In this document: positions 1 to 64,000 of the stretch, in pieces | Layout: every line of letters begins with the position of its first letter | Position numbering within the stretch: the first letter of the stretch is position 1 | Origin: an uncultured Candidatus Saccharibacteria bacterium | Lineage (GTDB): Bacteria > Patescibacteriota > JABMPQ01 > JAQVVF01 | Direction of reading: 5' to 3' | Assembly (NCBI GenBank): GCA_964574655.1 | Contig: CAZNOH010000001.1 | Coordinates: 329,852 to 393,851 of the forward strand | Length of the DNA: 64,000 nucleotides | Translations under genes and position numbers: made by a program | Notes under the pieces: model-generated | Database searches by the model: none | What the model was told of the DNA's origin: nothing | What the model saw: the letters and a program-made list of their open reading frames with translations, nothing else

Positions 1-624
1 GATATCAAAGATATTGCGGATATTGAAAAAAAAATTGGCTATCCTTGCTTTATCAAACCAGCGAATATGGGATCTTCGGTTGGAATTAGCAAAGCGCATG
101 ATCGAAAAGAATTGATTGCAGGGATTGTTGATGCTTTTAAATATGATGCAAAAGTTTTGATTGAAAAAGCGGTTGAAAAACCAAGAGAGATTGAATGTGC
201 TGTTTTAGGAAATGAAGATCCAAAGGCTTCTGTTTTAGGCGAGATTTTTCCGTCTGAGGAATTTTATAGTTATGAAGCAAAATATGTTTCAGAATCAAAG
301 ACAGAAGCACCAGCAAAATTGCCAGATGAAATTTCAGAAGAAATTAAAAAACAAGCGATTAATGCTTTCAAGGCAGTTGATTGTAAAGGCATGGCAAGAG
401 TTGATTTTTTAGTGAATCAGGATCTATCAGAAATTTATATTAATGAAATAAATACAATTCCTGGATTTACATCAATATCAATGTATCCAAAATTGTGGGA
501 GAAATCAGGATTGAATTATTCTGAATTATTGGATGAATTGATCAAGCTAGCACTGGAAAGAAATAAAGAAAAAAAAGAATTGAAGACGAGTTTTGAAGAA
601 GCAGGAACGTGGCATAAAAAATAA
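1..624 (+). CDS. ddl: D-alanine--D-alanine ligase, C-terminal part (5' end outside window)
   Basis: Frame continuous from position 1; translation DIKDIADIEKKIGYPCFIKPANMGSSVGISKAHD...ATP-grasp Ddl C-terminal motifs (EPKASVLGEI, NEINTIPGFT). Confidence 0.8.
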   Translation, partial: DIKDIADIEKKIGYPCFIKPANMGSSVGISKAHDRKELIAGIVDAFKYDAKVLIEKAVEKPREIECAVLGNEDPKASVLGEIFPSEEFYSYEAKYVSESKTEAPAKLPDEISEEIKKQAINAFKAVDCKGMARVDFLVNQDLSEIYINEINTIPGFTSISMYPKLWEKSGLNYSELLDELIKLALERNKEKKELKTSFEEAGTWHKK

Positions 625-677
625 AATTAAAGATGTAGAGACGTTGCAATGCAACGTCTCTACAAAATTAGAATAAA

Positions 678-1334
678 ATGGCAGGAATTGAAACGGGACA
701 AAATTTGCAAAGAGATATCTCAAGTTCTGAACAAGAAAAGCAAGAGCCTGGTTTGGAATTGGTAAAAGGAGAAGAATTAGATGGTGTTGTTGAAGCAACT
801 AGTGATTTGGCTGGAAAAATGGAAAGAGATGAAAAAATTACTGGCGATGATGTGTTAAAATTAGACGAGGCGTTGGGAAAAGTGAGAGTTAATGTTGGTG
901 GCGAGATGATGACGATTGATGAAGTCAAAAATATTCCGGATTTACAAGAAAATTTGAAACTTTTTGATGAAATATTAAGAGGTTCTATTGTTGCGGAACA
1001 ACATTTAACATTTATTACCCTGAAAATTGCTTCATTATTAATTAATAATGAGTCTCGTGTTTCAATAGATATATATTTAGAAACTCTTGAAGAAATATCA
1101 GATGAGGTTGTACTTTTATTAAGTCAATCGGAATTAAATCTTTTTCTTGATAAGATTAGATATCTGTCTGATAAAGCATTGCAATATTTGCTTGATCGTA
1201 AAGAGGGGCTTGTTTCTTTAAGAGGATTGCGTGATTTGTCAGATCATTCTATAGAATTGTTAAGAAATTATTCAAAAAATAATATTATTGTTTCTCGCTT
1301 GATTAAAGAAAAAATGTTGGAAAATAAAAAATAA
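678..1334 (+). CDS. hypothetical protein; conserved N-terminal domain (PGLELVKGE...LAGKMERDE...LDEALGKV...VGGEMMTIDEVKNIPDL) plus Leu-rich C-terminus; paralog of 32893..33564
   Basis: Clear paralogy with ORF 32893..33564 over ~90 aa; sits between ddl and ftsQ-like gene. Confidence 0.5.
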   Translation: MAGIETGQNLQRDISSSEQEKQEPGLELVKGEELDGVVEATSDLAGKMERDEKITGDDVLKLDEALGKVRVNVGGEMMTIDEVKNIPDLQENLKLFDEILRGSIVAEQHLTFITLKIASLLINNESRVSIDIYLETLEEISDEVVLLLSQSELNLFLDKIRYLSDKALQYLLDRKEGLVSLRGLRDLSDHSIELLRNYSKNNIIVSRLIKEKMLENKK

Positions 1335-1339
1335 ATATA

Positions 1340-2215
1340 ATGGCAAAATTGGGAGGATATTATTATTCAAAAAAAAGAGATAGAGGACTTTCTTCTTACG
1401 CTAAAAAAATGCGGAAGATGAAAAAAAGGTCAATCCAAAGTTTAGGAAAAACTAAGCCAAATTTTGGTGTTTCTTTGCGAGGCAAAACAACGCTTATTGC
1501 TTTGTTAATTGCAGTGATAATTTGCGCTGGCATATTATTTTTTAGTAATTTTTTTGCAGTTAAAAAAGCGGTGTTGGTTGGAAACAACAAAATTAAAAGT
1601 GAAGATATTGAAAGTATATTGAAAGATGCTATTTCTGGAAACAGATTTGTTGTTTTTTCAGCAAGTAATATTATGTTAATTAATGATGGAAAGATAAAAA
1701 ACAAGATAATGGAAGAAATGCCGTTGATTGACAGAATCGAAATAAAAAGAATGTTGCCGAATACTTTGAAATTAAATATTCCTGAAAGAGATCCTTTTGC
1801 TATTTGGGAGACAGGCGGAAAAAAATATCTAGTTGATTCAAAAGGAAAAGTTTGTTATGAAATCAAAGATAATGTTAATATGGACTTGCCAATAATATAT
1901 GATAAGCAAAATAAAGCAGTTGAGGTAAAAGGAGAGGCAACTTTTCCGCAACAAATAAATGTTATTAGAAATATTTTGAATTCATTAAAAGATAAAACAA
2001 AATTAGAAGTTGAATTTGTATCTTTGCCAAATTCATTAGGCTTTGAAGTTGATGTAAAAACAAAAGACGGATTTATGGTTTACTTTAATACTGAAAGAAG
2101 CGTTGATTCTCAAATAAGAGATTTAAAAAGTGTTTTGGATAAACAAGTTGCTGAGCAAAAAAGTTCTCTTCAGTATATTGATTTAAGAGTTGAAAACTGG
2201 GTATACTATAAGTAA
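1340..2215 (+). CDS. ftsQ: FtsQ/DivIB-like cell division protein (basic N-tail, one TM helix, POTRA-like domain)
   Basis: Position downstream of ddl as in dcw clusters; TM segment TLIALLIAVIICAGILFF followed by KKAVLVGNNKIKSEDIESIL POTRA-like region. Confidence 0.5.
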   Translation: MAKLGGYYYSKKRDRGLSSYAKKMRKMKKRSIQSLGKTKPNFGVSLRGKTTLIALLIAVIICAGILFFSNFFAVKKAVLVGNNKIKSEDIESILKDAISGNRFVVFSASNIMLINDGKIKNKIMEEMPLIDRIEIKRMLPNTLKLNIPERDPFAIWETGGKKYLVDSKGKVCYEIKDNVNMDLPIIYDKQNKAVEVKGEATFPQQINVIRNILNSLKDKTKLEVEFVSLPNSLGFEVDVKTKDGFMVYFNTERSVDSQIRDLKSVLDKQVAEQKSSLQYIDLRVENWVYYK

Positions 2216-2279
2216 AAGGCAAAATTAAAAATTAAAAAGTAAAAAACGACAATTAAAAAGTAAAAATAAATTAAAAATT

Positions 2280-2657
2280 GTGGCGAAATTTAAAGAAAAA
2301 ATTGGTTTATTGAAAAAACATCCATATTTTAGATGTAAATTTAGTTTGATTATGCTTTTTAACAGTTTGCTCTTGAATTTAAGCCTGTGGATGTTATTAT
2401 ACTTTAGAATAAAGCCTTCAAATTTTCCTGTGCCTTTGCACTATTCAGTTTATTTTGGCATAGACAATATTGATTATTGGTATAAAGTATTTTTTGTGCC
2501 AGGAATAGGTGTTTTATTCATTTTTTTGAATTTGTTTCTTTGTATTTGGTTTTATAATAAAGAAAGATTTATCACGCATTTTTTAAGTGTGAATAATTTT
2601 GTTGTTCAAGGCGTTTTGTTTGGTTTTGTGATTCCATTAGTATTTATGCAAACATAA
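2280..2657 (+). CDS. small polytopic membrane protein, hypothetical (non-ATG start)
   Basis: Hydrophobic 125-aa ORF; no homology recognised. Confidence 0.3.
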   Translation: MAKFKEKIGLLKKHPYFRCKFSLIMLFNSLLLNLSLWMLLYFRIKPSNFPVPLHYSVYFGIDNIDYWYKVFFVPGIGVLFIFLNLFLCIWFYNKERFITHFLSVNNFVVQGVLFGFVIPLVFMQT

Positions 2658-2760
2658 TACGAATAAAAATACGAATAATGCGAATGTTGCGAATTACGAA
2701 TCGACGTATTTGCAATTCGTATCATTTGCATTATTCGTAAGGGCATTCGTATTATTATAT
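2657..2760. promoter_or_regulatory. 104-nt imperfect palindrome built from 5 forward CGAAT(A) units and 3 reverse ATTCGTA units, upstream of GT2 gene
   Basis: aatacgaataaaaatacgaataatgcgaatgttgcgaattacgaatcgacg / tatttgcaattcgtatcatttgcattattcgtaagggcattcgtatt read directly. Confidence 0.4.
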
Positions 2761-2761
2761 T

Positions 2762-4306
2762 ATGAGAGCAGATCAAATTAAAAATAGAAAAGATAGGATT
2801 TGTTATCGGCTGTATGAAATATTGCCAGGCTTTTTGTCTTGGGGAGTTTTGTTTGGTAGTATAGTTTTATCTTTCATACATCCTGTTTGGGTAGCTATTT
2901 TTATTATTTGTTTTGATGTTTATTGGTTGATAAAAGTGCTGTATTTGGCAGTGTATTTGCTTGTTTCTTATCGAAGGTTAAAAAAGAATGAAAAAGAAGC
3001 ATGGCTCACAAATTGCAAAAAATTGAATCCTACTGACAGGCCAAAATTTGAAGAGATCTATCATCTGGTTATTATTCCAATGGTTTTTGAAGATATTGAA
3101 ATTGTTAAGCAGACTTTTCAAGCTTTAATTTGTGCAAACTATCCGAAAGATAAGATGATTGTGGTTTTGGCAACTGAAGAGAGGGCAGGAATTTGGGCTT
3201 GCAAGGTTGCTGATCGGATAAAAGCGGAATTTGGCGATAAATTTTATCATTTTCAAGTAACAAAACATCCAGATAATATTATTGGCGAGTTAAAAGGCAA
3301 AGGATCTAACGAAACTTGGGCAGCAAAAGAAATTCGTAAATTTATTGATGAAAAAGGATTGTCTTATGAAAGTGTAATTACATCTGTGTTTGATGTTGAT
3401 ACTTGCGTACATCCAGAATATTTTGGCGTTTTGACTTATAAATTTTTGACTGTTCCTGATCATTTGCATGCTTCTTTTCAACCAGTGCCAATGTTTTTTA
3501 ATAATCTTTGGGATTCTCCGGCGTTAATGAGAATCGTGGCAATGAGTACGACTTTTTGGATGCTGATGGAGCAAGGAAGGCCAGAAAAATTGTATACTTT
3601 TTCTAGCCATAGTATGAATTTTAAAACTTTGACTGAAATTGGATTTTGGGAAACCGATGTGGTGTCTGAGGATTCAAGAATATTTTGGCAGTGTTTTAAT
3701 TATTATAATGGCAATTATCGTTGCGAGCCTTTGTTGATTCCTGTTTATATGGATACAGTTTTGGCAGGCACTTTTTGGCAAAGCGTTGTAAATCAATACA
3801 AGCAACAAAGAAGATGGGCATATGGAGCAGAAAATATTCCTTATGTTTTAACTAGATTTTCAAAAAATAAAAAGATTCCATTTTTTAAAAAGCTTGATCA
3901 TGGTTTTTGGGTGGTTGAGGGCATGTTTTCTTGGGCAACAAGCTCAATAATAATTTTTATGGCTGGCTGGTTGCCATTGTTTGTAGGTGGAGAGGCTTTT
4001 TCAAAATCATTATTAGCTCAAAATTTGCCTTATGTGACGCAAATATTAATGACAATGGCAATGTTGGGCATGATCGTTTCTGCTACTCTCAGCATGTTTA
4101 TGCTTCCTCCAAGGCCAAAGAGACATGGGCAACACAAAATATTATTTATGTTGTTGCAATGGATTTTATTGCCGATTTCAACAATTTGTTTGGGTGCTTT
4201 TCCAGCATTAGATGCGCAAACTAGATTAATGTTTGGAAAATATATGGGATTCTGGGTGACTGAAAAGTCAAGAAGGCGTGAGCCAGAAGTAAAAAGTCAA
4301 AATTAA
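2762..4306 (+). CDS. membrane-bound family-2 glycosyltransferase (processive, cellulose-synthase-like)
   Basis: N- and C-terminal TM helices; cytoplasmic domain with DxD-like (FDVDT) and QxxRW motif (QQRRWAYG). Confidence 0.55.
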   Translation: MRADQIKNRKDRICYRLYEILPGFLSWGVLFGSIVLSFIHPVWVAIFIICFDVYWLIKVLYLAVYLLVSYRRLKKNEKEAWLTNCKKLNPTDRPKFEEIYHLVIIPMVFEDIEIVKQTFQALICANYPKDKMIVVLATEERAGIWACKVADRIKAEFGDKFYHFQVTKHPDNIIGELKGKGSNETWAAKEIRKFIDEKGLSYESVITSVFDVDTCVHPEYFGVLTYKFLTVPDHLHASFQPVPMFFNNLWDSPALMRIVAMSTTFWMLMEQGRPEKLYTFSSHSMNFKTLTEIGFWETDVVSEDSRIFWQCFNYYNGNYRCEPLLIPVYMDTVLAGTFWQSVVNQYKQQRRWAYGAENIPYVLTRFSKNKKIPFFKKLDHGFWVVEGMFSWATSSIIIFMAGWLPLFVGGEAFSKSLLAQNLPYVTQILMTMAMLGMIVSATLSMFMLPPRPKRHGQHKILFMLLQWILLPISTICLGAFPALDAQTRLMFGKYMGFWVTEKSRRREPEVKSQN

Positions 4307-4388
4307 AAAATAAAAAGTTACAAGTAAAAATTAAAAAGAACTGCATTCGTTTTTTACTTTTGCCTTTTTATTTTTAACTTTTTAATTT

Positions 4389-6032
4389 ATGTTTGATATT
4401 ATAATCAGGAATGGGACTATTGTAGATGGGACTGGCAAAGAAAAATATCAGGCGGATATTGGAATTAACCGAGATACGATTTCAGAAATTGGAAATTTGG
4501 AAAATGCCAAGGCTTTGCAGCAAATTAATGCTAAGGATTTTTTTGTTTGTCCTGGTTTTGTTGATGTCTTAAATCATTCTGATAGTTATTTTAAGCTTTT
4601 CTCAAATCCAACTTTAGATAGTTTGGCTTTGCAAGGAGTAACAACAATTATCGGCGGTAATTGTGGAACATCTTTAGCGCCTTTATCTTCTAGCTTTACA
4701 ATGAATGAATTAAATAAAAGAATGGGCTTTAAGGCTAATGTAATTACTAATCCAGCTAAAAGTGAGACGTTGTTGAAATCAATGAGAAAATGGATTGATG
4801 TTTCTGGGATTAATATTAATTGGTCTACTCTAGATGAATTTCTTGCTGTTTTAGGTAATCAAGGTCTTTCATTAAATTTTGGTACGTTGATTGGTCATAG
4901 TTCTATTAGGAGAAATCTTGTAGGTGAAAGAATTTCTGATTTATCGACTGATGAACTTACTTTTTTTAAAGAGATGATTGCTGATTCAATTCAACAAGGA
5001 GCATTAGGTATGTCATGCGGTCTTTCTTTTAGTCATGAGAATTTTGTAGAAACTAGCGAGCTTATGGATTTAGCTTCGGTATTGCATGAGTCAGATTCCA
5101 TTATGTCATTTCATCTTCGAAATGAGGCAGAAAGAATTGTTGAATCAGTATCAGAAGCAATCGAAATTGCCAAGAGGAGCGGAGTCAGAGTCGAAATATC
5201 GCATTTTAAGATCAACGGAAAAGAAAATTGGGATAAGATTGACGAAGTTTTATCTTTAGTCGAAAGGGCGAGTGAAAAAGGCTTGGAAATAAATTTTGAT
5301 TTTTATCCTTATGATTTTGGCTGGGCGGTTTTTTATCAATTCTTGCCAAGCTCGTTATATATCGGCGGTAGAGAAAAAATGTTGAAGCGTTTATTAGACG
5401 AAAGAGAGAGACCGGCAATTCTAAATTCTTTGAAGGAAATTTCATTAAGAGTTTCTGATATGATAATTGCTTATAGTCCTTTTAATAAAGCATTTGTGGG
5501 CAGAAGTTTTTCTGACATTGCCAAATCTCAGGGAATAAGTTTGGAAGAAGCAATAATGATGGCTTTGATTGACTCGCGCGGCCATTTAATTTGTTTTGAT
5601 AAAGCATTGGATGAAAAGAATATTGTTAAACAGATAAAACATCCATTGGGAATCTTGTCTTCTGATGGCAGTGGTTTTTTTGAAGAAGAAAATAGAAATG
5701 GCCAGCTTGTTCATCCGAGATGTTTTGGAGCATTTACGCGTTTTTTGGGTAAATATGTTCGTGATTCTAGGTTTTTGGAATGGGAGAAGGCAATCCAAAA
5801 AATTACTTCAATGCCAGCTTTAAAATATGGAATAAATAATAGAGGTTTCCTGCAGGCTGGATTAAAAGCTGATATTGCAATTTTTGATCCAAATAAAATC
5901 ACTGATATGGCAACAATAGAAAATCCTTTTCAATATTCTCGGGGAATAAAATATGTTTTAGTGAATGGGAAGTTCGTAGTTAGCGATTCTAAACATACAA
6001 AAGAATTGGCTGGTGAGATAATTAGAAAATAA
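4389..6032 (+). CDS. amidohydrolase, N-acyl-D-amino-acid deacylase (D-aminoacylase)-like
   Basis: N-term MFDIIIRNGTIVDGTGKEKYQADIGINRDTISEIG...FVCPGFVDVLNHSD typical of D-aminoacylase family; first metal His apparently replaced (NHSD). Confidence 0.55.
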   Translation: MFDIIIRNGTIVDGTGKEKYQADIGINRDTISEIGNLENAKALQQINAKDFFVCPGFVDVLNHSDSYFKLFSNPTLDSLALQGVTTIIGGNCGTSLAPLSSSFTMNELNKRMGFKANVITNPAKSETLLKSMRKWIDVSGININWSTLDEFLAVLGNQGLSLNFGTLIGHSSIRRNLVGERISDLSTDELTFFKEMIADSIQQGALGMSCGLSFSHENFVETSELMDLASVLHESDSIMSFHLRNEAERIVESVSEAIEIAKRSGVRVEISHFKINGKENWDKIDEVLSLVERASEKGLEINFDFYPYDFGWAVFYQFLPSSLYIGGREKMLKRLLDERERPAILNSLKEISLRVSDMIIAYSPFNKAFVGRSFSDIAKSQGISLEEAIMMALIDSRGHLICFDKALDEKNIVKQIKHPLGILSSDGSGFFEEENRNGQLVHPRCFGAFTRFLGKYVRDSRFLEWEKAIQKITSMPALKYGINNRGFLQAGLKADIAIFDPNKITDMATIENPFQYSRGIKYVLVNGKFVVSDSKHTKELAGEIIRK

Positions 6033-6041
6033 TAAAATTTT

Positions 6042-6080
6042 CTACCCAACTTTAGTTGGGGTTCGGAAAGCTTTAGTTTT
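6042..6080. repeat. REP-like element: CTAC + hairpin CCAACTTTAGTTGGGG + TTCGGAAAGCTTTAGTTTT tail, immediately 3' of amidohydrolase gene
   Basis: Family members at 15097, 31798, 34267 with compensatory stem changes. Confidence 0.6.
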
Positions 6081-6134
6081 CATGACTTGGAAATTAAGAA
6101 ATTGACTAATTAAATTGGTTGGATTATTCTGATT

Positions 6135-6155
6135 CTACCCTGCTTATAGCAGGGG
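6135..6155. repeat. REP-like element CTAC-CCTGCTTATAGCAGGG-G
   Basis: CTAC plus perfect 7-bp stem hairpin, same orientation as 6042 copy. Confidence 0.5.
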
Positions 6156-6168
6156 TTTTGGTAAATTT

Positions 6169-6972
6169 ATGCAAAAAATAGTTTCTGAAAAATTAAGTAA
6201 ATATAAAAATCTAGTTCAAAGTTTGTCTATCGGTGACTTTGGGAGATTGAGATTCGGAGAGGATAAAAGCGAAAGTCATATAAAACAGATTATTAAGAAT
6301 AGAGAAGAGTATTTTAAAAATTTTGGTGTTGATTTGAAAAATGTGGTAATGCAGAATCAAGTTCATGGAACTAATATTTCTTTAGTTTCTAAAAATGATT
6401 GCGGAAAAGGTGTATTTGGTCCCAAAACTTATGTTAAAGATAGTGATGGATTAATTACAAAAGATAGAAATGTTTTTTTAGTGTGCTTTACGGCTGATTG
6501 CTTGCCCGTTTCTTTTTATGACCATAAGCTAAAAATTTGTGGCATTGCTCATTCTGGCTGGAAAGGAACTTTAAATAATATTGTTGGCAAAATGATTAAT
6601 GAATTTGAAAAATTGGGCAGTAATGCAAAAGACATTATTGTTTATATTGGACCAGCAATTGGCAAATGTTGTTATGAAGTGAGCAAGGCTAAGGATAATA
6701 GAATCGCAAGATTTGAAAAATTCCTTCTTGGTCTGAAGCCTGCCTGCTCGGTAGGCAGGGCCAAGCCACAAGAAGAGTTGATTATAAAAAAAGAAAATAA
6801 AGCATATATAGACTTGAAAAAAATCGTTAGAGTAGAATTATTGGATGCCGATATTAAGAAAGAGAATATTGAAATCTCGGAAATTTGTACTAGTTGTGAT
6901 GAGCGGTTTCCGTCTTATCATCGAGATTTGGAATGCAAGGCTGATTTGTTGAGCGTGATTGGGATGAAATAG
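6169..6972 (+). CDS. pgeF: PgeF/YfiH family protein (DUF152 purine nucleoside phosphorylase / polyphenol oxidase-like)
   Basis: FLVCFTADCLPVSFYDHKLKICGIAHSGWKGTL...IGPAIGKCCYEV conserved Cys/His motifs; contains in-frame 52-nt palindrome at 6724..6775. Confidence 0.6.
   Translation: MQKIVSEKLSKYKNLVQSLSIGDFGRLRFGEDKSESHIKQIIKNREEYFKNFGVDLKNVVMQNQVHGTNISLVSKNDCGKGVFGPKTYVKDSDGLITKDRNVFLVCFTADCLPVSFYDHKLKICGIAHSGWKGTLNNIVGKMINEFEKLGSNAKDIIVYIGPAIGKCCYEVSKAKDNRIARFEKFLLGLKPACSVGRAKPQEELIIKKENKAYIDLKKIVRVELLDADIKKENIEISEICTSCDERFPSYHRDLECKADLLSVIGMK
6724..6775. repeat. intragenic in-frame GC-rich palindrome (CTTCTTGG..CCTGCCT-GCTCGGT-AGGCAGG..CCACAAGAAG) inside pgeF
   Basis: Nested stems read directly; encodes LLGLKPACSVGRAKPQEE; contains GTAG. 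Confidence 0.5.
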
Positions 6973-6990
6973 CTTGCGAAAAGCTTGTTA

Positions 6991-7020
6991 TTCGGATATT
7001 ATGATATTAAGATATTTGAT
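6991..7020 (+). promoter_or_regulatory. TTCGRATATT-type tandem array (ttcGGATATTAtGATATTAaGATATTTGAT) upstream of murD
   Basis: GATATT repeated at 8-9 nt period; same motif at 15062, 15145, 21466, 35681, 40329, 2657. Confidence 0.35.
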
Positions 7021-7132
7021 AATCGAAACTCGGTTTTGTACAAAATTGAAAGATAAATGTGATTAAGAACAGCTTGATATGAATATTGTGTTGTTTGATT
7101 TAGTAAAAAACCGAGTATCTTAAGTTATCTCT

Positions 7133-8620
7133 ATGACAATAGAAGATCTAAAAAAGAAAAATATCCATGTTTTAGGCGTTTCTGGTGCTGAAGGAAGCGC
7201 GGTTTTGGAATTTTTGGCAGATAATGGCATTAAGAATATTACTGCTCATGATTTTTGCGATGAAGATAAATTTAAAGAAAGTTTTTTTTCTTTTCATGAT
7301 AGGTTGAATAAAAAAGAAAAAGAATCAGCTTTTGAAAAAGTCTTCCGCCTTCGCCAAGGCTTTGGCGGACAAGGAAAAATAAAGTTTAATTATAAAGATA
7401 CTTATCTTGACCAAGTTGAAAAGGCTGATCTTGTTTTTGTGCCACAATCTTGGTTCAGATATCCACAAAATAGCGTTTTGCATCAATACAAAGGTAGGAT
7501 TGAATTTTCCAATATTACTAAATTGTATTTTCAATTTTGTAAAGGAAAAATAATCGCAGTAACTGGAACTTCTGGAAAATCAACAACATCGGCATTAGTG
7601 AATGATGTAATGAAGAGAGGTTACAAATCAGGCAAAGTTTATTTTACTGGCAATGATCGCGAAAATGTCCAAGTATTAAATGATATTTTTGAAATAAAAG
7701 AAAATGATATTCTAGTTTTGGAAGTCAGTAATAGACAATTGATGATTGACTTAAAAAAAAGTCCTCATATCGGAATTATTACTAATATTTCGCCAAATCA
7801 TATGGATGATCATAAGACTTTTACTGATTACATTACGACAAAAAGAAGTTTGCTTAGATATCAGAAAAAGGATGATTTTGCGATTTTGAATTTTGATAAT
7901 GATATTACAAAAGATATCGGCTTAGATATTGATTCTACTGTTTATTTTTTTTCAAGAAAAGGCAGAGTTGATCGAGGCGCATATGTCAAATTTAATGAAA
8001 TAACTATTTTAGATGGTGCAAGAGAAAAAAGAATTTGTTCAGTGTTAGATCTCAAAATTCCTGGTCCACATAATATTGAAAATTCTTTGGCTGCAAGTTT
8101 AGTTGGCTATCTGATGGGAATTAATACAAAAGACATTAGAGAAGCGTTGTTAGGGTTTAAAGGAATAAAGTCTAGGTTGGAATTAGTAAAAGAAATTGAT
8201 GGTATTTCATATATAGAAGATTCTTCAGCTTGTAATCCTGAAGGGGCTGCTGTTGCTGTTTCTTCTTTTAGAAAACCGATGCTATTGATTGCCGGAGGTT
8301 CAAGGAAAAAACCTTATCCCGGAGAGTTTGATCGCATGGCTGATTCTGTAATTAATTCTAAAGTAAAAATGGCATTCCTTATTGGAGAAAGAGCAGAAAC
8401 AATAAAGCAGGCTTTGAAAAATTCAAGCATTAGATTTCAGAAAGCTGGTCCAATAATTAAAATTTGTGATAGCTTGGAGGATGCAGTGATATCTGCTAGC
8501 AAGTCAGCAAAAAAGGGTGATATAGTAATTATGTCTCCTGGTTGCGAAAGTTTTGGAATGTTTATTGATTATAGAGACAGAGCAAAGCAGTTTAAACGTT
8601 TGGTTAAAAACCTGGGTTAG
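7133..8620 (+). CDS. murD: UDP-N-acetylmuramoylalanine--D-glutamate ligase
   Basis: Mur ligase P-loop VTGTSGKSTTSAL, position before ftsW; carries in-frame palindromic insert at 7342..7378. Confidence 0.75.
   Translation: MTIEDLKKKNIHVLGVSGAEGSAVLEFLADNGIKNITAHDFCDEDKFKESFFSFHDRLNKKEKESAFEKVFRLRQGFGGQGKIKFNYKDTYLDQVEKADLVFVPQSWFRYPQNSVLHQYKGRIEFSNITKLYFQFCKGKIIAVTGTSGKSTTSALVNDVMKRGYKSGKVYFTGNDRENVQVLNDIFEIKENDILVLEVSNRQLMIDLKKSPHIGIITNISPNHMDDHKTFTDYITTKRSLLRYQKKDDFAILNFDNDITKDIGLDIDSTVYFFSRKGRVDRGAYVKFNEITILDGAREKRICSVLDLKIPGPHNIENSLAASLVGYLMGINTKDIREALLGFKGIKSRLELVKEIDGISYIEDSSACNPEGAAVAVSSFRKPMLLIAGGSRKKPYPGEFDRMADSVINSKVKMAFLIGERAETIKQALKNSSIRFQKAGPIIKICDSLEDAVISASKSAKKGDIVIMSPGCESFGMFIDYRDRAKQFKRLVKNLG
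7342..7378. repeat. intragenic in-frame palindromic element (TCCGCC-TTCGCCAAGGCTTT-GGCGGA-CAAGGAAAA) in murD
   Basis: Near-identical copy in murC at 12821..12860 with compensatory stem change; encodes RLRQGFGGQGK. Confidence 0.65.
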
Positions 8621-8624
8621 ATGT

Positions 8625-8700
8625 TTTAAATACAAAAAATTCTAAATTCTAAACACAAAATTCTAAATAAACTCAAAAAATTAAATTACAAAATTGCGAT
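8625..8700. repeat. intergenic AAATTCTAAAT / AAATTACAAAAT repeat cluster (inverted copies at 8735..8765)
   Basis: aaattctaaattctaaacacaaaattctaaataaactcaaaaaattaaattacaaaattg; same units occur in-frame inside secA. Confidence 0.5.
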
Positions 8701-8776
8701 TATGGCGTTGGTTTTGGTAATTTTTATTTTGTATTTTTAATTTATTTAGAATTTAGGATTTAGAGTTTTTAAAAGA

Positions 8777-9883
8777 ATGCAAAAACAAAAACCAGATTAT
8801 GTTTTTCTTGTCGTAGCACTAATTTTAGTGGTTTTTGGTTTGATTATGTTGTCTTCAGCAAGCGTTGTTTTGTCGTATCAGAATTTTGGCAATAATTATT
8901 ATTATTTTACTCATCAGCTTTTGTTTGGAGTGCTGATCGGATTAGTTGCAATGTTTGTTTGTTACAAAATTGATTATCATAACTGGAAAAAGTTTGCAGC
9001 ATTGATGTTAATTCTGACTTTGGTTTTGTTGGTCTTGGTTTTTATTCCAGGACTTGGTTTTGAATATGGAGGTGCGAAAAGATGGGTCAATTTGGGTCCC
9101 TTTGGGACCATTCAACCAACAGAAATTGCAAAATTAACTTTTCTTTTATATTTGGCAACTTGGCTAGACAAGAGATCTCAAGGAATAAAGGATTGGAAAT
9201 ATAGCTTTGCGCCATTTTTGCTTATGCTTGCTGTTGTTGGAACTTTAATAGTATTGCAACCCGATGTTGGTACAATGACAGTAATTATCTTAATGTCAAT
9301 CGTTGTGTATTTTGTGGCAGGAGGTAAAATAACGCATTTGGCAGTTCTGGGAGTGGGCGCTGTCTTGATCATGATGCTGTTGATAAAAATTGCGCCTTAT
9401 AGAATGTCACGTTTTACAGTGTTTTTAAATCCAGAACTAGATCCGCAGGGCATTGGTTATCAGATAAATCAATCTTTATTGGCCGTAGGATCTGGCGGAA
9501 TTTTGGGTAGAGGCTTGGGCAAGAGTATACAGAAACATAATTATTTGCCAGAGGCGTCTGGTGATTCTATTTTTGCTGTCATTGCTGAAGAAATGGGTTT
9601 TATTAGAATAATTTTCTTGTTATTACTTTTCTTATTTTTTACGTATCTTGGATTTAGAATTGCAAAAAGAGCGCCAGACATGTATGGAAAACTAATCGCA
9701 GCAGGAATTACAGCATGGGTAGCTTTGCAGGCTTTGATTAATATGTCAGCAATGATCTCTTTGATTCCCTTGACTGGCATTCCTTTGCCTTTTATATCTT
9801 ATGGTGGATCAGCGATTATTTCTTTGTTAGCGGCGTGTGGGATAATGTTGAATATTTCAAAGCAGTCGAGAGTTTCGGATTAA
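8777..9883 (+). CDS. ftsW: cell division protein FtsW (SEDS family)
   Basis: 10 TM helices, conserved SEDS motifs (GGAKRWV, SGGILGRGLG, PEASGDSIFAVIAEE). Confidence 0.8.
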   Translation: MQKQKPDYVFLVVALILVVFGLIMLSSASVVLSYQNFGNNYYYFTHQLLFGVLIGLVAMFVCYKIDYHNWKKFAALMLILTLVLLVLVFIPGLGFEYGGAKRWVNLGPFGTIQPTEIAKLTFLLYLATWLDKRSQGIKDWKYSFAPFLLMLAVVGTLIVLQPDVGTMTVIILMSIVVYFVAGGKITHLAVLGVGAVLIMMLLIKIAPYRMSRFTVFLNPELDPQGIGYQINQSLLAVGSGGILGRGLGKSIQKHNYLPEASGDSIFAVIAEEMGFIRIIFLLLLFLFFTYLGFRIAKRAPDMYGKLIAAGITAWVALQALINMSAMISLIPLTGIPLPFISYGGSAIISLLAACGIMLNISKQSRVSD

Positions 9884-9932
9884 ATTCTCTAATTCGATCT
9901 CTAATTCGCCTAATAAAATCTCTAATAATTTA

Positions 9933-9965
9933 AATCCTGATCTTTTTGACTTCAGGGTTTTTTTG
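9933..9965 (+). terminator. rho-independent terminator after ftsW (hairpin AATCCTGA...TCAGGGTT + T7)
   Basis: Stem-loop followed by TTTTTTT. Confidence 0.45.
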
Positions 9966-9980
9966 TATTATATTGGAATT

Positions 9981-11588
9981 ATGAAAATACTTTTAGCAGG
10001 CGGAGGAACTGGCGGGCATATTATGCCTATTTTGGCTACAGTAAAGCAAATAATAAGAATAAATCCTGAGACGCAATTTTTATGGATAGGAACGAAAAAG
10101 GGTCCGGAAGCAAGAATTGCTCGCGATAATAAAATTGAGTTTAAGGCTGTTTTGGCTGGTAAAATGAGACGCTACGTTTCATTTTGGAATCTTGTTGATT
10201 TGATTAAGTTGCCTTTAGGTGTTGTGCAAGCTTATTTTAAAGTAAAAAAATTCAAGCCAGATGTTTGTTTTAGCAAGGGCGGATATGTAAGCGTTCCAAC
10301 TGTTCTTGCTTGCCATCATTTTAAAATTCCAGTTTTATTACATGAATCAGATATAATTGCTGGCAAATCAAATTTGTTTATGGCGAAATATGCCAATAAA
10401 ATTGCTTTAGGTTTTGAAGAAGGCAAGCAGAGTTTTAAAGATTATTCCAATAAAGTTGTTATTACTGGCAATCCAGTACGTGATGAAATTTTGTCAGCAA
10501 ATAGAGAAAATGGTTTAAAAGATTTTAAATTGAATAATAATAAGCCAGTTTTGTTGATAATGGGTGGGAGCCAAGGCGCTCAAAGAATAAATGAATTAAT
10601 TGGTCAAGTTTTGCCCAAGTTTTTGGAAAAATGGCAAATTATTCATCTTGTTGGTCCAGAGCATGGAAATCAAATTTTAGGAAATCTGGGTGCATTGGAG
10701 AATGATTATCATGTTTTTAAATTTTTGGATGGAAAAAAGATGGGCGAGGCTTTAGCAGTTGCGACATTAATAGTTTCAAGGTCTGGTGCTAATAGTTTGG
10801 CGGAAATTGCAGCATTGGGCAGACCAGCAATATTAATTCCATATCCTCATTCTGCAGGCGATCATCAAAAAATCAATGCTGATATTTATGCTAAAAATAA
10901 TGCAGCGATTGTCTTGGATGAGAAGGATCTGACTCCAGAAAAACTATTGAAAGAAATTAATAATTTGTTAATAGATAAAGGAAAATTAGAAAAATTGCAG
11001 TTAGCGATGTTAAAAATGTCTAATAAAGAGGCGAATAGCAAGTTAACAACTGAAATTTTAGCTTTGGCCAAATCAAAAAATGTTTTGGCTAAAAAGAATA
11101 AGAAGATTTTAGTGTTTGTAGAGGGTACTATTTTGATGCAAAAAAAAGCTTTTGGTGAAAGTCGTGATAAAATTGTTTTGCAGGTTAAAAATAACGATCC
11201 TTCAATTGATGATTTTGCTAATTATATTATGATTGGCCAAGCAAATTTGAAATTAAAAAAATGGCAAGAGCAAGGCGCAAAAATTTTGTATTTAACTTCA
11301 AGAACTTTGGCTGAAGAAGTTGCTCAGATCGGTGAAGTCTTGGCTAAAAATAATTTTCCAGAAGGTGATTTATTCTATAGAAAAGAAAATCAGCAATATA
11401 AAGATATTGTTGAATATATAAAGCCAGATATTTTGATTGAAGATGATTGTGAAAGTATTGGTGGAATAAAAGAGATGGCTATTTCTCAAGTTAAGCCAGA
11501 AATTAAAAATAATATTAAATTAATTGTTGTTAAAGAATTCGCTGGCATTGATAATCTTGTGGATGAAATTTCTGATTTGATGAAATAA
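9981..11588 (+). CDS. murG: UDP-N-acetylglucosamine--N-acetylmuramyl-(pentapeptide) pyrophosphoryl-undecaprenol N-acetylglucosamine transferase with ~180-aa C-terminal extension of unknown function
   Basis: MKILLAGGGTGGHIMPIL N-terminus; GT28 motifs (HESDIIAGKSN, GGSQGA); extra C-terminal domain after ~residue 365. Confidence 0.75.
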   Translation: MKILLAGGGTGGHIMPILATVKQIIRINPETQFLWIGTKKGPEARIARDNKIEFKAVLAGKMRRYVSFWNLVDLIKLPLGVVQAYFKVKKFKPDVCFSKGGYVSVPTVLACHHFKIPVLLHESDIIAGKSNLFMAKYANKIALGFEEGKQSFKDYSNKVVITGNPVRDEILSANRENGLKDFKLNNNKPVLLIMGGSQGAQRINELIGQVLPKFLEKWQIIHLVGPEHGNQILGNLGALENDYHVFKFLDGKKMGEALAVATLIVSRSGANSLAEIAALGRPAILIPYPHSAGDHQKINADIYAKNNAAIVLDEKDLTPEKLLKEINNLLIDKGKLEKLQLAMLKMSNKEANSKLTTEILALAKSKNVLAKKNKKILVFVEGTILMQKKAFGESRDKIVLQVKNNDPSIDDFANYIMIGQANLKLKKWQEQGAKILYLTSRTLAEEVAQIGEVLAKNNFPEGDLFYRKENQQYKDIVEYIKPDILIEDDCESIGGIKEMAISQVKPEIKNNIKLIVVKEFAGIDNLVDEISDLMK

Positions 11589-11609
11589 AAAACCCAAAAA
11601 ATATTTGGG

Positions 11610-11843
11610 TTAGTGCAAAGTAGAAGCAAGCGCAAGTTGAAGAGCTAAATTAGCTAAAATCAGTCCAGTGACAAGCGTTGGTTCGTTGATGCGAAGGGTG
11701 AGCTGACTTGCAATGTTGGAAGTTCCTTGGAAACTGATAACTTCAAGGCAAGGTTTACCGTCATCGAAAAAATTCAGAGGATTATTTAGACTTTTGACGA
11801 GCTGTTCGAGTTGCTTGCTAGTCAATTTGATTGTTGCGAGCAT
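11610..11843 (-). CDS. small hypothetical protein with hydrophobic C-terminus
   Basis: Strong SD GGAGGGGAAATG upstream of ATG; GC content higher than neighbours. Confidence 0.4.
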   Translation of the reverse strand: MLATIKLTSKQLEQLVKSLNNPLNFFDDGKPCLEVISFQGTSNIASQLTLRINEPTLVTGLILANLALQLALASTLH

Positions 11844-11908
11844 TTCCCCTCCTTTTTTCTTTGCAGTTTGAAAAAGCAGGACAACTTATTATATTCTCTA
11901 CTTATATT

Positions 11909-13204
11909 ATGTCAATAAATTTAGAAAAAATCAAGAAGGCGTATTTTATTGGTATCGGCGGAATTGGTGTTTCGGCTGTTGCTAGAATTTTTATGGAAAA
12001 AGGAATCCAAGTTTTTGGATCTGATTTGGTTGAAAGTATAGTTACAAAAGATTTAATTAAAAAAGGTGCTAAGATTTTTATTGGCAAACATAATGCAAAA
12101 AATTTGCAAGATGATGTTGATTTAGTTATCTATACTGTGGCAACGGAAAATGATAATCCAGAATTAGTTAAGGCTATTAAATTAAAAATTAAAACATTAA
12201 GCTATCCTCAAGTTTTGGGTGAATTAACAAAAAATAAATATTTGATTGCAGTATCAGGTACTCATGGAAAGACAACGACGACGGCGATGATTGGATTAAT
12301 GTTAGTAAGAGCAGGCATGGATCCAACCGTGATTGTTGGATCAAACATCAAAGAATTTGGTGGTAATGCAAGATTGGGTAAAAGCGATTATTTTGTTATT
12401 GAAGCAGATGAATACAGAAGAGCATTTTTAAATTATAATCCAAAGATTGCAGTTGTTTTAAATATTGAATTTGATCATCCTGATTGCTATAAAAATTTAG
12501 ATGATGTGAAAGATGCTTTTGATATTTTTATGGCTAAGGCTGATTATATTGTTGATCATCCAGAAAATTTAATAAATGATTTAGATTTAAGATTAAAAGT
12601 GCCTGGAAAAGGTTTTTTGCTTGATGCGCTGTCTGCTCGTGAAGTTGGTAGAATTTTGGAAATTGATGATAAAATAGTTAAGGAAAGTTTGGAAAACTAT
12701 CAAGGTTCTTGGCGGAGATTTGAGATAAAAGGTGAAGTTAATGGAGTAATTGTCATTGATGATTATGCTCATCATCCAACAGAAGTAAAATCAACTTTGC
12801 AGGCGGCAAAAGAAAAATATCCGACCCGCCTTCGCCAAGGCTCCGGCGGGCAAGGTAAAAATATTATTTGTGTTTTTCAACCGCATCATCAAGATCGATT
12901 TAATGCATTGTTTGATGAATTTGTTAATTCTTTTAAAGATTGCGATAAATTAATTTTGACGGATGTGTATCATGTGGCAGGACGTGAATCGCGAATAAAC
13001 ACAAATGCTCTTCGGGTTACAAATAGCACAAAAAAAACCTCTAAAGAATTGGCTGAAAAAATTGGTGGAAAGGCTGTTTATGTTGGGTCTTTAGATAAGG
13101 CTTTGGAATGGCTGACTAAAAATGTTAAAGCTGGCGATGTTGTGATTACGATGGGAGCTGGAGACGTGACAAAAATAAGCGATGAATTGGTTAAGAAATT
13201 ATAA
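11909..13204 (+). CDS. murC: UDP-N-acetylmuramate--L-alanine ligase
   Basis: YFIGIGGIGVSAVARIF N-terminus, P-loop SGTHGKTTTTAM; in-frame palindromic insert at 12821..12860. Confidence 0.8.
   Translation: MSINLEKIKKAYFIGIGGIGVSAVARIFMEKGIQVFGSDLVESIVTKDLIKKGAKIFIGKHNAKNLQDDVDLVIYTVATENDNPELVKAIKLKIKTLSYPQVLGELTKNKYLIAVSGTHGKTTTTAMIGLMLVRAGMDPTVIVGSNIKEFGGNARLGKSDYFVIEADEYRRAFLNYNPKIAVVLNIEFDHPDCYKNLDDVKDAFDIFMAKADYIVDHPENLINDLDLRLKVPGKGFLLDALSAREVGRILEIDDKIVKESLENYQGSWRRFEIKGEVNGVIVIDDYAHHPTEVKSTLQAAKEKYPTRLRQGSGGQGKNIICVFQPHHQDRFNALFDEFVNSFKDCDKLILTDVYHVAGRESRINTNALRVTNSTKKTSKELAEKIGGKAVYVGSLDKALEWLTKNVKAGDVVITMGAGDVTKISDELVKKL
12821..12860. repeat. intragenic in-frame palindromic element (CCCGCC-TTCGCCAAGGCTCC-GGCGGG-CAAGGTAAAA) in murC
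   Basis: Homolog of murD insert; encodes RLRQGSGGQGK. Confidence 0.65.
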
Positions 13205-13232
13205 ATTTTAAAAATAAATTAATAAAAACAAA

Positions 13233-15059
13233 ATGAAAAGACAGAAATTATTAATTATCGGGATGATGTTTGTTGTGTTTTCTTTTCTTGGTATTAATGC
13301 AAATGCCGAGATTTTGGATAGGACAACTGATTCCTTGTTTGATTTCGAGACTTATGGCGATTCTAGGACAGGTCATACCGCACATCAACAAATTGTCGAT
13401 CAAATGGTGCCATTGAATTCTGATTTTGTGTTGCATGTGGGAGATATAGTGGACTCAGGTGCTTCAATACCTGAATGGAACATTTTTTTGAGCATTACAG
13501 CAGGATATAGAGACAAAGCTATAAAGAACGGCTTGACTAGAAATTTTTATCCAAGCATTGGCAATCATGATTATCCTTTAGCAAACTATGATGATTTGTT
13601 TGGCGTAGATCATTATTATTCTTGGGATTATAAAGGTTTTCATTTTATTTCTTTAAATACGCTGGAATCTTATATTCAAGGGAGCGATCAATATAATTGG
13701 CTAGTTAATGATTTAGTTGTAAATGATGATAAAGAAATAATAGTATTTTTTCATAATCCGCCTTATAGTTCTGGATCGCATGGTAGTGATTCTGGTGTGC
13801 AGAATATTCTAGTTCCATTATTTGAACAAGCGGGTGTAAGTTTAGTTTTTAATGGACATGATCATCTATACGAGAGGACCTATCCGATTTATAATAACGC
13901 TGTAAATTATTCAAATGGCGTAACTTATATTACAACTGGAGGAGGTGGCGCTCCGTTATATAATTTTACATCGGGAAATTGGTGGACAGCGTATATTAAA
14001 AAAACTTACGAATTTGTTTATTTGCAAGTAACGAGCAGTAGAATTTATGGAACTGCTGTTGATGAAAATGGAAATCAGTTTGATAGTTTTGAAATAACAA
14101 ATAGAAAGAACCAGAAATATTTAATGACTTCTTTGGAAGATAATGGACGTGAGAGAATAAAACAATATCAAACTTCAAGAGATCTCTATGATAATGGATT
14201 TTATGCCTATAAAAATTCTAATAAAAATAATGGGACTAGGATTGCAAGAGCTGATGTTGATTTAGATGGCAAAGATGAATTAATAATTGGCGCTGGACCT
14301 GGCGGAAGGCCGTGGGTAAAAATATTTAAAACTGATGGGACTTTATTGAAGAAATTTTATGCGTTTAAGAAATCTTATTCTGGAGGAGTAGATGTGGCAG
14401 GAGGTGATGTGAATAATGATAACTATGATGAAATTGCAGTGTCAAAATTTTCTGGAGATGGATCGAAAGTAAAAATTTTTAATTATCTTGATAATGCTGT
14501 TCTTTTTGATAGAATAATATTTCCGAACTTAAATACAGGTGCTTCGATATCAATGGGAGATGTTGATTCAGATGGCAAAGATGAATTAATTGCTGGAACT
14601 TCTGGATCAGTCTCTACTATTGTTAAATTCTATAATATCCGTACAAATGATATTAATGGCAAAAAATTAGATATTGAATTAAAACCATTTAAAAGTTCAA
14701 TAAAAACTGGGATAGATGTCAGCAACGGAGATGTTGATGATGATGGTTTGGTTGAAATTGGAGTGTCAAAATTATCTGGCGACAAAGGCAGAATTAAAAT
14801 TTTGGAATATGATGTGTCTGGTATTGTTTTGAAAAAGATTTCTGTTTTTAGGAAAGATCATAAAAGTGGTGCGAATATTGAAATGTTTGATGTAAATTCT
14901 GATGGTAAAACTGAAATAATTGCAAGTTCTAGAAAAGCAAACGATAGCCAACCTAGAATAAAAATTTTTAAGACTAATGGTAAAAAGTATAGTGATATTT
15001 TTTATCCATACAATAAAAGTTTGAAAGCGGGAGTTGTTGTTGCAGGTGTGAATGAATAG
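13233..15059 (+). CDS. secreted calcineurin-like metallophosphoesterase fused to FG-GAP (integrin-alpha-like) repeats
   Basis: Signal peptide; GDSRTGHT, VGDIVDSG, GNHDY, NGHDHLYER phosphoesterase motifs; repeated DVDxDGKDEL..GAGPGG..VKIF..GGVDVAGGDV units. Confidence 0.6.
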   Translation: MKRQKLLIIGMMFVVFSFLGINANAEILDRTTDSLFDFETYGDSRTGHTAHQQIVDQMVPLNSDFVLHVGDIVDSGASIPEWNIFLSITAGYRDKAIKNGLTRNFYPSIGNHDYPLANYDDLFGVDHYYSWDYKGFHFISLNTLESYIQGSDQYNWLVNDLVVNDDKEIIVFFHNPPYSSGSHGSDSGVQNILVPLFEQAGVSLVFNGHDHLYERTYPIYNNAVNYSNGVTYITTGGGGAPLYNFTSGNWWTAYIKKTYEFVYLQVTSSRIYGTAVDENGNQFDSFEITNRKNQKYLMTSLEDNGRERIKQYQTSRDLYDNGFYAYKNSNKNNGTRIARADVDLDGKDELIIGAGPGGRPWVKIFKTDGTLLKKFYAFKKSYSGGVDVAGGDVNNDNYDEIAVSKFSGDGSKVKIFNYLDNAVLFDRIIFPNLNTGASISMGDVDSDGKDELIAGTSGSVSTIVKFYNIRTNDINGKKLDIELKPFKSSIKTGIDVSNGDVDDDGLVEIGVSKLSGDKGRIKILEYDVSGIVLKKISVFRKDHKSGANIEMFDVNSDGKTEIIASSRKANDSQPRIKIFKTNGKKYSDIFYPYNKSLKAGVVVAGVNE

Positions 15060-15061
15060 AT

Positions 15062-15090
15062 ATTCGGACATTGTGATATTCGGATATTAG
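15062..15090 (+). promoter_or_regulatory. TTCGRATATT-type array (attcggacattgtgatattcggatattagg)
   Basis: Shared motif family. Confidence 0.3.
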
Positions 15091-15096
15091 GAATCG

Positions 15097-15139
15097 CTAC
15101 CCAACTTTTGTTGGGGTTCGGCAAACTTTAGTTTGCAGG
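15097..15139. repeat. REP-like element CTAC-CCAACTTTTGTTGGGG-TTCGGCAAACTTTAGTTTGCAGG
   Basis: Member of the 6042 family, 3' of FG-GAP phosphoesterase gene. Confidence 0.6.
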
Positions 15140-15144
15140 AGGTT

Positions 15145-15178
15145 GAGATATTTTAATATTAAGATATTTGGGTATTAG
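15145..15178 (+). promoter_or_regulatory. GATATT tandem array (gagatattttaatattaagatatttgggtattag) immediately upstream of murB
   Basis: Shared motif family. Confidence 0.3.
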
Positions 15179-15183
15179 AAATT

Positions 15184-16122
15184 ATGAATAATTTTTTCGA
15201 AAAATGCGAACGAAATGTTAGTTTAAGTGAACATACAACATTTAAAATTGGCGGACCAGCTGATTACTTTTTTGTAGCAAAAAATCAGGAAGATTTAATT
15301 GAGGCGTTGAAGGTAGCACAGGAAGAAAAAATTGATTATTATATTCTAGGCGCTGGGTCAAATGTGTTAATTTCAGATGATGGTTTTAGAGGCTTGATAA
15401 TTAAAATAGAGATTACTGATTTGAATTTAGAGAATAATATTATAAAGGCAGGTGCTGGTGTTGCAGTTGGAAAAATCGTGAGTTCAGCTTTAGATAATAA
15501 TTTGACAGGCGTTGAATTTTGGACAGGAGTGCCTGGAACAATTGGCGGGGCAATTTTTGGAAATGCTGGAGCTTATGGAAAAGACGCAAAAGATGTCTTA
15601 AAAAGTGTGACTTATTATGATATTACTGAAAACAAAATAATCAAGAAAGAAATTAGCGAGCTTGGTTTTTCTTATCGATCCAGCGAATTTAAAGAAGATA
15701 AAGATAAAATTATTTTGTCTTGTGAAATTAAATTAGAAAAAGGCGATAAAAATAAGATAATCGCTGAAATGTCGGATATTGCAAAAAAACGAGTTTCTAA
15801 AATTCCTGTTGAACAAAGCGCTGGTTCAGTTTTTAAAAATGTAGTTTTAAAAGAATTAAGAATAGAGAATAGAGAATTGAGAAAATACTTGAAAGAATTT
15901 GTACATGGAAAGATTCCTGTTGCATTATTAATTGAAAAATGTGGATTAAAAGGTAAGCAAGTTGGTGGCGCAAAAGTTTCAGAAAAGCATGCTAATTTTA
16001 TAGTGAATACTGGTAGCGCAAAAGCAAAAGATGTGCTAGAGTTAGTTGAAATAGTAAAAAAGAGCGTGAAGGAAAAGTTTGGTGTAGAGTTAGAGCTGGA
16101 GAACATTTTAGTTGGATTCTGA
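15184..16122 (+). CDS. murB: UDP-N-acetylenolpyruvoylglucosamine reductase
   Basis: FAD-binding HTTFKIGGPADYF, GAGSNVL, C-terminal MurB domain. Confidence 0.8.
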   Translation: MNNFFEKCERNVSLSEHTTFKIGGPADYFFVAKNQEDLIEALKVAQEEKIDYYILGAGSNVLISDDGFRGLIIKIEITDLNLENNIIKAGAGVAVGKIVSSALDNNLTGVEFWTGVPGTIGGAIFGNAGAYGKDAKDVLKSVTYYDITENKIIKKEISELGFSYRSSEFKEDKDKIILSCEIKLEKGDKNKIIAEMSDIAKKRVSKIPVEQSAGSVFKNVVLKELRIENRELRKYLKEFVHGKIPVALLIEKCGLKGKQVGGAKVSEKHANFIVNTGSAKAKDVLELVEIVKKSVKEKFGVELELENILVGF

Positions 16123-16175
16123 ATTTTTCAGGAATAAAAAAATCGCCTTTTGAAAAGCGATTAGAGAAAGTACTT

Positions 16176-16601
16176 TTAGTCGATTGTTGACGCAACGAGG
16201 TCAAGAATCGTTTGCGTATTTGCAGGTTTTTCAAGTTGGACAGCATTGTATTGTTTTACTTGCTCCAATGCTTCATACGTAGACGAGAAAAGAATAATTG
16301 GCTTGGAATAGCCATTGCTTCTTAGTTGAATAATGGCTTGAAGTCCAGTCATTTCCGATCCCGTATCATGATCAGAAATGATCAGATCAAAGATGCGTGA
16401 CGATGCAATTTCAAATCCTTCTTCAGCAGTTTCTGCTATAACAACATCATATTGTCTTTTCAAGAGACGATTTAACATTCCACGGATCACTCGATCATCG
16501 TCAATGATCAGAATTGTCCTTTTCGTTGTTGCATGAAGAGTAGCGAGAAAAAGGCAAAGTGCAACCCCGACGCCTCCCAGAACCATGCCGGTCTCGATCA
16601 T
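16176..16601 (-). CDS. single-domain response-regulator receiver protein with N-terminal hydrophobic segment
   Basis: ILIIDDDRVIRGML...LIISDHDTGSEMTG...KPIILFSS receiver motifs; SD GAGG upstream. Confidence 0.65.
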   Translation of the reverse strand: MIETGMVLGGVGVALCLFLATLHATTKRTILIIDDDRVIRGMLNRLLKRQYDVVIAETAEEGFEIASSRIFDLIISDHDTGSEMTGLQAIIQLRSNGYSKPIILFSSTYEALEQVKQYNAVQLEKPANTQTILDLVASTID

Positions 16602-16690
16602 TTAGGAACCTCGCAGTATTACCCGCGCTTCTGGCTTTATGTGGGCCAGTGTGTATATAGTATCATATTTTAATAATTTGTCAATACTTT

Positions 16691-17023
16691 ATGAAAATCA
16701 CAATTTATCACAAAAAAATTGAATTAACGGACAAGCTTTATGCTTATGTCCAAGAAAAAGTCGGCGGGTTAGAGCAATATATTGACAATGTCATTGAATG
16801 TTTTGTAGAGTTAGACGAAGATACTTCAATGAAATCAGGCAAAAAATTTAGATGCGAAGTGCAAATGAAAATTCCAAGATCTTCAATTCGAGCTGAAGAA
16901 ATCGCTTATGATATTTTTGAAGCAATTGATTTGATAATTCCAAAATTAACTAAACAAATTGAGAGATACAAAGATAATCAAGAACATAAAAGAGGAATAA
17001 GAGAGGTAATGGGTAAAATCTAA
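16691..17023 (+). CDS. hpf: ribosome hibernation promoting factor (HPF/RaiA)
   Basis: MKITIYHKKIELTDKLYAYVQEKV..., typical position upstream of secA. Confidence 0.75.
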   Translation: MKITIYHKKIELTDKLYAYVQEKVGGLEQYIDNVIECFVELDEDTSMKSGKKFRCEVQMKIPRSSIRAEEIAYDIFEAIDLIIPKLTKQIERYKDNQEHKRGIREVMGKI

Positions 17024-17116
17024 TTATTATTGTTATTCTGTAGCTTTGCGAGGAATCCCAAAATTATTTTTAATAACGGGATCTCTCGCCGCGGCTCGAG
17101 ATGACAGAAATTTTTT

Positions 17117-19960
17117 ATGGCATTTAATTTTTTAAAAAAAATATTTGGTGATCCAAATAAGCGAGTTTTAGATCAGCTCGCTCCTTTGGTTGAAAAAATA
17201 AATTCATTAGAGCTGGAAATAAAGAAACTATCGGCTGATGAATTAAAATCTAAAACTCAAGAATTAAAATCGGAATTAAAAAATGGCAAGACTCTAGATG
17301 ATATTTTGCCGAAAGCTTTTGCATTGGTTCGTGAAGCTTCAAAAAGAACAACAAAGATGCGACATTTTGATGTTCAGCTTTTGGGTGGAATAGTTCTTCA
17401 TCAAGGAAAGATTTCGGAAATGAAAACTGGTGAAGGAAAAACATTAGTTGCGACATTGCCATTATATCTTAATGCTTTGTTAGGCAAGGGCGCGCATTTA
17501 GTAACTGTAAATGATTATTTGGCAAGACGTGATACTGTTTGGATGGGACAGATATATAATGCATTAGGGTTAAGTGTTGGCTGTATTCAGCATGAGCAGG
17601 CATTTGTTTATGATCCTAGTTTGAAAAATCCTAAATCCCAAATCCTAAATCCTAAACAAATTACAAATAACAAATTACAAAATTCTAATGACGACGAAAC
17701 TGCTGGCGAACTTGATGAAGAGCGGGATGAGATGGGAAGTTTTAAGGTTTTTCATGAATTTTTACGGCCAGTTACTCGTAAAGAAGCATATTCGGCTGAT
17801 ATCACTTATGGAACAAACAATGAATATGGTTTTGATTATTTGAAAGATAATATGGTTGCAGAATTGTCTGAAAAAGTGCAAAGAGATTTTAATTTTGCGA
17901 TTGTTGATGAAGTTGATTCTATTTTGATTGATGAAGCGAGGACTCCTTTAATTATTTCTGCACCGGCTGAAGAGGCAGTTGATTTGTATAATCAATTTGC
18001 TAGATTAATTCCAAAATTAGAAGAAAACAAAGATTATAATATTGATGAAAAAATGCGGGCAGCAACTTTGACAGATGCTGGAATTGCAAAATTGGAAAAG
18101 ATGTTGGGTTTAAAAAATATTTATGAGGAAAAGGGCATTGAGGTTGTACATCATATAGAACAAGCTTTGAAAGCTCATACTCTGTTCAAAAGGGATAAAG
18201 ATTATGTTGTTAAAAATAATGAAGTAATGATTGTTGATGAATTTACTGGAAGATTAATGCCAGGCAGACGTTTTTCAGAAGGTCTGCATCAAGCATTGGA
18301 AGCAAAAGAAAATGTGGCGATTCAAAGAGAATCAAGGACATTGGCAACGATTACTTTCCAAAATTATTTTAGGATTTATAAAAAATTAGCTGGCATGACT
18401 GGAACAGCGGCAACGTCAGCTGAAGAATTTTCGAAAGTTTATAAATTAGATGTTGTTATAATTCCTACAAACAAACCGTTGGTCCGTAAAAATTTGAATG
18501 ATTTGGTTTATAAAAATGAATTAGGAAAATATATTGCAGTTGTTAAAGATGTGAAAGAGAGGAATAAATTAGGCCAGCCAGTTTTGATTGGCACTATATC
18601 GATTGAAAAAAATGAAAGACTGGGTCAGATGCTAGAAGATGAAGGAATAAAATGCAATGTTTTGAATGCTAAGAACCATGAAAAAGAAGGAGAAATAATT
18701 GCTCAAACTGGAAAAATGGGAGCTGTGACTGTTGCTACAAATATGGCAGGTCGTGGTGTAGATATTATTTTAGGCGGAGTGCCTTTGAATAAAGAAGAAG
18801 CCAAAAAAGTTTGCGATTTAGGAGGTCTTCATGTGATTGGAACAGAAAGGCATGAAGCACGAAGAATTGACAATCAGCTAAGAGGACGCGCCGGACGTCA
18901 AGGCGATCCTGGTTCTTCGCAATTTTTTGTTTCCATGGAAGATGACTTGATGAGAATATTTGGTTCAGACAGAATGAAAGGAATGATGGATACTTTGAAA
19001 TTGCCAGATGATCAGCCAATTGAACATGGATTGATTTCAAGATCAATTGAAGCAGCACAAAGCAAAGTTGAAGGTAATAATTATGATATTAGAAAGCATG
19101 TTTTGGAATATGATGATGTAATGAATAAACATCGCGAAGTTATTTATAAAAAGCGTAATAATGTTTTATTGGCATGGGAGCGTGAAAAATTAAAAGCTAC
19201 AAATTCTAAATCTCAAATCTTGCCTACTGGTAGGCAAGTAGATGACAAATTACAAAATACGAATTCGAAACAACTGACAACTAAAGAAATAGTTTTACAA
19301 TATGTTGAAGATGAGATTGATCAGGTTGTAACTAATCATACTGGAGCAGAAGAAGTAGAAAATTGGAATTGTGAAGAAATTTATGAATCGATTAATTCTA
19401 TTTTTTCAGTTTCAAGCGAGATCCATATTGAATTAAAAAATTTAGCTAAGAAAGCTGGAAATGAAAAAAATGGCGCGGAAGCGAGGACAATAATTATAAA
19501 TTATCTTCTAGGCTTGATGAAGAAGGCTTACGATGTTAAAGAAAAAGAAAATGGATATGAAGGAATGCGACAGATTGAAAGAGCAGTATTGCTTCGAACT
19601 ATTGATTCTTTGTGGATGGATCATCTTGATGCTATGGAGTATATGAGAGAGGGAATTGGTTTAAGAGGTTTTGGTCAAAAGGATCCATTAGTTGAATATA
19701 AAAAAGAAGCATTTGGAATGTTTGGCGCTTTATTGGCAGAAATTCAAAATCGAGTTGTTTACACAATTTTTAAAGTTGGTATTGTTACACAGCAAGTATC
19801 TCCGATGCAAAAAGCAAAACAGCAAATGCAAACTTCTGGAGCAGAAAAAGGCGAAGATTCTAAAATTTTGCCGGAACGGGTTGATGAGATAGGTAGAAAT
19901 GAGCCGTGTCCTTGCGGTTCAAAAAGAAAATATAAGAAATGTTGTGGTAAAGATAAATAA
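17117..19960 (+). CDS. secA: preprotein translocase ATPase SecA, with two in-frame repeat-derived insertions
   Basis: DEAD motor motifs, C-terminal Zn finger CPCGSKRKYKKCCG; insertions at 17625..17700 and 19193..19285. Confidence 0.9.
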   Translation: MAFNFLKKIFGDPNKRVLDQLAPLVEKINSLELEIKKLSADELKSKTQELKSELKNGKTLDDILPKAFALVREASKRTTKMRHFDVQLLGGIVLHQGKISEMKTGEGKTLVATLPLYLNALLGKGAHLVTVNDYLARRDTVWMGQIYNALGLSVGCIQHEQAFVYDPSLKNPKSQILNPKQITNNKLQNSNDDETAGELDEERDEMGSFKVFHEFLRPVTRKEAYSADITYGTNNEYGFDYLKDNMVAELSEKVQRDFNFAIVDEVDSILIDEARTPLIISAPAEEAVDLYNQFARLIPKLEENKDYNIDEKMRAATLTDAGIAKLEKMLGLKNIYEEKGIEVVHHIEQALKAHTLFKRDKDYVVKNNEVMIVDEFTGRLMPGRRFSEGLHQALEAKENVAIQRESRTLATITFQNYFRIYKKLAGMTGTAATSAEEFSKVYKLDVVIIPTNKPLVRKNLNDLVYKNELGKYIAVVKDVKERNKLGQPVLIGTISIEKNERLGQMLEDEGIKCNVLNAKNHEKEGEIIAQTGKMGAVTVATNMAGRGVDIILGGVPLNKEEAKKVCDLGGLHVIGTERHEARRIDNQLRGRAGRQGDPGSSQFFVSMEDDLMRIFGSDRMKGMMDTLKLPDDQPIEHGLISRSIEAAQSKVEGNNYDIRKHVLEYDDVMNKHREVIYKKRNNVLLAWEREKLKATNSKSQILPTGRQVDDKLQNTNSKQLTTKEIVLQYVEDEIDQVVTNHTGAEEVENWNCEEIYESINSIFSVSSEIHIELKNLAKKAGNEKNGAEARTIIINYLLGLMKKAYDVKEKENGYEGMRQIERAVLLRTIDSLWMDHLDAMEYMREGIGLRGFGQKDPLVEYKKEAFGMFGALLAEIQNRVVYTIFKVGIVTQQVSPMQKAKQQMQTSGAEKGEDSKILPERVDEIGRNEPCPCGSKRKYKKCCGKDK
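17625..17700. repeat. in-frame tandem-repeat insertion in secA (AAATCCTA/AAATCCCA x4 then ACAAATTACAAATAACAAATTACAAAAT)
   Basis: Units match intergenic repeat at 8625..8700; encodes NPKSQILNPKQITNNKLQNS. Confidence 0.55.
19193..19285. repeat. second in-frame repeat insertion in secA containing perfect palindrome CTTGCCTACTGGTAGGCAAG flanked by ACAAATTCTAAATCTCAAATC and ACAAATTACAAAAT
   Basis: Shares ACAAATTACAAAAT with first insertion and the 8690 intergenic copy. Confidence 0.55.
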
Positions 19961-19964
19961 GGTT

Positions 19965-20504
19965 ATGAAAAGTAAAATTAAGAAATGGAAGGTATTATCA
20001 AGAAAAGCAGTATTTGAAAAATATGGTAGAAAGATTGAAAAGGTTGTTTTTCGATTGTCTAATGGCAAAGATAGCGATTTTTATATATTGAATATAGAGA
20101 AGCCCATAGTCTGCATTCTCGCCTTAACAAAAAGAAAACAAATAGTTTTGGTAAAACAGTTTCGACCCGGACCAAATCAAATTTTAATGGAAATGCCTGG
20201 AGGTTATGGCAATAAGAATGAAGAACAAATTAAAACTGCGGAAAGAGAGCTTCTCGAAGAGACTGGATATAAAGGTAAATTAAAATTGGTTGCAAAATGC
20301 ATTGATGATGGTTATACAACGATTGATCGTTTTTGTTATGTTGCAACAGATTGTGAAAAAGTTTCCGATCAAAAATTAGATGAGTCAGAATTTGCAGAAG
20401 TAAATTTGCTTTCAATTAATAATTTTAGAAAATTGTTAAGAAGTGGCAGGATGACTGACGTGGAAGTTGGCTATTTGTGTTTAGATTATTTAGGATTGTT
20501 ATAA
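19965..20504 (+). CDS. NUDIX hydrolase (ADP-ribose pyrophosphatase-like)
   Basis: Nudix box GGYGNKNEEQIKTAERELLEETGY. Confidence 0.65.
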   Translation: MKSKIKKWKVLSRKAVFEKYGRKIEKVVFRLSNGKDSDFYILNIEKPIVCILALTKRKQIVLVKQFRPGPNQILMEMPGGYGNKNEEQIKTAERELLEETGYKGKLKLVAKCIDDGYTTIDRFCYVATDCEKVSDQKLDESEFAEVNLLSINNFRKLLRSGRMTDVEVGYLCLDYLGLL

Positions 20505-20516
20505 ATAAAAATAAAA

Positions 20517-20538
20517 AAACGAACATGGAAGTTCGTTT
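20517..20538. terminator. bidirectional rho-independent terminator AAACGAACATGGAAGTTCGTTT flanked by A/T runs
   Basis: 7-bp stem, A-run upstream and T-run on the minus strand; near-identical copy at 20946..20967. Confidence 0.55.
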
Positions 20539-20544
20539 AGAGGG

Positions 20545-20853
20545 CTAGATGGATAGGATACGGCAAGATGAAATGAATTGAGTGGAGTATACTGTTTGAA
20601 CATGTGGATTTTTGATTTCAATTTTGTTACAGAAATTGCTGAGAAGTAGAGCATTAGTTATGTTTTCAATTTCTTTACGAAGTCTTGGACCCGTTTCAGA
20701 TTCGGAATCAGCGATGATAGTGAGTTCTTCTCTTAGTAAACTTTGCGATATAGGTGAAATGTTAATGATTCGTTCGGCGATTTCTTTGGCGACTAGCCAT
20801 TTTTGCCAATCTGGCATATCAGCAGTAACTACGAAAAGTTTTCTTTCCGTCAT
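20545..20853 (-). CDS. hypothetical protein, tandem paralog A
   Basis: Strong SD GGAGG; N-terminus FVVTADMPDWQKWLVAKEIAERI similar to paralog B. Confidence 0.45.
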   Translation of the reverse strand: MTERKLFVVTADMPDWQKWLVAKEIAERIINISPISQSLLREELTIIADSESETGPRLRKEIENITNALLLSNFCNKIEIKNPHVQTVYSTQFISSCRILSI

Positions 20854-20965
20854 TTTCTTTTGACCTCCTTGCTTAGTCCTCTTTTTCGAGGAAGGTGCGA
20901 TGTTTTATATTATGCTTTTTAAAATAAAAAATCAAGAGAATAAAAAAAACGAACGTGGAAGTTCG

Positions 20966-21376
20966 TTATAGAGCGACGTGCTGGGTGAGTCTGATTTGAA
21001 ATGAACGCATGTATTTGTGTTGGTGTTCCAGAAAAGGATTTGGTGTAGTAGAAGAATTTTCGGATAATTCAAAACGGTATTTGTACCCAAGAGAATTGAG
21101 GTAGGCGAGAAATCTGAGCTTATCGTCAAATTCTTTATTGGATTGAGATTTGGTGACGAAGTGAATCGTTCCATAAATTGATGAAGATAACCCAAATATT
21201 TCTAGCAGCTTGTCTTCTGTCTCTTGATCTGAATATATGCAATTTATTGCGAGATTTTGGAAAAGATCTCCGACTTGAAGCCTTACATGATCTAAAATTC
21301 TGGCGGCTACGTTCCAGAGTTCCCATTCGGGAGTTTCATCATGGATAACGAAATTGTCTTGTTGTCTCATCGTATT
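20966..21376 (-). CDS. hypothetical protein, tandem paralog B
   Basis: Strong SD GGAGGAG; FVIHDETPEWELWNVAARILDHV; own copy of the shared terminator at 20946..20967. Confidence 0.45.
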   Translation of the reverse strand, partial: NTMRQQDNFVIHDETPEWELWNVAARILDHVRLQVGDLFQNLAINCIYSDQETEDKLLEIFGLSSSIYGTIHFVTKSQSNKEFDDKLRFLAYLNSLGYKYRFELSENSSTTPNPFLEHQHKYMRSFQIRLTQHVAL

Positions 21377-21455
21377 TCTCCTCCTGGTTGTCTCCCAGTT
21401 TCTAGGAAGGTACACTAAATATTTTGATTTAATATAATAACAAAAATCAAAATTT

Positions 21456-23174
21456 ATGTCAAGATTTAATCGGATATTGCGGATATTAGATATTCGGATA
21501 TTAGGATATTTGATTTTGGTTGTGCCGATTTTTTTTGGTTTTCGGGTTTTGAGTGTATATGCATCTGACTATATTCAGCCGGAGATCAAAGTTTACAGCG
21601 AGGCTGGCGATAAGATCGAGGCTGATTTTTTAGCTTTTGACAAGAATTTTAAAGGCGGAGCTTATCCAGCAATTGGAGATATCAATAATGATGGAAAGGA
21701 TGAAATTGTTATTGGCGCAGGATATAGTGGCGGGCCACAAGTTAGGATTTTTGATAAAAAAGGAAATTCAATTGGCATTAATTTTTTTGCTTTTGAAAAA
21801 GAATACACATCTGGTGTTAATGTTGCAGTTTGTAATTTGGATAACAAAAAAAGAAATGAGATTGTAGTTGGCAAGGCATTGCAAGATAAAAGCGAGATTA
21901 GAATTTATAGAATAACTAAAAAAAATAAAGCTAAATTTTTAAGCAAGACTATTGTTTATGACGAAAGTTTTGAAGGCGGAGTAAATATTGCTTGCAGTGA
22001 TTTAAATGATGATAAAAAAGATGAAATTATAACAGGACCTGGACCGACAGGGCGTAGTCATATCAGAACTTTTAAATATAAATCAGCTAAGAAAGAGATT
22101 GTGAATTTCGGTTTATCATTTTTTGCTTTTAACGATGATTTTATGGGAGGAGCAACAGTAAGTGCTTATAATAGCAAAATAATTGTAGGACAGGCCACAA
22201 AAGGTGGATTGGCTTATGTTTATGAAGTGAATCGTAAAGATGTGAAGAAGTTTGCTAAGCTAGGTACTTTGGATAAAATGACGCCAAAATTAGTTAGGAA
22301 GATTTTAGCATTTAAAAATTTTTCAGGAGGCGTTAATGTTGCTATTGGAAAATTGGATTTAGGAAAATCTAAGATTTTAATTTCTCCAGTTTCAAGCGGT
22401 GGCCCAACGGTTGAAATATTTAATTTAAATGGTAAATTATTAAAGAATTTCAGTGTATATTCTGGTGATTTTAAGGGGGGAGTTAGAATCGCGAATTCAC
22501 ACAAATCTGTCACAAATAGCACAAATAATAATAAAACTGATTTTAATTTTGTTGTAGCGCCTGGTTTTAAATTGGGAATTAAATGTGAAAGGAATTGTGT
22601 GGCTTTAACTCTTGATGATGGTTATACTTCTGCTAGTGGATCGTTTGATCGAATTTTAGATACCTTGAAAGCTAAAAAAGTGCATGCTACTTTTTTTATG
22701 TTGGGAGTAGTAATGAAGGGCTATCCTGATCGAATGTTGCGACTTGATAGAGAGGGTCATCAGTTAGCAAATCATAGCTATTCTCATGGCAGTTTTACAT
22801 TGATGTCAACTTCGCAAATAGTAGAGGAAATAACTTATACTGATCAGATTGCTAAAAGTATTACTGGCAAAGAGACTAAGCCATATTTTCGTTATCCTGG
22901 TGGCAGTCATAATTCTTCAACTGATGCAATTGTGAAAAATTTAGGCTATAAATATTTTGGTTGGACTGCTTCGGCTGGCGATACAGGATCTGGTGTTACA
23001 GTACAATCTGCGACTTGGGGAATGCTGTGGAATTTGCATGATGGCTCGATTATTTTGGCTCATACGATGAAAGATCAGACAGCAGGTGCATTGCCTACTG
23101 TTATTGATGCAATAAGAAATGCTGGATATACTTTGGCAACACTTGATGAAATGAGTAGTTATTGGGGAACGTAA
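21456..23174 (+). CDS. secreted FG-GAP repeat protein with C-terminal polysaccharide deacetylase (NodB/CE4) domain; true start probably ~21510-21522
   Basis: FG-GAP units (GDINNDGKDEIVIGAGYSGGPQVRIF...); CE4 motifs TLDDGY, NHSYSHG; 5' end of ORF overlaps GATATT array. Confidence 0.6.
   Translation: MSRFNRILRILDIRILGYLILVVPIFFGFRVLSVYASDYIQPEIKVYSEAGDKIEADFLAFDKNFKGGAYPAIGDINNDGKDEIVIGAGYSGGPQVRIFDKKGNSIGINFFAFEKEYTSGVNVAVCNLDNKKRNEIVVGKALQDKSEIRIYRITKKNKAKFLSKTIVYDESFEGGVNIACSDLNDDKKDEIITGPGPTGRSHIRTFKYKSAKKEIVNFGLSFFAFNDDFMGGATVSAYNSKIIVGQATKGGLAYVYEVNRKDVKKFAKLGTLDKMTPKLVRKILAFKNFSGGVNVAIGKLDLGKSKILISPVSSGGPTVEIFNLNGKLLKNFSVYSGDFKGGVRIANSHKSVTNSTNNNKTDFNFVVAPGFKLGIKCERNCVALTLDDGYTSASGSFDRILDTLKAKKVHATFFMLGVVMKGYPDRMLRLDREGHQLANHSYSHGSFTLMSTSQIVEEITYTDQIAKSITGKETKPYFRYPGGSHNSSTDAIVKNLGYKYFGWTASAGDTGSGVTVQSATWGMLWNLHDGSIILAHTMKDQTAGALPTVIDAIRNAGYTLATLDEMSSYWGT
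21466..21515 (+). promoter_or_regulatory. GATATT tandem array CGGATATTGCGGATATTAGATATTCGGATATTAGGATATTTGAT (9-nt period)
   Basis: Five units read directly. Confidence 0.35.
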
Positions 23175-23345
23175 TTAAATAACAAAATAACGAAATTATA
23201 AATAACTAAATTGCTGGCTTGAATATTGGATATTTTTGTGCTATTATGATGTTGTAAGAAGACGTAATAGTTCTATTGTTACATTGTTACATTGCTAACT
23301 TTTTTTGCTTAGTAATTAAACAATTTAATAATTATAATTATAACT

Positions 23346-24749
23346 ATGAAAAAAGGAGCTTGGTTATTTGCGTTAACGTTAATTTTTGGTTGCGGTTTTT
23401 TAGTTTCTAACGTTTCTGCTGATGTTACTTCTCCGGAGGTTAAAGTATATAAAGGCAAAGGTCAGATTAGCAAAACTTTTTTTGCTTTTGAACAAGCATT
23501 TCAAGGCGGAGGCTTTATTGCTACTGGCGATGTTGATAACGATGGTTTAGATGAGATTGTCATTGGTGTTGGACCAGGCGGAGGTCCTAGGGTAAAGGTT
23601 TTCAAAAAGAATGGCAAGTGTATTCTTGATTTTATGGCTTTTGAATCAACTTTCAGAGGTGGTGTTGATGTTGCTGTGGGCAATGTTGATGGTAAGGGAA
23701 GGGCAGAAATCATTGTAACAAAGGCAACTTCAGGTCAGGCTTGGGTTAAAGTATTCAGAGGTAAAAAACAAATTAGTAATTTTTTAGCTTTAACTCCTTT
23801 GCATACTGGTGGAGCTTCTGTTTCTTCAGGTGATGTTAATGGTGATAAAAAAGATGAGATTGTCGTTGGTTCTGGATTGGGATCAAAAGCTCATGTTAAA
23901 GTGTTTAGTGGCAAGGGCAGAGAATCAGACAAAATTTTTTGGCCTTTTGAAGATTCATATAAAGGCGGAGTTGATGTTGCTGTCGGAAATTTTGATGGAG
24001 GCAAAGAAGAGGAAATTGTAATTTCAAAAGCTAGATTTTCTAATGCTAGATTAAAAGTTTATAAATTTGATAAGGAAAAAACTATTTTAGGCCAATTTGA
24101 TGCTTATCCAGCTTCTCATCAAGAAGGTGCAAATGTTGATGCAGGCGATATTGATAATGACGGGATAGACGAAATTATTACTGGTGCGAATGGTCAGACT
24201 TCAGAAGTAAGGGCTTTTAAAGTAAATGGCAGACAGCTGAAAACTAGTTTGAAGCCTTATGGCAATTATATTAGCGGAGGAACAAGAGTAGCTGTTGGAA
24301 AATTTTTTAAAGGTGTAAAATCAGAAAGAATTACAACAATACCTGGAAAAAAATATTATCAAGGCAGAAATGAATATCGTTATATTGAAATAAGCTTAGC
24401 TAATCAAAGATTATATGTTTATGAGCAGGGCAGAGTAATAAATGAAATGTTGATTTCATCTGGTATTGCTAGATATCCAACGCCAACTGGTGATTTTTAT
24501 ATTCTAGCTAAGATATCGTCAACTCGAATGAAGTATGAATATGGGCCTGATAATCCGGATAATTATGATATTCCTAATGTACCTTATGCAATGCCTTTTG
24601 ATGGACCGTATACAATACATGGCGCTTTTTGGCATAATAATTTTGGAACTCCAATGTCGCATGGTTGCGTTAATTTGTCAGTGCCAAATTCTAAATGGCT
24701 TTTTGAATGGGCAAATTTAGGAGATAGTGTACATGTTACACCATGGTGA
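23346..24749 (+). CDS. secreted FG-GAP repeat protein with C-terminal L,D-transpeptidase (YkuD) domain
   Basis: Signal peptide; FG-GAP units; Ldt catalytic region YTIHGAFWHNNFGTPMSHGCVNL. Confidence 0.65.
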   Translation: MKKGAWLFALTLIFGCGFLVSNVSADVTSPEVKVYKGKGQISKTFFAFEQAFQGGGFIATGDVDNDGLDEIVIGVGPGGGPRVKVFKKNGKCILDFMAFESTFRGGVDVAVGNVDGKGRAEIIVTKATSGQAWVKVFRGKKQISNFLALTPLHTGGASVSSGDVNGDKKDEIVVGSGLGSKAHVKVFSGKGRESDKIFWPFEDSYKGGVDVAVGNFDGGKEEEIVISKARFSNARLKVYKFDKEKTILGQFDAYPASHQEGANVDAGDIDNDGIDEIITGANGQTSEVRAFKVNGRQLKTSLKPYGNYISGGTRVAVGKFFKGVKSERITTIPGKKYYQGRNEYRYIEISLANQRLYVYEQGRVINEMLISSGIARYPTPTGDFYILAKISSTRMKYEYGPDNPDNYDIPNVPYAMPFDGPYTIHGAFWHNNFGTPMSHGCVNLSVPNSKWLFEWANLGDSVHVTPW

Positions 24750-24780
24750 ATTATAAATAACTAAATAACAAAATAACAAA

Positions 24781-26334
24781 ATGTCCATAAGGAAAAAGGT
24801 CTGGTTATCATTTTTAGGTATAATTGTTTTGGCTGTTTTGGCTGGCATTGTAGATTGGCCAAAGGGTCCAAATATTGATTTCACAATTAATGGCAAGAAA
24901 ATTTTCAGAGAGCTCAAAGTTCATTTAGGTTTAGATTTGCAAGGTGGGACGCAATTGGTTTATCAAGCTGATCTGAAAAATGTTGAAAAGAGCGAATATG
25001 AAAATGCGATGTCAGGAGTACGCGATGTTATTGAAAGAAGAGTTAACGGCTTAGGTGTTTCAGAGCCTGTTGTCCAGACAAACAAAGTTGATAACAACTG
25101 GAGAGTTCTTGTTGAACTACCAGGCGTTACAGATATCAATGAGGCAGTTAAGTCTATCGGCGAGACTCCGTCTTTGGATTTCAGAGAGTTGCCAAAAAGT
25201 GAAGCTCCAGCTACTGAGCCGAAAACAGGTAGCGCTGATTTAATTGTTCAAGCTAATGACAAGACAAAAGCTGTAAAAGTAAATGAGCCAACAGCAGTGC
25301 AAAATAAAGGAACAACAAGCCAAGAAGTTATTGATACAAAAGGATTGAAGGTTGTTGGCGAAGGAAATGATGCAAAGGTTGTTGATAAAGATGGTAAGGA
25401 AATTGATATCAATACTTTGACTGAACAACTAAAACAACAAGAGTCTGGTTTGGATTCAGGAAGCTGGATAATGACAAAGTTGACTGGTCAAAATTTAAAA
25501 AAGTCACAATTACAATTTGATCCGCAAACTAATCAGCCTGTTATAGCACTAGAATTTGATAATGAAGGAAAAAAGTTATTTGCTGATATAACGGAACGAA
25601 ATATCGGCAAGCCATTAGCAATATTTTTGGATGGTCAATTAATTTCCGATCCTGTTGTTAATGAGAGAATAGGCGAGGGACAAGCAATTATTTCAGGTAA
25701 ATTTACAGTAGACGAAGCAAAACAATTAGCAATCAGGTTAAATGCTGGCGCATTGCCGGTGCCTGTTGCTTTGGTTTCTCAAACTAATATTGGTCCATCA
25801 ATTGGCAAAATTGCTATAGAAAAAAGTTTTATTGCTGGTTTATTTGGCTTGCTATTGGTTGGAATATTTATGGTTGCTATGTATCGTTTGCCTGGATTAA
25901 TTTCAGTCATAGCTTTGTTTATTTATGCGTTATTATCTTTAGCTATATTTAAGTTTATTCCTGTGACAATGACATTGGCAGGTGTTGCTGGTTTCATAAT
26001 GTCTATTGGCATGGCGGTTGATGCCAATGTTTTGATTTTTGAGAGAATGAAAGAAGAGCTGTATTCTGGAAAAAGTTTAAGCGTTGCTTTGGATGACGGA
26101 TTCAAACATGCTTGGTTGTCAATTAGAGATTCACATGTTTCAACCTTGATTACATGTTTTATTTTAGCTTGGTTTGGAACATCAATGATTAAAGGCTTTG
26201 CTATTACGCTTGGAATAGGAATTTTATTAAGTTTATTTTCGGCTTTGACTGTTACTAGAACTTTTCTAAGATTAGTTTTAATGATAAAAGGTTTAAAAAA
26301 CAGATTATGGTTATTTAGCATTAGGAAGTCATAA
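24781..26334 (+). CDS. secD: protein translocase subunit SecD
   Basis: LGLDLQGGTQLVYQADL, six C-terminal TM helices. Confidence 0.85.
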   Translation: MSIRKKVWLSFLGIIVLAVLAGIVDWPKGPNIDFTINGKKIFRELKVHLGLDLQGGTQLVYQADLKNVEKSEYENAMSGVRDVIERRVNGLGVSEPVVQTNKVDNNWRVLVELPGVTDINEAVKSIGETPSLDFRELPKSEAPATEPKTGSADLIVQANDKTKAVKVNEPTAVQNKGTTSQEVIDTKGLKVVGEGNDAKVVDKDGKEIDINTLTEQLKQQESGLDSGSWIMTKLTGQNLKKSQLQFDPQTNQPVIALEFDNEGKKLFADITERNIGKPLAIFLDGQLISDPVVNERIGEGQAIISGKFTVDEAKQLAIRLNAGALPVPVALVSQTNIGPSIGKIAIEKSFIAGLFGLLLVGIFMVAMYRLPGLISVIALFIYALLSLAIFKFIPVTMTLAGVAGFIMSIGMAVDANVLIFERMKEELYSGKSLSVALDDGFKHAWLSIRDSHVSTLITCFILAWFGTSMIKGFAITLGIGILLSLFSALTVTRTFLRLVLMIKGLKNRLWLFSIRKS

Positions 26335-26381
26335 GGCTATTTAAAGGGCAGTAAGATAATTAAACTAATAAACTAAATATA

Positions 26382-27290
26382 ATGTTAAGAATTATAAAAC
26401 ACAGAAGAATATTTTTGACGATTTCAGGGCTTTTGGTTTTGGCATCAATTTTAAGTTTAATATTTATTGGATTTAAGCCAGGAATTGATTTTACTGGCGG
26501 TACGTTGATGGAAATTGATTTTAAAAATAGCAGACCAGATGTTCTTTTGGTAAGAGACAAATTGAATTCATTAGATTTGGGTGTTGCGTTAGTTCAGCCA
26601 GCTTCTGAAAAGGGCGTGATTATAAGAGCAAAAGATTTGAATAATGAACAAAGAAATACAATATTAAAGACTTTAAAAAGTGATTTCAAAGATGCTGGCA
26701 AGGTTTCAGAGCTTCGTTTTGAATCTATTGGTCCAAGTATTGGCAAGGAATTGAAGAACAAGGCAATTATTGCCGTTGCATTGGCATCGATATGTATGAT
26801 TTTGTATATTGCATATGTTTTTCGAAAAATGTCTTCAACTATTTCTTCTTGGAAAATGGGTATTTGCGCTATTTTGGCTTTAATTCATGACATTTTGATT
26901 GTTTGCGGAGTGTTTGTCTTTTTAGGCTATTTCTTAGGTATTGAAATTGATGTTTTGTTTGTGACTGCCTTGCTTGTTGTTCTAGGTTATTCTGTTAATG
27001 ATACAATTGTTGTTTTTGATAGAATCAGATTCAATGTTTTGAAAGATCCATCTATTGATTTAGAAGCCAATACTGAATTAAGCATTAATCAGACTTTGGT
27101 TAGATCTTTGGGTACAGGAATAACAACCTTGTTAGTCTTGTTTGTGCTTTATTTATTTGGAGGACAGGCAATACATTGGTTTGTTTTTGCTTTAATAGTT
27201 GGTATTTCAATTGGCGCTTATTCTTCGATATTTGTTGCTTCATGTTTGTTAGTAGCGTGGGAAAAATGGGATAAGCGTAGACATGCTTAA
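26382..27290 (+). CDS. secF: protein translocase subunit SecF
   Basis: GIDFTGGTLMEIDF, TM pattern; follows secD. Confidence 0.85.
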   Translation: MLRIIKHRRIFLTISGLLVLASILSLIFIGFKPGIDFTGGTLMEIDFKNSRPDVLLVRDKLNSLDLGVALVQPASEKGVIIRAKDLNNEQRNTILKTLKSDFKDAGKVSELRFESIGPSIGKELKNKAIIAVALASICMILYIAYVFRKMSSTISSWKMGICAILALIHDILIVCGVFVFLGYFLGIEIDVLFVTALLVVLGYSVNDTIVVFDRIRFNVLKDPSIDLEANTELSINQTLVRSLGTGITTLLVLFVLYLFGGQAIHWFVFALIVGISIGAYSSIFVASCLLVAWEKWDKRRHA

Positions 27291-27318
27291 TTGCTGAATT
27301 GTTAAATTGTTATGTTAA

Positions 27319-27346
27319 ACAGGATTTAATAGGTCCTGTTTTTTTA
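27319..27346 (+). terminator. rho-independent terminator after secF (AACAGGA..TCCTGTT + T7); back-to-back with minus-strand terminator 27354..27376
   Basis: Hairpin + T-run. Confidence 0.55.
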
Positions 27347-27371
27347 TAATAAAAAAACGAGATTAACTCGT

Positions 27372-27752
27372 TTAGATAGGACAATTTTGTTCTTTGAGCC
27401 ATTGAACAATTTTTTCCAAGTCTGAATAACATTCTTCTCGATTTTGAAATACGAATGGTTTTTTGGGATTTTGTTTCGGTGTTCTTCTTACATGCAGCAT
27501 TTCTTTAAAGTCATAAAAAACTACAAAAGTATTTTCCGGAATTTTTCCGTATAAATCAATGTAAGAAATTTCGGTGTGTGTTTCTCCTCCGATAATTACA
27601 ATAAATGGAGGTTGGGATACTCGGACTGCTCTTTCAAATTCTTCTTCTTCGTCAACTGTTTGGATAGTTGAATCTTTGAGGCATGAATGTCTAAGACATG
27701 ATCTTATTATTTTTGCGCTTTGTTCGTCTTGTTCATAGAGAACGATTTTCAT
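27372..27752 (-). CDS. hypothetical protein, degenerate receiver-like (pseudo-receiver) fold
   Basis: MKIVLYEQDEQSAKIIRSCL...FIVIIGG pattern resembles CheY-like fold lacking phospho-Asp; strong SD GGAGGAG. Confidence 0.4.
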   Translation of the reverse strand: MKIVLYEQDEQSAKIIRSCLRHSCLKDSTIQTVDEEEEFERAVRVSQPPFIVIIGGETHTEISYIDLYGKIPENTFVVFYDFKEMLHVRRTPKQNPKKPFVFQNREECYSDLEKIVQWLKEQNCPI

Positions 27753-27880
27753 GGCTCCTCCTTGTTTCTTAGGGTGCTGGTTTTAAATTTATGCTTGAAA
27801 TGGGTTTTTGTCAAGCAGGTTTTGACTTTTAAGCTTTGGATTGTTATACTAAAGATTGAAAATGAATTTATTTTTTTATT

Positions 27881-28369
27881 ATGTTAGAGAATTTGAATAA
27901 TTACGCGTTTATTGATAGCCAAAATATTAATTTGTCAATTTTAAAGCAAGGTTGGAAATTAGATTTTGCAAAGTTTAGAAAATATATAAGTGACAAATAT
28001 AGTATAAACAAGGCCTTTCTTTATATTGGCTATGTTCCGCAAAATCAGAGAATGTACACTTTTTTACAGCAGAAAGGATATATATTAGTTTTTAAGCCTA
28101 CAAATTTATTACCAAACGGAAAAGTAAAAGGCAATGTTGATGCGGAACTTGTTTTGCATGCGATGATTGAATTTAAAAATTATAATAAGGCATTAATAGT
28201 GACTGGTGACGGTGATTTTTATTGTTTGGTTGATTATTTAAAAAAATGTAATAAATTACTAAAATTAATGGTGCCAAATAAATATAAATATTCTTCTTTG
28301 TTTAGAAAGCTGAATCCTGATATTGTTTTTATGAATAATTTAAGAAATAAGTTAGCATATAAAAAATAA
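27881..28369 (+). CDS. NYN/LabA-like PIN-family nuclease domain protein
   Basis: AFIDSQN...GNVDAELVLHAM...LIVTGDGDF acidic residues of NYN domain. Confidence 0.6.
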   Translation: MLENLNNYAFIDSQNINLSILKQGWKLDFAKFRKYISDKYSINKAFLYIGYVPQNQRMYTFLQQKGYILVFKPTNLLPNGKVKGNVDAELVLHAMIEFKNYNKALIVTGDGDFYCLVDYLKKCNKLLKLMVPNKYKYSSLFRKLNPDIVFMNNLRNKLAYKK

Positions 28370-28479
28370 AAGAGAGGCATTGCCGCAGGACGGAACCCTT
28401 TGGATAGCCTCTCATCGTGATTGCTTTAAGTATCGCATATTTTAATTTTTTGTCAATATAATTTTTGTAAGTCAAATTT

Positions 28480-30273
28480 ATGTTAAGAACTCATACTTGC
28501 GGGCAATTGAGCCTGAAAGATAATAAAAATAAAGTTAAATTGGCTGGATGGGTAAATTCCAGGCGCGATCATGGCGGGTTGATATTTTTGGATTTGCGGG
28601 ATCGATACGGAATTACGCAGGTTGTTTTTGATCCAAAAAATAAAGAAGCTTTTGATTTGGCAGATAAAGTAAGAGATGAATTTGTTGTTTTAGTTAATGG
28701 TTTAGTTAGAGAAAGACCTGAAGAAATGATTAATAAAAAAATTAAAACTGGCGTGATAGAAATTTTAGCTGATAAAATTGAAGTTTTAAGTACTTCAAAG
28801 ACTCCGCCCTTTACTATTAATACTGAAAAAGAAGTCAACGAGGATTTAAGATTAAAGTATAGATTTTTGGATTTGCGACATGCAAGACTTCAGAATATTT
28901 TGAAAAAAAGAGATGAAATGATTACTTATATACGTGAATATTTTCACAAGAATGATTTTATTGAAGTTCAGACTCCAATTCTAGCAAATTCTTCTCCAGA
29001 AGGAGCAAGAGATTATTTAGTTCCATCAAGAGTTTATCCGGGAAAGTTTTTTGCTTTGCCTCAAGCTCCACAACAATTCAAACAATTATTGATGGTTGCA
29101 GGATTAGATAAATATTTTCAAATTGCGCCATGCTTTCGCGATGAAGATCCAAGAGCTGATCGTCATCCTGGCGATTTTTATCAAATTGACATGGAGATGA
29201 GCTTTGTTGATCAAGAAGATGTTTGGAAAATGATTGAACCTTTAATGATCGAACTAACTGAAAAATTTTCAGATAAAAAAATAATTACAAAGCCTTTTCC
29301 AAGATTTACTTACAAAGAAATAATGAGCAAATACGGATCTGACAAACCTGATTTGAGATTTGATTTTGAAATAAAAGATGTGTCTAAAATAGTTGAAAAA
29401 TCTGGTTTCAAAGTTTTTAGCGAGGTCTTAAATAATAAAGGCGTGGTTTACGCGTTGAAAATTACTGATGGCGCCAAGTTTTCAAGAAGCGAGATTGATA
29501 GTTTAACAGAGATTGCAAGAAGTAAAGGCGCAAAAGGTTTGGCTTATATTGTCTATGGAGCTTCGGAAATCGGAGATCAGAAATCGGAAACTTCTGGTTT
29601 AAAATCGCCGATCCTGAAATTTTTGTCGGACGATGAAGTTAAAGGAATTACTGATTTAACGAAAGCGAAATCTGGTGATATCGTATTTTTTGGTGCTGAT
29701 GTTTGGAAAACTGCTTGTATGTCTTTGGGAGCTGTTAGAGAAGAATGTGGCAGGAAATTAAATTCAAAAGATCCAAAAAAAGCTGCTTGGCTTTGGATTT
29801 GTGATTATCCAATGTATGACATGTCAGAGCTTGAGCATGGTAAGATTGATTTTTCCCACAATCCTTTTTCAATGCCACAAAGAGGCTTTGAAGCTTTAGA
29901 GAAAAAAGATCCATTAGAAATATTGGCTTATCAATATGATATTGTTTGCAATGGCTATGAAGTGAGCTCTGGAGCAATTAGAAATCATGATCCAAAAACA
30001 ATGTACAAAGCCTTTGAGATTGCTGGATATTCTAAAGAAGATGTTGATAAAAAATTCGGCCATATGATCAAAGCTTTTGAATTTGGCGCTCCTCCTCATG
30101 GTGGTTGTGCTCCTGGCTTAGATAGGTTAATGATGATTTTGTTAGAATGTCCAAGCATCCGTGATATTTATGCTTTTCCAAAAAATGGCAAAGCTCAAGA
30201 TGTAATGCTTGGCGCACCATCAACTGTTTCTGAAAAACAATTGAAAGAATTGCATCTGAAGATAGTTGATTAG
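28480..30273 (+). CDS. aspS: aspartyl-tRNA synthetase
   Basis: Class II aaRS motifs (FRDEDPRADRHPGDFYQIDMEMSF, GGCAPGLDRLMMIL), OB-fold N-term. Confidence 0.9.
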   Translation: MLRTHTCGQLSLKDNKNKVKLAGWVNSRRDHGGLIFLDLRDRYGITQVVFDPKNKEAFDLADKVRDEFVVLVNGLVRERPEEMINKKIKTGVIEILADKIEVLSTSKTPPFTINTEKEVNEDLRLKYRFLDLRHARLQNILKKRDEMITYIREYFHKNDFIEVQTPILANSSPEGARDYLVPSRVYPGKFFALPQAPQQFKQLLMVAGLDKYFQIAPCFRDEDPRADRHPGDFYQIDMEMSFVDQEDVWKMIEPLMIELTEKFSDKKIITKPFPRFTYKEIMSKYGSDKPDLRFDFEIKDVSKIVEKSGFKVFSEVLNNKGVVYALKITDGAKFSRSEIDSLTEIARSKGAKGLAYIVYGASEIGDQKSETSGLKSPILKFLSDDEVKGITDLTKAKSGDIVFFGADVWKTACMSLGAVREECGRKLNSKDPKKAAWLWICDYPMYDMSELEHGKIDFSHNPFSMPQRGFEALEKKDPLEILAYQYDIVCNGYEVSSGAIRNHDPKTMYKAFEIAGYSKEDVDKKFGHMIKAFEFGAPPHGGCAPGLDRLMMILLECPSIRDIYAFPKNGKAQDVMLGAPSTVSEKQLKELHLKIVD

Positions 30274-30307
30274 TTAATTAGTTTATTAGTGATTAGGGTC
30301 GAGATTT

Positions 30308-30393
30308 CTACTCTGTCCATGGCAGAGGTAGTACAGATTGCATATAAAATTTAGTTTTTGACAATATCGAAACCCTTGCCATGGGCAAGGTAG
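30308..30393. repeat. two REP-like hairpins with CCATGG loops: CTAC-TCTGTCCATGGCAGAG-GTAG (30308..30331) and CCCTTGCCATGGGCAAGG-TAG (30373..30393)
   Basis: GTAG/CTAC flanks, 3' of aspS. Confidence 0.55.
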
Positions 30394-30421
30394 AATACTT
30401 TAAAAAATTAAAATAAAAATT

Positions 30422-31783
30422 ATGTTGAAAAAAATTGTTTTTTCTTTGCTGGCTTTGGTTTTTTCTCTGCCTTATGTTGTTTCTGCAGATGGAGGTATAT
30501 TACCGCCACCGAATTATTATGTTAGAGAAGACAGTCAAAAAGCAGTAATTGTTTATGATCAAGGTGTTGAAACTTTGATTTTGTCAGTTGAATTTTCTGG
30601 TGATGCAAAACAATTTGGCTGGATAATTCCAACACCAGCTAGGCCAGAAGTCTCAAAATCTTCAGATGAATTATTTAAATCTCTGGAAGATTTGACTGGT
30701 AGTACAGTAGTCTATGATCAAACTTATGGTTTAGGTAGCGCGCCAGAAGCTATGAAAGAAAGTGTTACTGTTTTGGAAAGAAAGAAAATTGATATTTATG
30801 ATATTGCAGTTTTGGAATCAACTAGCAGTCAGGATCTTGCAAAATGGTTAAAAGATAATGGATTTCAATATCCAGAGAATGAAGCTTATATTTTTGATGA
30901 TTATATCAAAAATAGTTGGGTCTTTACGGCTGTAAAAGTCCAGGCAGAATTTTTAGATACTGTTGCTTCAAAAAGATTGAGTGAGGGTAGAGCAACACCT
31001 TTGCAATTGGTTTTTAAATCAGAAAATATTGTTTATCCTTTGAAAATTTCTGCTGTACAAGTCGAAAAAGCAAAACAGAAAAATACAAATGCTGTTTTTG
31101 ATGATGAAAGAGATTTGTATACAATTCAAGGCGAAACAGCTGTTTTAAAACAAGAATATTTATCAATATATTATCCGCCAACTGAACCACAGGTTGGAAT
31201 TACGCTTTATGTTTTAGCAGATCATAAAAAAACAGTGCCAGGATTTGCAACTGATTATGCTGGATTTGTAAAACCTGAACAAGTTGAAAAATGGGCAATT
31301 GTTTCTGGAAAGCCATGGATGGAAACTTCAAATAAGTATTTTTTGACTAAGCTGTATGACTCGATGACAACTTCTGAGATGACTGATGATTTGTATCTGC
31401 GAGATGCTGATGATAATAAAACGGTTGGGACTGGAATTGATCAAGGATGGAAAACAGTCACTAAAGAAATATTGTATTTCTTTTTGTATTTAATAATCTG
31501 GATTATTTCGCCAATTGGAATTATCTTTTTGATTGCAACGCTAGTTCAATTTTTAGCTAAATCAAATGTGGCGCATATTATTGCTTGGGTATTTCAGATT
31601 TTGATGTTTTTGGGAAATTTAGTTTTTGTGATTTTGTTTAATTTGGCTTCTTTAGATTCTGGTTCAACCTCAACGTTTAAAATGTCTTTAGGGTTGAATA
31701 TTGCGAGTTATTTGACGATATTGATAATGGTCATTGTTGTAATTTGTCAGGAAATGTATAAACGACGGAAATTAAAAAAATAG
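30422..31783 (+). CDS. secreted protein with C-terminal TM helices, hypothetical
   Basis: Signal peptide; GGILPPPNYY...FGWIIPTP; 3 C-terminal TM segments. Confidence 0.4.
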   Translation: MLKKIVFSLLALVFSLPYVVSADGGILPPPNYYVREDSQKAVIVYDQGVETLILSVEFSGDAKQFGWIIPTPARPEVSKSSDELFKSLEDLTGSTVVYDQTYGLGSAPEAMKESVTVLERKKIDIYDIAVLESTSSQDLAKWLKDNGFQYPENEAYIFDDYIKNSWVFTAVKVQAEFLDTVASKRLSEGRATPLQLVFKSENIVYPLKISAVQVEKAKQKNTNAVFDDERDLYTIQGETAVLKQEYLSIYYPPTEPQVGITLYVLADHKKTVPGFATDYAGFVKPEQVEKWAIVSGKPWMETSNKYFLTKLYDSMTTSEMTDDLYLRDADDNKTVGTGIDQGWKTVTKEILYFFLYLIIWIISPIGIIFLIATLVQFLAKSNVAHIIAWVFQILMFLGNLVFVILFNLASLDSGSTSTFKMSLGLNIASYLTILIMVIVVICQEMYKRRKLKK

Positions 31784-31797
31784 ATATTACTGACATT

Positions 31798-31872
31798 ACG
31801 ACCCAACTTTTCACCCTGCGGGTGATCAACCGAAGGTTGAAGTTGGGGTTCGGCAAACTTTAGTTTGCAGGG
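31798..31872. repeat. REP-like element with nested hairpin: CGACCCAACTT-[CACCCTGCGGGTG..]-AAGTTGGGG-TTCGGCAAACTTTAGTTTGCAGGG
   Basis: Same tail as 15097 copy; 3' of preceding gene. Confidence 0.55.
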
Positions 31873-31915
31873 TTAGGGAATTTGTAGATGAATATTAATA
31901 ATTAGTTTTAAAATC

Positions 31916-32359
31916 ATGAAAGAAGGAGAGCCAAAAGGATTTGAAGATGACCAGCAATCTGCAAATGATGGACAAGAGCCAAAAGAAGGAACAACTGGCA
32001 ATGAACAAAAAATAGAAACTGAAGAAACAGGCAAAATGGAGCAATGGGAAATTGATTCTTTTTTAGAAAAATCTATCGAAGCTTACAGGGAACAGGTCAG
32101 ATCTTGCGAGGAACATGTTATAAAAGCTGATTTAGATATTGCAGAGGCTGAGAAACTTAGAGATGGTGTAAAAAATAATCCAAAGCTTTTAGAATATGCT
32201 GATCGTGTTGTGAAAGATTGGAAGGAGTTGCGACGAAATTTTATTGATGATAAAAATAGAGCTTTATTTATGATCGAACAATATCAAGAGGCTTTGGACG
32301 AACGTCAAAAACTGTATGAGCAAATCGCTGAAAAAACTAATCAAGGATCGGATAATTAA
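31916..32359 (+). CDS. acidic coiled-coil hypothetical protein
   Basis: ORF only. Confidence 0.35.
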   Translation: MKEGEPKGFEDDQQSANDGQEPKEGTTGNEQKIETEETGKMEQWEIDSFLEKSIEAYREQVRSCEEHVIKADLDIAEAEKLRDGVKNNPKLLEYADRVVKDWKELRRNFIDDKNRALFMIEQYQEALDERQKLYEQIAEKTNQGSDN

Positions 32360-32365
32360 TTTTTT

Positions 32366-32851
32366 ATGTTAAAGAAATTAGAAAATTTTTTAAAGAATAA
32401 AAAAGCGAAATTTAAAACAATAAATCATCGCAAAGTTTATACTGCTTGGGATAGTGCAGCAACACAACATATAAATATTAAAACTGTTGCAAAAACTTTA
32501 TTAGTCAAGGCAGATAATGATTATTATTTTGTTGTTTTGTCAGCAAATAAAAAGTTAGATATTAATAAATTAAAGAAAGTTATTAATAAAGAAAGAAAAA
32601 AAGAAGATTTGAAAGCTATTAAAAGAATATCTTTGTGTTCTGAAACTGTTGTTAAGAAAAAGATTGTTGGAAAAGAAGGAGCTTTGTCAGTATTTGGCAG
32701 TTTTTATGGATATAAAACTTTTGTAGATTCTTTATTATTAAAGCAAAAGAAAATTAATTTGAATGCTGGAAGTTTTACTGAATCATTGGAAATGACGCCA
32801 GCGAATTATAAAAAAATAGAAGAGCCGATTATTGGAAGTCTTGGAAAATAA
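32366..32851 (+). CDS. YbaK/ProX-type aminoacyl-tRNA deacylase domain protein
   Basis: KTLLVKADNDYYFVVLSANKKLDINKLKK...GSFYG pattern of YbaK family. Confidence 0.5.
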   Translation: MLKKLENFLKNKKAKFKTINHRKVYTAWDSAATQHINIKTVAKTLLVKADNDYYFVVLSANKKLDINKLKKVINKERKKEDLKAIKRISLCSETVVKKKIVGKEGALSVFGSFYGYKTFVDSLLLKQKKINLNAGSFTESLEMTPANYKKIEEPIIGSLGK

Positions 32852-32892
32852 TAATCGCGAATTTACACAAATTTACCACCAATACTACACAA

Positions 32893-33564
32893 ATGCGAGA
32901 ACAAGCACCAATTCATGATATGAGCATAGAAACTGGAATAGAATCCAAGCCTGGTTTGGAATTGGCGAAAGGCGAGGGATTTGATGCTGTTGTTGATATA
33001 GCTAATTATTTGGCTGGAAAAATTGAAAGAGATGAACCAATAAAAGTTGAACAGGTGATGAATTTGGACGAAGCTTTGGGTAAAATTAAAATTGATGTCG
33101 GTGGTGATCAAATGACATTGGCGGAAGCAAGGCGAATTCCTGATTTGGGGAGCAATCTGGAAATTTATAAAATGTTTGAAAGGCAAGATAGGAGGGGTTT
33201 AGGACTATTCAAATCTGATTATGAACAAATGACATATTTGCCTATAAAAATTGCAAGAATTTTAATTCGAAGGTCAGCCGGATCAGTCGAATATTTGTAT
33301 TTAGGCAATATAAAAGTAATATCTGATGAAGTCGCGCAAGAGATAAGCAATTTTAGAGGAACAGTGCTATTGAATGGATTGGAGACATTGACTGACATCC
33401 AAGCTGATCATTTGGCTAATATATATGGTGTTCTTACGTTGTATGGTTTGAAAAATATTTCTGATGCTGGTTTAGGATCTTTATTGTGGTCAAATGCGAG
33501 TTTGGATGTAAGGTTTTCGAAAGATATTCAAAAAAAGTTTGGATTATTTAGTAGAACAAAATGA
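32893..33564 (+). CDS. hypothetical protein with leucine-rich-repeat-like C-terminus; paralog of 678..1334
   Basis: PGLELAKGEGFDAVVDIANYLAGKIERDE...LDEALGKIKIDVGGDQMTLAEARRIPDL; C-term LxxLxxLTDIQADHLANIYGVLTLYGLKNISDAGLGSL. Confidence 0.5.
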   Translation: MREQAPIHDMSIETGIESKPGLELAKGEGFDAVVDIANYLAGKIERDEPIKVEQVMNLDEALGKIKIDVGGDQMTLAEARRIPDLGSNLEIYKMFERQDRRGLGLFKSDYEQMTYLPIKIARILIRRSAGSVEYLYLGNIKVISDEVAQEISNFRGTVLLNGLETLTDIQADHLANIYGVLTLYGLKNISDAGLGSLLWSNASLDVRFSKDIQKKFGLFSRTK

Positions 33565-34280
33565 TAGTTTATAAAGTTAAATTAGAAAAATTTGAAGGAC
33601 CTTTGGATTTACTTTTAGATTTGATTGAAAAAGAAAAAATGGATATTACCCATGTTTCTCTTTCAAAAGTAACAGATGATTATCTAAAGTATCTAGAAAG
33701 TTCAGAGGGAATTAATCCAAGCATCTTGGCTGATTTTTTGCATGTGGCTGCTCAATTAATTTTAATAAAGTCAAGAAATCTTTTGCCAGAAATTAATTTA
33801 GGAACAGATGAGGAAGTGTCAGCAGCTGAATTGCAAGCTAGATTGATGCAATACAAAAAATATAAAGATTTGTCATTAAAGATTCAAGAATTATATGGCA
33901 AGAACATTTCTTTTGAGCAAAAATTTAGTATGCAAAAAATTGATGCTTTTTATCCTGGCAAGACTTTGGATTTTAAAAATATGAATTTAGCTTTGGTTGA
34001 TTTGTTAGGCAGATTTGAAAAGCTAGTTGTTTTGGAAAAGAAAATAATTAAAAAGGCTGTTTCGATTAAAGAAAAAATTGTTTATATAAAAAGTTTGATT
34101 TTAAAACAGGCAAAATTTAAATTTCATGATTTGATAAAAAATAAAAAATCAAAAACTGAAACAATTGTTTCTTTTTTAGCATTATTAGAATTAGCAAAAC
34201 AGCATTTTTTGTTTGTACAGCAAGACAAAATTTTTGGCGATATTTCAATAAATAATTCTTCGGATTCTACCCGGCTTTAG
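33561..34280 (+). CDS. scpA: segregation and condensation protein A
   Basis: KLEKFEGPLDLLLDLIEKEKMDITHVSLSKVTDDYLKYL. Confidence 0.75.
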   Translation: MIVYKVKLEKFEGPLDLLLDLIEKEKMDITHVSLSKVTDDYLKYLESSEGINPSILADFLHVAAQLILIKSRNLLPEINLGTDEEVSAAELQARLMQYKKYKDLSLKIQELYGKNISFEQKFSMQKIDAFYPGKTLDFKNMNLALVDLLGRFEKLVVLEKKIIKKAVSIKEKIVYIKSLILKQAKFKFHDLIKNKKSKTETIVSFLALLELAKQHFLFVQQDKIFGDISINNSSDSTRL

Positions 34281-34336
34281 CCGAGGGGTCGGAAAGCTTT
34301 AGCTTTCGTCACTTGTGAACTGAAGTTCACCGACCC
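34267..34336. repeat. REPIN-like doublet: CTACCCGGCTTTAGCCGAGGGGTCGG ... CCGACCCTTTGGCTAAAGCCAAGTAG (two inverted REP copies), overlapping scpA stop
   Basis: Second copy is reverse complement of first with compensatory changes; GTAG/CTAC at outer ends. Confidence 0.6.
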
Positions 34337-34370
34337 TTTGGCTAAAGCCAAGTAGAAATAAAAAAATATT

Positions 34371-34931
34371 ATGTTAAATATGAATAGTGCGCTAGAATCA
34401 TTAATATTTGCATCAGGAAAACCAATCGAAATAAAAAAGCTTGGAAAGATTTGTAATCTAGATTGCAAAAAAGTTCAGGATTCTCTTGTAAAATTAAATG
34501 ATGAATACGAAAAAAATGATCGAGGCATTAGACTAGTTTTAAAGTCAGACGTTGTGCAAATGGTTACAGCTCCCAAGAATTCAGAGATTGTAAAAAGTCT
34601 TTCAACAAGCGAATTAGCTGAAGATCTATCAACTGTGTCATTGGAAAGTTTGACGATTATTGCCTATAAGGGTCCAATTACTCGCGCTGAGCTTGAGGCA
34701 ATCAGAGGAGTTAATTGTTTATATGTTTTGAGAACTTTGTTGATAAGAGGTTTGATTGAGAAAAAACAACATCCAAAAGATTCGAGATTAGGAATCTATG
34801 AAGTAACAACAAAATTTTTACGGCATTTAGGATTAAAAAATATTTCTGATTTGCCAAATTATGAAGATTTGAAGAAAAAAATAAATGCGCCAGCAATTGA
34901 AAAGAAAGATGAGCAAAAAATATCGGTTTAA
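34371..34931 (+). CDS. scpB: segregation and condensation protein B
   Basis: LESLIFASGKPIEIKKL...winged-helix tandem. Confidence 0.75.
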   Translation: MLNMNSALESLIFASGKPIEIKKLGKICNLDCKKVQDSLVKLNDEYEKNDRGIRLVLKSDVVQMVTAPKNSEIVKSLSTSELAEDLSTVSLESLTIIAYKGPITRAELEAIRGVNCLYVLRTLLIRGLIEKKQHPKDSRLGIYEVTTKFLRHLGLKNISDLPNYEDLKKKINAPAIEKKDEQKISV

Positions 34932-35016
34932 TAGTCTTGACTGGTTATTGATTTTGGCAACTAAAAAAGGTAAACTTTAAGATAAAAGAAATTATTAAAA
35001 TTTAAAAATAATATTT

Positions 35017-35595
35017 ATGGGAAAGTATTTCAGACCGTCATGGGATGATTATTACATGGCGATTGCAAAGATTATTGGGACAAGAGGGACTTGCGACAGA
35101 TTGAGGGCTGGAGCAGTATTGGTGAAAAACAAAAGGATTATTTCAACTGGATATAATGGCGCGCCTCCAGAATTAGGACACTGCGATGATATTGGTCATT
35201 TGATGGAAGAAGGTCATTGCGTTAGAACAATTCATGGCGAGCATAATGCTATTTTGCAAGCCGCTGTTTTGGGCAGTACTTCAACTGTTGGATCAATATT
35301 ATATACTCTTTATAATCCTTGTATTCATTGCGCAAAATATGTTGTGATGGCTGGTATAAAAAGAATAGTAATTGGACAAATTTATCGTGGAGAAAAAGCA
35401 TTAGATTATTTGAAAAAAGCTGGATTAGAAGTCGAATTATACAAACCAAGCGCTGAATGGGATAGAAATTTATTAAAACTTTTTTCTGCTGATATCGAAA
35501 AAGTTGAGGCAAAGGAAGGAAATGTGAAATTAAGCGAAGATAAGATTGATGATTTGAATATTGTACAGCCTAATCAAACAGTCAGGCCGTTATAA
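35017..35595 (+). CDS. dCMP deaminase (ComEB-like cytidine/deoxycytidylate deaminase)
   Basis: HGEHNAI and PCIHCAKYVVMAGIKRIV zinc-binding motifs. Confidence 0.75.
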   Translation: MGKYFRPSWDDYYMAIAKIIGTRGTCDRLRAGAVLVKNKRIISTGYNGAPPELGHCDDIGHLMEEGHCVRTIHGEHNAILQAAVLGSTSTVGSILYTLYNPCIHCAKYVVMAGIKRIVIGQIYRGEKALDYLKKAGLEVELYKPSAEWDRNLLKLFSADIEKVEAKEGNVKLSEDKIDDLNIVQPNQTVRPL

Positions 35596-35600
35596 TTTTG

Positions 35601-35677
35601 TGTCATCCCGAACCGCTGTGAGGGATCCCGTTATCGAGTAAATAATCACGGGATTCTTCGCTTCGCTCAGAATGACA
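35601..35677. repeat. 77-nt hairpin element with TGTCATYCTGAG-type terminal inverted repeats (copy A)
   Basis: TGTCATCCCGAACC...CTCAGAATGACA; inverted copy at 36297..36375. Confidence 0.55.
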
Positions 35678-35680
35678 AAA

Positions 35681-35700
35681 TAGATATTATGGATATTCGG
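35681..35700 (+). promoter_or_regulatory. GATATT array tagatattatggatattcgg upstream of kinase gene
   Basis: Shared motif family. Confidence 0.3.
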
Positions 35701-35722
35701 AAATTAAATTATTTATTAATTT

Positions 35723-36295
35723 ATGAAAAAAAACAAAGTGATTGCTGTTGTTGGAATGCCAGGAGCGGGCAAAACTGAAGCAGCAATGTATTTATTAAAA
35801 AAGGGATTAAACAGAGTTTACTTTGGTGATTGTTGTTTTGATGAGATCAAAAAAAGAAAATTAAAAACTAATGCAAAAATTGAAAAAGAGATCAGAGAAG
35901 AATTAAGGAAAAAACATGGGATGGGTGCTTTCGCGATCCTTTCAATGCCAAAAGTAAAAGATGCTTTTAAAAAAGGGGATGTGGTAATTGAAAGTATGTA
36001 TTCTTGGGATGAATACAAGATTGTTAAAGATAAATATAAGAATGATTTTAAAGTTATTGCTGTTTGCGCCAATACTGAGCTTAGACACAAGAGATTAACA
36101 GGCAGAAAAGAATTGAAACATGGTGTTGCTCGAAAATTTTCTTTGAAAGATGCATCTGAAAGAGACTTTGTTCAGATTGAAAATATTGCAACTGGCGGAC
36201 CGATTGCAATTGCTGATTATATTATTTTGAACGAAGGATCAAAGAAGGCTTTGTTTGAAAATTTGGATAAAGTATTGAAAAAAGAAAAAGTTTGA
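35723..36295 (+). CDS. P-loop nucleoside/nucleotide kinase family protein (dNMP/dephospho-CoA-kinase-like)
   Basis: Walker A VIAVVGMPGAGKT; located between dCMP deaminase and thymidine kinase. Confidence 0.5.
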   Translation: MKKNKVIAVVGMPGAGKTEAAMYLLKKGLNRVYFGDCCFDEIKKRKLKTNAKIEKEIREELRKKHGMGAFAILSMPKVKDAFKKGDVVIESMYSWDEYKIVKDKYKNDFKVIAVCANTELRHKRLTGRKELKHGVARKFSLKDASERDFVQIENIATGGPIAIADYIILNEGSKKALFENLDKVLKKEKV

Positions 36296-36296
36296 T

Positions 36297-36375
36297 GTCA
36301 TTCTGAGGCCGTAGCCGAAGAATCTCGTGATTTTTGTTTAACGACGGGATCCGTAGCTTTGGCTCAGGATGACAG
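36297..36375. repeat. 79-nt hairpin element with 12-bp terminal inverted repeats TGTCATTCTGAG/CTCAGGATGACA (copy B, inverted relative to A)
   Basis: Approximately reverse complement of copy A. Confidence 0.55.
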
Positions 36376-36376
36376 T

Positions 36377-36455
36377 TTTAAATCCTGCTTAAAATAAAAA
36401 TTTGGCAGGATTTTTTGTAAATAAAAAAACGGATTAATTAAGAAATCCGTTTTGA
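36377..36455. terminator. back-to-back terminators: AATCCTGC..GCAGGATT+T6 (for + kinase gene) and AAACGGATT..AATCCGTTT (for tdk on minus)
   Basis: Two hairpins with flanking T/A runs. Confidence 0.55.
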
Positions 36456-37004
36456 CATTCGTTCTGTCCAGCATTCAAAACAAAGAGCAACGTAATTATA
36501 ACCAACAGTGAATCTTTCAGTACTTTGATCAAGACGAAAACTGCGAGTGGCATCCTTTCCACAGTCAACGCAGATAGCAGTTAGTTTTGTAATCTTGACT
36601 TCAGGAATAGGCATAAGTAGTTCAACAAGTTTGAATGTTTTGCCTTGAAAGTCAGTATCAAGAGTGGTAATGTAGCAAATTTTTTTTTTCTGGTAAAGAG
36701 CTAGGACGACTTCAACTAGTTCAGGGGCGTTTTCATCTCCATAAAATTGAGCCTCTTCAATTCCATAGACTTGTACGTTTTGAGTTAGAGGAATGATTTC
36801 CCGTGGGCATTGAGTGGTAACAGGATTTTCCCAACGAATTCCACATCTTGATTCTACGTCTTCGGTTCTTGTTTCAAGAGCTGGACGGAAGACTTCAACT
36901 CTTTTTTGAGCATATTGATGTCTTCTGAGTTTACGGATAAATTCGAGAGTTTTTTCAGAACAAACTGGACCAGTAATGAGATGTATCTGGGGCTCGCGAT
37001 CCAT
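36438..37004 (-). CDS. tdk: thymidine kinase
   Basis: P-loop ITGPVCSEKT, C-terminal zinc ribbon CVDCG...CFEC; strong SD GGAGGAGG. Confidence 0.8.
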   Translation of the reverse strand: MDREPQIHLITGPVCSEKTLEFIRKLRRHQYAQKRVEVFRPALETRTEDVESRCGIRWENPVTTQCPREIIPLTQNVQVYGIEEAQFYGDENAPELVEVVLALYQKKKICYITTLDTDFQGKTFKLVELLMPIPEVKITKLTAICVDCGKDATRSFRLDQSTERFTVGYNYVALCFECWTERMSKRIS

Positions 37005-37161
37005 TTGTTTCCTCCTCCTTGTTGGTGGTTTTTTGTTTTTAGGGTTGCACTACTTTAAAGAATTATATAAGATTAATATGTTTTAGAGAATGCTAACTTA
37101 TACACATGGTATTTGCACACGCTCCAGCTGGATATTTAATACTTAGATTTACTGAAAAATT

Positions 37162-38310
37162 TTGGAACAAAAAAAAACTTTTAAAAAGAAAAAAAGGTTA
37201 GTTTTGTATTTGATCGGAATACTATTTTCCATTTTTCCTGATTTTGATTTGTTTTATCATTATTTTTATTCAGCTAATACTCCGCATCGCCAATATATTT
37301 CACATGGAATTGTTATTTATCTCTTATTATTTTTGTCTATCTATTTAATTGGTTCAATATCTAAAAGGCAATTTATTAAATCTATTGCTTGGGTGATTTT
37401 GCTTGGCGTATCGACTCATTTATTTTTTGATATGATTGCTTCTGGAATTGCAGTTTTTGCGCCAATTTCTAATTTAATGATCGGCTTTCGATCTATTTCG
37501 TTATTAAAATATAGTTTTTTTACTGAAAATATATTTTTGATAAATTGTTCTTTAGAGCTATTAATTATTCTCTCAGCAATTGTTGCCTTTGCTTATGATT
37601 TTATAAAAAATGCAAAATTAAAATTAGCAATTTTGATTACTAGTATTATATTATTTATTGCTGGATTTTCGGCATTATTCTATGTGAACAGCCATATTTA
37701 TAATGGCGGACAATTTGATGCTTATTTTGAAGATAATGATCATGACAAAAAAATTAATTTAGTTGATTTTGATATCGATAATGATGCTTTTGATAATATT
37801 TATGATAATGACGCTAATGGCAATGGCTTGTCTAATCAAGACGATATTTTGCGAGCGACAAAATTAATGAAAGGCAAATGGTATGATTTTACAGAAGGCA
37901 GCTGGGGCGAGATTTTTTCTCGCTGGGGTGTATTGACTAATTCTGATATTATAACAAAGTCTTACGAAACTGCTGGAATATATTTTCAAACTGAATTTGA
38001 TCGAGATTACAAAAACAATCCAAATGACTATGTTGGCGTGCCTGAAGATCCTTTGTTTGATAGGCGAACAGAAAATATTTATGCATTTTGCTTGCATAAT
38101 ATTCGATTATTCGATGGTGCAGATTTGCAAGTTGGTGATGTAATATTCTTTAATGATAATTTGGTTGGATTAACGACTTTTGTTGATAATTCTAACAAAG
38201 CTGATATAATAATAGGAAAACGTGGTAAGATGATATATGAAGACGATATTGACGTACTGAGTAATGAAATGAACGGCGTAAAAGCATATTGTCGGATAGT
38301 TAAGAATTAA
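37162..38310 (+). CDS. polytopic membrane protein with Asp-rich (Ca-binding-like) repeats and C-terminal globular domain, hypothetical
   Basis: 5-6 TM helices; DNDHDKKINLVDFDIDNDAFDNIYDNDANGNGLSNQDD. Confidence 0.4.
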   Translation: MEQKKTFKKKKRLVLYLIGILFSIFPDFDLFYHYFYSANTPHRQYISHGIVIYLLLFLSIYLIGSISKRQFIKSIAWVILLGVSTHLFFDMIASGIAVFAPISNLMIGFRSISLLKYSFFTENIFLINCSLELLIILSAIVAFAYDFIKNAKLKLAILITSIILFIAGFSALFYVNSHIYNGGQFDAYFEDNDHDKKINLVDFDIDNDAFDNIYDNDANGNGLSNQDDILRATKLMKGKWYDFTEGSWGEIFSRWGVLTNSDIITKSYETAGIYFQTEFDRDYKNNPNDYVGVPEDPLFDRRTENIYAFCLHNIRLFDGADLQVGDVIFFNDNLVGLTTFVDNSNKADIIIGKRGKMIYEDDIDVLSNEMNGVKAYCRIVKN

Positions 38311-38405
38311 CAAAGTTTTATAGAATTGCTAAATTGTTTCATTGTTAAATTGTTAACATGAAAAATATTAGCAATTTAACAATTTAGCAATTAAGCTATA
38401 AATTT

Positions 38406-38861
38406 ATGATGGTCCAAGAAGTAATGACGAAGAAAATTATCAAGATAAAAAAAGGCACGACTTTGCGCGAGGCGGCAAAAATTTTGATTAAAAATGAGAT
38501 TACCGGCGCTCCAATTGTTAATGAAAAAGACAAAGTAATTGGTATTATTTCGGAAAAGAATGTTTTTAGAGCTTTGTATCCGAATTATGAAGAATTTTAT
38601 ATTGATTTAGATGTAATTACAAAGCCAAATAATTTGGATGACAGATTATTAAAAATAGTTGATTTGAAAGTTGAGGATTTTATGGTAAAAGATGTTGTTT
38701 CAGCCTTGCCTTCTGATTCAGTAGTAAAGGTTGGCGGAATTATGATGGCAAGAGGGATACACCGTGTTTTAGTAGTAGATGAAAAAGAAATTTTGTTGGG
38801 TGTTGTTAGTAGAAGAGATATTTACCCCGCAGTGTTCAAAATGTTATTAAATATAAAATAA
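38406..38861 (+). CDS. CBS domain pair protein
   Basis: Two CBS motifs (VIGIISEKNVF, LLGVVSRRDI). Confidence 0.7.
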   Translation: MMVQEVMTKKIIKIKKGTTLREAAKILIKNEITGAPIVNEKDKVIGIISEKNVFRALYPNYEEFYIDLDVITKPNNLDDRLLKIVDLKVEDFMVKDVVSALPSDSVVKVGGIMMARGIHRVLVVDEKEILLGVVSRRDIYPAVFKMLLNIK

Positions 38862-38871
38862 AGCGTAAATT

Positions 38872-38900
38872 GTAGAGACGCCCAAATTGGGCGTCTGTAC
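38872..38900. repeat. REP-like GTAG palindrome GTAGAGACGCCCAAATTGGGCGTCTGTAC (identical copy at 62511)
   Basis: Perfect 11-bp stem; related copy GTAGAGACGTTGCAATGCAACGTCTCTAC at 635..663. Confidence 0.6.
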
Positions 38901-38912
38901 AAAAATAAAAAA

Positions 38913-39731
38913 ATGCCTGAACTTCCTGAAGTAGAAACAATTAAACGACAGCTTGAGACAAAAATAGTTGGCAAAAAAATTAAGAATGTTGAAGTTCGTT
39001 ATGCAAAACTATTGAACATGCTTGAAAAAGAATTTGTTGCTCAGGTTGTTGGAAGTAAAATTATTGCCCTGAAAAGAAGGGCAAAACTTTTAATTTGGGC
39101 ATTATCTGAAAATAAGAATTTGGTTTTTCATTTAAAGATGGCTGGCCAGGTAATTTGGGCTGGAAAAAATCCTAATCCTGCAAAATATACTTATGTTATT
39201 TTTACTTTGTCAGATGGTAATACGGTATTTTTTAATGATAAGAGAAAGTTTGGCTGGGTAAAATTATTAGATTATCAAGAATTTGAAAAGTTATTATTAT
39301 CATATGGTCCTGAGCCATTGGATAAAAATTTTACTTGGCAAAATTTAAAAGAGATATTGTACAAGAAAAAAAGAATCAGAATCAAGCCATTATTAATGGA
39401 TCAAACATTATTGGCTGGAGTTGGAAATATTTATGCTCAAGAAGCTTGCTTTTGCGCTGGAATTTTGCCAGAAAGAAAGGCAGGCGATATAGTTGACAAA
39501 GAAATTGAAAAGCTATATGCTTGCTTGAAAAAAGTATTATTGGAATCTATCAAACATCATGGTACTTCAGCTGATGCCTATGTTGATGCATTAGGGAACA
39601 AAGGCAGTTTTGAAGCTAGATTAAAAGTTTATGGACGACAAGGCGAGAAATGTTATCGATGTGGCGGAATAGTTGAAAAAATGAAGCTTGGTGGACGTGG
39701 AACTTATTATTGTCCGAAATGCCAGACTTAG
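38913..39731 (+). CDS. mutM: formamidopyrimidine-DNA glycosylase
   Basis: N-terminal MPELPEVE, C-terminal zinc finger CYRCGG...YYCPKCQ. Confidence 0.8.
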   Translation: MPELPEVETIKRQLETKIVGKKIKNVEVRYAKLLNMLEKEFVAQVVGSKIIALKRRAKLLIWALSENKNLVFHLKMAGQVIWAGKNPNPAKYTYVIFTLSDGNTVFFNDKRKFGWVKLLDYQEFEKLLLSYGPEPLDKNFTWQNLKEILYKKKRIRIKPLLMDQTLLAGVGNIYAQEACFCAGILPERKAGDIVDKEIEKLYACLKKVLLESIKHHGTSADAYVDALGNKGSFEARLKVYGRQGEKCYRCGGIVEKMKLGGRGTYYCPKCQT

Positions 39732-39766
39732 TTCGAAAGTTATAAAGTTATAAAGTTATAAAGTTT

Positions 39767-39800
39767 GCCTGCTGAAAGGCAGGTATTTAAATATTTTGTT
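39767..39800 (+). terminator. terminator GCCTGCTGAAAGGCAGG + T-rich, preceded by AGTTATAA x3 tandem repeat
   Basis: Hairpin read directly. Confidence 0.45.
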
Positions 39801-39866
39801 CTTTGACAACGAGGCTTGAAAAAAGCAAAATTGTTGAATCGCGCTAAGCCAAGAGAGGAGGGCGAG

Positions 39867-40049
39867 ATGGAAACACCATGGATATATATTGCAATTTTTG
39901 TTGGCATTTTAGTTTTTGTGTTTATTTCGGTTATGGTTGATATTTTTTCAGAGAGTTCTGGAAATGAGATTTCCAAATCATGTAGTTGCACGGGTAACGA
40001 AAGATGTCCAATTTGTTCATCTTATCTTGATAGTTTTGGTAATCATTGA
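39867..40049 (+). CDS. small membrane-anchored Cys-rich protein (KSCSCTGNERCPICSSY); second homologous Cys module continues in +1 frame to 40200
   Basis: Strong SD AGAGGAGGGCGAGATG; TM helix; duplicated CxC-x5-CPxC module split by frame change. Confidence 0.4.
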   Translation: METPWIYIAIFVGILVFVFISVMVDIFSESSGNEISKSCSCTGNERCPICSSYLDSFGNH

Positions 40050-40161
40050 AAAGTCCGGATCTTGCACTTGTGAAACAAGCTATGAAAGTTGTCCTTATTG
40101 TAGTGCTTATACCAAATTCAGCGAATGTGTTCTAGCTAAAAAACTATTTGTTTGTCTAGCT

Positions 40162-40227
40162 GGTTGCAGAGTCCTCTCTGCAACCACATTATCGCGTTGA
40201 TTTGGTTTCAGAGAGGACTCTGAAACC
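40162..40227 (+). other. twin perfect hairpins GGTTGCAGAG-TCCT-CTCTGCAACC and GGTTTCAGAG-AGGA-CTCTGAAACC with mutually complementary loops
   Basis: Read directly; G/T difference compensated in stem. Confidence 0.45.
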
Positions 40228-40298
40228 AGCATCGCAACAGATTAAATGAATTTGGTATTATAAAAGTAGTTTCGGCAATCATAGATAATAAGTTCTTT

Positions 40299-40321
40299 AA
40301 CTGGTTTTTACCAGTTTTTTG
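40299..40321 (+). terminator. rho-independent terminator AACTGG-TTTTTA-CCAGTT + T6
   Basis: Hairpin + T-run. Confidence 0.5.
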
Positions 40322-40328
40322 TTGCCTC

Positions 40329-40420
40329 ACTCGAATATTTTTTCGAATATAAGCGAATACTTTTTCGAATATTTGAAAATAGATTAGAATATTATTCGAA
40401 AATAAATTAGAGTGAGATCT
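40329..40420 (+). promoter_or_regulatory. TTCGAATAT x5 direct-repeat array enclosed by CTCACTC/GAGTGAG inverted repeat, upstream of prfB
   Basis: ctcgaatattttttcgaatataagcgaatactttttcgaatatttgaaaatagattagaatattattcgaaaataaattagagtgag. Confidence 0.4.
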
Positions 40421-40461
40421 GTTTTTGACCAGTTTTTTTTATTATGCTATCTTGGTAGTAT

Positions 40462-41545
40462 ATGCAGGATTTATTAACAAAATTAGAAAAAATAAAACAG
40501 GACATTGCGAAAGTAATGGATCGTCTTTGATATTGTTAGTAAAAAAGAAAAAATAGCAAAATTAGAAAAAGATATCCAAAGCCCTGATTTTTGGAAGAAT
40601 ACCAGAAAAGCAAAAGCAATAATGCGTGATCTTGATAGTCTGAAAAAATTTGTTGAATTGTGGGAAGGATTAATGCTTGAAACAAAAGATTTAATTGAAG
40701 TGATTGATATTGCAAATGAAGACGAATCGTTGAAAAAAGAAATAGAACAGCGTTTTCTAAAGCTGAACAAAAAATTTGAACAGCATGAATTTGAAATAAT
40801 GATGTCCGGTGATTATGATTTGAACAATGCAATTTTGATGATTCATTCTGGTACTGGTGGTACAGAAGCGCAGGATTGGGCAGAGATGTTACTTCGAATG
40901 TATTTGCGATATTGTGAAAAAAGAGATTGGCAGACTGAAATTTTGGATAAAATAATGGGCTCGGAGGCAGGAATAAAAAGTGCTATAGTAAAGGTGACTG
41001 GAAATTATGCTTACGGCTATTTGAAGGCTGAAGCTGGAATTCATCGTTTGGTTCGTCAATCGCCGTTTGATTCTGATCATGCTAGGCACACATCTTTTGC
41101 TTTAGTTGAAGTGATTCCAGAATTGTCTTCTGATGTCAATATAAAAATAGATTCAAAAGATTTACGAATTGATACATATAGATCAAGTGGAGCAGGAGGT
41201 CAGAGTGTTAATAAAACAAGCTCAGCAGTCAGAATTACTCATTTGCCATCAGGCATTGTTGTTGCTTGTCAGAATCAAAGATCTCAGATTCAGAATAGAG
41301 AAACAGCAATGATGATTCTGAAATCAAGGCTTTATGAAAAAGAATTAAAAAAGAAAAAAGAAGAAAAAGCAAAATTGCGAGGCGAGCATCTTGAGGCAAG
41401 TTGGAGCAATCAAATCAGATCTTATGTCTTGCATCCGTACAAAATGGTAAAAGATCATCGGACAGAATATGAAGTTGGTGATGCAGAAGCTGTGTTAGAT
41501 GGTGATTTAGATGGATTTATTGAGGCGTTTCTGAAGATAAAATAA
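40462..41545 (+). CDS. prfB: peptide chain release factor 2 with programmed +1 frameshift at CTT TGA (40525..40530)
   Basis: Frame-0 MQDLLTKLEKIKQDIAKVMDRL then TGA; +1 frame continues DIVSKKEKIAKLEKDIQSPDFW...; SPF and GGQ motifs downstream (SPFDSDHARHTSF, SGAGGQSVNKTSSAVR). Confidence 0.85.
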
Positions 41546-41631
41546 TTTTAAATTTTAAATTTCGAATCAATTTTAAAATTAGAATTTTGAAATTTATTTA
41601 AAATTTTGAATTTGAAATTAAAAATTAGACT

Positions 41632-42309
41632 ATGATTGAATTAAAACATATAAATAAGTCTTATCAGGATGCCTTGGTCTTGAGCGATATCAATGTCACA
41701 ATTAATGATGGAGAGTTTGTGTCTTTTGTTGGCAGATCTGGTGTTGGCAAGACAACGATTTTTAGATTGCTGATTGGTGAGGGAAAAGCTGATTCAGGCG
41801 AGTTGATTGTGAATGGTTGCAATGTTGAAAAATTGAGCAAAAGTAAAATTCCATATTATCGTCGCAAATTGGGAGTGGTTTTTCAGGATTTTAAATTACT
41901 GTCTAGGAAAAATGTTTATGAAAATGTTGCTTTTACTTTGATTGTGTCAGGCGCTTCAAATAAAAAAATAAAAGAATTAGTGCCACAAGCAATAGGCTTG
42001 GTTGGATTGTCAGGCAAAGAAGATCGTTTTCCGCATGAATTATCAGGTGGTGAACAACAACGTTGCGCAATTGCTCGATCTATTGTTCATCAGCCAAAAA
42101 TTTTGATTGCTGATGAGTTGACTGGTGATTTGGATGCAATTTATTCTTGGGAAATTATGGAAATATTATTGAGAATTAATAAATTAGGCAATACGGTTTT
42201 GATTGCAACTCATGATCGAGATATTGTAAATCGCTTGAATAAAAGAGTGATTACAATGGAAGGCGGAAAGATTATGAAAGATCAGCAGGTAGGGCGTTAT
42301 ATGATCTAA
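41632..42309 (+). CDS. ftsE: cell division ATP-binding protein FtsE
   Basis: Walker A GRSGVGKTT, signature LSGGEQQR, followed by ftsX. Confidence 0.8.
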   Translation: MIELKHINKSYQDALVLSDINVTINDGEFVSFVGRSGVGKTTIFRLLIGEGKADSGELIVNGCNVEKLSKSKIPYYRRKLGVVFQDFKLLSRKNVYENVAFTLIVSGASNKKIKELVPQAIGLVGLSGKEDRFPHELSGGEQQRCAIARSIVHQPKILIADELTGDLDAIYSWEIMEILLRINKLGNTVLIATHDRDIVNRLNKRVITMEGGKIMKDQQVGRYMI

Positions 42310-42360
42310 TTTTAAAATTTATTTAAAATTTAAAATTTGAAATTTAGTTTTTAATAGCAT

Positions 42361-43275
42361 ATGTTAAGGTCTTTATCTCGTGTTATAAAATTTGGATTCA
42401 TGAATTTCTGGCGAAATATTTGGCTTTCTTTTGCTACGACTTTGATTATGGTTTTGACATTATTTTCTATCAGCTTGTTGATTGTTTTGAATCTTTATGG
42501 AGATTTGATTATTCAAAATATCAAAAATAAAATTGATGTAACTGTTTTTTTTCAGACTGATGTTAGCAAAGCGCAAATGGATGAAATGCAAAGCGCTTTA
42601 ACTAATATGAATGATGTTGAAGAAGTAAAATTTACTTCAAAAGATGAGGCATTAAAAGAATTTCAGGCAAAACATGGCGATAATCCTTTGATTTTGTCTT
42701 CTATTGCTGAATTAGAGGGTAATCCTTTGCGAGATACTCTTGTAATCCGCGCAAAGAATTTGGATAAATATAATGAAATAAAAGTTTTCTTAGATAATGA
42801 AAAATATCAGCCGATAGTTGATAAATTTACTTTTGATGATAATAAAGAAATTATTAGTAAGGTTTCGGCAGCTTTAACTATTGCAAAAAAGATTGGGATC
42901 GGAGTCAGCGTGATTTTCTGCGTTATTGTTGTTTTGGTCATGTTCAATACTATCCGAATGACAATTTATACTCAAAAAGATGAAATTAGTATTATGAGAT
43001 TGGTTGGAGCGACAAATACTTTTATTGAAATTCCATTTATAATAGAAGGCATGTTGTATGGTATTTTTGCGAGTGTGATTTCAACTTTGATTATTTATCC
43101 GGTTATTTTATATACAACACCGAAAATTAATCAATTTTTTCAGCTTGTGAATGTTGATGCAGCTTCTGTAATAAATAAAAATTTGTTAATTATTATTGCG
43201 GTTCAATTATTGCTTGGAATATTTTTAGGAGTAGTGTCTAGTGCGATTGCGATAAGGAAGTATTTGAAGGTGTAA
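42361..43275 (+). CDS. ftsX: cell division permease FtsX
   Basis: 1 TM + periplasmic domain + 3 TM; follows ftsE. Confidence 0.75.
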   Translation: MLRSLSRVIKFGFMNFWRNIWLSFATTLIMVLTLFSISLLIVLNLYGDLIIQNIKNKIDVTVFFQTDVSKAQMDEMQSALTNMNDVEEVKFTSKDEALKEFQAKHGDNPLILSSIAELEGNPLRDTLVIRAKNLDKYNEIKVFLDNEKYQPIVDKFTFDDNKEIISKVSAALTIAKKIGIGVSVIFCVIVVLVMFNTIRMTIYTQKDEISIMRLVGATNTFIEIPFIIEGMLYGIFASVISTLIIYPVILYTTPKINQFFQLVNVDAASVINKNLLIIIAVQLLLGIFLGVVSSAIAIRKYLKV

Positions 43276-43300
43276 ATTAAAATTAATTTTTAACAATAAT

Positions 43301-43324
43301 AAAATCCCTTTTTGGGATTTTTTG
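43301..43324 (+). terminator. rho-independent terminator AAAATCCC-TTTTT-GGGATTTTTTG after ftsX
   Basis: Hairpin + T-run. Confidence 0.6.
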
Positions 43325-43409
43325 TATTGAAGTTTGGGCTGATAAGATGTAAGATTATATGTTATGATTAAATAAAATTGATTTTAATTAATAATTTGTA
43401 GATAAATTT

Positions 43410-44456
43410 ATGGTATATCCGGAAATCGAAATTACAAAAGATGATTTGAAAAAAATAATTTATTTCATCTTAATGAAATTTAAAGGTGATCAGCTTCATA
43501 GGCAAGGTACGTCTGCTAAGCGTGATTTGATAGGAGGATATATTGAGCGCTGGTTTAACAAAATTGCTGAAACAGTTATTTTTGATAATTTATTAAACAA
43601 AAAAGATTACGAAGCGGTTTCTGATTATTTTATTTATTCAGATGACAAGAAGAATGTTCCAGATATACTTGGATTAAAAAAGCTTAAGAAAATATTGCCT
43701 TTTGTGAAATATAATAACGGTACTTGGGATACCATATCGGGAATGCCGAGAATTGAAGTTAAAGTTTTTAGAAAAGACCAAGCTCTTGTAAGCATTCGTG
43801 AGCCACAAATGATTGATGATTATTATGTTATTATTGATTCTGATTTGAACGGTGATTATTTAACTGCAATTTTTAGGGACGAGGTTTTTGAAGACAAGTT
43901 TTTTAATAGCTTAATTGTTGATGATGTGTTTATTGAAAGCGACATTGATAATAATATGATCGAACATATGAAAGTTATGCCAGCTAAAAAAATTGGAACA
44001 ATGAGGTTAATAGGTATTTATACAAAAAAAGAATTCAAAGATAATTCAATCTTATGTCGCAAGGGCGTTAGTCCGTATTATTTCGGATGGGCATCTAATA
44101 AAATTTTGGCTAGTAAATTACGATTAAACGAAAAATTGAATTTGGATAAAATGGGACGGTTTGTTTATAAGTATAATAGCTCATATGTTTGCTTGCCAGT
44201 GGCGATAGATAGTCCTAAAAATAATAAAATTACTGTATTAAAAAGAAATAAAGGATCGGTATATATCAATTCGTTAGAAAATATAAGTATTGGAGGCATA
44301 AAGTTAAAAGCAGGGGATATTTGCGTCGAGTTTAAAAAATTTGACCGAAGTTCAAAATGGGACGAGAATGTTTTACTGAAACAAACTCTTGAAAAGTATG
44401 GAAAAGATTCCACGAAAGATTTGATCGATCTTTTTGATGAGTTAGTGAGCAAGTAG
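43410..44456 (+). CDS. hypothetical protein; candidate restriction endonuclease partner of the adjacent C5-MTase
   Basis: Convergent with MTase gene with a 1-nt gap; possible PD..ExK-like segment IIDSD...FEDK; no recognised homology. Confidence 0.35.
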   Translation: MVYPEIEITKDDLKKIIYFILMKFKGDQLHRQGTSAKRDLIGGYIERWFNKIAETVIFDNLLNKKDYEAVSDYFIYSDDKKNVPDILGLKKLKKILPFVKYNNGTWDTISGMPRIEVKVFRKDQALVSIREPQMIDDYYVIIDSDLNGDYLTAIFRDEVFEDKFFNSLIVDDVFIESDIDNNMIEHMKVMPAKKIGTMRLIGIYTKKEFKDNSILCRKGVSPYYFGWASNKILASKLRLNEKLNLDKMGRFVYKYNSSYVCLPVAIDSPKNNKITVLKRNKGSVYINSLENISIGGIKLKAGDICVEFKKFDRSSKWDENVLLKQTLEKYGKDSTKDLIDLFDELVSK

Positions 44457-44457
44457 G

Positions 44458-46035
44458 TTATTCCATTGCTTTTTTTATTTGCTTTGCGACTGCTTCGACG
44501 ACAGGTACGCTTACAGAATTTCCTAGTTGTTTATATAGTGCTGAATCTGAAATTTCTGGCAATTTGAAATTAGCCGGAAATCCTTGAATTTTTGCGCATT
44601 CTAGCGGAGTCAACTTTCTGATGCCTTTTTTATCTTTAATGATTGGGACATTGTGTCCGCCAGTTCCCATATTCGCTGTCAATGTCGGGCATACGTCGCT
44701 TTTATTCTCTCGAACATACTGTCGGCGCCATTGATAAACCTTATTGCTGTCTTTTATAAAATTTTTTAATTTTTTAAATAGCGGTTTTCCGTTATAATAA
44801 TATTTTTCAGGCACATTTTTTTCTAGCAGATCAGTAATTTTTTTTGTGAGTTTTACTGGCTTTGGAAATTCAAATTTGTCGCAATAATCTTTATTTTTGA
44901 AGCCAGCAATGTAAATGCGTTCGCGATTTTGGGGAATATTTCCATATTCCATGCTGTTCAAAACTTTAGCTTTTAAATAATAGCCAAGACTTTCCAATGT
45001 TTCTTGAATTGTTTTAAAAGTTTTTCCATCGTCATGGCTTTTCAGATTTTTTACATTTTCAAGCAGGAATCCCTCTGGTTTTCTAGCATCAAGTATTCTT
45101 GCAATATCAAAAAATAAATTGCCTCTGCCTTTTTTATCATTGAATCCTTGCCTATATCCAGCAATGGAAAATGCTTGGCAGGGAAATCCGCCGAGAAGAA
45201 AATCGAATTTTGGCAGATCATCAATGCCAATTTTTCTTATATCTTCAACTACAAGTTTTGATTTTTTGAAATTTAAATCATAAGTAAGCTTGCATTTTTC
45301 GTCAAAATCATTAGAAAATACCGTATTGAATCCAGCTTTTTCAAAACCAAGCCTAATTCCGCCGACTCCTGCAAAAAGATCGATAGTTTTAAATCCGTGT
45401 TTGATTTTTTTTGCAATTATTTTTTCTGGTTCTTTGGAAAAATTACTGATAACTTGTATTACAACGCCTCTTACTTCAACTTCGTTTCTGAAAAAGGGGA
45501 GCATATTTTGATTTCTTGGTTGAAGTCGGAATCTGTTTTGTTCTCTGTAAAGCTTTTTAAGCGTTGCTTCATTGTCATCAATGATAGCAACGACAGTTTG
45601 GCCATTTTCTGCTGAAGACTGTTTTTTTATAATTACAGTATCGCCATCAAATATTCCTTCATCGATCATGCTATCGCCAACAACGCGAAGAGCATAATAG
45701 TCCTTCTTATTTTTGATAGATGGATTAAATACTGGAATATTTTCTTGAAAATTTTCGATGGCTTCAATCGGTTTGCTGGCAGCTATATTTCCAATAACCG
45801 GAATATCGATAACTGTTCTCTGTTTTTCTTTTGGCGTAATGTCGCGCGCGGAATTATTATTTTTTGAGAGATAGCCTTTTTTTATCAGAGTATTAATATG
45901 TTCATGGATTGTTGATACTGCCTTAAGCTTCAGTTTCTTTCTTATTTCTTCGATTGTTGGCGAAATTCCGTTTTCTGTGCGATAGGCATTAATAAAATCG
46001 AATACTAACTTTTGTTTTTGTGTTAAATTTTGCAT
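44458..46035 (-). CDS. fusion protein: full-length LexA-like repressor (wHTH + S24 autopeptidase) fused to C5-cytosine DNA methyltransferase
   Basis: LexA: LTQKQKLVFDFI..., VIGNIAASKP (cleavage-loop position), RVVGDSM (Ser), ATLKKL (Lys). MTase: DLFAGVGGIRLGF (I), GGFPCQAFS (IV), ENV (VI), QNRERIYI (VIII), GNSVSVPV (X). Confidence 0.8.
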   Translation of the reverse strand: MQNLTQKQKLVFDFINAYRTENGISPTIEEIRKKLKLKAVSTIHEHINTLIKKGYLSKNNNSARDITPKEKQRTVIDIPVIGNIAASKPIEAIENFQENIPVFNPSIKNKKDYYALRVVGDSMIDEGIFDGDTVIIKKQSSAENGQTVVAIIDDNEATLKKLYREQNRFRLQPRNQNMLPFFRNEVEVRGVVIQVISNFSKEPEKIIAKKIKHGFKTIDLFAGVGGIRLGFEKAGFNTVFSNDFDEKCKLTYDLNFKKSKLVVEDIRKIGIDDLPKFDFLLGGFPCQAFSIAGYRQGFNDKKGRGNLFFDIARILDARKPEGFLLENVKNLKSHDDGKTFKTIQETLESLGYYLKAKVLNSMEYGNIPQNRERIYIAGFKNKDYCDKFEFPKPVKLTKKITDLLEKNVPEKYYYNGKPLFKKLKNFIKDSNKVYQWRRQYVRENKSDVCPTLTANMGTGGHNVPIIKDKKGIRKLTPLECAKIQGFPANFKLPEISDSALYKQLGNSVSVPVVEAVAKQIKKAME

Positions 46036-46131
46036 GTTTGTTTTATAAAATAATTTGTGCTACAATTTGATTATAACCGAAAATTAACCGAAATTCAAAG
46101 CGGTAGTTATCCACAGCTTTAATTAAATTTT

Positions 46132-46533
46132 ATGGACGTTTTTTCTAAAAAGAAGAGAAGCGAGATAATGTCGAAGATTCGTTATGAGAATACGGAAGTT
46201 GAGAGGATTATTTTTAGTGGATTGATAAAAAGAAAGATATATTTTCAGAAGCATTATAAAAAGGCTATTGGTTCGCCAGATATTGCTTTTCCGAGAAAAA
46301 AGATAGCAATATTTATCGATGGTGATTTCTGGCATGGAAGGCATTTTGCGAAAACAGAAAAAAGGCTTCCTAAAGAGTATTGGAGAGAAAAGATAAAGTC
46401 AAATATTTTGAGAGATAAAAGGAATCGATCAAAATTGAAAAGACAGGGTTGGAAGGTATTGAGGTTTTGGGAAGGCGAGATAAAGATGCGACCGAAAAAG
46501 ATAATAGGTCTCTTGATTATGTTTATAAAGTAG
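46132..46533 (+). CDS. vsr: very-short-patch repair endonuclease
   Basis: RSEIMSKIRYENTEVE...GSPDIAFPRKKIAIFIDGDFWHG. Confidence 0.75.
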   Translation: MDVFSKKKRSEIMSKIRYENTEVERIIFSGLIKRKIYFQKHYKKAIGSPDIAFPRKKIAIFIDGDFWHGRHFAKTEKRLPKEYWREKIKSNILRDKRNRSKLKRQGWKVLRFWEGEIKMRPKKIIGLLIMFIK

Positions 46534-46578
46534 TTTTTTAGAAAAATATATTTTTGACTAAATTAGATTACATCTATA

Positions 46579-48438
46579 ATGTCTACAAAAAAACAAATAA
46601 AGGAAATTCTTGAAAATATTGATAATGTTGCTGAAAACTCTAAATATTTGCATTCAGTAGCAGATGAATATCGAAAAGTTAGAGATTTGTATTTTGTGAA
46701 ATTGAAAGACGAAAAGAGTGCCAAAAGAATTCAATCGTTAATTGACGTGTTGAATTTTGTGATTTCTGACAATATGCTAAAAGAAGTATCGTCAGGAGTG
46801 TCAGAAAATGGAATATGTTGGAAATATCCTGATATTTCATTTTTTACTGAAAATGGTTTTAAAGAAGTGGAACAGGCATTTAAGACTACAAAAAGTATTA
46901 AACTAAAAGCAAGGTATTCAGATTTTTTTTGGTTATCCAAGAAGGATTATAAAAAAGCCAGAATCGCATTTGATAATTATTTCATTTTAATTAAGAAATA
47001 TGAAGAAGCGGACAAGAAAAATCCAATTGGTTATTTTGGACTTGATGTTTTAGATTCTACTAGAAGAGCTTTTCAAATATCAAAGAGTATTAGTTATCGA
47101 CAATCAGACATTATAAAAGAGATAGAGCGTTTGAGTTTGAATTTTAATTCAAAGAGTAGTTCGAAGTATAAACTAGTAATTGATCTTGTTTCAATAGCAC
47201 TCAATAACAAAAAAGAGTTTAAGAGTGAAGAGTTTTGGCAAGGATTAGTTCTTATTTGTGAGAAATATTATAAAGAATTGAGTAAAGACAAAAATTGGTA
47301 TTTTTCTAGGGATTATCTAAATAATGCTAAAAAAATTGAATTGATGATCTTTAGTAAGAAAAGCAAAAAGTGGGATAAATTGGTTGCAAAAAGTTATCTA
47401 TGCGAGGCTGATTATCATGGAATGCAAGAAAGTTTGGCAGAGCTACCTTCTTTATTGAGCTCAATTGAAGAATATAAAAAGTTAAAAGATTTCAGGAAAA
47501 CTGAAGAGTTAAAGAAACGCTACGAAAAAGCATCCAAAAATGTGAGACTTAAAGAATTAAGAACAGAGATAAATATTTCGAGAATTGTTACTGTTGCCAA
47601 AAATCAAGCAAATGAGTTGTGCAAACAGCGACCCGACGAAGTTTTTAAATATTTACTCTTGAGTCCGGATTTATTTCCGATATACAATAGTATAGAAATT
47701 GAGGCGAAAAAAAATGAAAAAAGATTTGTGTTCATGCATCTAGGCAGTCAAATTGTTTTTGATCAAAAGATGAATATTGCTCGAAGATATTGCTCTAAAG
47801 AAGAAAAACATTTTTTTGCAATTTTACGACAATTTGGAGTGTCTTTTATAATTAACAAGATTTATACAGATATTATTTTTGAGAAGTTAATCGAGAAAAA
47901 TATTTTGACATGGGTTAACACAAGTTCTTTCCTAAGAAAATATTGTTGGTACAAAAATGTTTATGAAGTAAAGAATGATAAAGGAATAACTTTATTTAAA
48001 TCACAAAAATGGCTTGATCTTATGGCACCCGGAATAAAATTATATTTAAATAACGCGAAAAAATATTTAAGAAAAAAAGATAAAAAAATTCCTTATTCAG
48101 AAATTATTTTGGCATCAGATTCATTGGCTATGAAAATAGAGGGAGTGATTAGAGAAATCTTCCGCAAATTGGGTAGATCTACTTTTAAGGTTAAAAGAAA
48201 GGGTGACGAGAACATTACAGTGGAAAAAGATTTAAATGATTTTTTGATTGATAATTTTTCAGAGCAAATGTTTTCTAAGGATTTGACATTATTAATGAGA
48301 TTCTTATTAATAGAACCATCGGGTTATAATCTAAGAAACAACATAGGACATTGCTTGATTCAAAAAGAAGATTATAATTTGTCAAATTTGCATTTTTTAT
48401 TTTTGATTTTGCTCAGATTGGGTAATTATAAATTTTAA
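46579..48438 (+). CDS. large hypothetical protein with C-terminal HEPN-like Rx4H motif (LRNNIGH); candidate defense protein
   Basis: 619-aa ORF, no P-loop; 12-nt gap to downstream Cas4-like nuclease gene. Confidence 0.4.
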   Translation: MSTKKQIKEILENIDNVAENSKYLHSVADEYRKVRDLYFVKLKDEKSAKRIQSLIDVLNFVISDNMLKEVSSGVSENGICWKYPDISFFTENGFKEVEQAFKTTKSIKLKARYSDFFWLSKKDYKKARIAFDNYFILIKKYEEADKKNPIGYFGLDVLDSTRRAFQISKSISYRQSDIIKEIERLSLNFNSKSSSKYKLVIDLVSIALNNKKEFKSEEFWQGLVLICEKYYKELSKDKNWYFSRDYLNNAKKIELMIFSKKSKKWDKLVAKSYLCEADYHGMQESLAELPSLLSSIEEYKKLKDFRKTEELKKRYEKASKNVRLKELRTEINISRIVTVAKNQANELCKQRPDEVFKYLLLSPDLFPIYNSIEIEAKKNEKRFVFMHLGSQIVFDQKMNIARRYCSKEEKHFFAILRQFGVSFIINKIYTDIIFEKLIEKNILTWVNTSSFLRKYCWYKNVYEVKNDKGITLFKSQKWLDLMAPGIKLYLNNAKKYLRKKDKKIPYSEIILASDSLAMKIEGVIREIFRKLGRSTFKVKRKGDENITVEKDLNDFLIDNFSEQMFSKDLTLLMRFLLIEPSGYNLRNNIGHCLIQKEDYNLSNLHFLFLILLRLGNYKF

Positions 48439-48450
48439 AAATATATATTT

Positions 48451-49209
48451 ATGTCCACATATTACAAATCCAATCGTACAAAAAATATCTACGATCCAAA
48501 AAGCAAAGAGCCATACAAATTATCTCGCTCAAAGATTGAGAGTTTTTTGAGATGTCCGAAATGTTTTTATTTAGACAGGCGTCTTGGAGTTGGCCAGCCA
48601 CCTAGTTATCCTTTGAATTTGAATACTGCAGTTGATCATCTTCTCAAAAAAGAATTTGATTTGCACAGAGCAAAACAAAAAGCGCATCCGTTGATGAAAG
48701 CTTATGGGATTAAAGCAGTTCCTTTTGCTCATGAGATGATTAATGAGTGGCGAGAAAATTTTAAAGGCGTTAGATATCATCACAAGTCGACCAATTTCAT
48801 TATTTCTGGAGCAGTTGATGATTTATGGAAAGATACAAAAGGCAAGATTATTGTTGTTGATTACAAGGCGACAAGCAAGGATGCAAAAGTAACTTTGGAT
48901 GCAGAATGGCAAGGCGGATACAAAAGGCAGATGGAAATATATCAGTGGTTGCTTCGCAAGAATGGTTTGAAGGTTTCTGATACTGGTTATTTTGTTTATT
49001 GCAATGGAAAGAGAGACAGAAAAGCATTTGATGCAAAATTAGAATTTGATATTGATTTATTGCCATACGAGGGCGATGCTTCTTGGATTGAAAAGACTTT
49101 GAAAGATATTAAAAAATGTTTGAATGGAAAAATGCCGAAATCAGATGATGATTGCGATTATTGTAATTATCGGAATGCAGTTGAAATCGCAGAAAAACGC
49201 AGAAGCTAA
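48451..49209 (+). CDS. Cas4/RecB-family PD-(D/E)xK nuclease with four-Cys cluster
   Basis: N-terminal RCPKCFYL (CPRxxY-like), VDDLW...IIVVDYKAT (D..DxK), QMEIYQ (QxxxY), C-terminal CDYCNY. Confidence 0.65.
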   Translation: MSTYYKSNRTKNIYDPKSKEPYKLSRSKIESFLRCPKCFYLDRRLGVGQPPSYPLNLNTAVDHLLKKEFDLHRAKQKAHPLMKAYGIKAVPFAHEMINEWRENFKGVRYHHKSTNFIISGAVDDLWKDTKGKIIVVDYKATSKDAKVTLDAEWQGGYKRQMEIYQWLLRKNGLKVSDTGYFVYCNGKRDRKAFDAKLEFDIDLLPYEGDASWIEKTLKDIKKCLNGKMPKSDDDCDYCNYRNAVEIAEKRRS

Positions 49210-49237
49210 TGCAGAAAATACGGAATTTATTAAAACT

Positions 49238-49513
49238 ATGTATTATCTTTATATTTTAGAATGCGCTGATAAGACTTTATATACTGGAATTACAACAGAT
49301 TTGAAGCGAAGATTGATTGAGCATAATAATTCTAAATTAGGTGCAAAATATACATGTGCTAGAAGACCAGTAAAATTAGTTTATTCTAAAAAATTTAAAA
49401 CCAGATCATCTGCTAGTAAGGAAGAAGCTAGAATTAAAAAATTGAAAAAATCGGATAAATTGGAATTGATTCGTAGGGGTTCAACCCTGTCATTCGACAG
49501 GGCAAGTATTTGA
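49238..49513 (+). CDS. GIY-YIG nuclease domain protein (YhbQ/UPF0213-like); 3' end overlaps REP element
   Basis: YYLYILECADKTLYTGITTDLKRRLIEHN...EEARIKKLK. Confidence 0.6.
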   Translation: MYYLYILECADKTLYTGITTDLKRRLIEHNNSKLGAKYTCARRPVKLVYSKKFKTRSSASKEEARIKKLKKSDKLELIRRGSTLSFDRASI

Positions 49514-49521
49514 ACCCCTAC
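49473..49521. repeat. REP element GTAGGGGTTCAA-[CCCTGTCATTCGACAGGG CAAGTAT]-TTGAACCCCTAC
   Basis: GTAG...CTAC ends; same family as 51063 and 51375. Confidence 0.65.
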
Positions 49522-49536
49522 TGTTTTATTTTTGTC

Positions 49537-49565
49537 TTGAAATTTGGTCTGAATTGGCGTAATAT
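49537..49565 (+). promoter_or_regulatory. sigma70-like promoter for tRNA-Gln: -35 TTGAAA, 17-nt spacer, -10 TAATAT
   Basis: Read directly; ends 12 nt before tRNA 5' end. Confidence 0.45.
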
Positions 49566-49577
49566 GATCTTGATTAT

Positions 49578-49648
49578 TCCGGGATCATCTAATGGTAGGA
49601 TAGCAGGTTCTGGACCTGCTTATCTTGGTTCGAATCCAAGTCCCGGAG
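49578..49648 (+). tRNA. tRNA-Gln (anticodon CTG)
   Basis: Acceptor TCCGGGA/TCCCGGA 7 bp, anticodon stem GCAGG/CCTGC with loop TTCTGGA, T-arm CTTGG-TTCGAAT-CCAAG; manual fold, D-arm short. Confidence 0.65.
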
Positions 49649-49662
49649 TGAAATGTAATTTT

Positions 49663-51045
49663 ATGTTAAAACACCACTTTTTCACGCCAGAGTACATGAA
49701 TGTTTTTGATCTGGATCAAATCTACATGACGAGCTCAATGTGGCATGACACAAAAATGAAAGATACTTGGGCGACTTTTGATCTGATTGTCAGAGACATG
49801 CCAAAGAATAGAAACTTTTTAATTTTTACTGGCTTGGAAGAAATGGCAACACATCTGCAAAATTGGAAATATACTGATGAGCAAATTGCAATGCTTAAGA
49901 AAATGAAATTAATTTCTGATAATTTTGCAAAATATTTAAAGAATTTAAAATTTGAAGGCGATGTTTATGCAATGCCAGAAGGCAGTGTTTTTTTTAATAA
50001 TGAGCCAGTTGTCAGAATTACAGCGCCTTTAATTCAATGCAATCTGTTGACAGCATTTTTAATTACTTCTTTGAGTTCTAATACAATTTTTTCTTCAAAA
50101 TTTGTAAGATCAGTTATTGCTGCCAAAGGTAAAAGTGTAATTGGTCCAAGCTCAGTGAGAGCGCAAGGTTTTGAATCTGCTTTCAAAGCGCAAAGAAGCG
50201 CCTATATTGTTGGAAGCAAACAAGTGCCTTCTCCGGTTGTTAGAGATTTTCTGAACATACCAATGGGCGATAACGTAACAATTGCTTATCATGCTTTTAT
50301 TAATTCTTATGAATCTGAACAAGAAGCGATGCAAGTTGCCGCAGATCATGCAAAAGTTGATCTTGCATTAATGGTGGATACTTATGATTATGATAAAGGT
50401 ATTGAAAACGCAATCGTAATTGGAAAGCAGTATAAAAGAATGGGCAAGAATTTAAAAATAGTCGTGGATAGCGGTGATCTATATGAGAATGTAAGCAAAG
50501 TTAGAAAAAGGCTTGATAAGGTTGGTTTGCAAAATATTAGAATTATAGTTGCGAGCAATTTAGATGAATATAAAATTACTGATTTAATGAAAAAGAAAAT
50601 TCCTGCTAATATTTTTATCGTTGGTACTGAAGCTGTGACGTCATCAGATGTTCCAAAACTAGAAGTTGTTTATAAAATTTCTGAAATAATTGAAAAAAGT
50701 GGCAAGATAATTAATAAAATGAAATTGTCGCCAGGCAAGATGAGCTTGCCAGGCCGAAAACAGATTTATAGAAAATTTAAAAATAATTATTTTGAAAAAG
50801 ATGTTATTGGTTTGGAAGGCGAGAAGGGATTGGGCGAGCCATTATTGAAACCGATATTTAAAAAAGGAAAATTAGTTCATGATTTGCCAAGTGTTTTAAA
50901 AATTAGAGATTTTGTGAAAGAACAATTAAAACAGTTGCCAAAAAGATATTTAGAAATTGAAAAGACTTATAAATATCCAGTTGAAATTAGTGATAAATTA
51001 AATAAATTACTTGATAAAACAAAAAAAGAAATTCAGGCGAGATAA
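49663..51045 (+). CDS. pncB: nicotinate phosphoribosyltransferase
   Basis: FDLDQIYMTSSMWH N-term, VDTYD and VVDSGDL motifs; upstream part of ORF-track ORF overlaps tRNA and is rejected. Confidence 0.6.
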   Translation: MLKHHFFTPEYMNVFDLDQIYMTSSMWHDTKMKDTWATFDLIVRDMPKNRNFLIFTGLEEMATHLQNWKYTDEQIAMLKKMKLISDNFAKYLKNLKFEGDVYAMPEGSVFFNNEPVVRITAPLIQCNLLTAFLITSLSSNTIFSSKFVRSVIAAKGKSVIGPSSVRAQGFESAFKAQRSAYIVGSKQVPSPVVRDFLNIPMGDNVTIAYHAFINSYESEQEAMQVAADHAKVDLALMVDTYDYDKGIENAIVIGKQYKRMGKNLKIVVDSGDLYENVSKVRKRLDKVGLQNIRIIVASNLDEYKITDLMKKKIPANIFIVGTEAVTSSDVPKLEVVYKISEIIEKSGKIINKMKLSPGKMSLPGRKQIYRKFKNNYFEKDVIGLEGEKGLGEPLLKPIFKKGKLVHDLPSVLKIRDFVKEQLKQLPKRYLEIEKTYKYPVEISDKLNKLLDKTKKEIQAR

Positions 51046-51062
51046 AATAAATTTGGAGGGGA

Positions 51063-51087
51063 GGGGTTGAAAATATTCAACCCCTAC
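51063..51087. repeat. REP element GGGGTTGAA-AATA-TTCAACCCCTAC immediately upstream of RAYT
   Basis: Same family as 49473. Confidence 0.6.
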
Positions 51088-51095
51088 AGATTATA

Positions 51096-51671
51096 ATGGA
51101 ATATAATTTTTCAAAACGTCGTCGTAAATTAATTAGGTTGAAAGGATTTGATTATTCTAGCGATAATTGCTACTTTATAACAATTTGTACGAAACAAAAG
51201 GAATGTTTGTTTGGCAATATTATAAATCAGAAAATGGTATTAAATAATGCCGGAGTTATTGCAAAAAAATATTGGTTAGAAATTCCAAAGCATTATCAAT
51301 ATATAATTTTAGACGAATATATTGTGATGCCAAATCATATTCATGGAATTTTGGTGATCGATAAAAAATATCCGGTAGGGGTTCAATATATTGAACCCCT
51401 ACGCCAAAATAAATTTCAAAAAATTATATCTGGTTCAATTGGTGCGATCGTTCGTGGTTATAAAATCGGAGTGACAAAATGGTATAGACAAAATACAAGA
51501 TATAAAATTGTTTGGCAAAGATTATTTTATGACCACATTATCCGCGACGAACGATCGTTAAATATTATTCGAAATTATATTAAAGAAAATCCCAAAAATT
51601 GGTTATTTGATAGGAACAATATCGAGGACATCGGATTATTGAATGCAATAATTGAAATCAAAAAATTATAA
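51096..51671 (+). mobile_element. REP-associated tyrosine transposase (RAYT, IS200/IS605-like Y1 HuH transposase)
   Basis: IRLKGFDYSSDNCYFITICTKQKECLFG, HuH MPNHIHGIL, C-terminal WQRLFYDHIIRDERSLNIIRNYIKENP signature; REP copy embedded in-frame at 51375..51402. Confidence 0.75.
51375..51402. repeat. REP element GTAGGGGTTCAATATATTGAACCCCTAC inserted in-frame within RAYT CDS (encodes VGVQYIEPLR)
   Basis: Perfect 12-bp palindrome arms; frame checked (offset 279 from start). Confidence 0.65.
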
Positions 51672-51703
51672 ATTTTTTATATATTAATTAAAAACAAAAA
51701 AAC

Positions 51704-52702
51704 ATGAAAAATAAGATATTTATTATTGTTTTGGCGGTATTATTTTGCAGTGCTTTTGGTTATTATGTTTTGGCAGCTAAAAAGCAAGATATTACGCTAA
51801 CAAGAAATAAGACAGTCCTTGTCAAGGGTGAAAAAGTAAAATTGTCTGGAACGGTAACGCCAAAAAGAAAAAATGTTGAAGTGAAAATTTATTCAAAAAA
51901 AAGGAAAACAGGCCAGTTTTCTTTATTTAAGACTGTAATAACAAATAATAAAGGCAATTATAAATATAGCTTTAGACCTGACAAAACTGCTTATTATCAA
52001 CTTAAAGCTGAAGTTAGTAGTAAGACCTTGATTAGCAAAACAAAGAAAATAAAAGTTGGAATCGTGCCGGTATTAAGAAATTTAGAGTTTAATTTTGATA
52101 GATATAATCCAGATACTAGCAGGGCAGGAGCATTTTTGTTTGGATCTTTTGATTCGCAGATTTTTCTGGAATTTGGCGATACTGTTGTTAATGATCAAGG
52201 ACCAAAGATGTTGGCGACTTTTGAATATAGAGTTGATCCAAATGCAAAGCTATATGCTGTTTCGTATGGAACTGTCTATCGAGTTCATTATAAAGCCACA
52301 GAAGGTGATTATGAAATTTTGACTTATACTTCTGATAATTCTGAAGATGAACTAAGTTGGAATGTTAATTATGATCATCTGCAAAATCCTAATGTAAAAG
52401 TTGGGGACGTGGTAAATGCCGGAGATGTATTGGGTAACGCTGGAGCTTGGACTGATGGGTTAGCTAGGACAGAATTGATCGTTACTGACGGCTATGTTAA
52501 TGGATCGTATGCGTATTGTCCATTTGATTATTTTGAACCAAAACTAAAAGTTATGTATGAACAAAAGATGACTAATTTGATGCTCGATTGGGAAAGTTAC
52601 AAGAATGATCCTGCTATTTATAATCAGAGCGCAATGGTTGCGCCTGGATGTTTGTATCATAAAATGGTTGACGACGGTGGCGGTGCGCACCCAGCAAATT
52701 AA
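51704..52702 (+). CDS. secreted hypothetical protein
   Basis: Signal peptide MKNKIFIIVLAVLFCSAFG. Confidence 0.4.
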   Translation: MKNKIFIIVLAVLFCSAFGYYVLAAKKQDITLTRNKTVLVKGEKVKLSGTVTPKRKNVEVKIYSKKRKTGQFSLFKTVITNNKGNYKYSFRPDKTAYYQLKAEVSSKTLISKTKKIKVGIVPVLRNLEFNFDRYNPDTSRAGAFLFGSFDSQIFLEFGDTVVNDQGPKMLATFEYRVDPNAKLYAVSYGTVYRVHYKATEGDYEILTYTSDNSEDELSWNVNYDHLQNPNVKVGDVVNAGDVLGNAGAWTDGLARTELIVTDGYVNGSYAYCPFDYFEPKLKVMYEQKMTNLMLDWESYKNDPAIYNQSAMVAPGCLYHKMVDDGGGAHPAN

Positions 52703-52724
52703 TTTGATAAAGAATGCAAGTTTG

Positions 52725-52757
52725 TAGGGAACAAATATTTTGTTCCCTATTTTTTTG
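52725..52757 (+). terminator. rho-independent terminator TAGGGAACAAA-TATT-TTGTTCCCTA + T7
   Basis: 11-bp stem + T-run. Confidence 0.65.
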
Positions 52758-52801
52758 CAAATAAAAAAAGGCTCATTGAGTCTTTGTGAATAAAGTTCTT
52801 T

Positions 52802-53467
52802 TTAGAGAGCGGTGAACCACTCGCCGAGAGTAGATGCCTTCTTTTTCATCATCTTTCTGGCTAAGATATATGCTTCATGCCAATGCCTATCAGAATAGGA
52901 ATCGCGAATATTTTTCCAATCCTTAAACGTTGATTCGACTTCTTGCATTTTTTCCAAAGCGAGTTCTGTTACTTTACTTTTGGCATGCTCTTTATATATT
53001 TTCAGCCATTCTGCAAATGTAGAATCTACTTCTGACATCCTTCTGAAAGCTAATGTTTCAAGATCGTTGCCTTCTTTTTTGCCTGTAGATTCGTAGTGAT
53101 AGATTTCAAACCATTCATTTAGTGAGAGATCCATTTCTTCTATTTTTCTTAAAGCTACTAAATTTAGTTCGCTTCCTAGAGCCGAATTATCATAATACCA
53201 TCTCCATATTTTTAGAGTGGTGTTTATTACTCCAATCTTTTCTAGAGCGAGGATTTTCAATCTATTCCCGGAAGTAGAAGCCTTGTATACATCATGCTAT
53301 TCGTAAATAGTAAGGTTAAATTCTTTCATTTTTGCTAGCGCTAGTGTTTGTTGTTCGTTGTTAGTAGATGCAGAGTTATAGATTTCTTGCCAGGTGGTAA
53401 AGGAAAAATCTTTTTGTTCCAGTTCCTCTATGGATAGTTTTAAAATTTTTTCCAGGTTCATGTACAT
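52802..53467 (-). pseudogene. tandem-repeat protein (ExxxxSTFxEWxxIYxE units) interrupted by in-frame TAG at 53297..53299
   Basis: Strong SD GGGAGGA before ATG 53467; same frame continues after TAG into 152-aa ORF that lacks own ATG/SD. Confidence 0.4.
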
Positions 53468-53619
53468 GGTCTTCCTCCCTTGGCTGTTTTTCGGTTTAGA
53501 GGGTGCGAGAATCTTTAGAACAATTTAAAGTAACATATTTTATAATATTATGCAAGAGTATTGCGCAGATTTGTTTTCAGTTGATTTTCAGCTTTATTTG
53601 ATATAAAATAGTTAAGCTT

Positions 53620-54294
53620 ATGAGAATATTAGTAATCGAAGATGACAAAAAGATTGCCTTAGCAATCAAAAAAGGGCTAGAACAAGAGTCTTATTCTGTT
53701 GATGTTGTTTTTGATACAAAAGATGACAAATTAGGTTTAGCTTTATTGATAAATTATGACTTAATAATTTTGGACAGAATGTTGCCTGGAATTTCTGATG
53801 GTCTAAATATTTGCAAAAAATTAAGAAATGAAGGCAAAAAAATGCCAATTTTAATTTTGACTGCAAAAGATAAAATTAATGAACGAGTGGAAGGCTTGGA
53901 CGCTGGAGCAGATGATTATTTGATTAAGCCTTTTGCTTTTGAAGAATTATTGGCAAGGGTTAAAGCATTGCTTCGGAGACCAAATCAAGCTTTGAATCAA
54001 GTTTTAAAAGTCGGTGATTTGTCATTAGATACACAAACTTTCAAAGTAATGCGAAAAAATATTGAAATTAAATTATCAAGTACTGAATTCAAGTTATTAG
54101 AATATTTAATGAGAAATAAAGGTAGGATTTTGACAAAAGACAATATTATGGAACACGTTTGGGATTATGATGCAGAGATTTTGCCAAACACAGTTGAAGT
54201 ATTCATTGGCTATTTGCGTAATAAAATCGATAAGCCATTTTCTAATTCGGGCCATGTTCAAACAATCAGAGGATTTGGGTATAAAATAGAATAG
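53620..54294 (+). CDS. OmpR/PhoB-family response regulator
   Basis: Receiver (ILVIEDD, LDRMLPG, KPF) + winged helix (RGFGYKI). Confidence 0.8.
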   Translation: MRILVIEDDKKIALAIKKGLEQESYSVDVVFDTKDDKLGLALLINYDLIILDRMLPGISDGLNICKKLRNEGKKMPILILTAKDKINERVEGLDAGADDYLIKPFAFEELLARVKALLRRPNQALNQVLKVGDLSLDTQTFKVMRKNIEIKLSSTEFKLLEYLMRNKGRILTKDNIMEHVWDYDAEILPNTVEVFIGYLRNKIDKPFSNSGHVQTIRGFGYKIE

Positions 54295-54395
54295 TAATAA
54301 TATTTAATATTCAGTATTCAATTTTCTGATTTATGCTAAGAACTTAATTATATAATTGAATATTAAATATTGAATATTAGCGATTAATCTAGACG

Positions 54396-55406
54396 ATGAC
54401 ATTTAAATCTGCTTATCTAAAATTAACAGCATTTTACGTTCTGATTGTAATGATAATCAGTGTTTTTTTTAGTGTTGTATTATATCGGATTTCGTCAAAT
54501 GAATTGAATGAGAGGTTGAGACAGCAAATGAAAAATTTTCAAGAAATGCAATTTTTTGAAGGCAGTATGAATTATATTTCTAGTTTTGAATTGATGCGAT
54601 TACAACAATTAGCAGAAGCAAATCATAATCTAAAATTCTTTTTAATCTATTTTAATTTTTTTATCCTGGCTGTATCTTTTGGCTTAGGATATTTTTTAGC
54701 AAAGCGGACGTTAAAGCCAATTAGGCAAATGATGGAATCTCAAAACAGATTTACTGCTGATGCTTCTCATGAATTAAGGACGCCGTTAACTGCGATGAAA
54801 TCTGAAATAGAAGTTAATTTGCGCGATCAAAATTTAAGCTTAGAAACAGCAAAAAAATTATTGAAAAGTAATTTGGAAGAAGTAGAAAAGCTAGAAAATT
54901 TGTCTAGTTCATTATTAAAATTAGCAAATTATGAAAGTAACAAAAATTTAATAATTACAAATGTGGCTTTAGAAGATATTATTGCTGAAAGTTATTTGCG
55001 AGTTGAAAAACAAGCAAAAGAAAAGCAGATTAATTTTGAAAATGATTTGAAAAATATAAAAATTAATGGCAACAGAGATTCTTTGATCCAGCTTTTTAAG
55101 ATCTTGCTAGATAACGCTATCAAATATAGCAAGCCGAATTCTAAAATATTTATTTTAATGGACAAAATAAACAATAATGCAGTGATAAAAGTTCGCGATC
55201 AAGGCATGGGTATTAATAAAGAAGATCTAAAACATATTTTTGATCGTTTTTATCGAACAGATCTATCTCGTTCGAAGAGCAAAAATAATGGTTATGGATT
55301 AGGTCTATCAATTGCAATGCAAATTGTGAAATTGCATAAAGGAAAAATAAATGTGGAAAGTCAGATTGATCAAGGAGCTGAATTTATTGTTGTTTTACCA
55401 GTTTAA
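54396..55406 (+). CDS. sensor histidine kinase (HisKA + HATPase_c), two TM
   Basis: H-box FTADASHELRTPLT, N-box, G-boxes DQGMGIN, GYGLGLSIA. Confidence 0.8.
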   Translation: MTFKSAYLKLTAFYVLIVMIISVFFSVVLYRISSNELNERLRQQMKNFQEMQFFEGSMNYISSFELMRLQQLAEANHNLKFFLIYFNFFILAVSFGLGYFLAKRTLKPIRQMMESQNRFTADASHELRTPLTAMKSEIEVNLRDQNLSLETAKKLLKSNLEEVEKLENLSSSLLKLANYESNKNLIITNVALEDIIAESYLRVEKQAKEKQINFENDLKNIKINGNRDSLIQLFKILLDNAIKYSKPNSKIFILMDKINNNAVIKVRDQGMGINKEDLKHIFDRFYRTDLSRSKSKNNGYGLGLSIAMQIVKLHKGKINVESQIDQGAEFIVVLPV

Positions 55407-55505
55407 AAAGATTTAAAAGCAGTTCTGAATTTAGAGCTGTTTTTGTTTTGCGATATTTATTTATGTGCTATACTTATTTAACTTAAAAAATTAATTTAAA
55501 ATATT

Positions 55506-56321
55506 ATGACTGAAGTTTATAATGCAGTAAACGTAGAGGGCATGAAAAATTTTAAGAAAAAAATGCCAATTATTATTTTGGCAGTGGTAGTAGCATTATT
55601 AATATTTGATGGAGTAGGAACAATTGGAGCAGGTGAGCGAGGAATATTATTGCAGTTTGGAGCAGTAAAAGAAAATATTTTTGGCGAAGGTCTTTATTTC
55701 AAGATTCCTTTAGTTCAAAAAGTAGTAAAAATGGATGTAAAGATTAAAAAAGATGAAGTGCCAGCAAGTGCATCTTCAAAAGATTTGCAAGTTGTAACAT
55801 CAAAGATTGCGATCAATTATCATTTAGATCCTGATGCAGTTAATAAAATTTGGAAAGAAGTTGGCACAGATTACAATGATCGAATAATTGCTCCAGCAAT
55901 TCAGGAAGCAGTAAAAGCAACAACAGCAAAATTTACAGCTGAAGAATTAATTATTAAAAGACAAGTTGTTAAAGAACAAATTAAAGAAAATTTAGCAAAA
56001 AGATTAGTAAAAAATTATATAACTGTTGATGAGTTGAATATTGTTGCTTTTGATTTCTCAGAAGCATTCAATAGCGCAATTGAAGCAAAAGTAACTGCAG
56101 AGCAATTGAAATTAAAAGCTGAAAGAGATTTGCAAAGAATTAGAATTGAAGCTGATCAAAAAATTGCTGAAGCAGAAGGAAAGTCTAAAGCGATCAGAAC
56201 AGAAGCTCAAGCTTTGAGTGAAAATGCAAAAGTGGTAGAACTTAGATGGATTGAAAAATGGGATGGCAAGACTCCGACATATTGGGGAGGAGCAACTCCT
56301 TTCATTGGATTGGAAAAATAG
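55506..56321 (+). CDS. SPFH/band-7 (prohibitin-like) membrane protein
   Basis: N-terminal TM + SPFH domain pattern. Confidence 0.65.
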   Translation: MTEVYNAVNVEGMKNFKKKMPIIILAVVVALLIFDGVGTIGAGERGILLQFGAVKENIFGEGLYFKIPLVQKVVKMDVKIKKDEVPASASSKDLQVVTSKIAINYHLDPDAVNKIWKEVGTDYNDRIIAPAIQEAVKATTAKFTAEELIIKRQVVKEQIKENLAKRLVKNYITVDELNIVAFDFSEAFNSAIEAKVTAEQLKLKAERDLQRIRIEADQKIAEAEGKSKAIRTEAQALSENAKVVELRWIEKWDGKTPTYWGGATPFIGLEK

Positions 56322-56363
56322 GTTAAATTTAAAACAGCCTTGAAATTTAGGGCTGTTTTTAAA

Positions 56364-56918
56364 TTACAAAATATGTCCAAGTAAAATTTTTAAGCCAATA
56401 ACAATTAAAACAATTCCGCCGATGATTTCAGCTTTTTTGCCCCATTTTTCGCCGCTTTTTTTACCTATATAAATAGAAATTAATGATAATACAAATGTTG
56501 TGATACCAATTATCGAGACTGATAGCCAAATATTTACAGGCAACAAAGCAATTGTTATGCCAACTATGAGAGCATCAATACTAGTTGCGACTGATTGAGT
56601 TAATAATATTTTGAAACTATGAATGTCAATTTTTTTTTCCTCTTCTTTTTTGAATGATTCAATCAACATTTTTACTCCCAAAATAGTTAAAAGGATAAAT
56701 GCAATCCAATGATCAATACCGGAAATGAATTGGACTAATCCAATGCCTAGCACATAGCCAATCAAGGGCATTATGAATTGGAAAAAACCAAAATAGAAAG
56801 CAATTTTCAAAGCTTTTTTTGTTTTCATCTGGTGATGATGTGCGCCATTAGCTGCAGCAACTGCCATGGCATCAAATGACAAGGCAATGGCAATGAATAA
56901 AATATTGATTAGTGACAT
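56364..56918 (-). CDS. mntP: manganese efflux pump MntP family membrane protein
   Basis: Duplicated SFDAMAV / SIDALIVG motifs, 6 TM. Confidence 0.6.
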   Translation of the reverse strand: MSLINILFIAIALSFDAMAVAAANGAHHHQMKTKKALKIAFYFGFFQFIMPLIGYVLGIGLVQFISGIDHWIAFILLTILGVKMLIESFKKEEEKKIDIHSFKILLTQSVATSIDALIVGITIALLPVNIWLSVSIIGITTFVLSLISIYIGKKSGEKWGKKAEIIGGIVLIVIGLKILLGHIL

Positions 56919-57030
56919 ATGAAAATATTATATATTATCTATAAAATATTAACTAGGAAGATAATCAGATTGATTTTTGCGCGATAACAAAGTAATATTA
57001 AATTATAGCCATTCTAAACGGGAGGAAGCA

Positions 57031-57300
57031 ATGTTGAAAACACATGCGAGTGCATTGCCATCATATTTACATCCAGGAGCAGTCAGTATAGAAATTGGCT
57101 GGTTTAATTTTTTTGGTGCATGTAGCAGTCCGAATTGTTCTCTATCCAGTGGTGTAAATTCAGCAAAAGCAGATGCTGTTTTGGAAGACGAAAATGATGA
57201 TGATGATTGGAGATTGACAAAAGAAAGGCGGGATGAATTTTTTCGATCGGCAACGCCTAGTTATGCAAATCGTAGACATTTGGATAGGCTTGGGGATTGA
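57031..57300 (+). CDS. small hypothetical protein
   Basis: Very strong SD GGGAGGAAGCAATG; followed by terminator at 57319..57342; relatively GC-rich. Confidence 0.25.
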   Translation: MLKTHASALPSYLHPGAVSIEIGWFNFFGACSSPNCSLSSGVNSAKADAVLEDENDDDDWRLTKERRDEFFRSATPSYANRRHLDRLGD

Positions 57301-57318
57301 TTTAAATTTGTACCTTAT

Positions 57319-57342
57319 AACACCTTCAAGGTGTTTTTTTTG
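57319..57342 (+). terminator. rho-independent terminator ACACCTT-CAAGGTGT + T8
   Basis: Hairpin + T-run. Confidence 0.6.
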
Positions 57343-57417
57343 ATAATAAAAATTCAGTTGAAACTATTGTTAGCATGATGTATAATATAAAAGCTTATTT
57401 ATTAATATGAATAAAAT

Positions 57418-58704
57418 ATGATAGAAATTTTAAGAAATCTATGGAGGAGAAAATTCAGAACATTATTGACTGTTTTTGGTATTGCAATCGGTATTTTTGC
57501 ATTTACAGTGATGGGATCTATGGCATTAAAGCTGAATAAAATGATTGATGGCGGAAAAAAATATATTACTGGTCAGATAACTATTGCACCAAAAGGCACT
57601 GATTTTATGACAGGTCAAATGGGAGCGATGTTGCCTGTTGATACATTAAATAAAATTGATAAGGTTGAAGGCGTAGAAGCAGTAACTGGAGGTATTGAAA
57701 TGTCATTGGATGAGCCTAATCCTGATGATCCAGCTTCAATGAGTTTTGGCATACCAGCTACAATCGAGGGCATGGATTTAAAAACTGATTTTAAGAATCG
57801 CAATTGGGAAACAATGGATATGAAGGAAGGCAGAATGATTAAAGAAGGAGATCCTGATGATGTGATTGCGATTGGTTCGACAATTGCATTAGATAAAAAA
57901 TGGAAATTAGATGATAAAGTCAAAATTAGAGGCAAGGAATTTAAAGTTATTGGTATTTTGGATAAGACAATGACTGGACCTGATTCTTATGTTTTTATGC
58001 CATTGAGCTCAACTCGAGAATTATATGTTGAATCAAATCCATTCTTAAAATCTTTAAAAGAACAACAGGAGCAAGCTGCAAATATTTCGGCACGAGAATT
58101 GGCAATGTTGCCAAAAGCAACAAGAGATCAAATAATGCAGGCTAAGGCTTTTAAGATGGCAGATCTATCAACAATGGGATCTGTGTCTTGGAAAGATGGC
58201 GCGAATTCAGAAGATGTTGCAAACAGAATTAAGGAACAATTTAAAGATCAAGTAATAGTATTATCTCCGAAAAAAATGGGAGAGGAAATTGATAAAGCTT
58301 CAGCAATGATGAATGCAGTGATTTTAGGTGGTGCATTATTGGCATTGCTAGTTGGAAGTTTTTCAGTAATTAATACTATGATTATGTCTATTTCCGAGAG
58401 AACTAGAGAAATAGGTATTAAAAAATCTTTAGGTGCATCTAATAGATCAATTGCTTTGGAATATGCTTTGGAAGCAGGAGTGATTGGAACTTTAGGAGGT
58501 CTATTGGGTATTGGAATCGGAGTTTTGTTGATTGTGATATTTAATAATAAGATGGCTGCTACTGGCGCTGAAATATTCTTGCTTGATATTATATTCTTGG
58601 TACAAGTATTAATATTCTCTTTTGTATTAGGAATTGTGGCAGGCATTATGCCAGCAATTAAGGCAGCAAAGATGAAAGTAATCAAAGCGATTAGAGAAAT
58701 GTAA
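57418..58704 (+). CDS. ABC transporter permease, MacB/FtsX-like
   Basis: 1 TM + periplasmic domain + 3 TM (FtsX fold). Confidence 0.7.
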   Translation: MIEILRNLWRRKFRTLLTVFGIAIGIFAFTVMGSMALKLNKMIDGGKKYITGQITIAPKGTDFMTGQMGAMLPVDTLNKIDKVEGVEAVTGGIEMSLDEPNPDDPASMSFGIPATIEGMDLKTDFKNRNWETMDMKEGRMIKEGDPDDVIAIGSTIALDKKWKLDDKVKIRGKEFKVIGILDKTMTGPDSYVFMPLSSTRELYVESNPFLKSLKEQQEQAANISARELAMLPKATRDQIMQAKAFKMADLSTMGSVSWKDGANSEDVANRIKEQFKDQVIVLSPKKMGEEIDKASAMMNAVILGGALLALLVGSFSVINTMIMSISERTREIGIKKSLGASNRSIALEYALEAGVIGTLGGLLGIGIGVLLIVIFNNKMAATGAEIFLLDIIFLVQVLIFSFVLGIVAGIMPAIKAAKMKVIKAIREM

Positions 58705-58786
58705 CAAGCGCTGATTTGACGTGGATTTCTAACGCTGATATGATGCTGACTCAAAAATTAATAAATGAATAAATTATAATTATTTT

Positions 58787-59467
58787 ATGAAAAATGTAAT
58801 TGAAGCCAAGGGCTTAAAAAAAATATATAAAATGTCAAAGACAAATATTGTTAATGCTTTGAATGGAGTTGATTTGAATGTCGAAGAAGGCGAGTTTACA
58901 GCAATTATTGGACCTTCTGGATCTGGAAAATCAACTTTGATGCACATTTTTGGATTGTTAGACAAGCCTGATGAAGGCACTTTGATTATTGATGGCGTTG
59001 ACATGTCTGACTTGAAAGACAAAGAAGCTTACAAATTACGTGCCAAAAAAATTGGTTTTGTTTTTCAAGGATTTAATTTGATTCCTGCTTTGTCTGCTTT
59101 GGAAAATATTATGCTAGCTGGAAAATACGGAGGAATGAAAATGTCAGAAAGAAAGATGAGAGCTATAGAATTATTAAAATTGGTTGGACTAGAATCGAGA
59201 ATGAATCACAAGCCAAATGAATTATCAGGCGGACAACAGCAAAGAGTAGCAATTGCTCGAGCTTTGATGAACAAGCCAGCAATTATTTTAGCTGATGAAC
59301 CAACTGGTGAATTGGATACAAAGACATCTTTAGAGATTATTGAATTAATGAAAAAATTGAATCGAGAAAATAATCAAACTTTCTTGCTAGTAACTCATAA
59401 TATGGAAGTGGCAAATGCTTGCAAAAAAATTGTAGAAATGAGAGATGGACAAAAAATAACAAAATAA
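58787..59467 (+). CDS. ABC transporter ATP-binding protein (LolD/MacB type)
   Basis: GPSGSGKST, LSGGQQQRVAIARAL, ILADEPTG. Confidence 0.8.
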   Translation: MKNVIEAKGLKKIYKMSKTNIVNALNGVDLNVEEGEFTAIIGPSGSGKSTLMHIFGLLDKPDEGTLIIDGVDMSDLKDKEAYKLRAKKIGFVFQGFNLIPALSALENIMLAGKYGGMKMSERKMRAIELLKLVGLESRMNHKPNELSGGQQQRVAIARALMNKPAIILADEPTGELDTKTSLEIIELMKKLNRENNQTFLLVTHNMEVANACKKIVEMRDGQKITK

Positions 59468-59583
59468 CTAAATTGAAAACAGCTTAAAAAGGCTGTTTTG
59501 TTTTTACATAATTGGATATCATAAATTGTGATTTACAAAACAATTTTTTTGATGTTCTTATCTGATTGTGATAAATTTAAAAT

Positions 59584-60108
59584 ATGAATAAATACTTAGC
59601 AATTCCAACTGAGAAAATAGTCAGCAAAATTTTTATAATTAGAAATAAAAAAGTAATGCTGGATCGTGATTTGGCAATACTTTATGGTGTCAAAACTAAA
59701 GTATTGAATCAGGCAGTCAAGCGAAATTTGAAACGTTTTCCAAGTGATTTTATGTTTAGGTTAGAAAAACAGGAATTTGAAAATTGGAAGTCACAAATTG
59801 TGACCTCCAATTCTGATAAGATGGGACTAAGAACATTACCTTTTGTTTTTACCGAGCAAGGTGTAGCAATGCTGGCAAGTGTTTTGAAAAGCGGTAAGGC
59901 AATACAAGTGAATATTCAAATTGTCCGGACTTTTACAAAATTGCGTGAATTATTGGCAACAAATGAAGAATTGCAATCTAAACTAATGAGATTAGAACAG
60001 CGTTATGATAAAAAATTGAAAGAGGTTTTTAATATTTTACGGCTTTTGTTGACAGAAAAGAATGAGCCAAAAGAAGAGTTGGGATTTAAGTACAAAATAA
60101 TTAAATAA
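59584..60108 (+). CDS. ORF6N domain protein (KilA-N-like DNA-binding)
   Basis: IIRNKKVMLDRDLAILYGVKTKVLNQAVKRNLKRFPSDFMFRL. Confidence 0.6.
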   Translation: MNKYLAIPTEKIVSKIFIIRNKKVMLDRDLAILYGVKTKVLNQAVKRNLKRFPSDFMFRLEKQEFENWKSQIVTSNSDKMGLRTLPFVFTEQGVAMLASVLKSGKAIQVNIQIVRTFTKLRELLATNEELQSKLMRLEQRYDKKLKEVFNILRLLLTEKNEPKEELGFKYKIIK

Positions 60109-60184
60109 TCAACAGCTGGAAGAGGCTGTTTTTTGTTTACAATAATTTTATGCTATTATAAATTGTTAATTAACAAAAAAATAA

Positions 60185-61528
60185 ATGCAAAGAATAAAAT
60201 CAAAAGAAGAAGTCTTAACATTATGTGAAAGAGAAAAAGTGAAGTTTATTGATTTACAGTTTTCTGATTTGTTAGGCCATGTAAAATCTGTGACAATTCC
60301 AATTGCAAAATTACCTGAAGCAATTGATCAAAACATTTGGTTTGATGGATCTTCTATCGAAGGTTTTGCGAGAATCTGTGAAAGCGATATGTATTTAAAA
60401 TTAGATTTGTCGACTTTTGCGATTTTACCTTGGACAACTGATAATGGAAATGTGACTGCTCGATTTATTTGCGATGTCTATAAGCCAAATGGAGAAGCTT
60501 ATGAAAGCGATCCAAGATATATTTTGAAGAAACAAGTTGCTAAAGGTTTAGCTTTTGGTTTTAAATATTTTGTTGGACCAGAATTGGAATTTTATTTAAT
60601 GAAAAGAGATGAAAATGGAAAGATCATTCCGCTCCCACATGATCATGCTGGATATTTTGATTATGCTACTGACGAAGATTCAGAAGTCCGCAAAGATATG
60701 ACTATTGCTCTGCAAAAATTAGGTATTCAAGTTGAAGCTTTACATCATGAAGTTGGTCCAGGACAGCATGAGATTGATTTCAAATATGGAGATCCGATTA
60801 CTACTGCTGATTCAGTCCTAACTTTCAAAATTGCTTTGAAACAAATTGCAAGGAAGCATGGTTTGTTTGTTAGTTTTATGCCAAAACCATTTTTCGGATA
60901 AGCTGGAAATGGCATGCATGTGCATCAAAGCATTTTTATAAATGACAGGAACGCTTTTTATGATGCAACAGGCTTATATCACATTAGCGAATTAGCAAAA
61001 TCTTTTATCGCAGGACAGTTATTTCATATCAAGGCGCTTAATTCAATTTTAAATCCAATTGTTAATTCTTATAAAAGACTGGTTTCTGGATATGAAGCGC
61101 CAGTTTATATTTCTTGGGGACAAGTTAATCGTTCAGCATTGGTTAGAATTCCAAGAGTAAATGATAATAAACCAAGCGCAACAAGAGCTGAACTTCGTTG
61201 TCCAGATCCTTCAGCAAATCCGTATCTTGCTTTTGCAACAATGTTCGCTTGTGGATTAGACGGAATCGAAAATGAAATGTTACTGCCATATCCAGTTGAA
61301 GAAAATGTTTATGAAATGACTAATGAAGAAATGTTGAATCGAGGAATTGAAACTTTACCAGCAAATTTGTTTGAATCATTGAGACATTTATCAAAAGATC
61401 AGATTTTGCGAGATGTTTTTGGAGAGACAACTTTCAAAAAATATTATGATATTAAAATGAAAGAATGGGATAATTTTAGAATATTTGTGACTGACTGGGA
61501 GAGAGATAATTATTTAGAAAAGTATTGA
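60185..61528 (+). pseudogene. glnA: glutamine synthetase type I interrupted by in-frame TAA at 60899..60901 (..PKPFFG*AGNGMHVHQS..)
   Basis: N-terminal beta-grasp and catalytic motifs across both ORFs; stop replaces the acidic residue of FGDNGSGMH motif. Confidence 0.65.
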
Positions 61529-61687
61529 TTATATATTACAAATCATATTGAGAATAGGCGAAAGCCTATTTTTTATAACTGTTTTTTGTTAAAATAAACG
61601 TGAATTGCGAAATGGTTTAATTGCTAAATTGTTAATAAAAATAATTATTTTAACAATTTGGCAATCTAACAATTAAATAATATAGTT

Positions 61688-62017
61688 ATGAATTTCAATG
61701 AGTATCAGAGGAAGGCAAGAAGGACAGCAATTTATCCGAATAAGGATAACAATTTTGTTTATCCAACTTTAGGAATGGTTGGAGAGGCTGGAGAAGTTGC
61801 AGAAAAAGTAAAGAAAATCATCAGAGATAATGATGGAAAAATTACCAAAGAAAATAGAGAAGAAATAAAAAAAGAATTAGGTGATGTTTTGTGGTATATT
61901 GCTTCGTTATCTTCAGAGTTAAAGTTATCTTTAGAAGATGTTGCGCAATATAATTTGGAAAAATTAATGTCAAGAAAAAAGAGGGGCGTTATTCGTGGTG
62001 ATGGAGATAATCGATAA
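61688..62017 (+). CDS. MazG-like nucleotide pyrophosphohydrolase
   Basis: EAGEVAE...ELGDVLWY motifs. Confidence 0.7.
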   Translation: MNFNEYQRKARRTAIYPNKDNNFVYPTLGMVGEAGEVAEKVKKIIRDNDGKITKENREEIKKELGDVLWYIASLSSELKLSLEDVAQYNLEKLMSRKKRGVIRGDGDNR

Positions 62018-62073
62018 GCCAAAAAATCTAAAATCTAAAGTCAAAAATAGAATCAAAAATTAAAAATAAAACT

Positions 62074-62514
62074 ATGCGGATCGAAAGCGTATTTCAAAAT
62101 GGAGAAAAAATTCCTTCCAAATATACTTGTGATGGCGAGAATATTAATCCGCCTTTAAAATTTAGCGATGTACCAGAAAATACAAAAAGTTTGGCTATTA
62201 TTTTTGATGATCCTGATTCACCGTCAGGTACTTGGACTCATTGGACTATTTTTAACATTGATCCAAAAGTAATTGAAATAATAGAAAATAATGTGCCTGA
62301 AAATTCTGTTTTAGGCAAAACAACTTTTAGTGATGTTAAATATGGCGGACCTTGTCCTGGATCTGGCGAGCATCGATATGTTTTTAAGTTGTTTGCTTTG
62401 GATATGGTGTTAGATCTAAAACAAGGGGCTGATATTTCTGAGTTAGAAAAAGCAATTGAGGGACATATAATAGAAAAAGCGGAGTTGATGGGAAAGTATG
62501 AACGAATTATGTAG
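62074..62514 (+). CDS. YbhB/YbcL family PEBP-like protein
   Basis: DDPDSPSGTWTHW and GPCPGSGEHRYVFKLFALD motifs. Confidence 0.7.
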   Translation: MRIESVFQNGEKIPSKYTCDGENINPPLKFSDVPENTKSLAIIFDDPDSPSGTWTHWTIFNIDPKVIEIIENNVPENSVLGKTTFSDVKYGGPCPGSGEHRYVFKLFALDMVLDLKQGADISELEKAIEGHIIEKAELMGKYERIM

Positions 62515-62539
62515 AGACGCCCAAATTGGGCGTCTGTAT
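62511..62539. repeat. REP-like palindrome GTAGAGACGCCCAAATTGGGCGTCTGTAT; its GTAG supplies the TAG stop of the PEBP gene
   Basis: Identical to 38872 copy. Confidence 0.6.
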
Positions 62540-62542
62540 TAA

Positions 62543-64000
62543 ATATAAAAAGATGTCAAAAAAGTTTTATTTTATTATTTTTGGTTTGTTATGTGTTTTA
62601 AATTTTATAATTTTAGAAAATAATTGTTTTGCATCTGGCACTACCTATTATGTTTCGACAAGCGGAAATGATGCAAACACTGGATTAAAAGGCAGTCCAT
62701 GGCGAACTCCTGGTTTTGCGTCAAAACAATTGCATGTTGGAGATACATTAATAATAAGACAAGGCGAATATGTGATGGATGAATATTATACAGATATGAT
62801 TACTCCAGAAAATTCTGGCACAGCTTCAAATTGGATAACAATCATGGGTGAAAAAGGAAAAAGGCCAGTTTTAAAAGCAAGTAATAATTTGCTTGCAACG
62901 ATTTCTTTCAATCAAAAAAGTTATTTAAAATTTAAGAATCTAAAAATAACTAGTTTGATTGATAATCCATATTCTGGCGGAGTGCGAGTGGGAATTGATG
63001 CTGGAGGTGCATCTGGAGAGAGCAGTTACAATAATCATATTATTTTTAAGAATATTGATATTTATGATACTGAACAAGGCGGAATTAATTTTTCTGGAAA
63101 TATTAATGATGTTGTGATGGATAAATTAATAATTCATCATGTTGGAGGAAATGCGATCGCTGCTCCATCTGCTTATGGTGGATTAGGGTGGCAAAATGTT
63201 TTGATAAAAAATTCAAGAGTTAGCTATGCTGGATATTTCATGGATGGAATGAGGCAAGTATCAGATTGGTCAAGGCCAGATGGGATTGGCATGGAGGTAT
63301 CAAATGGTCCATTAACAATTAGAAATTCTGTTTTTCAGCATAATCGAGGAGATGGAATTGATTCAAAATCTAAAAATACTTATATATATAATACAATTAT
63401 TGCTAACAATACTTCGGACAGTTTGAAATTATGGGGTGGTGGTAGCAAAGTTAAAAATGTTTTGATTTATGGAGATGGAGACTCTAATGCTGATAACGGT
63501 CCTTGGTCAAGCATTACAATTGGAACTGACACTCCTGGAGATTTCGAATTTATTAATGTTACAGTTGATGATAATGAGGCAAGAAATAATTATCCAAGCT
63601 ATATGCAGTATTCTGAGACTGCAGAAATTAATGTCTTAATGCGGAATTGTATTTTTGCACATGGATCAGAGGTCATTTTTATGGGTGATTCTGTAAATTT
63701 GACAGCTGACCATAATAATTTTTATCGATCTTCTAATTCTAATGAGCCAGTAATTCATGTTTTTGGCAAAGATTATTTGCCGTCGGAATTGAATTTATTA
63801 GGCAATAATAATTATTCTGTTGAGCCATTGTTTAAGCAAAGAGCATGGGGAAGTGATGGTGATTATAGATTGAAAAAAGATAGCTTGATGATTGATAAAG
63901 GATCAACAAATAAAGCTTTGAATGTTGATTTGTTGAATGTGAAAAGACCGCAGAAAAAAGCTTATGATTTGGGAGCTTATGAGCGATGTTTTGGCTATTG
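62543..64000 (+). CDS. secreted right-handed parallel beta-helix (pectate-lyase-like) repeat protein, 3' end outside window
   Basis: Manual translation without stops to window end; signal peptide; repeated NxxxxN/GxxG beta-helix-like turns. Confidence 0.5.

Follow-up and report, generated by a model that had tools for sequence, protein, structure and literature searches.

The window, the whole stretch of 64,000 nucleotides that was analysed, carries a family of short intergenic repeats in which two small hairpins follow the conserved foot TTCTAC. It is fairly probable that these repeats are miniature elements of the REP/REPIN type, lineage-specific and non-autonomous, which form hairpins and depart from the canonical pattern, and they have probably been mobilised by a Y1 HUH transposase. 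The sequence-only reading had called the repeat a REP family. The kind of element was well chosen and the polarity of the foot was not; the RAYT gene of the window, the REPs that belong to it, the inverted doublet and the second hairpin had been missed. The window is 32% GC, and nearly all of its genes, including secA, aspS, murB and scpA/scpB, lie on the + strand. This gene bias coincides with a GC skew of unusual strength and uniformity, which ranges from +0.21 to +0.29 in segments of 8 kb.

Copies, anatomy and covariation of the units

The two-hairpin unit is 45 nt long and consists of TTCTAC, hairpin 1 (a 6-bp stem, e.g. CCCAAC ttta GTTGGG), the linker GGGGT(T)CGG and hairpin 2 (a 6-bp stem with a TTTA / CTTTAG loop). 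Its core, GGGT(T)CGGMAARCTTTAG, was found four times in the window, always on the + strand (at 6059, 15114, 31846 and 34285), compared with 0.12 occurrences in dinucleotide shuffles; the sequences reported earlier at 6042, 15097, 31798 and 34267 were as described. A covariance model was built from the four + copies, and the whole window was searched with the filters off, a search that had been proposed with the earlier reading. The four copies were recovered at 62-72 bits (E 1e-14 to 1e-17), together with a fifth full-length unit, 34357-34312 on the - strand (47 bits, E 9e-11), so that the 64 kb hold five two-hairpin units spread over four intergenic loci. These, and the one-hairpin relatives described below, are as follows.

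6040..6084, + strand: two-hairpin singlet, TTCTAC-CCCAAC/GTTGGG-GGTTCGG-GAAAGC/GTTTTC (72 bits, E 2e-17), 8 nt past the stop codon of an amidohydrolase gene
6133..6156, + strand: hairpin-1-only unit, TTCTAC-CCTGC ttata GCAGG-GGT then TTTT, a weak match to the model (E 0.001)
15095..15139, + strand: two-hairpin singlet (69 bits), between an FG-GAP/metallophosphatase gene and murB, preceded by the GATATTCGGATATT tandem motif
30306..30395, both strands: two hairpin-1-only units flanked by TTCTAC...GGT and inverted to each other, behind aspS
31797..31871, + strand: two-hairpin singlet with the foot CGAC, not CTAC (62 bits), and a 30-nt insert in the loop of hairpin 1
34265..34357, 34265-34310 on the + and 34357-34312 on the - strand: inverted doublet (64 and 47 bits), REPIN-like

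Stem variation with pairing kept, already noticed for hairpin 1, was found in both hairpins; the second had been recorded only as conserved sequence. Hairpin 1 occurs as CCCAAC/GTTGGG, CCCGGC/GCCG(A)GG and CTTGGC/GCCA(A)AG, and hairpin 2 as GAAAGC/GCTTTC, GAAAGC/GTTTTC, GCAAAC/GTTTGC and GTGAAC/GTTCAC, the last in the - strand unit 34357-34312. The flanks TTCTAC and GGGGT(T)CGG and the CTTYAG loops are conserved across the units and the stems vary. All pair cells were paired in the five window units (60/60), with two-sided changes in 7 of the 12 pairs. When two units from a relative were added, the covariation persisted: 84 of 84 cells were paired and 8/12 pairs showed compensatory changes. 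Sliding the 3' partner by 1-3 columns as a control lowered pairing to 32-47% in the 5-unit alignment, and in the 7-unit alignment the slid controls fell to 32-48%. The alignments were fitted to the covariance model and hold seven units only; despite this small, model-fitted sample the covariation signal in both hairpins is clear.

A chance origin of the repeat was excluded by the shuffles, for the core as given above and for 5'-CTAC followed by a GC-rich hairpin, of which the window holds 7 against 0.1 in shuffles. The arrangement 5'-GTAG plus hairpin was found 8 times against 0.2. In canonical REPs, GT[AG]G lies 0-2 nt before the foot of the hairpin, on its 5' side (PMC6006769, PMC3733652). 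The two-hairpin units have CTAC 5' of the hairpin and GTAG 3' on the other strand, so the earlier claim that their GTAG is the REP landmark recognised by RAYTs is not supported as it stood, the polarity being reversed. The CTAC itself, attributed to all four copies, is present in three and replaced by CGAC in the copy at 31798. Like canonical REPs, the units are stem-loops with complementary stem variation, dispersed and extragenic, and they lie mostly behind ORFs, between unidirectional or convergent genes (in the window and at the doublet of locus L139, see below).

The three singlets share the orientation of the upstream gene and start 0-38 nt past its stop codon. A distance of at most 15 nt from the stop codon, as reported for all copies, holds for three of them, including the copy at 34267, which overlaps the scpA stop; the copy at 15097 lies 38 nt after. 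By translation, the element at 34265 supplies the last four codons (STRL) and the TAG stop of scpA.

The extra nested hairpin reported in the copy at 31798 proved to be a unique 30-nt pair of similar mini-hairpins (31811-31840; TCACCC tgc GGGTGA and TCAACC gaa GGTTGA), with no second copy in the window or in the relatives' loci and no family match. Nested hairpins in loops were observed here, in hairpin 1 of the 31797 copy, and in the double-foot REP at 49473 described below; from these two sequences, hairpin loops seem to be preferred insertion points.

At 34265-34357 two units abut in inverted orientation over 93 nt, and as ssDNA this doublet folds into one long hairpin (-29.3 kcal/mol, z -8.3). 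A second inverted doublet was found in a relative (L139 14329-14420), behind secA and between convergent genes; its ssDNA fold is also one long hairpin (-33 kcal/mol, z -9.6). Both therefore show the arrangement by which a REPIN is recognised, two inverted units folding into one long hairpin. Their internal order is the same: foot, hairpin 1, linker, A-rich hairpin 2, CGTC, the GTGAAC/GTTCAC hairpin, linker, hairpin 1, foot. Singlets outnumber doublets among the two-hairpin units.

The second copy type seen earlier at 6135-6155 is the hairpin-1-only unit at 6133, with TTTT after it. It looks like a terminator, and of the units within the scanned part of the window (1-20000) it alone is flagged by the terminator scan, at 6138-6154. 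Units of this type consist of TTCTAC, a 5-6-bp stem, a 3-5-nt loop and GGT; the flanks are kept and the stems differ by complementary changes. Those of the inverted pair at 30306-30395 read TTCTAC-TCTGTC cat GGCAGA-GGTAG on the + strand and TTCTAC-CTTGCC cat GGCAAG-GGT on the - strand. An orthologous pair lies in L126 (5742-5812) and is missing in L129, and a further inverted pair was found at L139 16671-16747. The common flanks TTCTAC...GGT suggest that the one-hairpin and two-hairpin units belong to one wider superfamily.

Occurrence in relatives and explanations of the units

Homologues of ScpB and MurB place the source of the window among the Patescibacteria (CPR). Two syntenic relatives were compared with the window, the genome of loci L126/L139 (211-kb contig) and the genome of loci L129/L130/L141. 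Identity between the window and the L129 genome is 88.7% (ScpB) and 79.9% (MurB); that of either to the L126 genome is about 83% and 75%. The intergenic gaps at three junctions were:

scpA-scpB: 90 nt in the window, with the element; 45 nt in L126 and 10 nt in L129, both without it
DUF2330 gene-next gene: 132 nt in the window, with the element (31797); 21 nt in L126 and 18 nt in L129, both without it
FG-GAP gene-murB: 124 nt in the window, with the element (15095); 18 nt in L139 and 54 nt in L141, both without it

Since the window and L129 are the closest pair among the three, with L126 more distant from both, one gain per site is more parsimonious than two losses, and the comparison points to the copies at 15095, 31797 and 34265 as insertions in the window lineage. 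The inverted-foot two-hairpin family would thus have been inserted at at least three junctions since the split from a relative at about 80-89% identity (two proteins). At the equivalent position, both the window and L141 lack the doublet that L139 has behind secA. Two genomes carry units, at different loci, so the family is older than the split of these genomes and has been inserted repeatedly; relatives that keep the gene order lack it at the orthologous junctions, which indicates that the units are dispensable at those genes. A search with the covariance model over ~76 kb of L126, L129, L132, L134 and L124 found no two-hairpin unit.

Outside the source lineage the exact core was not found in the metagenome and viral collections searched: the 22-nt core had six matches among metagenome contigs, all in unrelated coding DNA of 45% GC, and the exact core had none among viral contigs. 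A 17-nt degenerate core was too short to be of use, and its 117 matches in 596 Gb of genome contigs were attributed to chance, most being in coding DNA.

Neither flanking direct repeats nor a target-site duplication were seen at either doublet (n=2; the exact element ends are uncertain), a finding more in keeping with Y1 HUH chemistry than with a DDE transposase. This result bears on a reading of the units as MITEs of an ordinary IS, in which the 93-nt doublet would be the element, its arms the terminal inverted repeats, and a DDE transposase the mover. Such a reading would account for inverted arms of roughly 28-45 nt and for the absence of units from orthologous sites, but beyond the target-site result at the two doublets, no DDE transposase was found among the ~40 window ORFs scanned against Pfam, and a parent IS with these ends was not seen in the window or in the relatives' loci. 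Half-elements (the singlets) also outnumber doublets, and the stems covary, which is not expected of plain terminal repeats. We consider MITEs improbable.

The position of the units raises the further possibility that they are RNA structures of mRNA 3' ends, either stabilisers against exonucleases or terminators independent of a T-run, with selection acting on the transcript. The shared orientation of the three singlets and the upstream gene, and their start 0-38 nt past its stop, would suit this role, as would the covariation of both hairpins with one G-U pair tolerated on the transcribed strand only, and the situation of the L139 doublet between convergent genes, as for a bidirectional terminator; many REPs have been argued to act as RNA (Di Nocera et al., PMC3733652). 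The units are, however, not conserved at the orthologous junctions of relatives with the same gene order. Intrinsic termination was rejected: no T-run follows either hairpin of the two-hairpin units, and the copies at 6040 and 15095 were not flagged by the terminator scan, which covered 1-20000, those at 31797 and 34265 being judged from sequence. No Rfam family was matched by the repeat. With Rfam 15 only tRNA-Gln reached the gathering threshold in the window, and permissive scans of two copies gave only chance matches (microRNA-precursor, snoRNA, snRNA and sRNA models). The + strand is also the leading strand (GC skew +0.21 to +0.29), and a replication-linked mechanism fits the orientation equally well; the + strand being both transcribed and leading, orientation bias does not discriminate transcription from replication. 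An RNA role as the primary explanation is judged rather unlikely, and it is compatible with a mobile origin.

Conservation of the TTCTAC and GGGGT(T)CGG flanks and the CTTYAG loops while the stems vary would also be seen if the units were sites for a host DNA-binding protein (nucleoid-associated or concerned with topology, as for E. coli BIMEs), maintained by the host however they had spread. Presence and absence at orthologous sites and the inverted doublets are left unexplained by host maintenance, which we regard as very improbable.

For REP/REPIN-type elements, the explanation preferred here, the following course may be proposed. The 93-nt inverted doublet would be the probable replicative form and the singlets half-elements. 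A Y1 HUH transposase would cut and paste, or copy, single-stranded hairpins at the replication fork, and no target duplication would arise from such transposition. Copies would survive where they are harmless, just behind stop codons. Selection for recognition by the transposase, and possibly also for 3'-end RNA structure, would keep the stems paired during sequence drift.

The RAYT gene, its palindromes and other repeats of the window

A RAYT gene and its own double-foot REPs, of the form GTAGGGGTTCAA..TTGAACCCCTAC and with one copy in frame inside the gene, were identified in the window:

49473..49521, unstranded: double-foot REP whose loop contains a nested hairpin, just upstream of tRNA-Gln (ssDNA fold z -7.7)
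51060..51087, unstranded: degenerate double-foot REP (GGAGGGGTTGAAaatatTCAACCCCTAC), 8 nt upstream of the RAYT ATG, with an equivalent at L132 9967
51096..51671, + strand: RAYT / TnpA_REP gene, subclass 2.4, 191 aa, motifs NHIH, WQ (VWQR) and YIKENP
51375..51402, unstranded: double-foot REP GTAGGGGTTCAATatATTGAACCCCTAC inside the RAYT gene, encoding VGVQYIEPL, the disordered segment of the protein

The protein matched NCBIfam REP_Tyr_transpos (E 1.7e-13, 50.7 bits, below the equivalog cut-off of 80) and, weakly, Pfam Y1_Tnp (E 1.7e-3). A profile of 34 RAYT homologues compared with the PDB gave E. coli TnpA_REP 4ER8 as the best match (E 1.5e-5). The AlphaFold model (pLDDT 82; residues 93-103 disordered) was submitted to Foldseek, and the top 30 matches were all Y1 HUH transposases; 4ER8 had TM 0.53-0.60 and the lowest rmsd, 3.9 A. 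Residues H81, H83, W140 and Y161 are invariant across the 34 homologues. More than 6,700 homologues were found, many of them carrying the JGI name 'REP element-mobilizing transposase RayT'. Subclass 2.4 is defined by the HuH motif NH[IFV]H, the WQ motif, Y---NP and a length of about 194 aa (PMC6006769 Table 1), all of which agree with 51096-51671. Its hallmarks are double-foot REPs (5' GT[AG]G ... C[TC]AC 3') and in-frame REPs inside tnpA_REP (PMC6006769). The window holds a full REPtron of subclass 2.4.

In the relatives at L132 and L134 there is one copy of the gene, in a roughly conserved gene order. The palindrome inside it is perfect in both (at 10286 and 6059, respectively) through compensatory changes, and the encoded residues differ; these homologues are at 80% and 69% identity, and the forms of the palindrome are CAATATATTG, CAGAATTCTG and CAAAATTTTG. 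In-frame REP copy number varies across the family (homologues P0139, P0148, P0202 and P0208, alignment columns about 115-170), in agreement with Quentin et al. 2018 (PMC6006769). The double-foot REP at 49473-49521 supplies the last 13 codons and the stop of a GIY-YIG gene. Together with scpA, this gene illustrates that the elements rewrite gene ends, the stop codons of both being supplied by repeats.

Besides the GIY-YIG gene, the ftsX-RAYT region contains a PD-(D/E)XK/Cas4-like nuclease gene and a DUF7380/DUF4209 protein gene, and it differs between relatives. A 525-aa ORF at 44458-46035 (- strand) encodes a complete LexA (DNA-binding domain and S24 peptidase) fused to a C5 cytosine DNA methylase, and is adjoined by a Vsr mismatch endonuclease gene at 46132-46533 (+ strand).

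A REPIN is expected to include copies flanking its RAYT, and here it is the GTAGGGGTTCAA-type REPs that flank and sit in the gene; the nearest TTCTAC unit ends at 34357, about 16.7 kb away. The 5' GT[AG]G of canonical REPs is likewise carried by other families of the window, GTAGGGGTTCAA.. and GTAGAGACG... The long-range stem of the doublet, GGGGTCGG...CCGACCC (GGGGT(T)CGG/CCGACCC), resembles the stem of the RAYT REPs, GGGGTTCAA...TTGAACCCC, and within the window the 7-mer GGGGTTC is confined to these two families. As ~1.5 occurrences are expected by chance, estimated from base composition, the sharing is only a hint of a link between them. TTCTAC units were not found in about 34 kb around the RAYT homologues of two other Patescibacteria (L132, L134), and no RAYT was seen in 41 kb of the TTCTAC-bearing L126/L139, the RAYT-equivalent region lying outside those 41 kb. 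A link between the two-hairpin units and the RAYT at 51096-51671 is inferred; this RAYT may be their mobiliser, or it may be another one elsewhere in the genome.

Several other repeats were observed. A hairpin family with a canonical 5' GTAG foot occurs at 635-663, 38872-38900 and 62511-62539 of the window and at L126 14693. Its sequence is GTAGAGACG-NNNN-aat-NNNN-CGTCT(C/G)TA(C/T), in which the apical stem is variable and compensated. The copies touch or span the stop codons of genes on the + strand, and GTAG can itself provide the TAG that acts as the stop; an A-run, not a T-run, comes after.

A tandem 16-nt motif, GATATTCGGATATT(A), was always found on the + strand (window 6987-7016, 15059-15088, 21489-21502 and 35692-35705; L126 9955-9984; L139 14300-14329 and 14953) and often begins at a stop codon (TAGATATTCGG...). 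It adjoins three two-hairpin elements and also occurs between scpA and scpB in L126, where there is no element. It may represent an independent repeat, a site bound by a protein, or a context into which elements preferentially insert.

An ~80-nt long-hairpin repeat with the consensus tgtcatYcYga...gggatcccg ... cgggatYc...tcagRatgaca has three intergenic copies (17024-17116, 35596-35680 and 36296-36375) and is a candidate miniature element. Long, near-perfect, AT-rich inverted repeats are also intergenic (2658-2761, 8621-8776, 38311-38405, 41546-41631, 54295-54395 and 61620-61670); for those spacers that were folded, RNA fold energies range from -16 to -41 kcal/mol, and their sequence is unrelated to the GC-rich families.

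Comparison with known systems

Integron attC sites have RYYYAAC ... GTTRRRY ends at least ~57 nt apart and occur in cassette arrays next to intI. A reading of the units as attC sites was rejected: ACCCAAC/GTTGGGG fits the ends by eye, but only 4 nt separate the arms, GGC/GCC stands in this place in two units, and the units form no array. An integrase was not seen among the scanned ORFs of the window.

PATEs are non-autonomous elements derived from IS200/IS605, with subterminal hairpins, which are moved by a Y1 transposase without target duplication. Measured against this general description, the two-hairpin units differ in that no IS200/IS605 element with matching ends was seen.

REPIN-RAYT systems have been described mostly in Proteobacteria, Cyanobacteria and Bacteroidetes, and a full-text literature search for RAYT together with Patescibacteria returned nothing relevant. 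In the present case one genome of the Patescibacteria, which are reduced and symbiotic, holds a subclass 2.4 REPtron and at least three further hairpin-repeat families. If the RAYT moves the TTCTAC units, foot recognition by Y1 enzymes is more flexible than the 5' GTAG rule; if it does not, some other mobilising activity exists. It is conceivable, and on balance doubtful, that the TTCTAC-footed units (one- or two-hairpin, singlet or doublet) are a distinct class with a foot polarity opposite to that of every described REP family, kept in streamlined Patescibacteria. Their mover would then be a subclass 2.4 RAYT with a non-canonical foot or an unrecognised enzyme, and the units might double as mRNA 3'-end structures where T-run terminators are sparse.

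The closest likeness for the RAYT is to the subclass 2.4 REPtrons (Bertels group 4 RAYT; PMC6006769), which the window RAYT and the palindromes at 49473, 51060 and 51375 match in every tested respect. This likeness concerns the neighbouring GTAGGGGTTCAA family; what the two-hairpin units have in common with it is limited to the GGGGT(T)C core.

Di Nocera et al. 2013 (PMC3733652) record REPs that are fused to an unrelated stem-loop, REP dimers, and REPs located behind ORFs or across gene ends. The double-palindromic REP plus stem-loop elements of P. putida and P. fluorescens (PMC3733652) resemble the present family in having two stem-loops, in being dispersed and multicopy, and in forming inverted pairs. 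Unlike it, the Pseudomonas double palindromes are found flanking the transposase gene and include a canonical GTAG unit in degenerate form (PMC3733652), neither of which was seen for the two-hairpin family.

The general features of REP, BIME and REPIN sequences (Nunvar 2010; PMC3116915; PMC3733652) recur in the window. The units are short extragenic palindromes with a conserved foot and complementary stem variation, present as singlets and as inverted dimers that fold into long hairpins, and they lie behind ORFs or over gene ends. Several lineage-specific families occur together in one genome, which also encodes a RAYT. The differences are that the foot 5' of the hairpin is TTCTAC and not the canonical 5' GT[AG]G, that each unit is built of two hairpins with a conserved linker, that no copy flanks the RAYT, and that the host is a 32% GC member of the Patescibacteria and not a proteobacterium or cyanobacterium. 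The family is an unusual member of the known REP/REPIN class and is not new in kind.

Follow-up and report, generated by a model that had tools for sequence, protein, structure and literature searches.

The window, which is the whole 64-kb stretch of DNA that was analysed, contains two copies of a 30-nt unit, one inside murD (TCCGCCTTCGCCAAGGCTTTGGCGGACAAG, 7344-7373) and one inside murC (CCCGCCTTCGCCAAGGCTCCGGCGGGCAAG, 12825-12854). The two copies share the + strand and the reading frame, and both ORFs are intact. They lie 5.5 kb apart within one operon, in genes for paralogous ligases. A preliminary description of this DNA had quoted the two palindromes correctly, but had placed their starts at 7342 and 12821 instead of 7344 and 12825. 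The features are as follows, with the basis for each in brackets.

6737..6769, + strand: another GC-rich in-frame hairpin, in pgeF/yfiH, CCTGCCTGCTCGGTAGGCAGG then GC, CAAG (GC-island scan)
7133..8620, + strand: murD, UDP-N-acetylmuramoylalanine--D-glutamate ligase, 495 aa, host of copy 1 (ORF; Mur_ligase_M/C)
7344-7349, + strand: copy 1, 5' arm TCCGCC (sequence)
7350-7363, + strand: copy 1, loop TTCGCCAAGGCTTT (sequence)
7364-7369, + strand: copy 1, 3' arm GGCGGA (sequence)
7370-7373, + strand: copy 1, tag CAAG (sequence)
11909..13204, + strand: murC, UDP-N-acetylmuramate--L-alanine ligase, 431 aa from ATG 11909, host of copy 2 (translation, relatives)
12825-12830, + strand: copy 2, 5' arm CCCGCC (sequence)
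12831-12844, + strand: copy 2, loop TTCGCCAAGGCTCC (sequence)
12845-12850, + strand: copy 2, 3' arm GGCGGG (sequence)
12851-12854, + strand: copy 2, tag CAAG (sequence)

The identity of murD was supported by the Pfam domains Mur_ligase_M/C, found on a database protein identical to the window MurD (P0001), by agreement with the names of its orthologues and by a PDB search that returned MurD structures. The window MurC was identical to a second database protein (P0121), and its PDB search returned MurC structures.

Over the 30-nt unit the two copies are identical at 26 positions, fewer than the approximately 28 of 30 counted previously. They differ in the outer stem pair, which is T..A in murD and C..G in murC and thus changed in a compensatory manner, and in two loop bases (TT versus CC). 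The inserted blocks have a GC content of ~70%, compared to 32.4% for the window. A scan of the 64-kb window for the 16-mer CCGCCTTCGCCAAGGC that permitted up to three mismatches gave these two occurrences and no more, against 0.04 expected from 100 shuffles, none of which contained two. No third copy of the unit was found in the window with up to 10 mismatches over 27 specified bases. All six frames are free of stop codons in both copies. The predicted hairpins of the two copies had folding energies of -15.2 and -16.3 kcal/mol, with z-scores of -2.3 and -1.7, and neither was flagged as a terminator signal on either strand. In both copies the strand that ends in CAAG-3' is the locally G-rich strand.

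The hairpin in pgeF/yfiH, one gene upstream of murD, belongs to a different family but represents the same phenomenon. It encodes the peptide KPACSVGRAKPQ, has a folding energy of -20.2 kcal/mol, is conserved in one relative (L003) and corresponds to a gap of ~10 aa in the PDB homologues. It was considered as a second widespread CAAG-tagged family and rejected, as its pattern was not found in viral contigs.

As described previously, the two copies encode RLRQG(F/S)GGQGK. Copy 1 is read as RLRQGFGGQ(G), approximately residues 71-81 of MurD, and copy 2 as (T)RLRQGSGGQ(G), approximately residues 305-316 of MurC. The insertion sites are non-homologous, in agreement with the earlier reading: the MurD insert is located in the N-terminal domain, upstream of the P-loop GTSGKST (residues 144-150), and the MurC insert is located in the C-terminal domain, directly after DDYAHHPTE. 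The AlphaFold model of MurD had a mean pLDDT of 91, and the insert block, with a pLDDT of 72, was modelled as the end of a helix (60-75) and the loop ahead of a strand (84-86). In the MurC model, which had a mean pLDDT of 89, the insert appeared as a coil between a helix (290-303) and a strand (318-324), with residues 309-313 having a pLDDT below 50. The models show that the inserts occupy loops, which would be tolerated sites, with the pLDDT depressed in otherwise confident structures; such a position in loops had been anticipated. The Walker-A-like string G-x-G-G-Q-G-K within the inserts is an accident of the frame and not a functional motif.

The insert peptide was absent from all 23 other MurD orthologues and all 24 other MurC orthologues, and was found in the window proteins only. 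At the DNA level, alignment with relatives revealed an empty site in murD (L001 and L003; net gain +24 nt) and in murC (L001, L004 and L161; net gain exactly +30 nt). An alignment with MurC sequences from the PDB contained a 10-residue gap opposite the window insert. The comparison with orthologues, which had been put forward as a check, thus bore out the lineage-specific nature of both inserts. As judged from these alignments, both copies are shown to have been gained after the split from the relatives, whose proteins are about 88% (MurD) and 79-83% (MurC) identical. The gain in murD was +24 and not +30 nt, so that a loss of 6 nt must be assumed at this site. No target-site duplication was detected at either the murD or the murC site. 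Window DNA including the murC copy was matched, with 0 mismatches, by short contigs of the SRR13723393 and SRR13723394 assemblies. The identical sequence in two independent short-read assemblies makes an assembly artefact unlikely.

The distribution of the unit was investigated in genome contigs with the family pattern CCGCCTTCGCCAAGGCNNNGGCGG, which has 21 specified bases. At least 120 loci were matched, while the estimated chance expectation was 0.3 to about 6. The matches listed include Acidobacteriota, Verrucomicrobiota/PVC, Alphaproteobacteria, Bacteroidota and Patescibacteria, and the unit is present in isolate genomes of Bradyrhizobium spp., Bdellovibrio sp. HCB288 and Reyranella soli. 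The pattern also matched 35 stretches of environmental viral contigs. The same stem and loop variants were observed in every phylum sampled, while the flanks of the unit were unrelated between loci. The preliminary description had raised the possibility that the murC and murD copies resemble each other through gene conversion alone. This is ruled out by the abundance of the unit at unrelated sites elsewhere. In other CPR genomes the unit resides in-frame in LeuRS, RadA, UvrC, PriA and RarA, and a GT1 glycosyltransferase gene also has an in-frame copy. These intragenic copies are on both strands and use several reading frames, with alignment gaps of about 9-10 aa. Over the low-GC loci as a whole, it was read in all six frames. 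A Roizmanbacteria LeuRS gene contained two copies in the same frame, 1,068 nt apart, and other genomes had 2-5 copies per 8-kb locus. The unit was also found as inverted doublets (Acidobacteriota), in tandem clusters and nested within another repeat. The near-identity of the copies across phyla would require either that the unit is often transferred horizontally or that a common constraint acts on it.

Several searches for a known relative or a source of the unit were negative. No full copy of the consensus was present in the PLSDB plasmids or the INPHARED cultured phages, where BLAST returned partial matches at chance level only. A cmscan of the window and six element-rich loci against Rfam 15 (E <= 1) gave no relevant family. 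A RAYT gene was searched for by tblastn in 1.3 Mb of loci and the window with an unverified YafM sequence as the probe, which is a weak test, and no hit was obtained (best E = 1.1). A larger parent element was rejected, as an all-vs-all BLAST of the 400-nt flanks recovered other short repeat modules and only a few homologous genes or phages. A full-text literature search for the sequence string of the unit returned no related paper, and a search for REP or palindromic in-frame insertions in CPR/Patescibacteria returned nothing specific.

Comparison of the copies showed that the unit follows the formula Y-CCGCC-TTCGCCAAGGCTNC-GGCGG-R-CAAG. Its 30 nt comprise a 6-bp outer stem, a 14-nt imperfectly self-complementary loop with a short inner stem, and an unpaired 3' CAAG. 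When the loop was fixed in the analysis and the stems were left free, compensatory changes were seen at all six stem pairs. Over 123 copies the outer pair was T-A in 62, C-G in 35 and T-G in 8. The compensatory T/C-A/G change between murD and murC that keeps the 6-bp stem, correctly noted before, is part of a covariation that runs throughout the family. In the analysis with free stems, 78.9% of the cells were paired, compared to 57% in shuffles (0 of 500 as high) and 33-48% in slid controls. The inner loop pair also covaries (CG/TA/GC), and the observed value was attained by one of 2000 shuffles.

That the unit is a discrete one of 30 nt is also supported by its context. The alphaproteobacterial repeats GGATTGC...CGCAATGAC have a spacer that is 11 nt long where the unit is absent and 41 nt where it is present, and in AT-rich CPR loci the edges of the GC-rich block are sharp at 30 nt. 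The ends of the unit are Y...R-CAAG, and its reverse strand begins with CTTG. In some variants with a TAC loop a GTAG is located on the reverse strand inside the loop, where it is not an end tag. Of 136 copies, 86 had the CAAG-3' end on the strand that is locally richer in G (binomial p = 0.003). Identical 7-nt flanks were present at 6 of 95 copies (0.12 expected), and duplication of the target was considered for the family as a whole. It was rejected, since the matching flanks were in every case read as parts of tandem arrays with a period of ~7 nt (five clear cases, L072 approximate), and flanks inside such short-period arrays will be identical without any duplication.

These properties most closely resemble those of REPs. 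Intragenic REPs, as well as in-frame Rickettsia palindromic elements (RPEs), are described by Di Nocera et al. (2013; PMC3733652), according to whom REPs are sometimes wholly inside ORFs, often of replication or repair genes. The unit is likewise found inside replication and repair ORFs (RadA, UvrC, PriA and RarA). It shares with REPs and REPINs an imperfect palindrome of 20-40 nt, complementary stem variants with some G-T pairs, the lack of target duplication, and the occurrence as singletons, inverted dimers and clusters. It differs in several respects. The unit has a 3' CAAG and lacks the end tag GTAG or CGTC of the described superfamilies, its 14-nt loop belongs to the conserved part, and no link to a RAYT was found in the loci searched with the unverified probe. 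Further, REP families tend to be confined to one species or genus, whereas copies of the unit are almost identical in viral contigs and across five or more phyla. The window copies in this CPR genome are intragenic, whereas REPs are mostly extragenic. The same paper mentions repeats of Bradyrhizobium that have 'large GCGG/CCGC loops up to 27 bp' (PMC3733652); these large-loop repeats may be the 30-nt unit nested in another REP.

The preliminary description had compared the mur inserts to RPEs. This analogy holds for the in-frame residence in intact genes, while a REP-type mini-hairpin of 30 nt is the closer analogue. Both the unit and the RPEs add extra peptide segments to intact ORFs. RPEs are about 100-150 bp in length (30-50 aa), are known from Rickettsia only and have a composition close to that of the host genome. 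The unit, in contrast, is 30 nt (10 aa), is strongly GC-rich in an AT-rich host and occurs in many phyla. Di Nocera et al. present RPEs as palindromic repeats that lie in-frame within ORFs of a reduced genome, the products of which probably remain functional (PMC3733652).

Two further types of repeat were compared. Yeast mitochondrial GC clusters differ from the unit in being organellar and unrelated in sequence. Some of these clusters are in-frame in var1, and they have characteristic flanking duplications, which the 30-nt unit lacks. They are short GC-rich palindromes in an AT-rich genome and are regarded as mobile DNA (PMC4478555). MITEs (Correia/NEMIS, Nezha, ERIC) resemble the unit as non-autonomous repeats that are at times located inside genes. 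They generate target duplications, are derived from IS elements and are long, whereas the 30-nt unit has neither a duplication nor a shared larger parent element. Their reported length is 70-300 bp with terminal inverted repeats of 15-30 bp (PMC3733652), and these features do not apply to the 30-nt unit either.

Taken together, we consider it probable that each mur site is a copy of a REP-like 30-nt mini-hairpin, a passenger tolerated by its gene and belonging to a family that extends across phyla. The unit would insert without target-site duplication. Its length of ten codons leaves the frame unshifted, and both loop variants present here, TTT and TCC, are free of stops in all six frames. As the frame is kept and the loops are stop-free, copies in permissive surface loops, even those of essential genes, could survive as passengers. 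In a gene-dense genome of 654 kb with little intergenic space, coding loops may be among the few places where the unit can persist. The mobile character of the unit is deduced from its distribution. Its movement could be analogous to the 'peel and paste' transposition of REP/RAYT and IS200/IS605, which leaves no duplication. That the unit moves as a ssDNA hairpin by means of a trans-acting enzyme is a conjecture drawn from this analogy. Alternatively, the unit may be captured from imported DNA, and it would have no function in MurC or MurD. We regard this step of the explanation as rather doubtful.

A different origin of the second copy was also considered, namely that there was a single primary insertion in one of the mur genes, followed by local transposition or short-patch ectopic gene conversion to the paralogue and by point changes that include the compensatory pair. 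The window has only these two copies, and both are in one operon, in paralogous genes and with strand and frame in common. Random independent hits would not quite be expected to give such a pattern, and the two same-frame copies in the Roizmanbacteria LeuRS gene hint at local hopping. However, four of the 30 positions are not the same in the two mur copies, and both bases of the outer pair are among them. The T..A and C..G forms, as well as the TTT and TCC forms, already circulate in the wider family, so that separate acquisition needs fewer steps. Moreover, the flanks have no homology that could drive conversion, the host domains are non-homologous, and a common frame has a prior of 1 in 6, which is not significant. 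Local copying is therefore an improbable account. Strict independence of the two insertions, as claimed in the preliminary description, is likely, and one copy might have seeded the other locally.

We regard it as very unlikely that the inserts are maintained by function, either as an RNA hairpin for mRNA processing, stability or translation pausing in the long dcw transcript, or as a beneficial Gly-rich, Walker-A-like loop of the ligases. In favour of a function, the predicted hairpins have a high stability in view of the AT-rich transcript, the covariation indicates that members of the family keep their stems paired, and the bias towards the G-rich strand could reflect transcription; a role of REPs as RNA elements has also been reported (PMC3733652). 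Against this, the fold z-scores are modest and neither site resembles a terminator. As the unit occurs in either orientation, in all six frames and in unrelated genes, neither one particular peptide nor one sense-strand RNA has been conserved. Close relatives manage well without the unit, the inserts are modelled as floppy loops distant from the conserved motifs, and the Walker-like string depends on a Lys codon of the host gene as well as on the frame. An artefact of assembly, of contamination or of chimeric reads derived from GC-rich organisms in the community, which might be suspected for compositionally foreign blocks (about 70% GC versus 32%) in a metagenome-derived genome, can practically be dismissed, given the intact reading frames of the essential genes with both blocks, the identical sequence in two independent assemblies and the presence of the unit in isolate genomes.

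In-frame palindromic passengers are already known from Rickettsia and a few REP families. Here, the passenger is a unit of only 30 nt, and its two hosts in this CPR bacterium are essential ligases of peptidoglycan synthesis. As a practical consequence, GC-rich blocks of this kind should not be taken for functional motifs. If the family moves between phyla, it would be among the smallest mobile units known, with a mobilising enzyme to be found. It would then also account for some of the unusual ten-residue loops rich in Gly, Arg and Ala that are seen in metagenome proteins, and for some small ORFs that are spurious, and its copies would be natural markers of permissive insertion sites in MurC, MurD and other essential enzymes. 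We tentatively put forward a broader reading, in which the unit is an unnamed pan-bacterial 'CAAG-tagged' mobile hairpin of 30 nt that colonises coding sequence by virtue of its ten stop-free codons. It may cross phyla, possibly via phages or DNA uptake, by a strand-specific ssDNA mechanism, and CPR bacteria would carry it mainly as ten-residue loops of housekeeping proteins. If this were true, lineage-specific insertions in the proteins of reduced genomes would have such units as a general source.

The GC-rich block shared by murD and murC was a 30-nt hairpin unit, with a 6-bp stem, a 14-nt loop and a 3' CAAG, present in two copies:

7344-7373, + strand: copy 1, TCCGCCTTCGCCAAGGCTTTGGCGGACAAG, within murD (7133..8620)
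12825-12854, + strand: copy 2, CCCGCCTTCGCCAAGGCTCCGGCGGGCAAG, within murC (real start 11909, stop 13204)

The strings quoted in the preliminary description were present in the window as described, although their coordinates needed small corrections (to 7344 and 12825), and the copies shared 26 of 30 bases rather than about 28 of 30. The mismatches comprised two loop bases and the outer stem pair, T..A in one copy and C..G in the other, which is the compensatory change proposed earlier. Both blocks had a GC content of ∼70% (window, 32%). A 16-mer common to both copies occurred twice in the window at ≤3 mismatches (0.04 expected), and no third degenerate copy was found there at up to 10 mismatches. 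The window DNA, including the murC block, was recovered with 0 mismatches from two independent short-read assemblies (SRR13723393 and SRR13723394). Both copies are read in the same frame and encode RLRQG(F/S)GGQGK. Together with the next host Lys codon, the unit in this frame yields a Walker-A-like string, G(F/S)GGQGK (7358-7381 and 12839-12862), which arises by accident of the frame and could mislead annotation based on motifs.

The MurD search returned an identical protein on a 654,272-bp NCBI contig and Patescibacteria (CPR) orthologues, the nearest of which were 88% identical and 9 residues shorter. Among 24 aligned MurD sequences, FRLRQGFGGQG was found only in the window protein, while all others had K-I-K-x-L/F at this position; TRLRQGSGGQG, between EKYP and KNI, was likewise private to the window protein among 25 MurC sequences, and the PDB MurC structures showed a 10-residue gap there. 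The ortholog alignments thus showed both insertions to be lineage-specific, as did the empty sites in contigs from three relatives. In murC, the relatives read ...GAAAAATATCCTGATAAAAATATT... and the window ...GAAAAATATCCGA[unit]GTAAAAATATT..., which amounts to net +30 nt; in murD, the relatives have 9 nt where the window has 33 nt (net +24 nt). No target-site duplication was visible at either site.

In the predicted MurD model (mean pLDDT 91; insert-containing block 72), the insert (residues 71-81) occupied the end of helix 60-75 and the loop preceding strand 84-86 of the N-terminal domain, far upstream of the P-loop (144-150). In the MurC model (mean pLDDT 89; residues 309-313 below 50), it spanned ∼305-316 and formed a coil connecting helix 290-303 to strand 318-324 in the C-terminal domain. 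The sites are therefore non-homologous, as had been claimed, and both are loops. A second very-low-confidence segment, MurC 361-372 (∼12989-13024, the RINTNALRVTNSTKK region), varied in length among orthologues but was AT-rich and was therefore regarded as an ordinary variable loop, not a hairpin insert. The neighboring MurG ORF (9963..11588) encodes 541 aa, compared with 535 aa in relatives, with a ∼170-residue extension past the glycosyltransferase-28 domains.

The pattern CCGCCTTCGCCAAGGCNNNGGCGG, with 21 specified bases, was searched in contigs representing one genome per species. It matched at least 120 loci, so that the similarity is not restricted to murC and murD; by our own estimate, 0.3 matches (uniform composition) to ∼6 (all genomes at 65% GC) were expected by chance. 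The matches listed came from Acidobacteriota, Verrucomicrobiota/PVC, Alphaproteobacteria, Bacteroidota, ten Patescibacteria lineages and others, including cultured isolates (several Bradyrhizobium, Bdellovibrio sp. HCB288 and Reyranella soli). Among them, the flanks varied from locus to locus, while stem and loop variants were identical across every phylum sampled. A further 35 stretches of environmental viral contigs matched. About five listed matches with non-T loops were rejected as ordinary coding matches, for example the homologous loci L030 and L101, which we take to be carB. All-against-all BLAST of the flanks revealed other short repeat modules and no larger parent element. The unit matched no Rfam family; neither PLSDB plasmids nor cultured phages yielded a full copy, and a full-text search gave no paper with its sequence in this context.

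The consensus over the 123 copies used for flank statistics was Y-CCGCC-TTCGCCAAGGC-T[T/A/C/G][C/T]-GGCGG-R-CAAG, with T-A (62), C-G (35) or T-G (8) as the outer Y/R pair. When loop and tail were held constant in an arm-free scan of viral contigs, many alternative complementary arms were recovered (TCCTCC/GGAGGA, TCCGAC/GTCGGA, GGCTGC/GCAGCC, GCCTAC/GTAGGC, CCCGGC/GCCGGG and others). All six stem pairs were changed on both sides in the unfiltered alignment, extending the compensatory change in the mur copies to family-wide covariation; 78.9% of cells were paired, compared with 57% after shuffling (0 of 500 shuffles reached 78.9%) and 33-48% in slid controls. In the converse scan, with the arms held constant and the loop free, the loops recovered included TTCGCTAAAGCTAC and TTCGCCGAGGCTAC, and positions 6 and 9 of these variants covaried (CG/TA/GC; observed value reached in 1 of 2000 shuffles). 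The entire 26 nt is therefore an imperfect palindrome followed by CAAG. A length of 30 nt was given by the murC gain, by alphaproteobacterial repeats (GGATTGC...CGCAATGAC) whose spacer measured 11 nt in the empty form and 41 nt with a nested unit, and by the sharp edges of the GC-rich block at AT-rich CPR loci. Stop codons were absent from all six frames in both copies of the window and in the common TTC variant; in the TAC and TAT variants, one of the reverse frames contained a TAG.

In low-GC genomes the unit lay within long ORFs, identified by Pfam as LeuRS (two copies), RadA, GT1 glycosyltransferase, UvrC, PriA and RarA/MgsA. The unit was found in both orientations, and every one of the six frames was represented across the low-GC loci. 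At the glycosyltransferase site and at the RarA site, alignment left gaps of ∼9-10 residues in PDB homologues. Copies in an S1-domain and an NlpC/P60 protein preceded the recognised domains and may be upstream of the true start codons. The LeuRS gene of a Roizmanbacteria locus (L079) held two copies (6901-6930 and 7969-7998), 1,068 nt apart on the same strand and in the same frame, one of C..G and one of T..A form, mirroring the murC/murD pair. Replication and repair proteins were prominent among in-frame hosts (RadA, UvrC, PriA and RarA; loci L072, L116, L105 and L115), echoing the remark of Di Nocera et al. (2013; PMC3733652) that short palindromic repeats (REPs) wholly inside ORFs are often in replication/repair genes.

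GC-rich larger genomes showed a REP-like organisation, with singletons, tandem clusters and nesting within another repeat, and Acidobacteriota carried inverted doublets of the unit and a diverged inverted copy. Outside CPR genomes, and in viral contigs, the hairpin sometimes sat within period 6-8 tandem arrays (L060, L054, L032, L147, L226 and L185); strictly periodic flanks occurred at 4 of 190 unit copies versus 3 of 2998 control positions.

The window contained further repeats. The pgeF/yfiH ORF (6169..6972) holds an in-frame GC-rich hairpin of another kind (6737-6769; CCTGCCTGCTCGGTAGGCAGG, then GC and CAAG; fold −20.2 kcal/mol), which encodes KPACSVGRAKPQ at a site of a ∼10-aa gap in PDB homologues. 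An 81%-identical relative shares this hairpin apart from a single loop change, so that it is older than the mur inserts; viral contigs gave no match to its pattern. GTAG-tagged palindromes (TGTAGAGACGCCCAAATTGGGCGTCTGTACA) at 38871-38901 and 62510-62540, near-identical and directly upstream of gene starts, and a variant at 634-664, resemble REPs of the classical GTAG type, here in a CPR genome. An intergenic family, (A/T)GTTGGGGTTCGGCAAACTTTAGTTTGCAGG, had four copies (6054-6095, 15109-15150, 31841-31882 and 34280-34321). Two GGGATCTCTCGCCGCGGCTCGAGATGACA-like GC-rich modules outside long ORFs (17073-17121 and 35586-35634) were inverted, 18 kb apart and 80% complementary. Intergenic heptamer arrays (AAATTCT, AAATCCT and similar; 8635-8770, 17624-17684, 2194-2340 and 4273-4388) in some cases formed long AT-rich inverted repeats. 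A near-perfect 36+36-nt palindrome without spacer (40159-40230) was 86% complementary, its sole Rfam match being a chance-level miRNA.

The unit is discrete, structured and frame-neutral, and repeated gains have placed it at unrelated sites. The lack of target duplication, the conserved hairpin whose terminal tetranucleotide is unpaired, the inverted doublets and an orientation bias are reminiscent of REPs and of 'peel and paste' single-strand elements of the IS200/IS605 type. As to the bias, the CAAG-3' strand was locally the richer in G for 86 of 136 copies (p = 0.003), and both window copies had this orientation. Against this resemblance, tblastn with a provisional probe detected no gene resembling a REP-associated transposase (RAYT) in 1.3 Mb of loci and the window. 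An alternative candidate is the capture, by a DNA-scavenging CPR cell, of foreign DNA bearing hairpins. A function of the peptide or mRNA hairpin in MurC/MurD is unlikely, because frame and orientation differ between host genes, close relatives do not have the insert and fold z-scores are modest; neither mur site resembles a terminator.

Rickettsia palindromic elements are far longer than the 30-nt unit. They share its in-frame residence in ORFs, as Di Nocera et al. (2013; PMC3733652) mention, and the REP superfamilies described in that paper behave like the unit, but are tagged GTAG or CGTC; the unit lacks these REP-defining tags. Yeast mitochondrial GC clusters (PMC4478555) are a compositional analogue, and near-identity across phyla is an unusual feature of the unit. 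The original reading as a palindrome inserted in-frame is supported and can be refined: the data support a 30-nt REP-like hairpin, belonging to an apparently undescribed family that is very widely distributed and not specific to this genome.

Follow-up and report, generated by a model that had tools for sequence, protein, structure and literature searches.

The secA gene in the 64-kb stretch of Candidatus Saccharibacteria DNA analysed here (the window) carries two in-frame insertions, and the question it raises is how the coding sequence of a housekeeping protein came to hold the same repeat units as the DNA between genes. The initial annotation had noticed this sharing, which is borne out by exact words common to the insertions and intergenic DNA (see below). 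The evidence assembled here makes it probable that the hypervariable cores of two SecA surface loops consist of in-frame copies that belong to two families of dispersed non-coding repeats.

SecA and its two variable loops

The gene (17117..19960, + strand), taken from the list of open reading frames, encodes a 947-aa protein that matches solved SecA structures (PDB 1tf2, E = 6.5e-247, in three stretches). All SecA Pfam domains were found on the identical protein P0001 (PF07517, PF01043, PF21090, PF07516 and PF02810), and the product accordingly has the DEAD motor, preprotein cross-linking, helical scaffold/wing and SEC-C domains. Two regions lack a counterpart in B. subtilis SecA. Site 1 (residues 157-220; 17585..17776, + strand) is a CPR-wide insertion in nucleotide-binding domain 1, where residues 157-220 of the query stand against residues 158-166 of the B. 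subtilis protein (unaligned between 157 and 167), an excess of 55 aa. Of the 26 Patescibacteria SecAs in the alignment, 24 contain it, with a hypervariable core between conserved flanks; it is entirely missing from two aligned CPR SecAs (P0022 and P0067). The extra length of about 55 aa first given for this insertion thus stands, but repeats account for only part of it: the flank pattern AFxYDP...DxERDxxGSFKVxxxYLRPVxRK makes up most of the excess, and only residues ~169-192 (LKNPKSQILNPKQITNNKLQNSN), some 23 of the 55, are repeat-coded and lineage-specific. Site 2 (residues 685-721; 19169..19279, + strand) is situated between the end of the long scaffold helix and the helical wing domain and adds approximately 33 aa, residues 685-721 standing against 622-625 of B. 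subtilis SecA (unaligned between 621 and 626).

The alignment of SecA orthologs (A1), which had been proposed as a way to delimit lineage-specific inserts, confines these to the cores, the rest of site 1 being conserved across CPR. Site 2 is hypervariable in the same alignment, and the SecAs of the relatives L001, L003 and L004, which are 86-87% identical to the query, have other sequence and length at both sites, so that the repeat-coded cores, far from being shared with distant SecA proteins, differ even at this level of identity. In the AlphaFold model, which is of moderate quality (mean pLDDT 68.7), pLDDT falls below 50 at residues 171-211 (site 1) and 698-717 (site 2), the latter stretch being preceded by a helix (638-696), whereas the 10-residue blocks adjoining either site mostly average 75-89. 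Both inserts, which belong to surface loops, are accordingly predicted to be disordered. The loops themselves are old CPR features and not products of the repeats.

A dispersed family of heptamer-armed hairpins

The core of insert 1 (17621..17697, + strand) represents the A-rich arm of a hairpin family built from heptamers (hereinafter family 1) and was recognised with TRF, nhmmer and a flank-only matrix. TRF resolves it into AAATCCT repeated 4.4 times at 17626-17656 (91% matches) and ACAAATT repeated 3.7 times at 17656-17681; the true unit is therefore the heptamer AAATCCT / AAATCCC and not the octamer reported initially. In the variant unit AAATCCC, the in-frame TAA has become CAA.

The 23-mer of insert 1, AAATCCTAAATCCTAAACAAATT, recurs exactly in at least 120 metagenome loci or contigs, which give 116 distinct contexts with host GC of 0.31-0.65. 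The left arm of family 1 is approximately AAATCCTAAATYCN-AAATCCTAAATCCTAAACAAATT-CAAAATTCAAAATTCAAAAC, and both arms are AT-rich and consist of degenerate heptamers. An inverted arm lies no more than 260 nt away from 34 copies of AAATCCTAAATCCTAAACAAATT, and the element measures 91-189 nt in the 26 best-matched copies (~90-190 nt overall). These elements are found between genes, as intervening sequences that interrupt 23S rRNA and RNase P RNA at the tips of helices, and around genes of the PF05635 family (23S rRNA intervening-sequence proteins with an Avd-like four-helix bundle). The helix-tip copies, a setting that belongs to external members and does not apply to the copies in the window, are in 23S rRNA genes (L131, and two in L162) and in an RNase P RNA gene (L201). 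PF05635 (E = 7e-16) is the sole kind of gene found between the arms, and of 10 such ORFs, 8 have a left arm on one side and a right arm on the other; a six-frame search of the window and the secA relatives found no PF05635 gene. MITEs are characterised by terminal inverted repeats, a target-site duplication and a related IS with a transposase. Inverted arms are present in family 1; the termini of its 26 best copies show no target-site duplication, and no transposase or other mobilising gene was found to partner it.

Protein-coding genes are a further setting. Long ORFs span 13 of the AAATCCTAAATCCTAAACAAATT contexts, all of them reading ..ILNPKQI.. and none (0/13) including the right arm. Besides SecA, at least 10 conserved proteins contain the A-rich arm in frame, and the Pfam families of the arm-bearing ORFs include class I aminoacyl-tRNA synthetase, P-type ATPase, SpoU methylase, topoisomerase I, GT4 glycosyltransferase, DUF3105, TrmD, FemAB and MnmA; the arm-bearing TrmD is longer than 3ky7 by 15 residues. 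The proposal that a repeat family enters coding DNA while keeping frame is thus supported by these proteins, by the external contexts, which number at least 120, and by the flank-only matrix described next.

Copies of family 1 in the window

Within the window, the complete but diverged form of family 1 occupies the intergenic region between a Mur-ligase gene and an FtsW-family gene (8635..8770), where the initial annotation had placed the same units and an inverted copy of them. This hairpin folds with -33.7 kcal/mol (z = -5.45; none of 200 shuffles as good), and its right arm is matched by nhmmer with E = 8.3e-4. It has both inverted arms, unlike the secA inserts, which have the A-rich arm only. 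Insert 1 matches the arm profile with E = 6.7e-12 (nhmmer), a value that is partly circular because the 23-mer of the window had itself been used to recruit the profile. This objection is met by the flank-only matrix, which was built from external copies only, ignores the columns of the 23-mer and was used to score 127,844 window positions: the right arm of the intergenic hairpin and insert 1 are the joint best sites (32.6 bits each), followed by an unrelated site at 21478-21563 (25.7), insert 2 (25.3) and the left arm of the intergenic hairpin (25.2), the median of family members being 34.8 bits. Insert 1 is a family 1 arm nearly identical to the master sequence.

Exact copies of AAATTACAAAAT start at 8683, 17672, 19247 and 56361, and those of AAATTCTAAAT at 8637, 8658, 8744 (- strand), 19201 and 24686. 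With one mismatch allowed, these words occur 18 and 32 times, respectively, compared to 6.9 and 16.7 expected, which is above all 100 dinucleotide shuffles and disposes of the possibility that they are AT-rich words at background frequency. The window further contains tandem arrays, 8 of period 7 and 6 of period 8 (~0.05 in shuffles); the periods are limited to 7, 8 (and 14), with no arrays of periods 3-6 and 9-13. A scan of the whole window against Rfam yielded one tRNA only and no rRNA, the hairpins falling under no described RNA family. Altogether, a single copy of the hairpin and about three of the arm are present in the 64 kb, which therefore give no sign of recent movement in the source genome.

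A second hairpin family nested in insert 2

Insert 2 (19199-19267) is a decayed family 1 arm with a hairpin of a second family in its middle. Its left part, ACAAATTCTAAATCTCAAATC (19199..19219, + strand), consists of the heptamers ACAAATT CTAAATC TCAAATC, and its right part, ACAAATTACAAAATACGAATTCG (19245..19267, + strand), of ACAAATT ACAAAAT ACGAATT CG; the latter contains a shared word and belongs to repeat family D1, in which it is 81% identical to 17656-17681. The left heptamers alone match the arm only weakly and not significantly (nhmmer, E = 4.1), and it is together with the right flank that they reach the 25.3 bits given above. Between the two parts lies a 20/21-nt hairpin, CTTGCCTAC-TG-GTAGGCAAG(T) (19219..19239, + strand), a variant of the dispersed sequence CTTGCCTACCGGCAGGCAGG that is translated in frame as LPTGRQV. 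Its 20-mer, CTTGCCTACTGGTAGGCAAG (19219-19238), had been described as a perfect palindrome but is a 9+2+9 structure, with perfect 9-bp arms around a non-symmetric TG, and differs from its own reverse complement at 2 positions. Zero copies of this hairpin are expected by chance and one is present; the window holds no further copy with up to 3 mismatches besides that in secA, and its multi-copy status was therefore tested outside the window.

There, the genome loci that hold the master sequence CTTGCCTACCGGCAGGCAGG of this second family (family 2) number at least 120 and represent more than 10 phyla, with 114 of 124 copies identical; the variant in insert 2 is also present in L123. The hosts, all of those found being non-cyanobacterial, include Bacteroidota, Ignavibacteriota, Patescibacteria, Omnitrophota, Planctomycetota and others, and the pairing of positions 1-7 with 20-14 is retained in most variants. 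A heptamer array adjoins 22 of 123 copies, compared to 41 of 2400 random sites, and many copies are situated within loops of other palindromic repeats. Long ORFs contain 14 of the 124 copies, in both orientations, among them ORFs for MraW, GcvT, GT4, an amidase, an E1 dehydrogenase and ValRS. The GcvT protein bearing the element exceeds 1yx2 by 7 residues, and this difference, together with a clean 21-nt hairpin insertion within the arm at the orthologous site of L002, is the basis for assigning family 2 a size of 21 nt around a 20-nt core. Across the 20-mer, the heptamer phase shifts by 0 or 1 extra base in the only three informative cases, a number too small to decide between 20 and 21 nt. 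Family 2 is present in two records that are not labelled as metagenome-assembled (Terrimonas sp. NS-102 and Flagellimonas oceanensis 40DY170) and in the single-chromosome MAG record OZ255825.1. Viral contigs yielded 4 loci with the family 2 hairpin and none with the family 1 arm; therefore, phage carriage is not an evident route of spread. A full-text search of the literature with four diagnostic 18-19-mers found no paper.

The same sites in related genomes

The site 1 arm is shared by the window and L006 (62% SecA identity; nhmmer E = 8.6e-15) and is absent from the 86-87% identical relatives. In L006, too, a point change would have removed the in-frame TAA, giving AAATCCG where the window has AAATCCC. 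At site 2, arms were detected in the secA genes of L002 (E = 2.9e-6) and L007 (E = 3.5e-4). The site 2 hairpin is common to the window and L002 (74% SecA identity) and is absent from the other relatives; it may be old and lost in these rather than newly inserted. Relatives also have unrelated heptamer or octamer units at both sites, such as AAAGAAT and GGAAACA in L003, GGGCTTA in L005 and AAAAAACA in L001. Therefore, local birth of arrays occurs as well and could explain part of the variation. The arrays in the loci of all seven relatives have periods of 7 and 8 only. A lineage-specific in-frame array was also observed in murB.

Alternative explanations

These observations bear on the alternative that fares best, although we consider it unlikely, namely that local slippage with an intrinsic step of 7-8 nt makes and unmakes arrays in situ, the likeness to intergenic DNA being due not to copying between loci but to an AT-rich base composition and to the constraint that the frame stay open and hydrophilic. 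The exclusive occurrence of periods 7 and 8 in the window and in the relatives' loci, the different units of close relatives at the same secA sites and the murB array are all in line with slippage, and a bacterial excess of heptamers as well as the idea of polymerase-footprint slippage have been published (PMC4692102, citing Mrazek 2007). However, the exact 23-mer occurs with conserved flanks in at least 120 unrelated contexts, GC-rich hosts included, and a matrix that sees the flanks only picks out the secA inserts. Furthermore, the 20-mer hairpin is not repetitive and yet is identical in more than 10 phyla, and slippage is unable to yield either this hairpin or the junction ...TAAACAAATT... 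repeatedly.

We deem it quite improbable that the inserts go back to an ancestral CPR SecA and have a function there, for example as flexible linkers or interaction sites, so that selection maintains them and they merely resemble the intergenic repeats. Such a role would fit the presence of both loops in nearly all Patescibacteria SecAs, the strong conservation of the flanks of site 1 and the arm-like remnants at site 1 (L005, L007) and site 2 (L002, L007), but not cores that are wholly different among SecAs with 86-87% identity, that are disordered by prediction and whose DNA also occurs in unrelated proteins and RNA genes, nor the two SecAs without site 1. Mis-joining of repeats into secA during assembly or binning, for which one could invoke the metagenome-assembled source contig and the classic role of repeats in misassembly, is hardly credible given the intact frames, the specific substitutions that avoid stops, the like inserts in the same loops of independent NCBI, JGI and ENA assemblies, and the occurrence of the family 2 hairpin in the three records named above. 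DNA-bending phasing and telomere-like repeats (AAATCCC being the complement of TTTAGGG) were considered as well; no feature supports them.

A possible route into coding sequences

Under the preferred reading, in-frame copying of dispersed repeats, the sequences would not have evolved de novo in the loops; transposition, recombination or templated copying would have brought them into loops that tolerated insertions beforehand, or they would have been homogenised there with other copies. Maintenance of the frame is best attributed to selection combined with arithmetic, three heptamers amounting to 21 nt or 7 codons and the hairpin being itself a 21-nt unit, and in-frame TAA codons would have been lost through point changes. 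One frame of the A-rich arm is open, and the sampled consensus of the complementary arm has stops in all three; therefore, the whole hairpin cannot be read through. Transcripts of the whole hairpin would form a long double-stranded RNA that, by analogy with rRNA intervening sequences, is a likely substrate of RNase III. The lack of read-through, together with such cleavage, would explain why only half-elements are found in genes. The encoded peptides, rich in K, N, S, Q, P and I, would be disordered filler on the protein surface that contributes nothing to SecA, and we read the SecA inserts as tolerated passengers. Given the repeat pieces in the SecA loops and in other housekeeping genes, selfish-looking hairpin repeats appear to add peptide loops to core proteins.

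Relationship to known repeat systems

A close parallel is provided by the Rickettsia palindromic elements (RPEs) (Ogata et al. 2000), small repeats that a summary in PMC3184786 places between genes and in frame within protein genes. Like RPEs, the elements described here are non-autonomous palindromic repeats that occur in intergenic regions and in frame in conserved genes, adding surface peptides while function is kept. RPEs, which are translated over their entire length of ~105-146 bp, are not known outside Rickettsia. By description, the present elements are set apart by the single arm in ORFs, the heptamer-built arms and hosts from many phyla. Work by Elhai et al. (2008, Genome Res 18:1484) on the small dispersed repeats (SDRs) of Nostocaceae is cited in PMC5861425 and PMC3116915. 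These SDRs (SDR1-8) are reportedly 21-27 nt long, fold into hairpins and lie within tandem heptamers or mini-transposons or nested in other repeats. By description, family 2 resembles them in length and hairpin fold and occupies all three of these settings, but its hosts are non-cyanobacterial and it has in-frame copies in housekeeping genes.

Family 1, with its long stem of inverted ends at helix tips, sometimes around a PF05635 ORF, is similar to 23S rRNA intervening sequences (IVS), and CPR rRNA insertions with 23S_rRNA_IVP ORFs have been published (PMC11270868). Unlike IVS, it also occurs between protein genes and as single arms in ORFs, of which we found no description. Heptanucleotide arrays, such as the cyanobacterial STRR and the GGGNATC repeats of Xanthomonas and Nostoc, are G-rich and reported to be intergenic (PMC4692102). 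Period 7, intergenic enrichment, some inverted pairs and variability between close relatives are features that they share with the present arrays, which differ in being A-rich, in having a conserved non-periodic junction and in being read in frame within genes. Finally, in Borg proteins, fast-evolving nucleotide repeats add intrinsically disordered segments (PMC9879509). The likeness lies in the origin of new disordered protein segments from nucleotide repeats. Borg repeat units within genes have lengths divisible by 3 nt and are of local origin. In contrast, the unit here is 7 nt, so that the frame requires blocks of 21 nt, and the sequences are common to many loci and hosts.

Implications

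A broader scenario, possible but doubtful, is that many uncultured bacterial phyla are being colonised by two mobile families of ultra-small size that are new to description: an IVS-type heptamer hairpin, with PF05635 in its full form, and a 21-nt SDR-type hairpin. An RNA or single-strand intermediate may target hairpin tips and A-rich arrays, and, besides insertion into rRNA, RNase P RNA and spacers, pieces compatible with 21 nt would enter essential protein genes, making these families a general source of disordered loops in CPR. Family 1 spans three compartments: it occurs as intervening sequences in rRNA and RNase P RNA, as hairpins between genes and in the loops of proteins. To our knowledge, no function has been assigned to the widespread PF05635 (Avd-like) proteins, to which the bracketing by family 1 arms gives a concrete genomic partner. 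We know of no previous report of SDR-type mini-elements outside Nostocaceae; such elements would extend to many phyla, which makes the movement of ~21-nt elements testable through a comparison of occupied with unoccupied sites across thousands of genomes. We recommend masking repeat-coded segments before sequences are aligned, phylogenies inferred or structures analysed. At least 16 protein families besides SecA contain one or the other element in frame, and colonisation by dispersed hairpin repeats may supply part of the lineage-specific extra length in conserved CPR proteins.

Two repeat-built, hypervariable loops in SecA

The secA gene (17117..19960, + strand; a 947-aa ORF) lies in AT-rich DNA (window GC about 0.32), and the top protein matches of its product are SecAs of Patescibacteria (CPR). 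In comparison with solved SecA structures (E=6.5e-247), residues 157-220 (site 1) and 685-721 (site 2) remained unaligned to B. subtilis SecA, which has 9 and 4 residues there, respectively. Site 1 would fall between the Walker A and Walker B motifs, within nucleotide-binding domain 1. The core of each site is built from repeats (insert 1, 17621-17697; insert 2, 19199-19267): AAATCCT x4.4 (17626-17656) directly followed by ACAAATT x3.7 (17656-17681) at site 1, and three heptamer units, the 20-mer CTTGCCTACTGGTAGGCAAG (19219-19238), six bases and ACAAATT ACAAAAT ACGAATT at site 2. The period is 7, not 8 as in the initial annotation, and the 20-mer, there called a perfect palindrome, has a 9+2+9 structure. 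The 55 extra residues that were noted at site 1 are present, but they mostly belong to a conserved insertion, AFxYDP...DxERDxxGSFKVxxxYLRPVxRK, shared by 24 of 26 aligned Patescibacteria SecAs; only residues ~169-192 are repeat-coded.

Among relatives, the two cores turn over rapidly. In three loci with SecA 86-87% identical to that of the window (L001, L003 and L004), site 1 is without the AAATCCT array and site 2 without the hairpin; other heptamer or octamer arrays occupy the sites in these relatives, with the units AAAGAAT and GGAAACA in L003 and AAAAAACA in L001. Site 2 carries GGGCTTA x3 in L005, and heptamers plus CTTGCTTACCGGCAGGCAGG in L002 (SecA 74% identical). In L006, with SecA only 62% identical, the site-1 DNA is nearly the same as in the window (AAATTCT AAATCCG AAATCCT AAATCCT AAACAAATTCC...). 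A pure AAATCCT array contains TCC-TAA in every frame; the codon after TCC is CAA in the window and GAA in L006 in place of TAA, so that the in-frame stop was lost by a different change in each. In the AlphaFold model (mean pLDDT 68.7), residues 171-211 and 698-717 fall below pLDDT 50, the 10-residue blocks on both sides of each site mostly average 75-89, and site 2 directly follows the long scaffold helix 638-696. Considered with the hypervariability seen in close relatives, the low pLDDT points to both inserts being disordered surface filler.

Heptamer and octamer arrays in the window

Tandem arrays in the window are of period 7 (eight) and period 8 (six), against about 0.05 in dinucleotide shuffles; period 14 also yielded arrays, and none of periods 3-6 or 9-13 was found. 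The restriction to periods 7 and 8 recurs, with few exceptions, in all 7 secA loci of relatives, and heptamer repeats are known to be over-represented in bacteria (PMC4692102). Intergenic DNA makes up 12% of the window; roughly half of the period-7 arrays and the majority of those of period 8 fall within it or at its edge, often as inverted pairs. Intergenic pairs at 2658-2761, 4287-4388, 23177-23294, 38324-38396, 54298-54378 and 61603-61680 differ in their units (AATTGTTA, TACGAAT, AAGTAAA, TAATATT and others) and would fold as long AT-rich hairpins between co-oriented genes. The murB gene (15184..16122) contains an in-frame array at 15851-15883 (AAGAATT AAGAATA GAGAATA GAGAATT GAGAA, translated LKELRIENRELRK), in a loop that varies in sequence and length among six aligned relatives; murB of L002 and L007 has other heptamer arrays. 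Short period-7 arrays also lie inside the ORFs 28480..30273 (29563-29590), 33561..34280 (34134-34155) and 40622..41545 (41347-41366).

A dispersed family of AT-rich hairpins

A scan of metagenome contigs with the site-1 23-mer AAATCCTAAATCCTAAACAAATT, the core of a conserved left arm, recovered at least 120 loci. The matches listed represent 116 distinct contexts (host GC 0.31-0.65, median 0.45), in 34 of which an inverted arm lies no more than 260 nt further on, forming hairpins of ~90-190 nt; no target duplication is visible at the ends of the 26 best copies. Because the profile had been recruited with the window's own 23-mer, only the 56 columns flanking it were scored, over 127,844 window positions. 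The best positions were the right and left arms of the 8.6-kb intergenic hairpin (32.6 and 25.2 bits), insert 1 (32.6 bits), one unrelated site at 21478-21563 (25.7 bits) and insert 2, which has its centre taken up by the 20-mer (25.3 bits); family members have a median of 34.8 bits. The intergenic element (8635-8770) is predicted to fold at -33.7 kcal/mol (z=-5.45). This independent ranking therefore upholds the original proposal of a single family comprising both secA inserts and the intergenic repeat. The main rival explanation, local heptamer slippage, clearly also acts at the secA sites, but it can make neither the shared non-periodic junction nor the 20/21-nt hairpin.

The family occupies many other proteins in frame. 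Among the matches listed, 13 of the 116 contexts are spanned by an ORF with at least 50 codons on either side of the 23-mer; all 13 read ..ILNPKQI.. (on this strand the 23-mer has no other open frame), and none contains the right arm. Pfam assigns nine families to these ORFs: class I aminoacyl-tRNA synthetase, P-type ATPase, SpoU methylase, topoisomerase I, GT4 glycosyltransferase, DUF3105, TrmD (with a 15-residue insert in comparison with 3ky7), FemAB and MnmA.

Complete hairpins are found at helix tips inside structural RNA genes identified with Rfam, namely 23S rRNA in L131 (151 nt in place of a 6-nt loop near model position 165) and L162 (two copies) and RNase P RNA in L201 (~112 nt between model positions 136 and 137). 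Furthermore, in 8 of 10 cases an ORF of PF05635, the four-helix-bundle 23S rRNA intervening-sequence protein, is flanked by left and right arms (L152, 1978-2457; L233, 10410-10890; L143, L151, L199, L227, L229 and L246); its start lies within the left arm (..ILNPKQIQMT.IQN.KQYDLE.RT..), and its end falls a few bases short of the right one. CPR rRNA insertions with PF05635 ORFs have been published, most such insertions sitting at the tops or bases of stem-loops (PMC11270868), and PF05635 is similar to the Avd protein of diversity-generating retroelements (PMC10053308). Given the RNA-gene hairpins and the arm-bracketed ORFs, the arm family acts as an element of the intervening-sequence type, in short "empty" as well as gene-bearing forms. 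Judging by flanking translations, the whole unit in L152 and L233 apparently lies between leuC-like and leuD-like genes. In L131 (5907-6162 and 8250-8767), the 23S rRNA gene with the arm hairpin additionally contains a group I intron and, near model position 230, another insertion, of 121 nt.

A 20/21-nt hairpin nested in the second insert

The pattern CTTGCYTACYGGYAGGCARG was found at no fewer than 120 loci of species-representative genomes; among the matches listed, 114 of 124 copies are exactly CTTGCCTACCGGCAGGCAGG, and hosts include Bacteroidota, Ignavibacteriota, many Patescibacteria lineages, Omnitrophota, Planctomycetota, Nitrospirae, Elusimicrobia, WOR-3 and Proteobacteria. The records include some not labelled metagenome-assembled and a MAG in a single chromosome record, and some genomes hold several copies. 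A heptamer array adjoins 22 of 123 copies, compared with 41 of 2400 random sites, and many other copies sit within loops of other palindromic repeats. At secA site 2 of L002, the arm profile aligns throughout except for a single clean 21-nt gap, ccttgcttaccggcaggcagg, which separates ...CCCAAA from CAAATT.... Fourteen of the copies listed fall inside long ORFs, where both orientations and several reading frames occur (LPTGRQV, LAYRQAG, LPAGRQG, CLPVGK); the six checked with Pfam are MraW, GcvT (+7 residues at the 20-mer relative to 1yx2), GT4, amidase, 2-oxoacid dehydrogenase E1 and ValRS. These traits match those reportedly shown by the small dispersed repeats (SDRs) of Nostocaceae (Elhai 2008).

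Hairpins of a GC-rich family, GTAGAGACG...CGTCTCTAC, come after genes at 635-663, 38872-38903 and 62511-62540; a related sequence in an Ignavibacterium MAG (L103), AAAGACGCA...TGCGTCTCTAC, has the 20-mer nested within its loop. A MITE-like element of ~78 nt with ends TGTCATYCYGA...TCAGRATGACA occurs at 35601-35677 and 36296-36374, with a partial copy immediately upstream of secA (17041-17107); elements with TGTCAT...ATGACA-type ends hold the 20-mer in their loop in L031, L034 and L059. A Bacteroidetes MAG (L113, ~820-902) has a tRNA-Leu-like sequence whose D-arm region, judged by eye, appears to be split by the 20-mer.

Other features of the window

A ~45-nt repeat, CTACCCAACTTT.GTTGGGGTTCGGCAAACTTTAGTTTGC, occurs in three intergenic regions (6043-6090, 15097-15140 and 31800-31870), with a more diverged copy at 34281-34340, and matches no Rfam family at gathering score. 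A tRNA gene (49578-49648; 58.2 bits) lies within the mechanically listed ORF 49510..51045, the start of which is therefore probably wrong. All 2-kb bins show positive GC skew, and the + strand encodes ~90% of the long ORFs, so that the window is probably part of a single replichore in which genes are strongly co-oriented.

Possible origin of the inserts

Heptamer arrays, rRNA intervening sequences and SDRs are already known as kinds of element, as are in-frame repeat insertions (PMC3184786). Our literature search turned up no account of either hairpin family, of its occurrence within ORFs in CPR and other phyla, or of a connection of such ORF inserts with hairpins between genes and with intervening sequences in RNA genes. 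We propose that repeat sequences were copied into already permissive loops, or homogenised there, and that the frame would be maintained by selection and by 21-nt arithmetic, three heptamers making 7 codons and the hairpin itself being 21 nt. Whole hairpins would be kept out of ORFs because the sampled consensus right arm has stop codons in all three frames and because their long double-stranded RNA would, by analogy with rRNA intervening sequences, also be cleaved.
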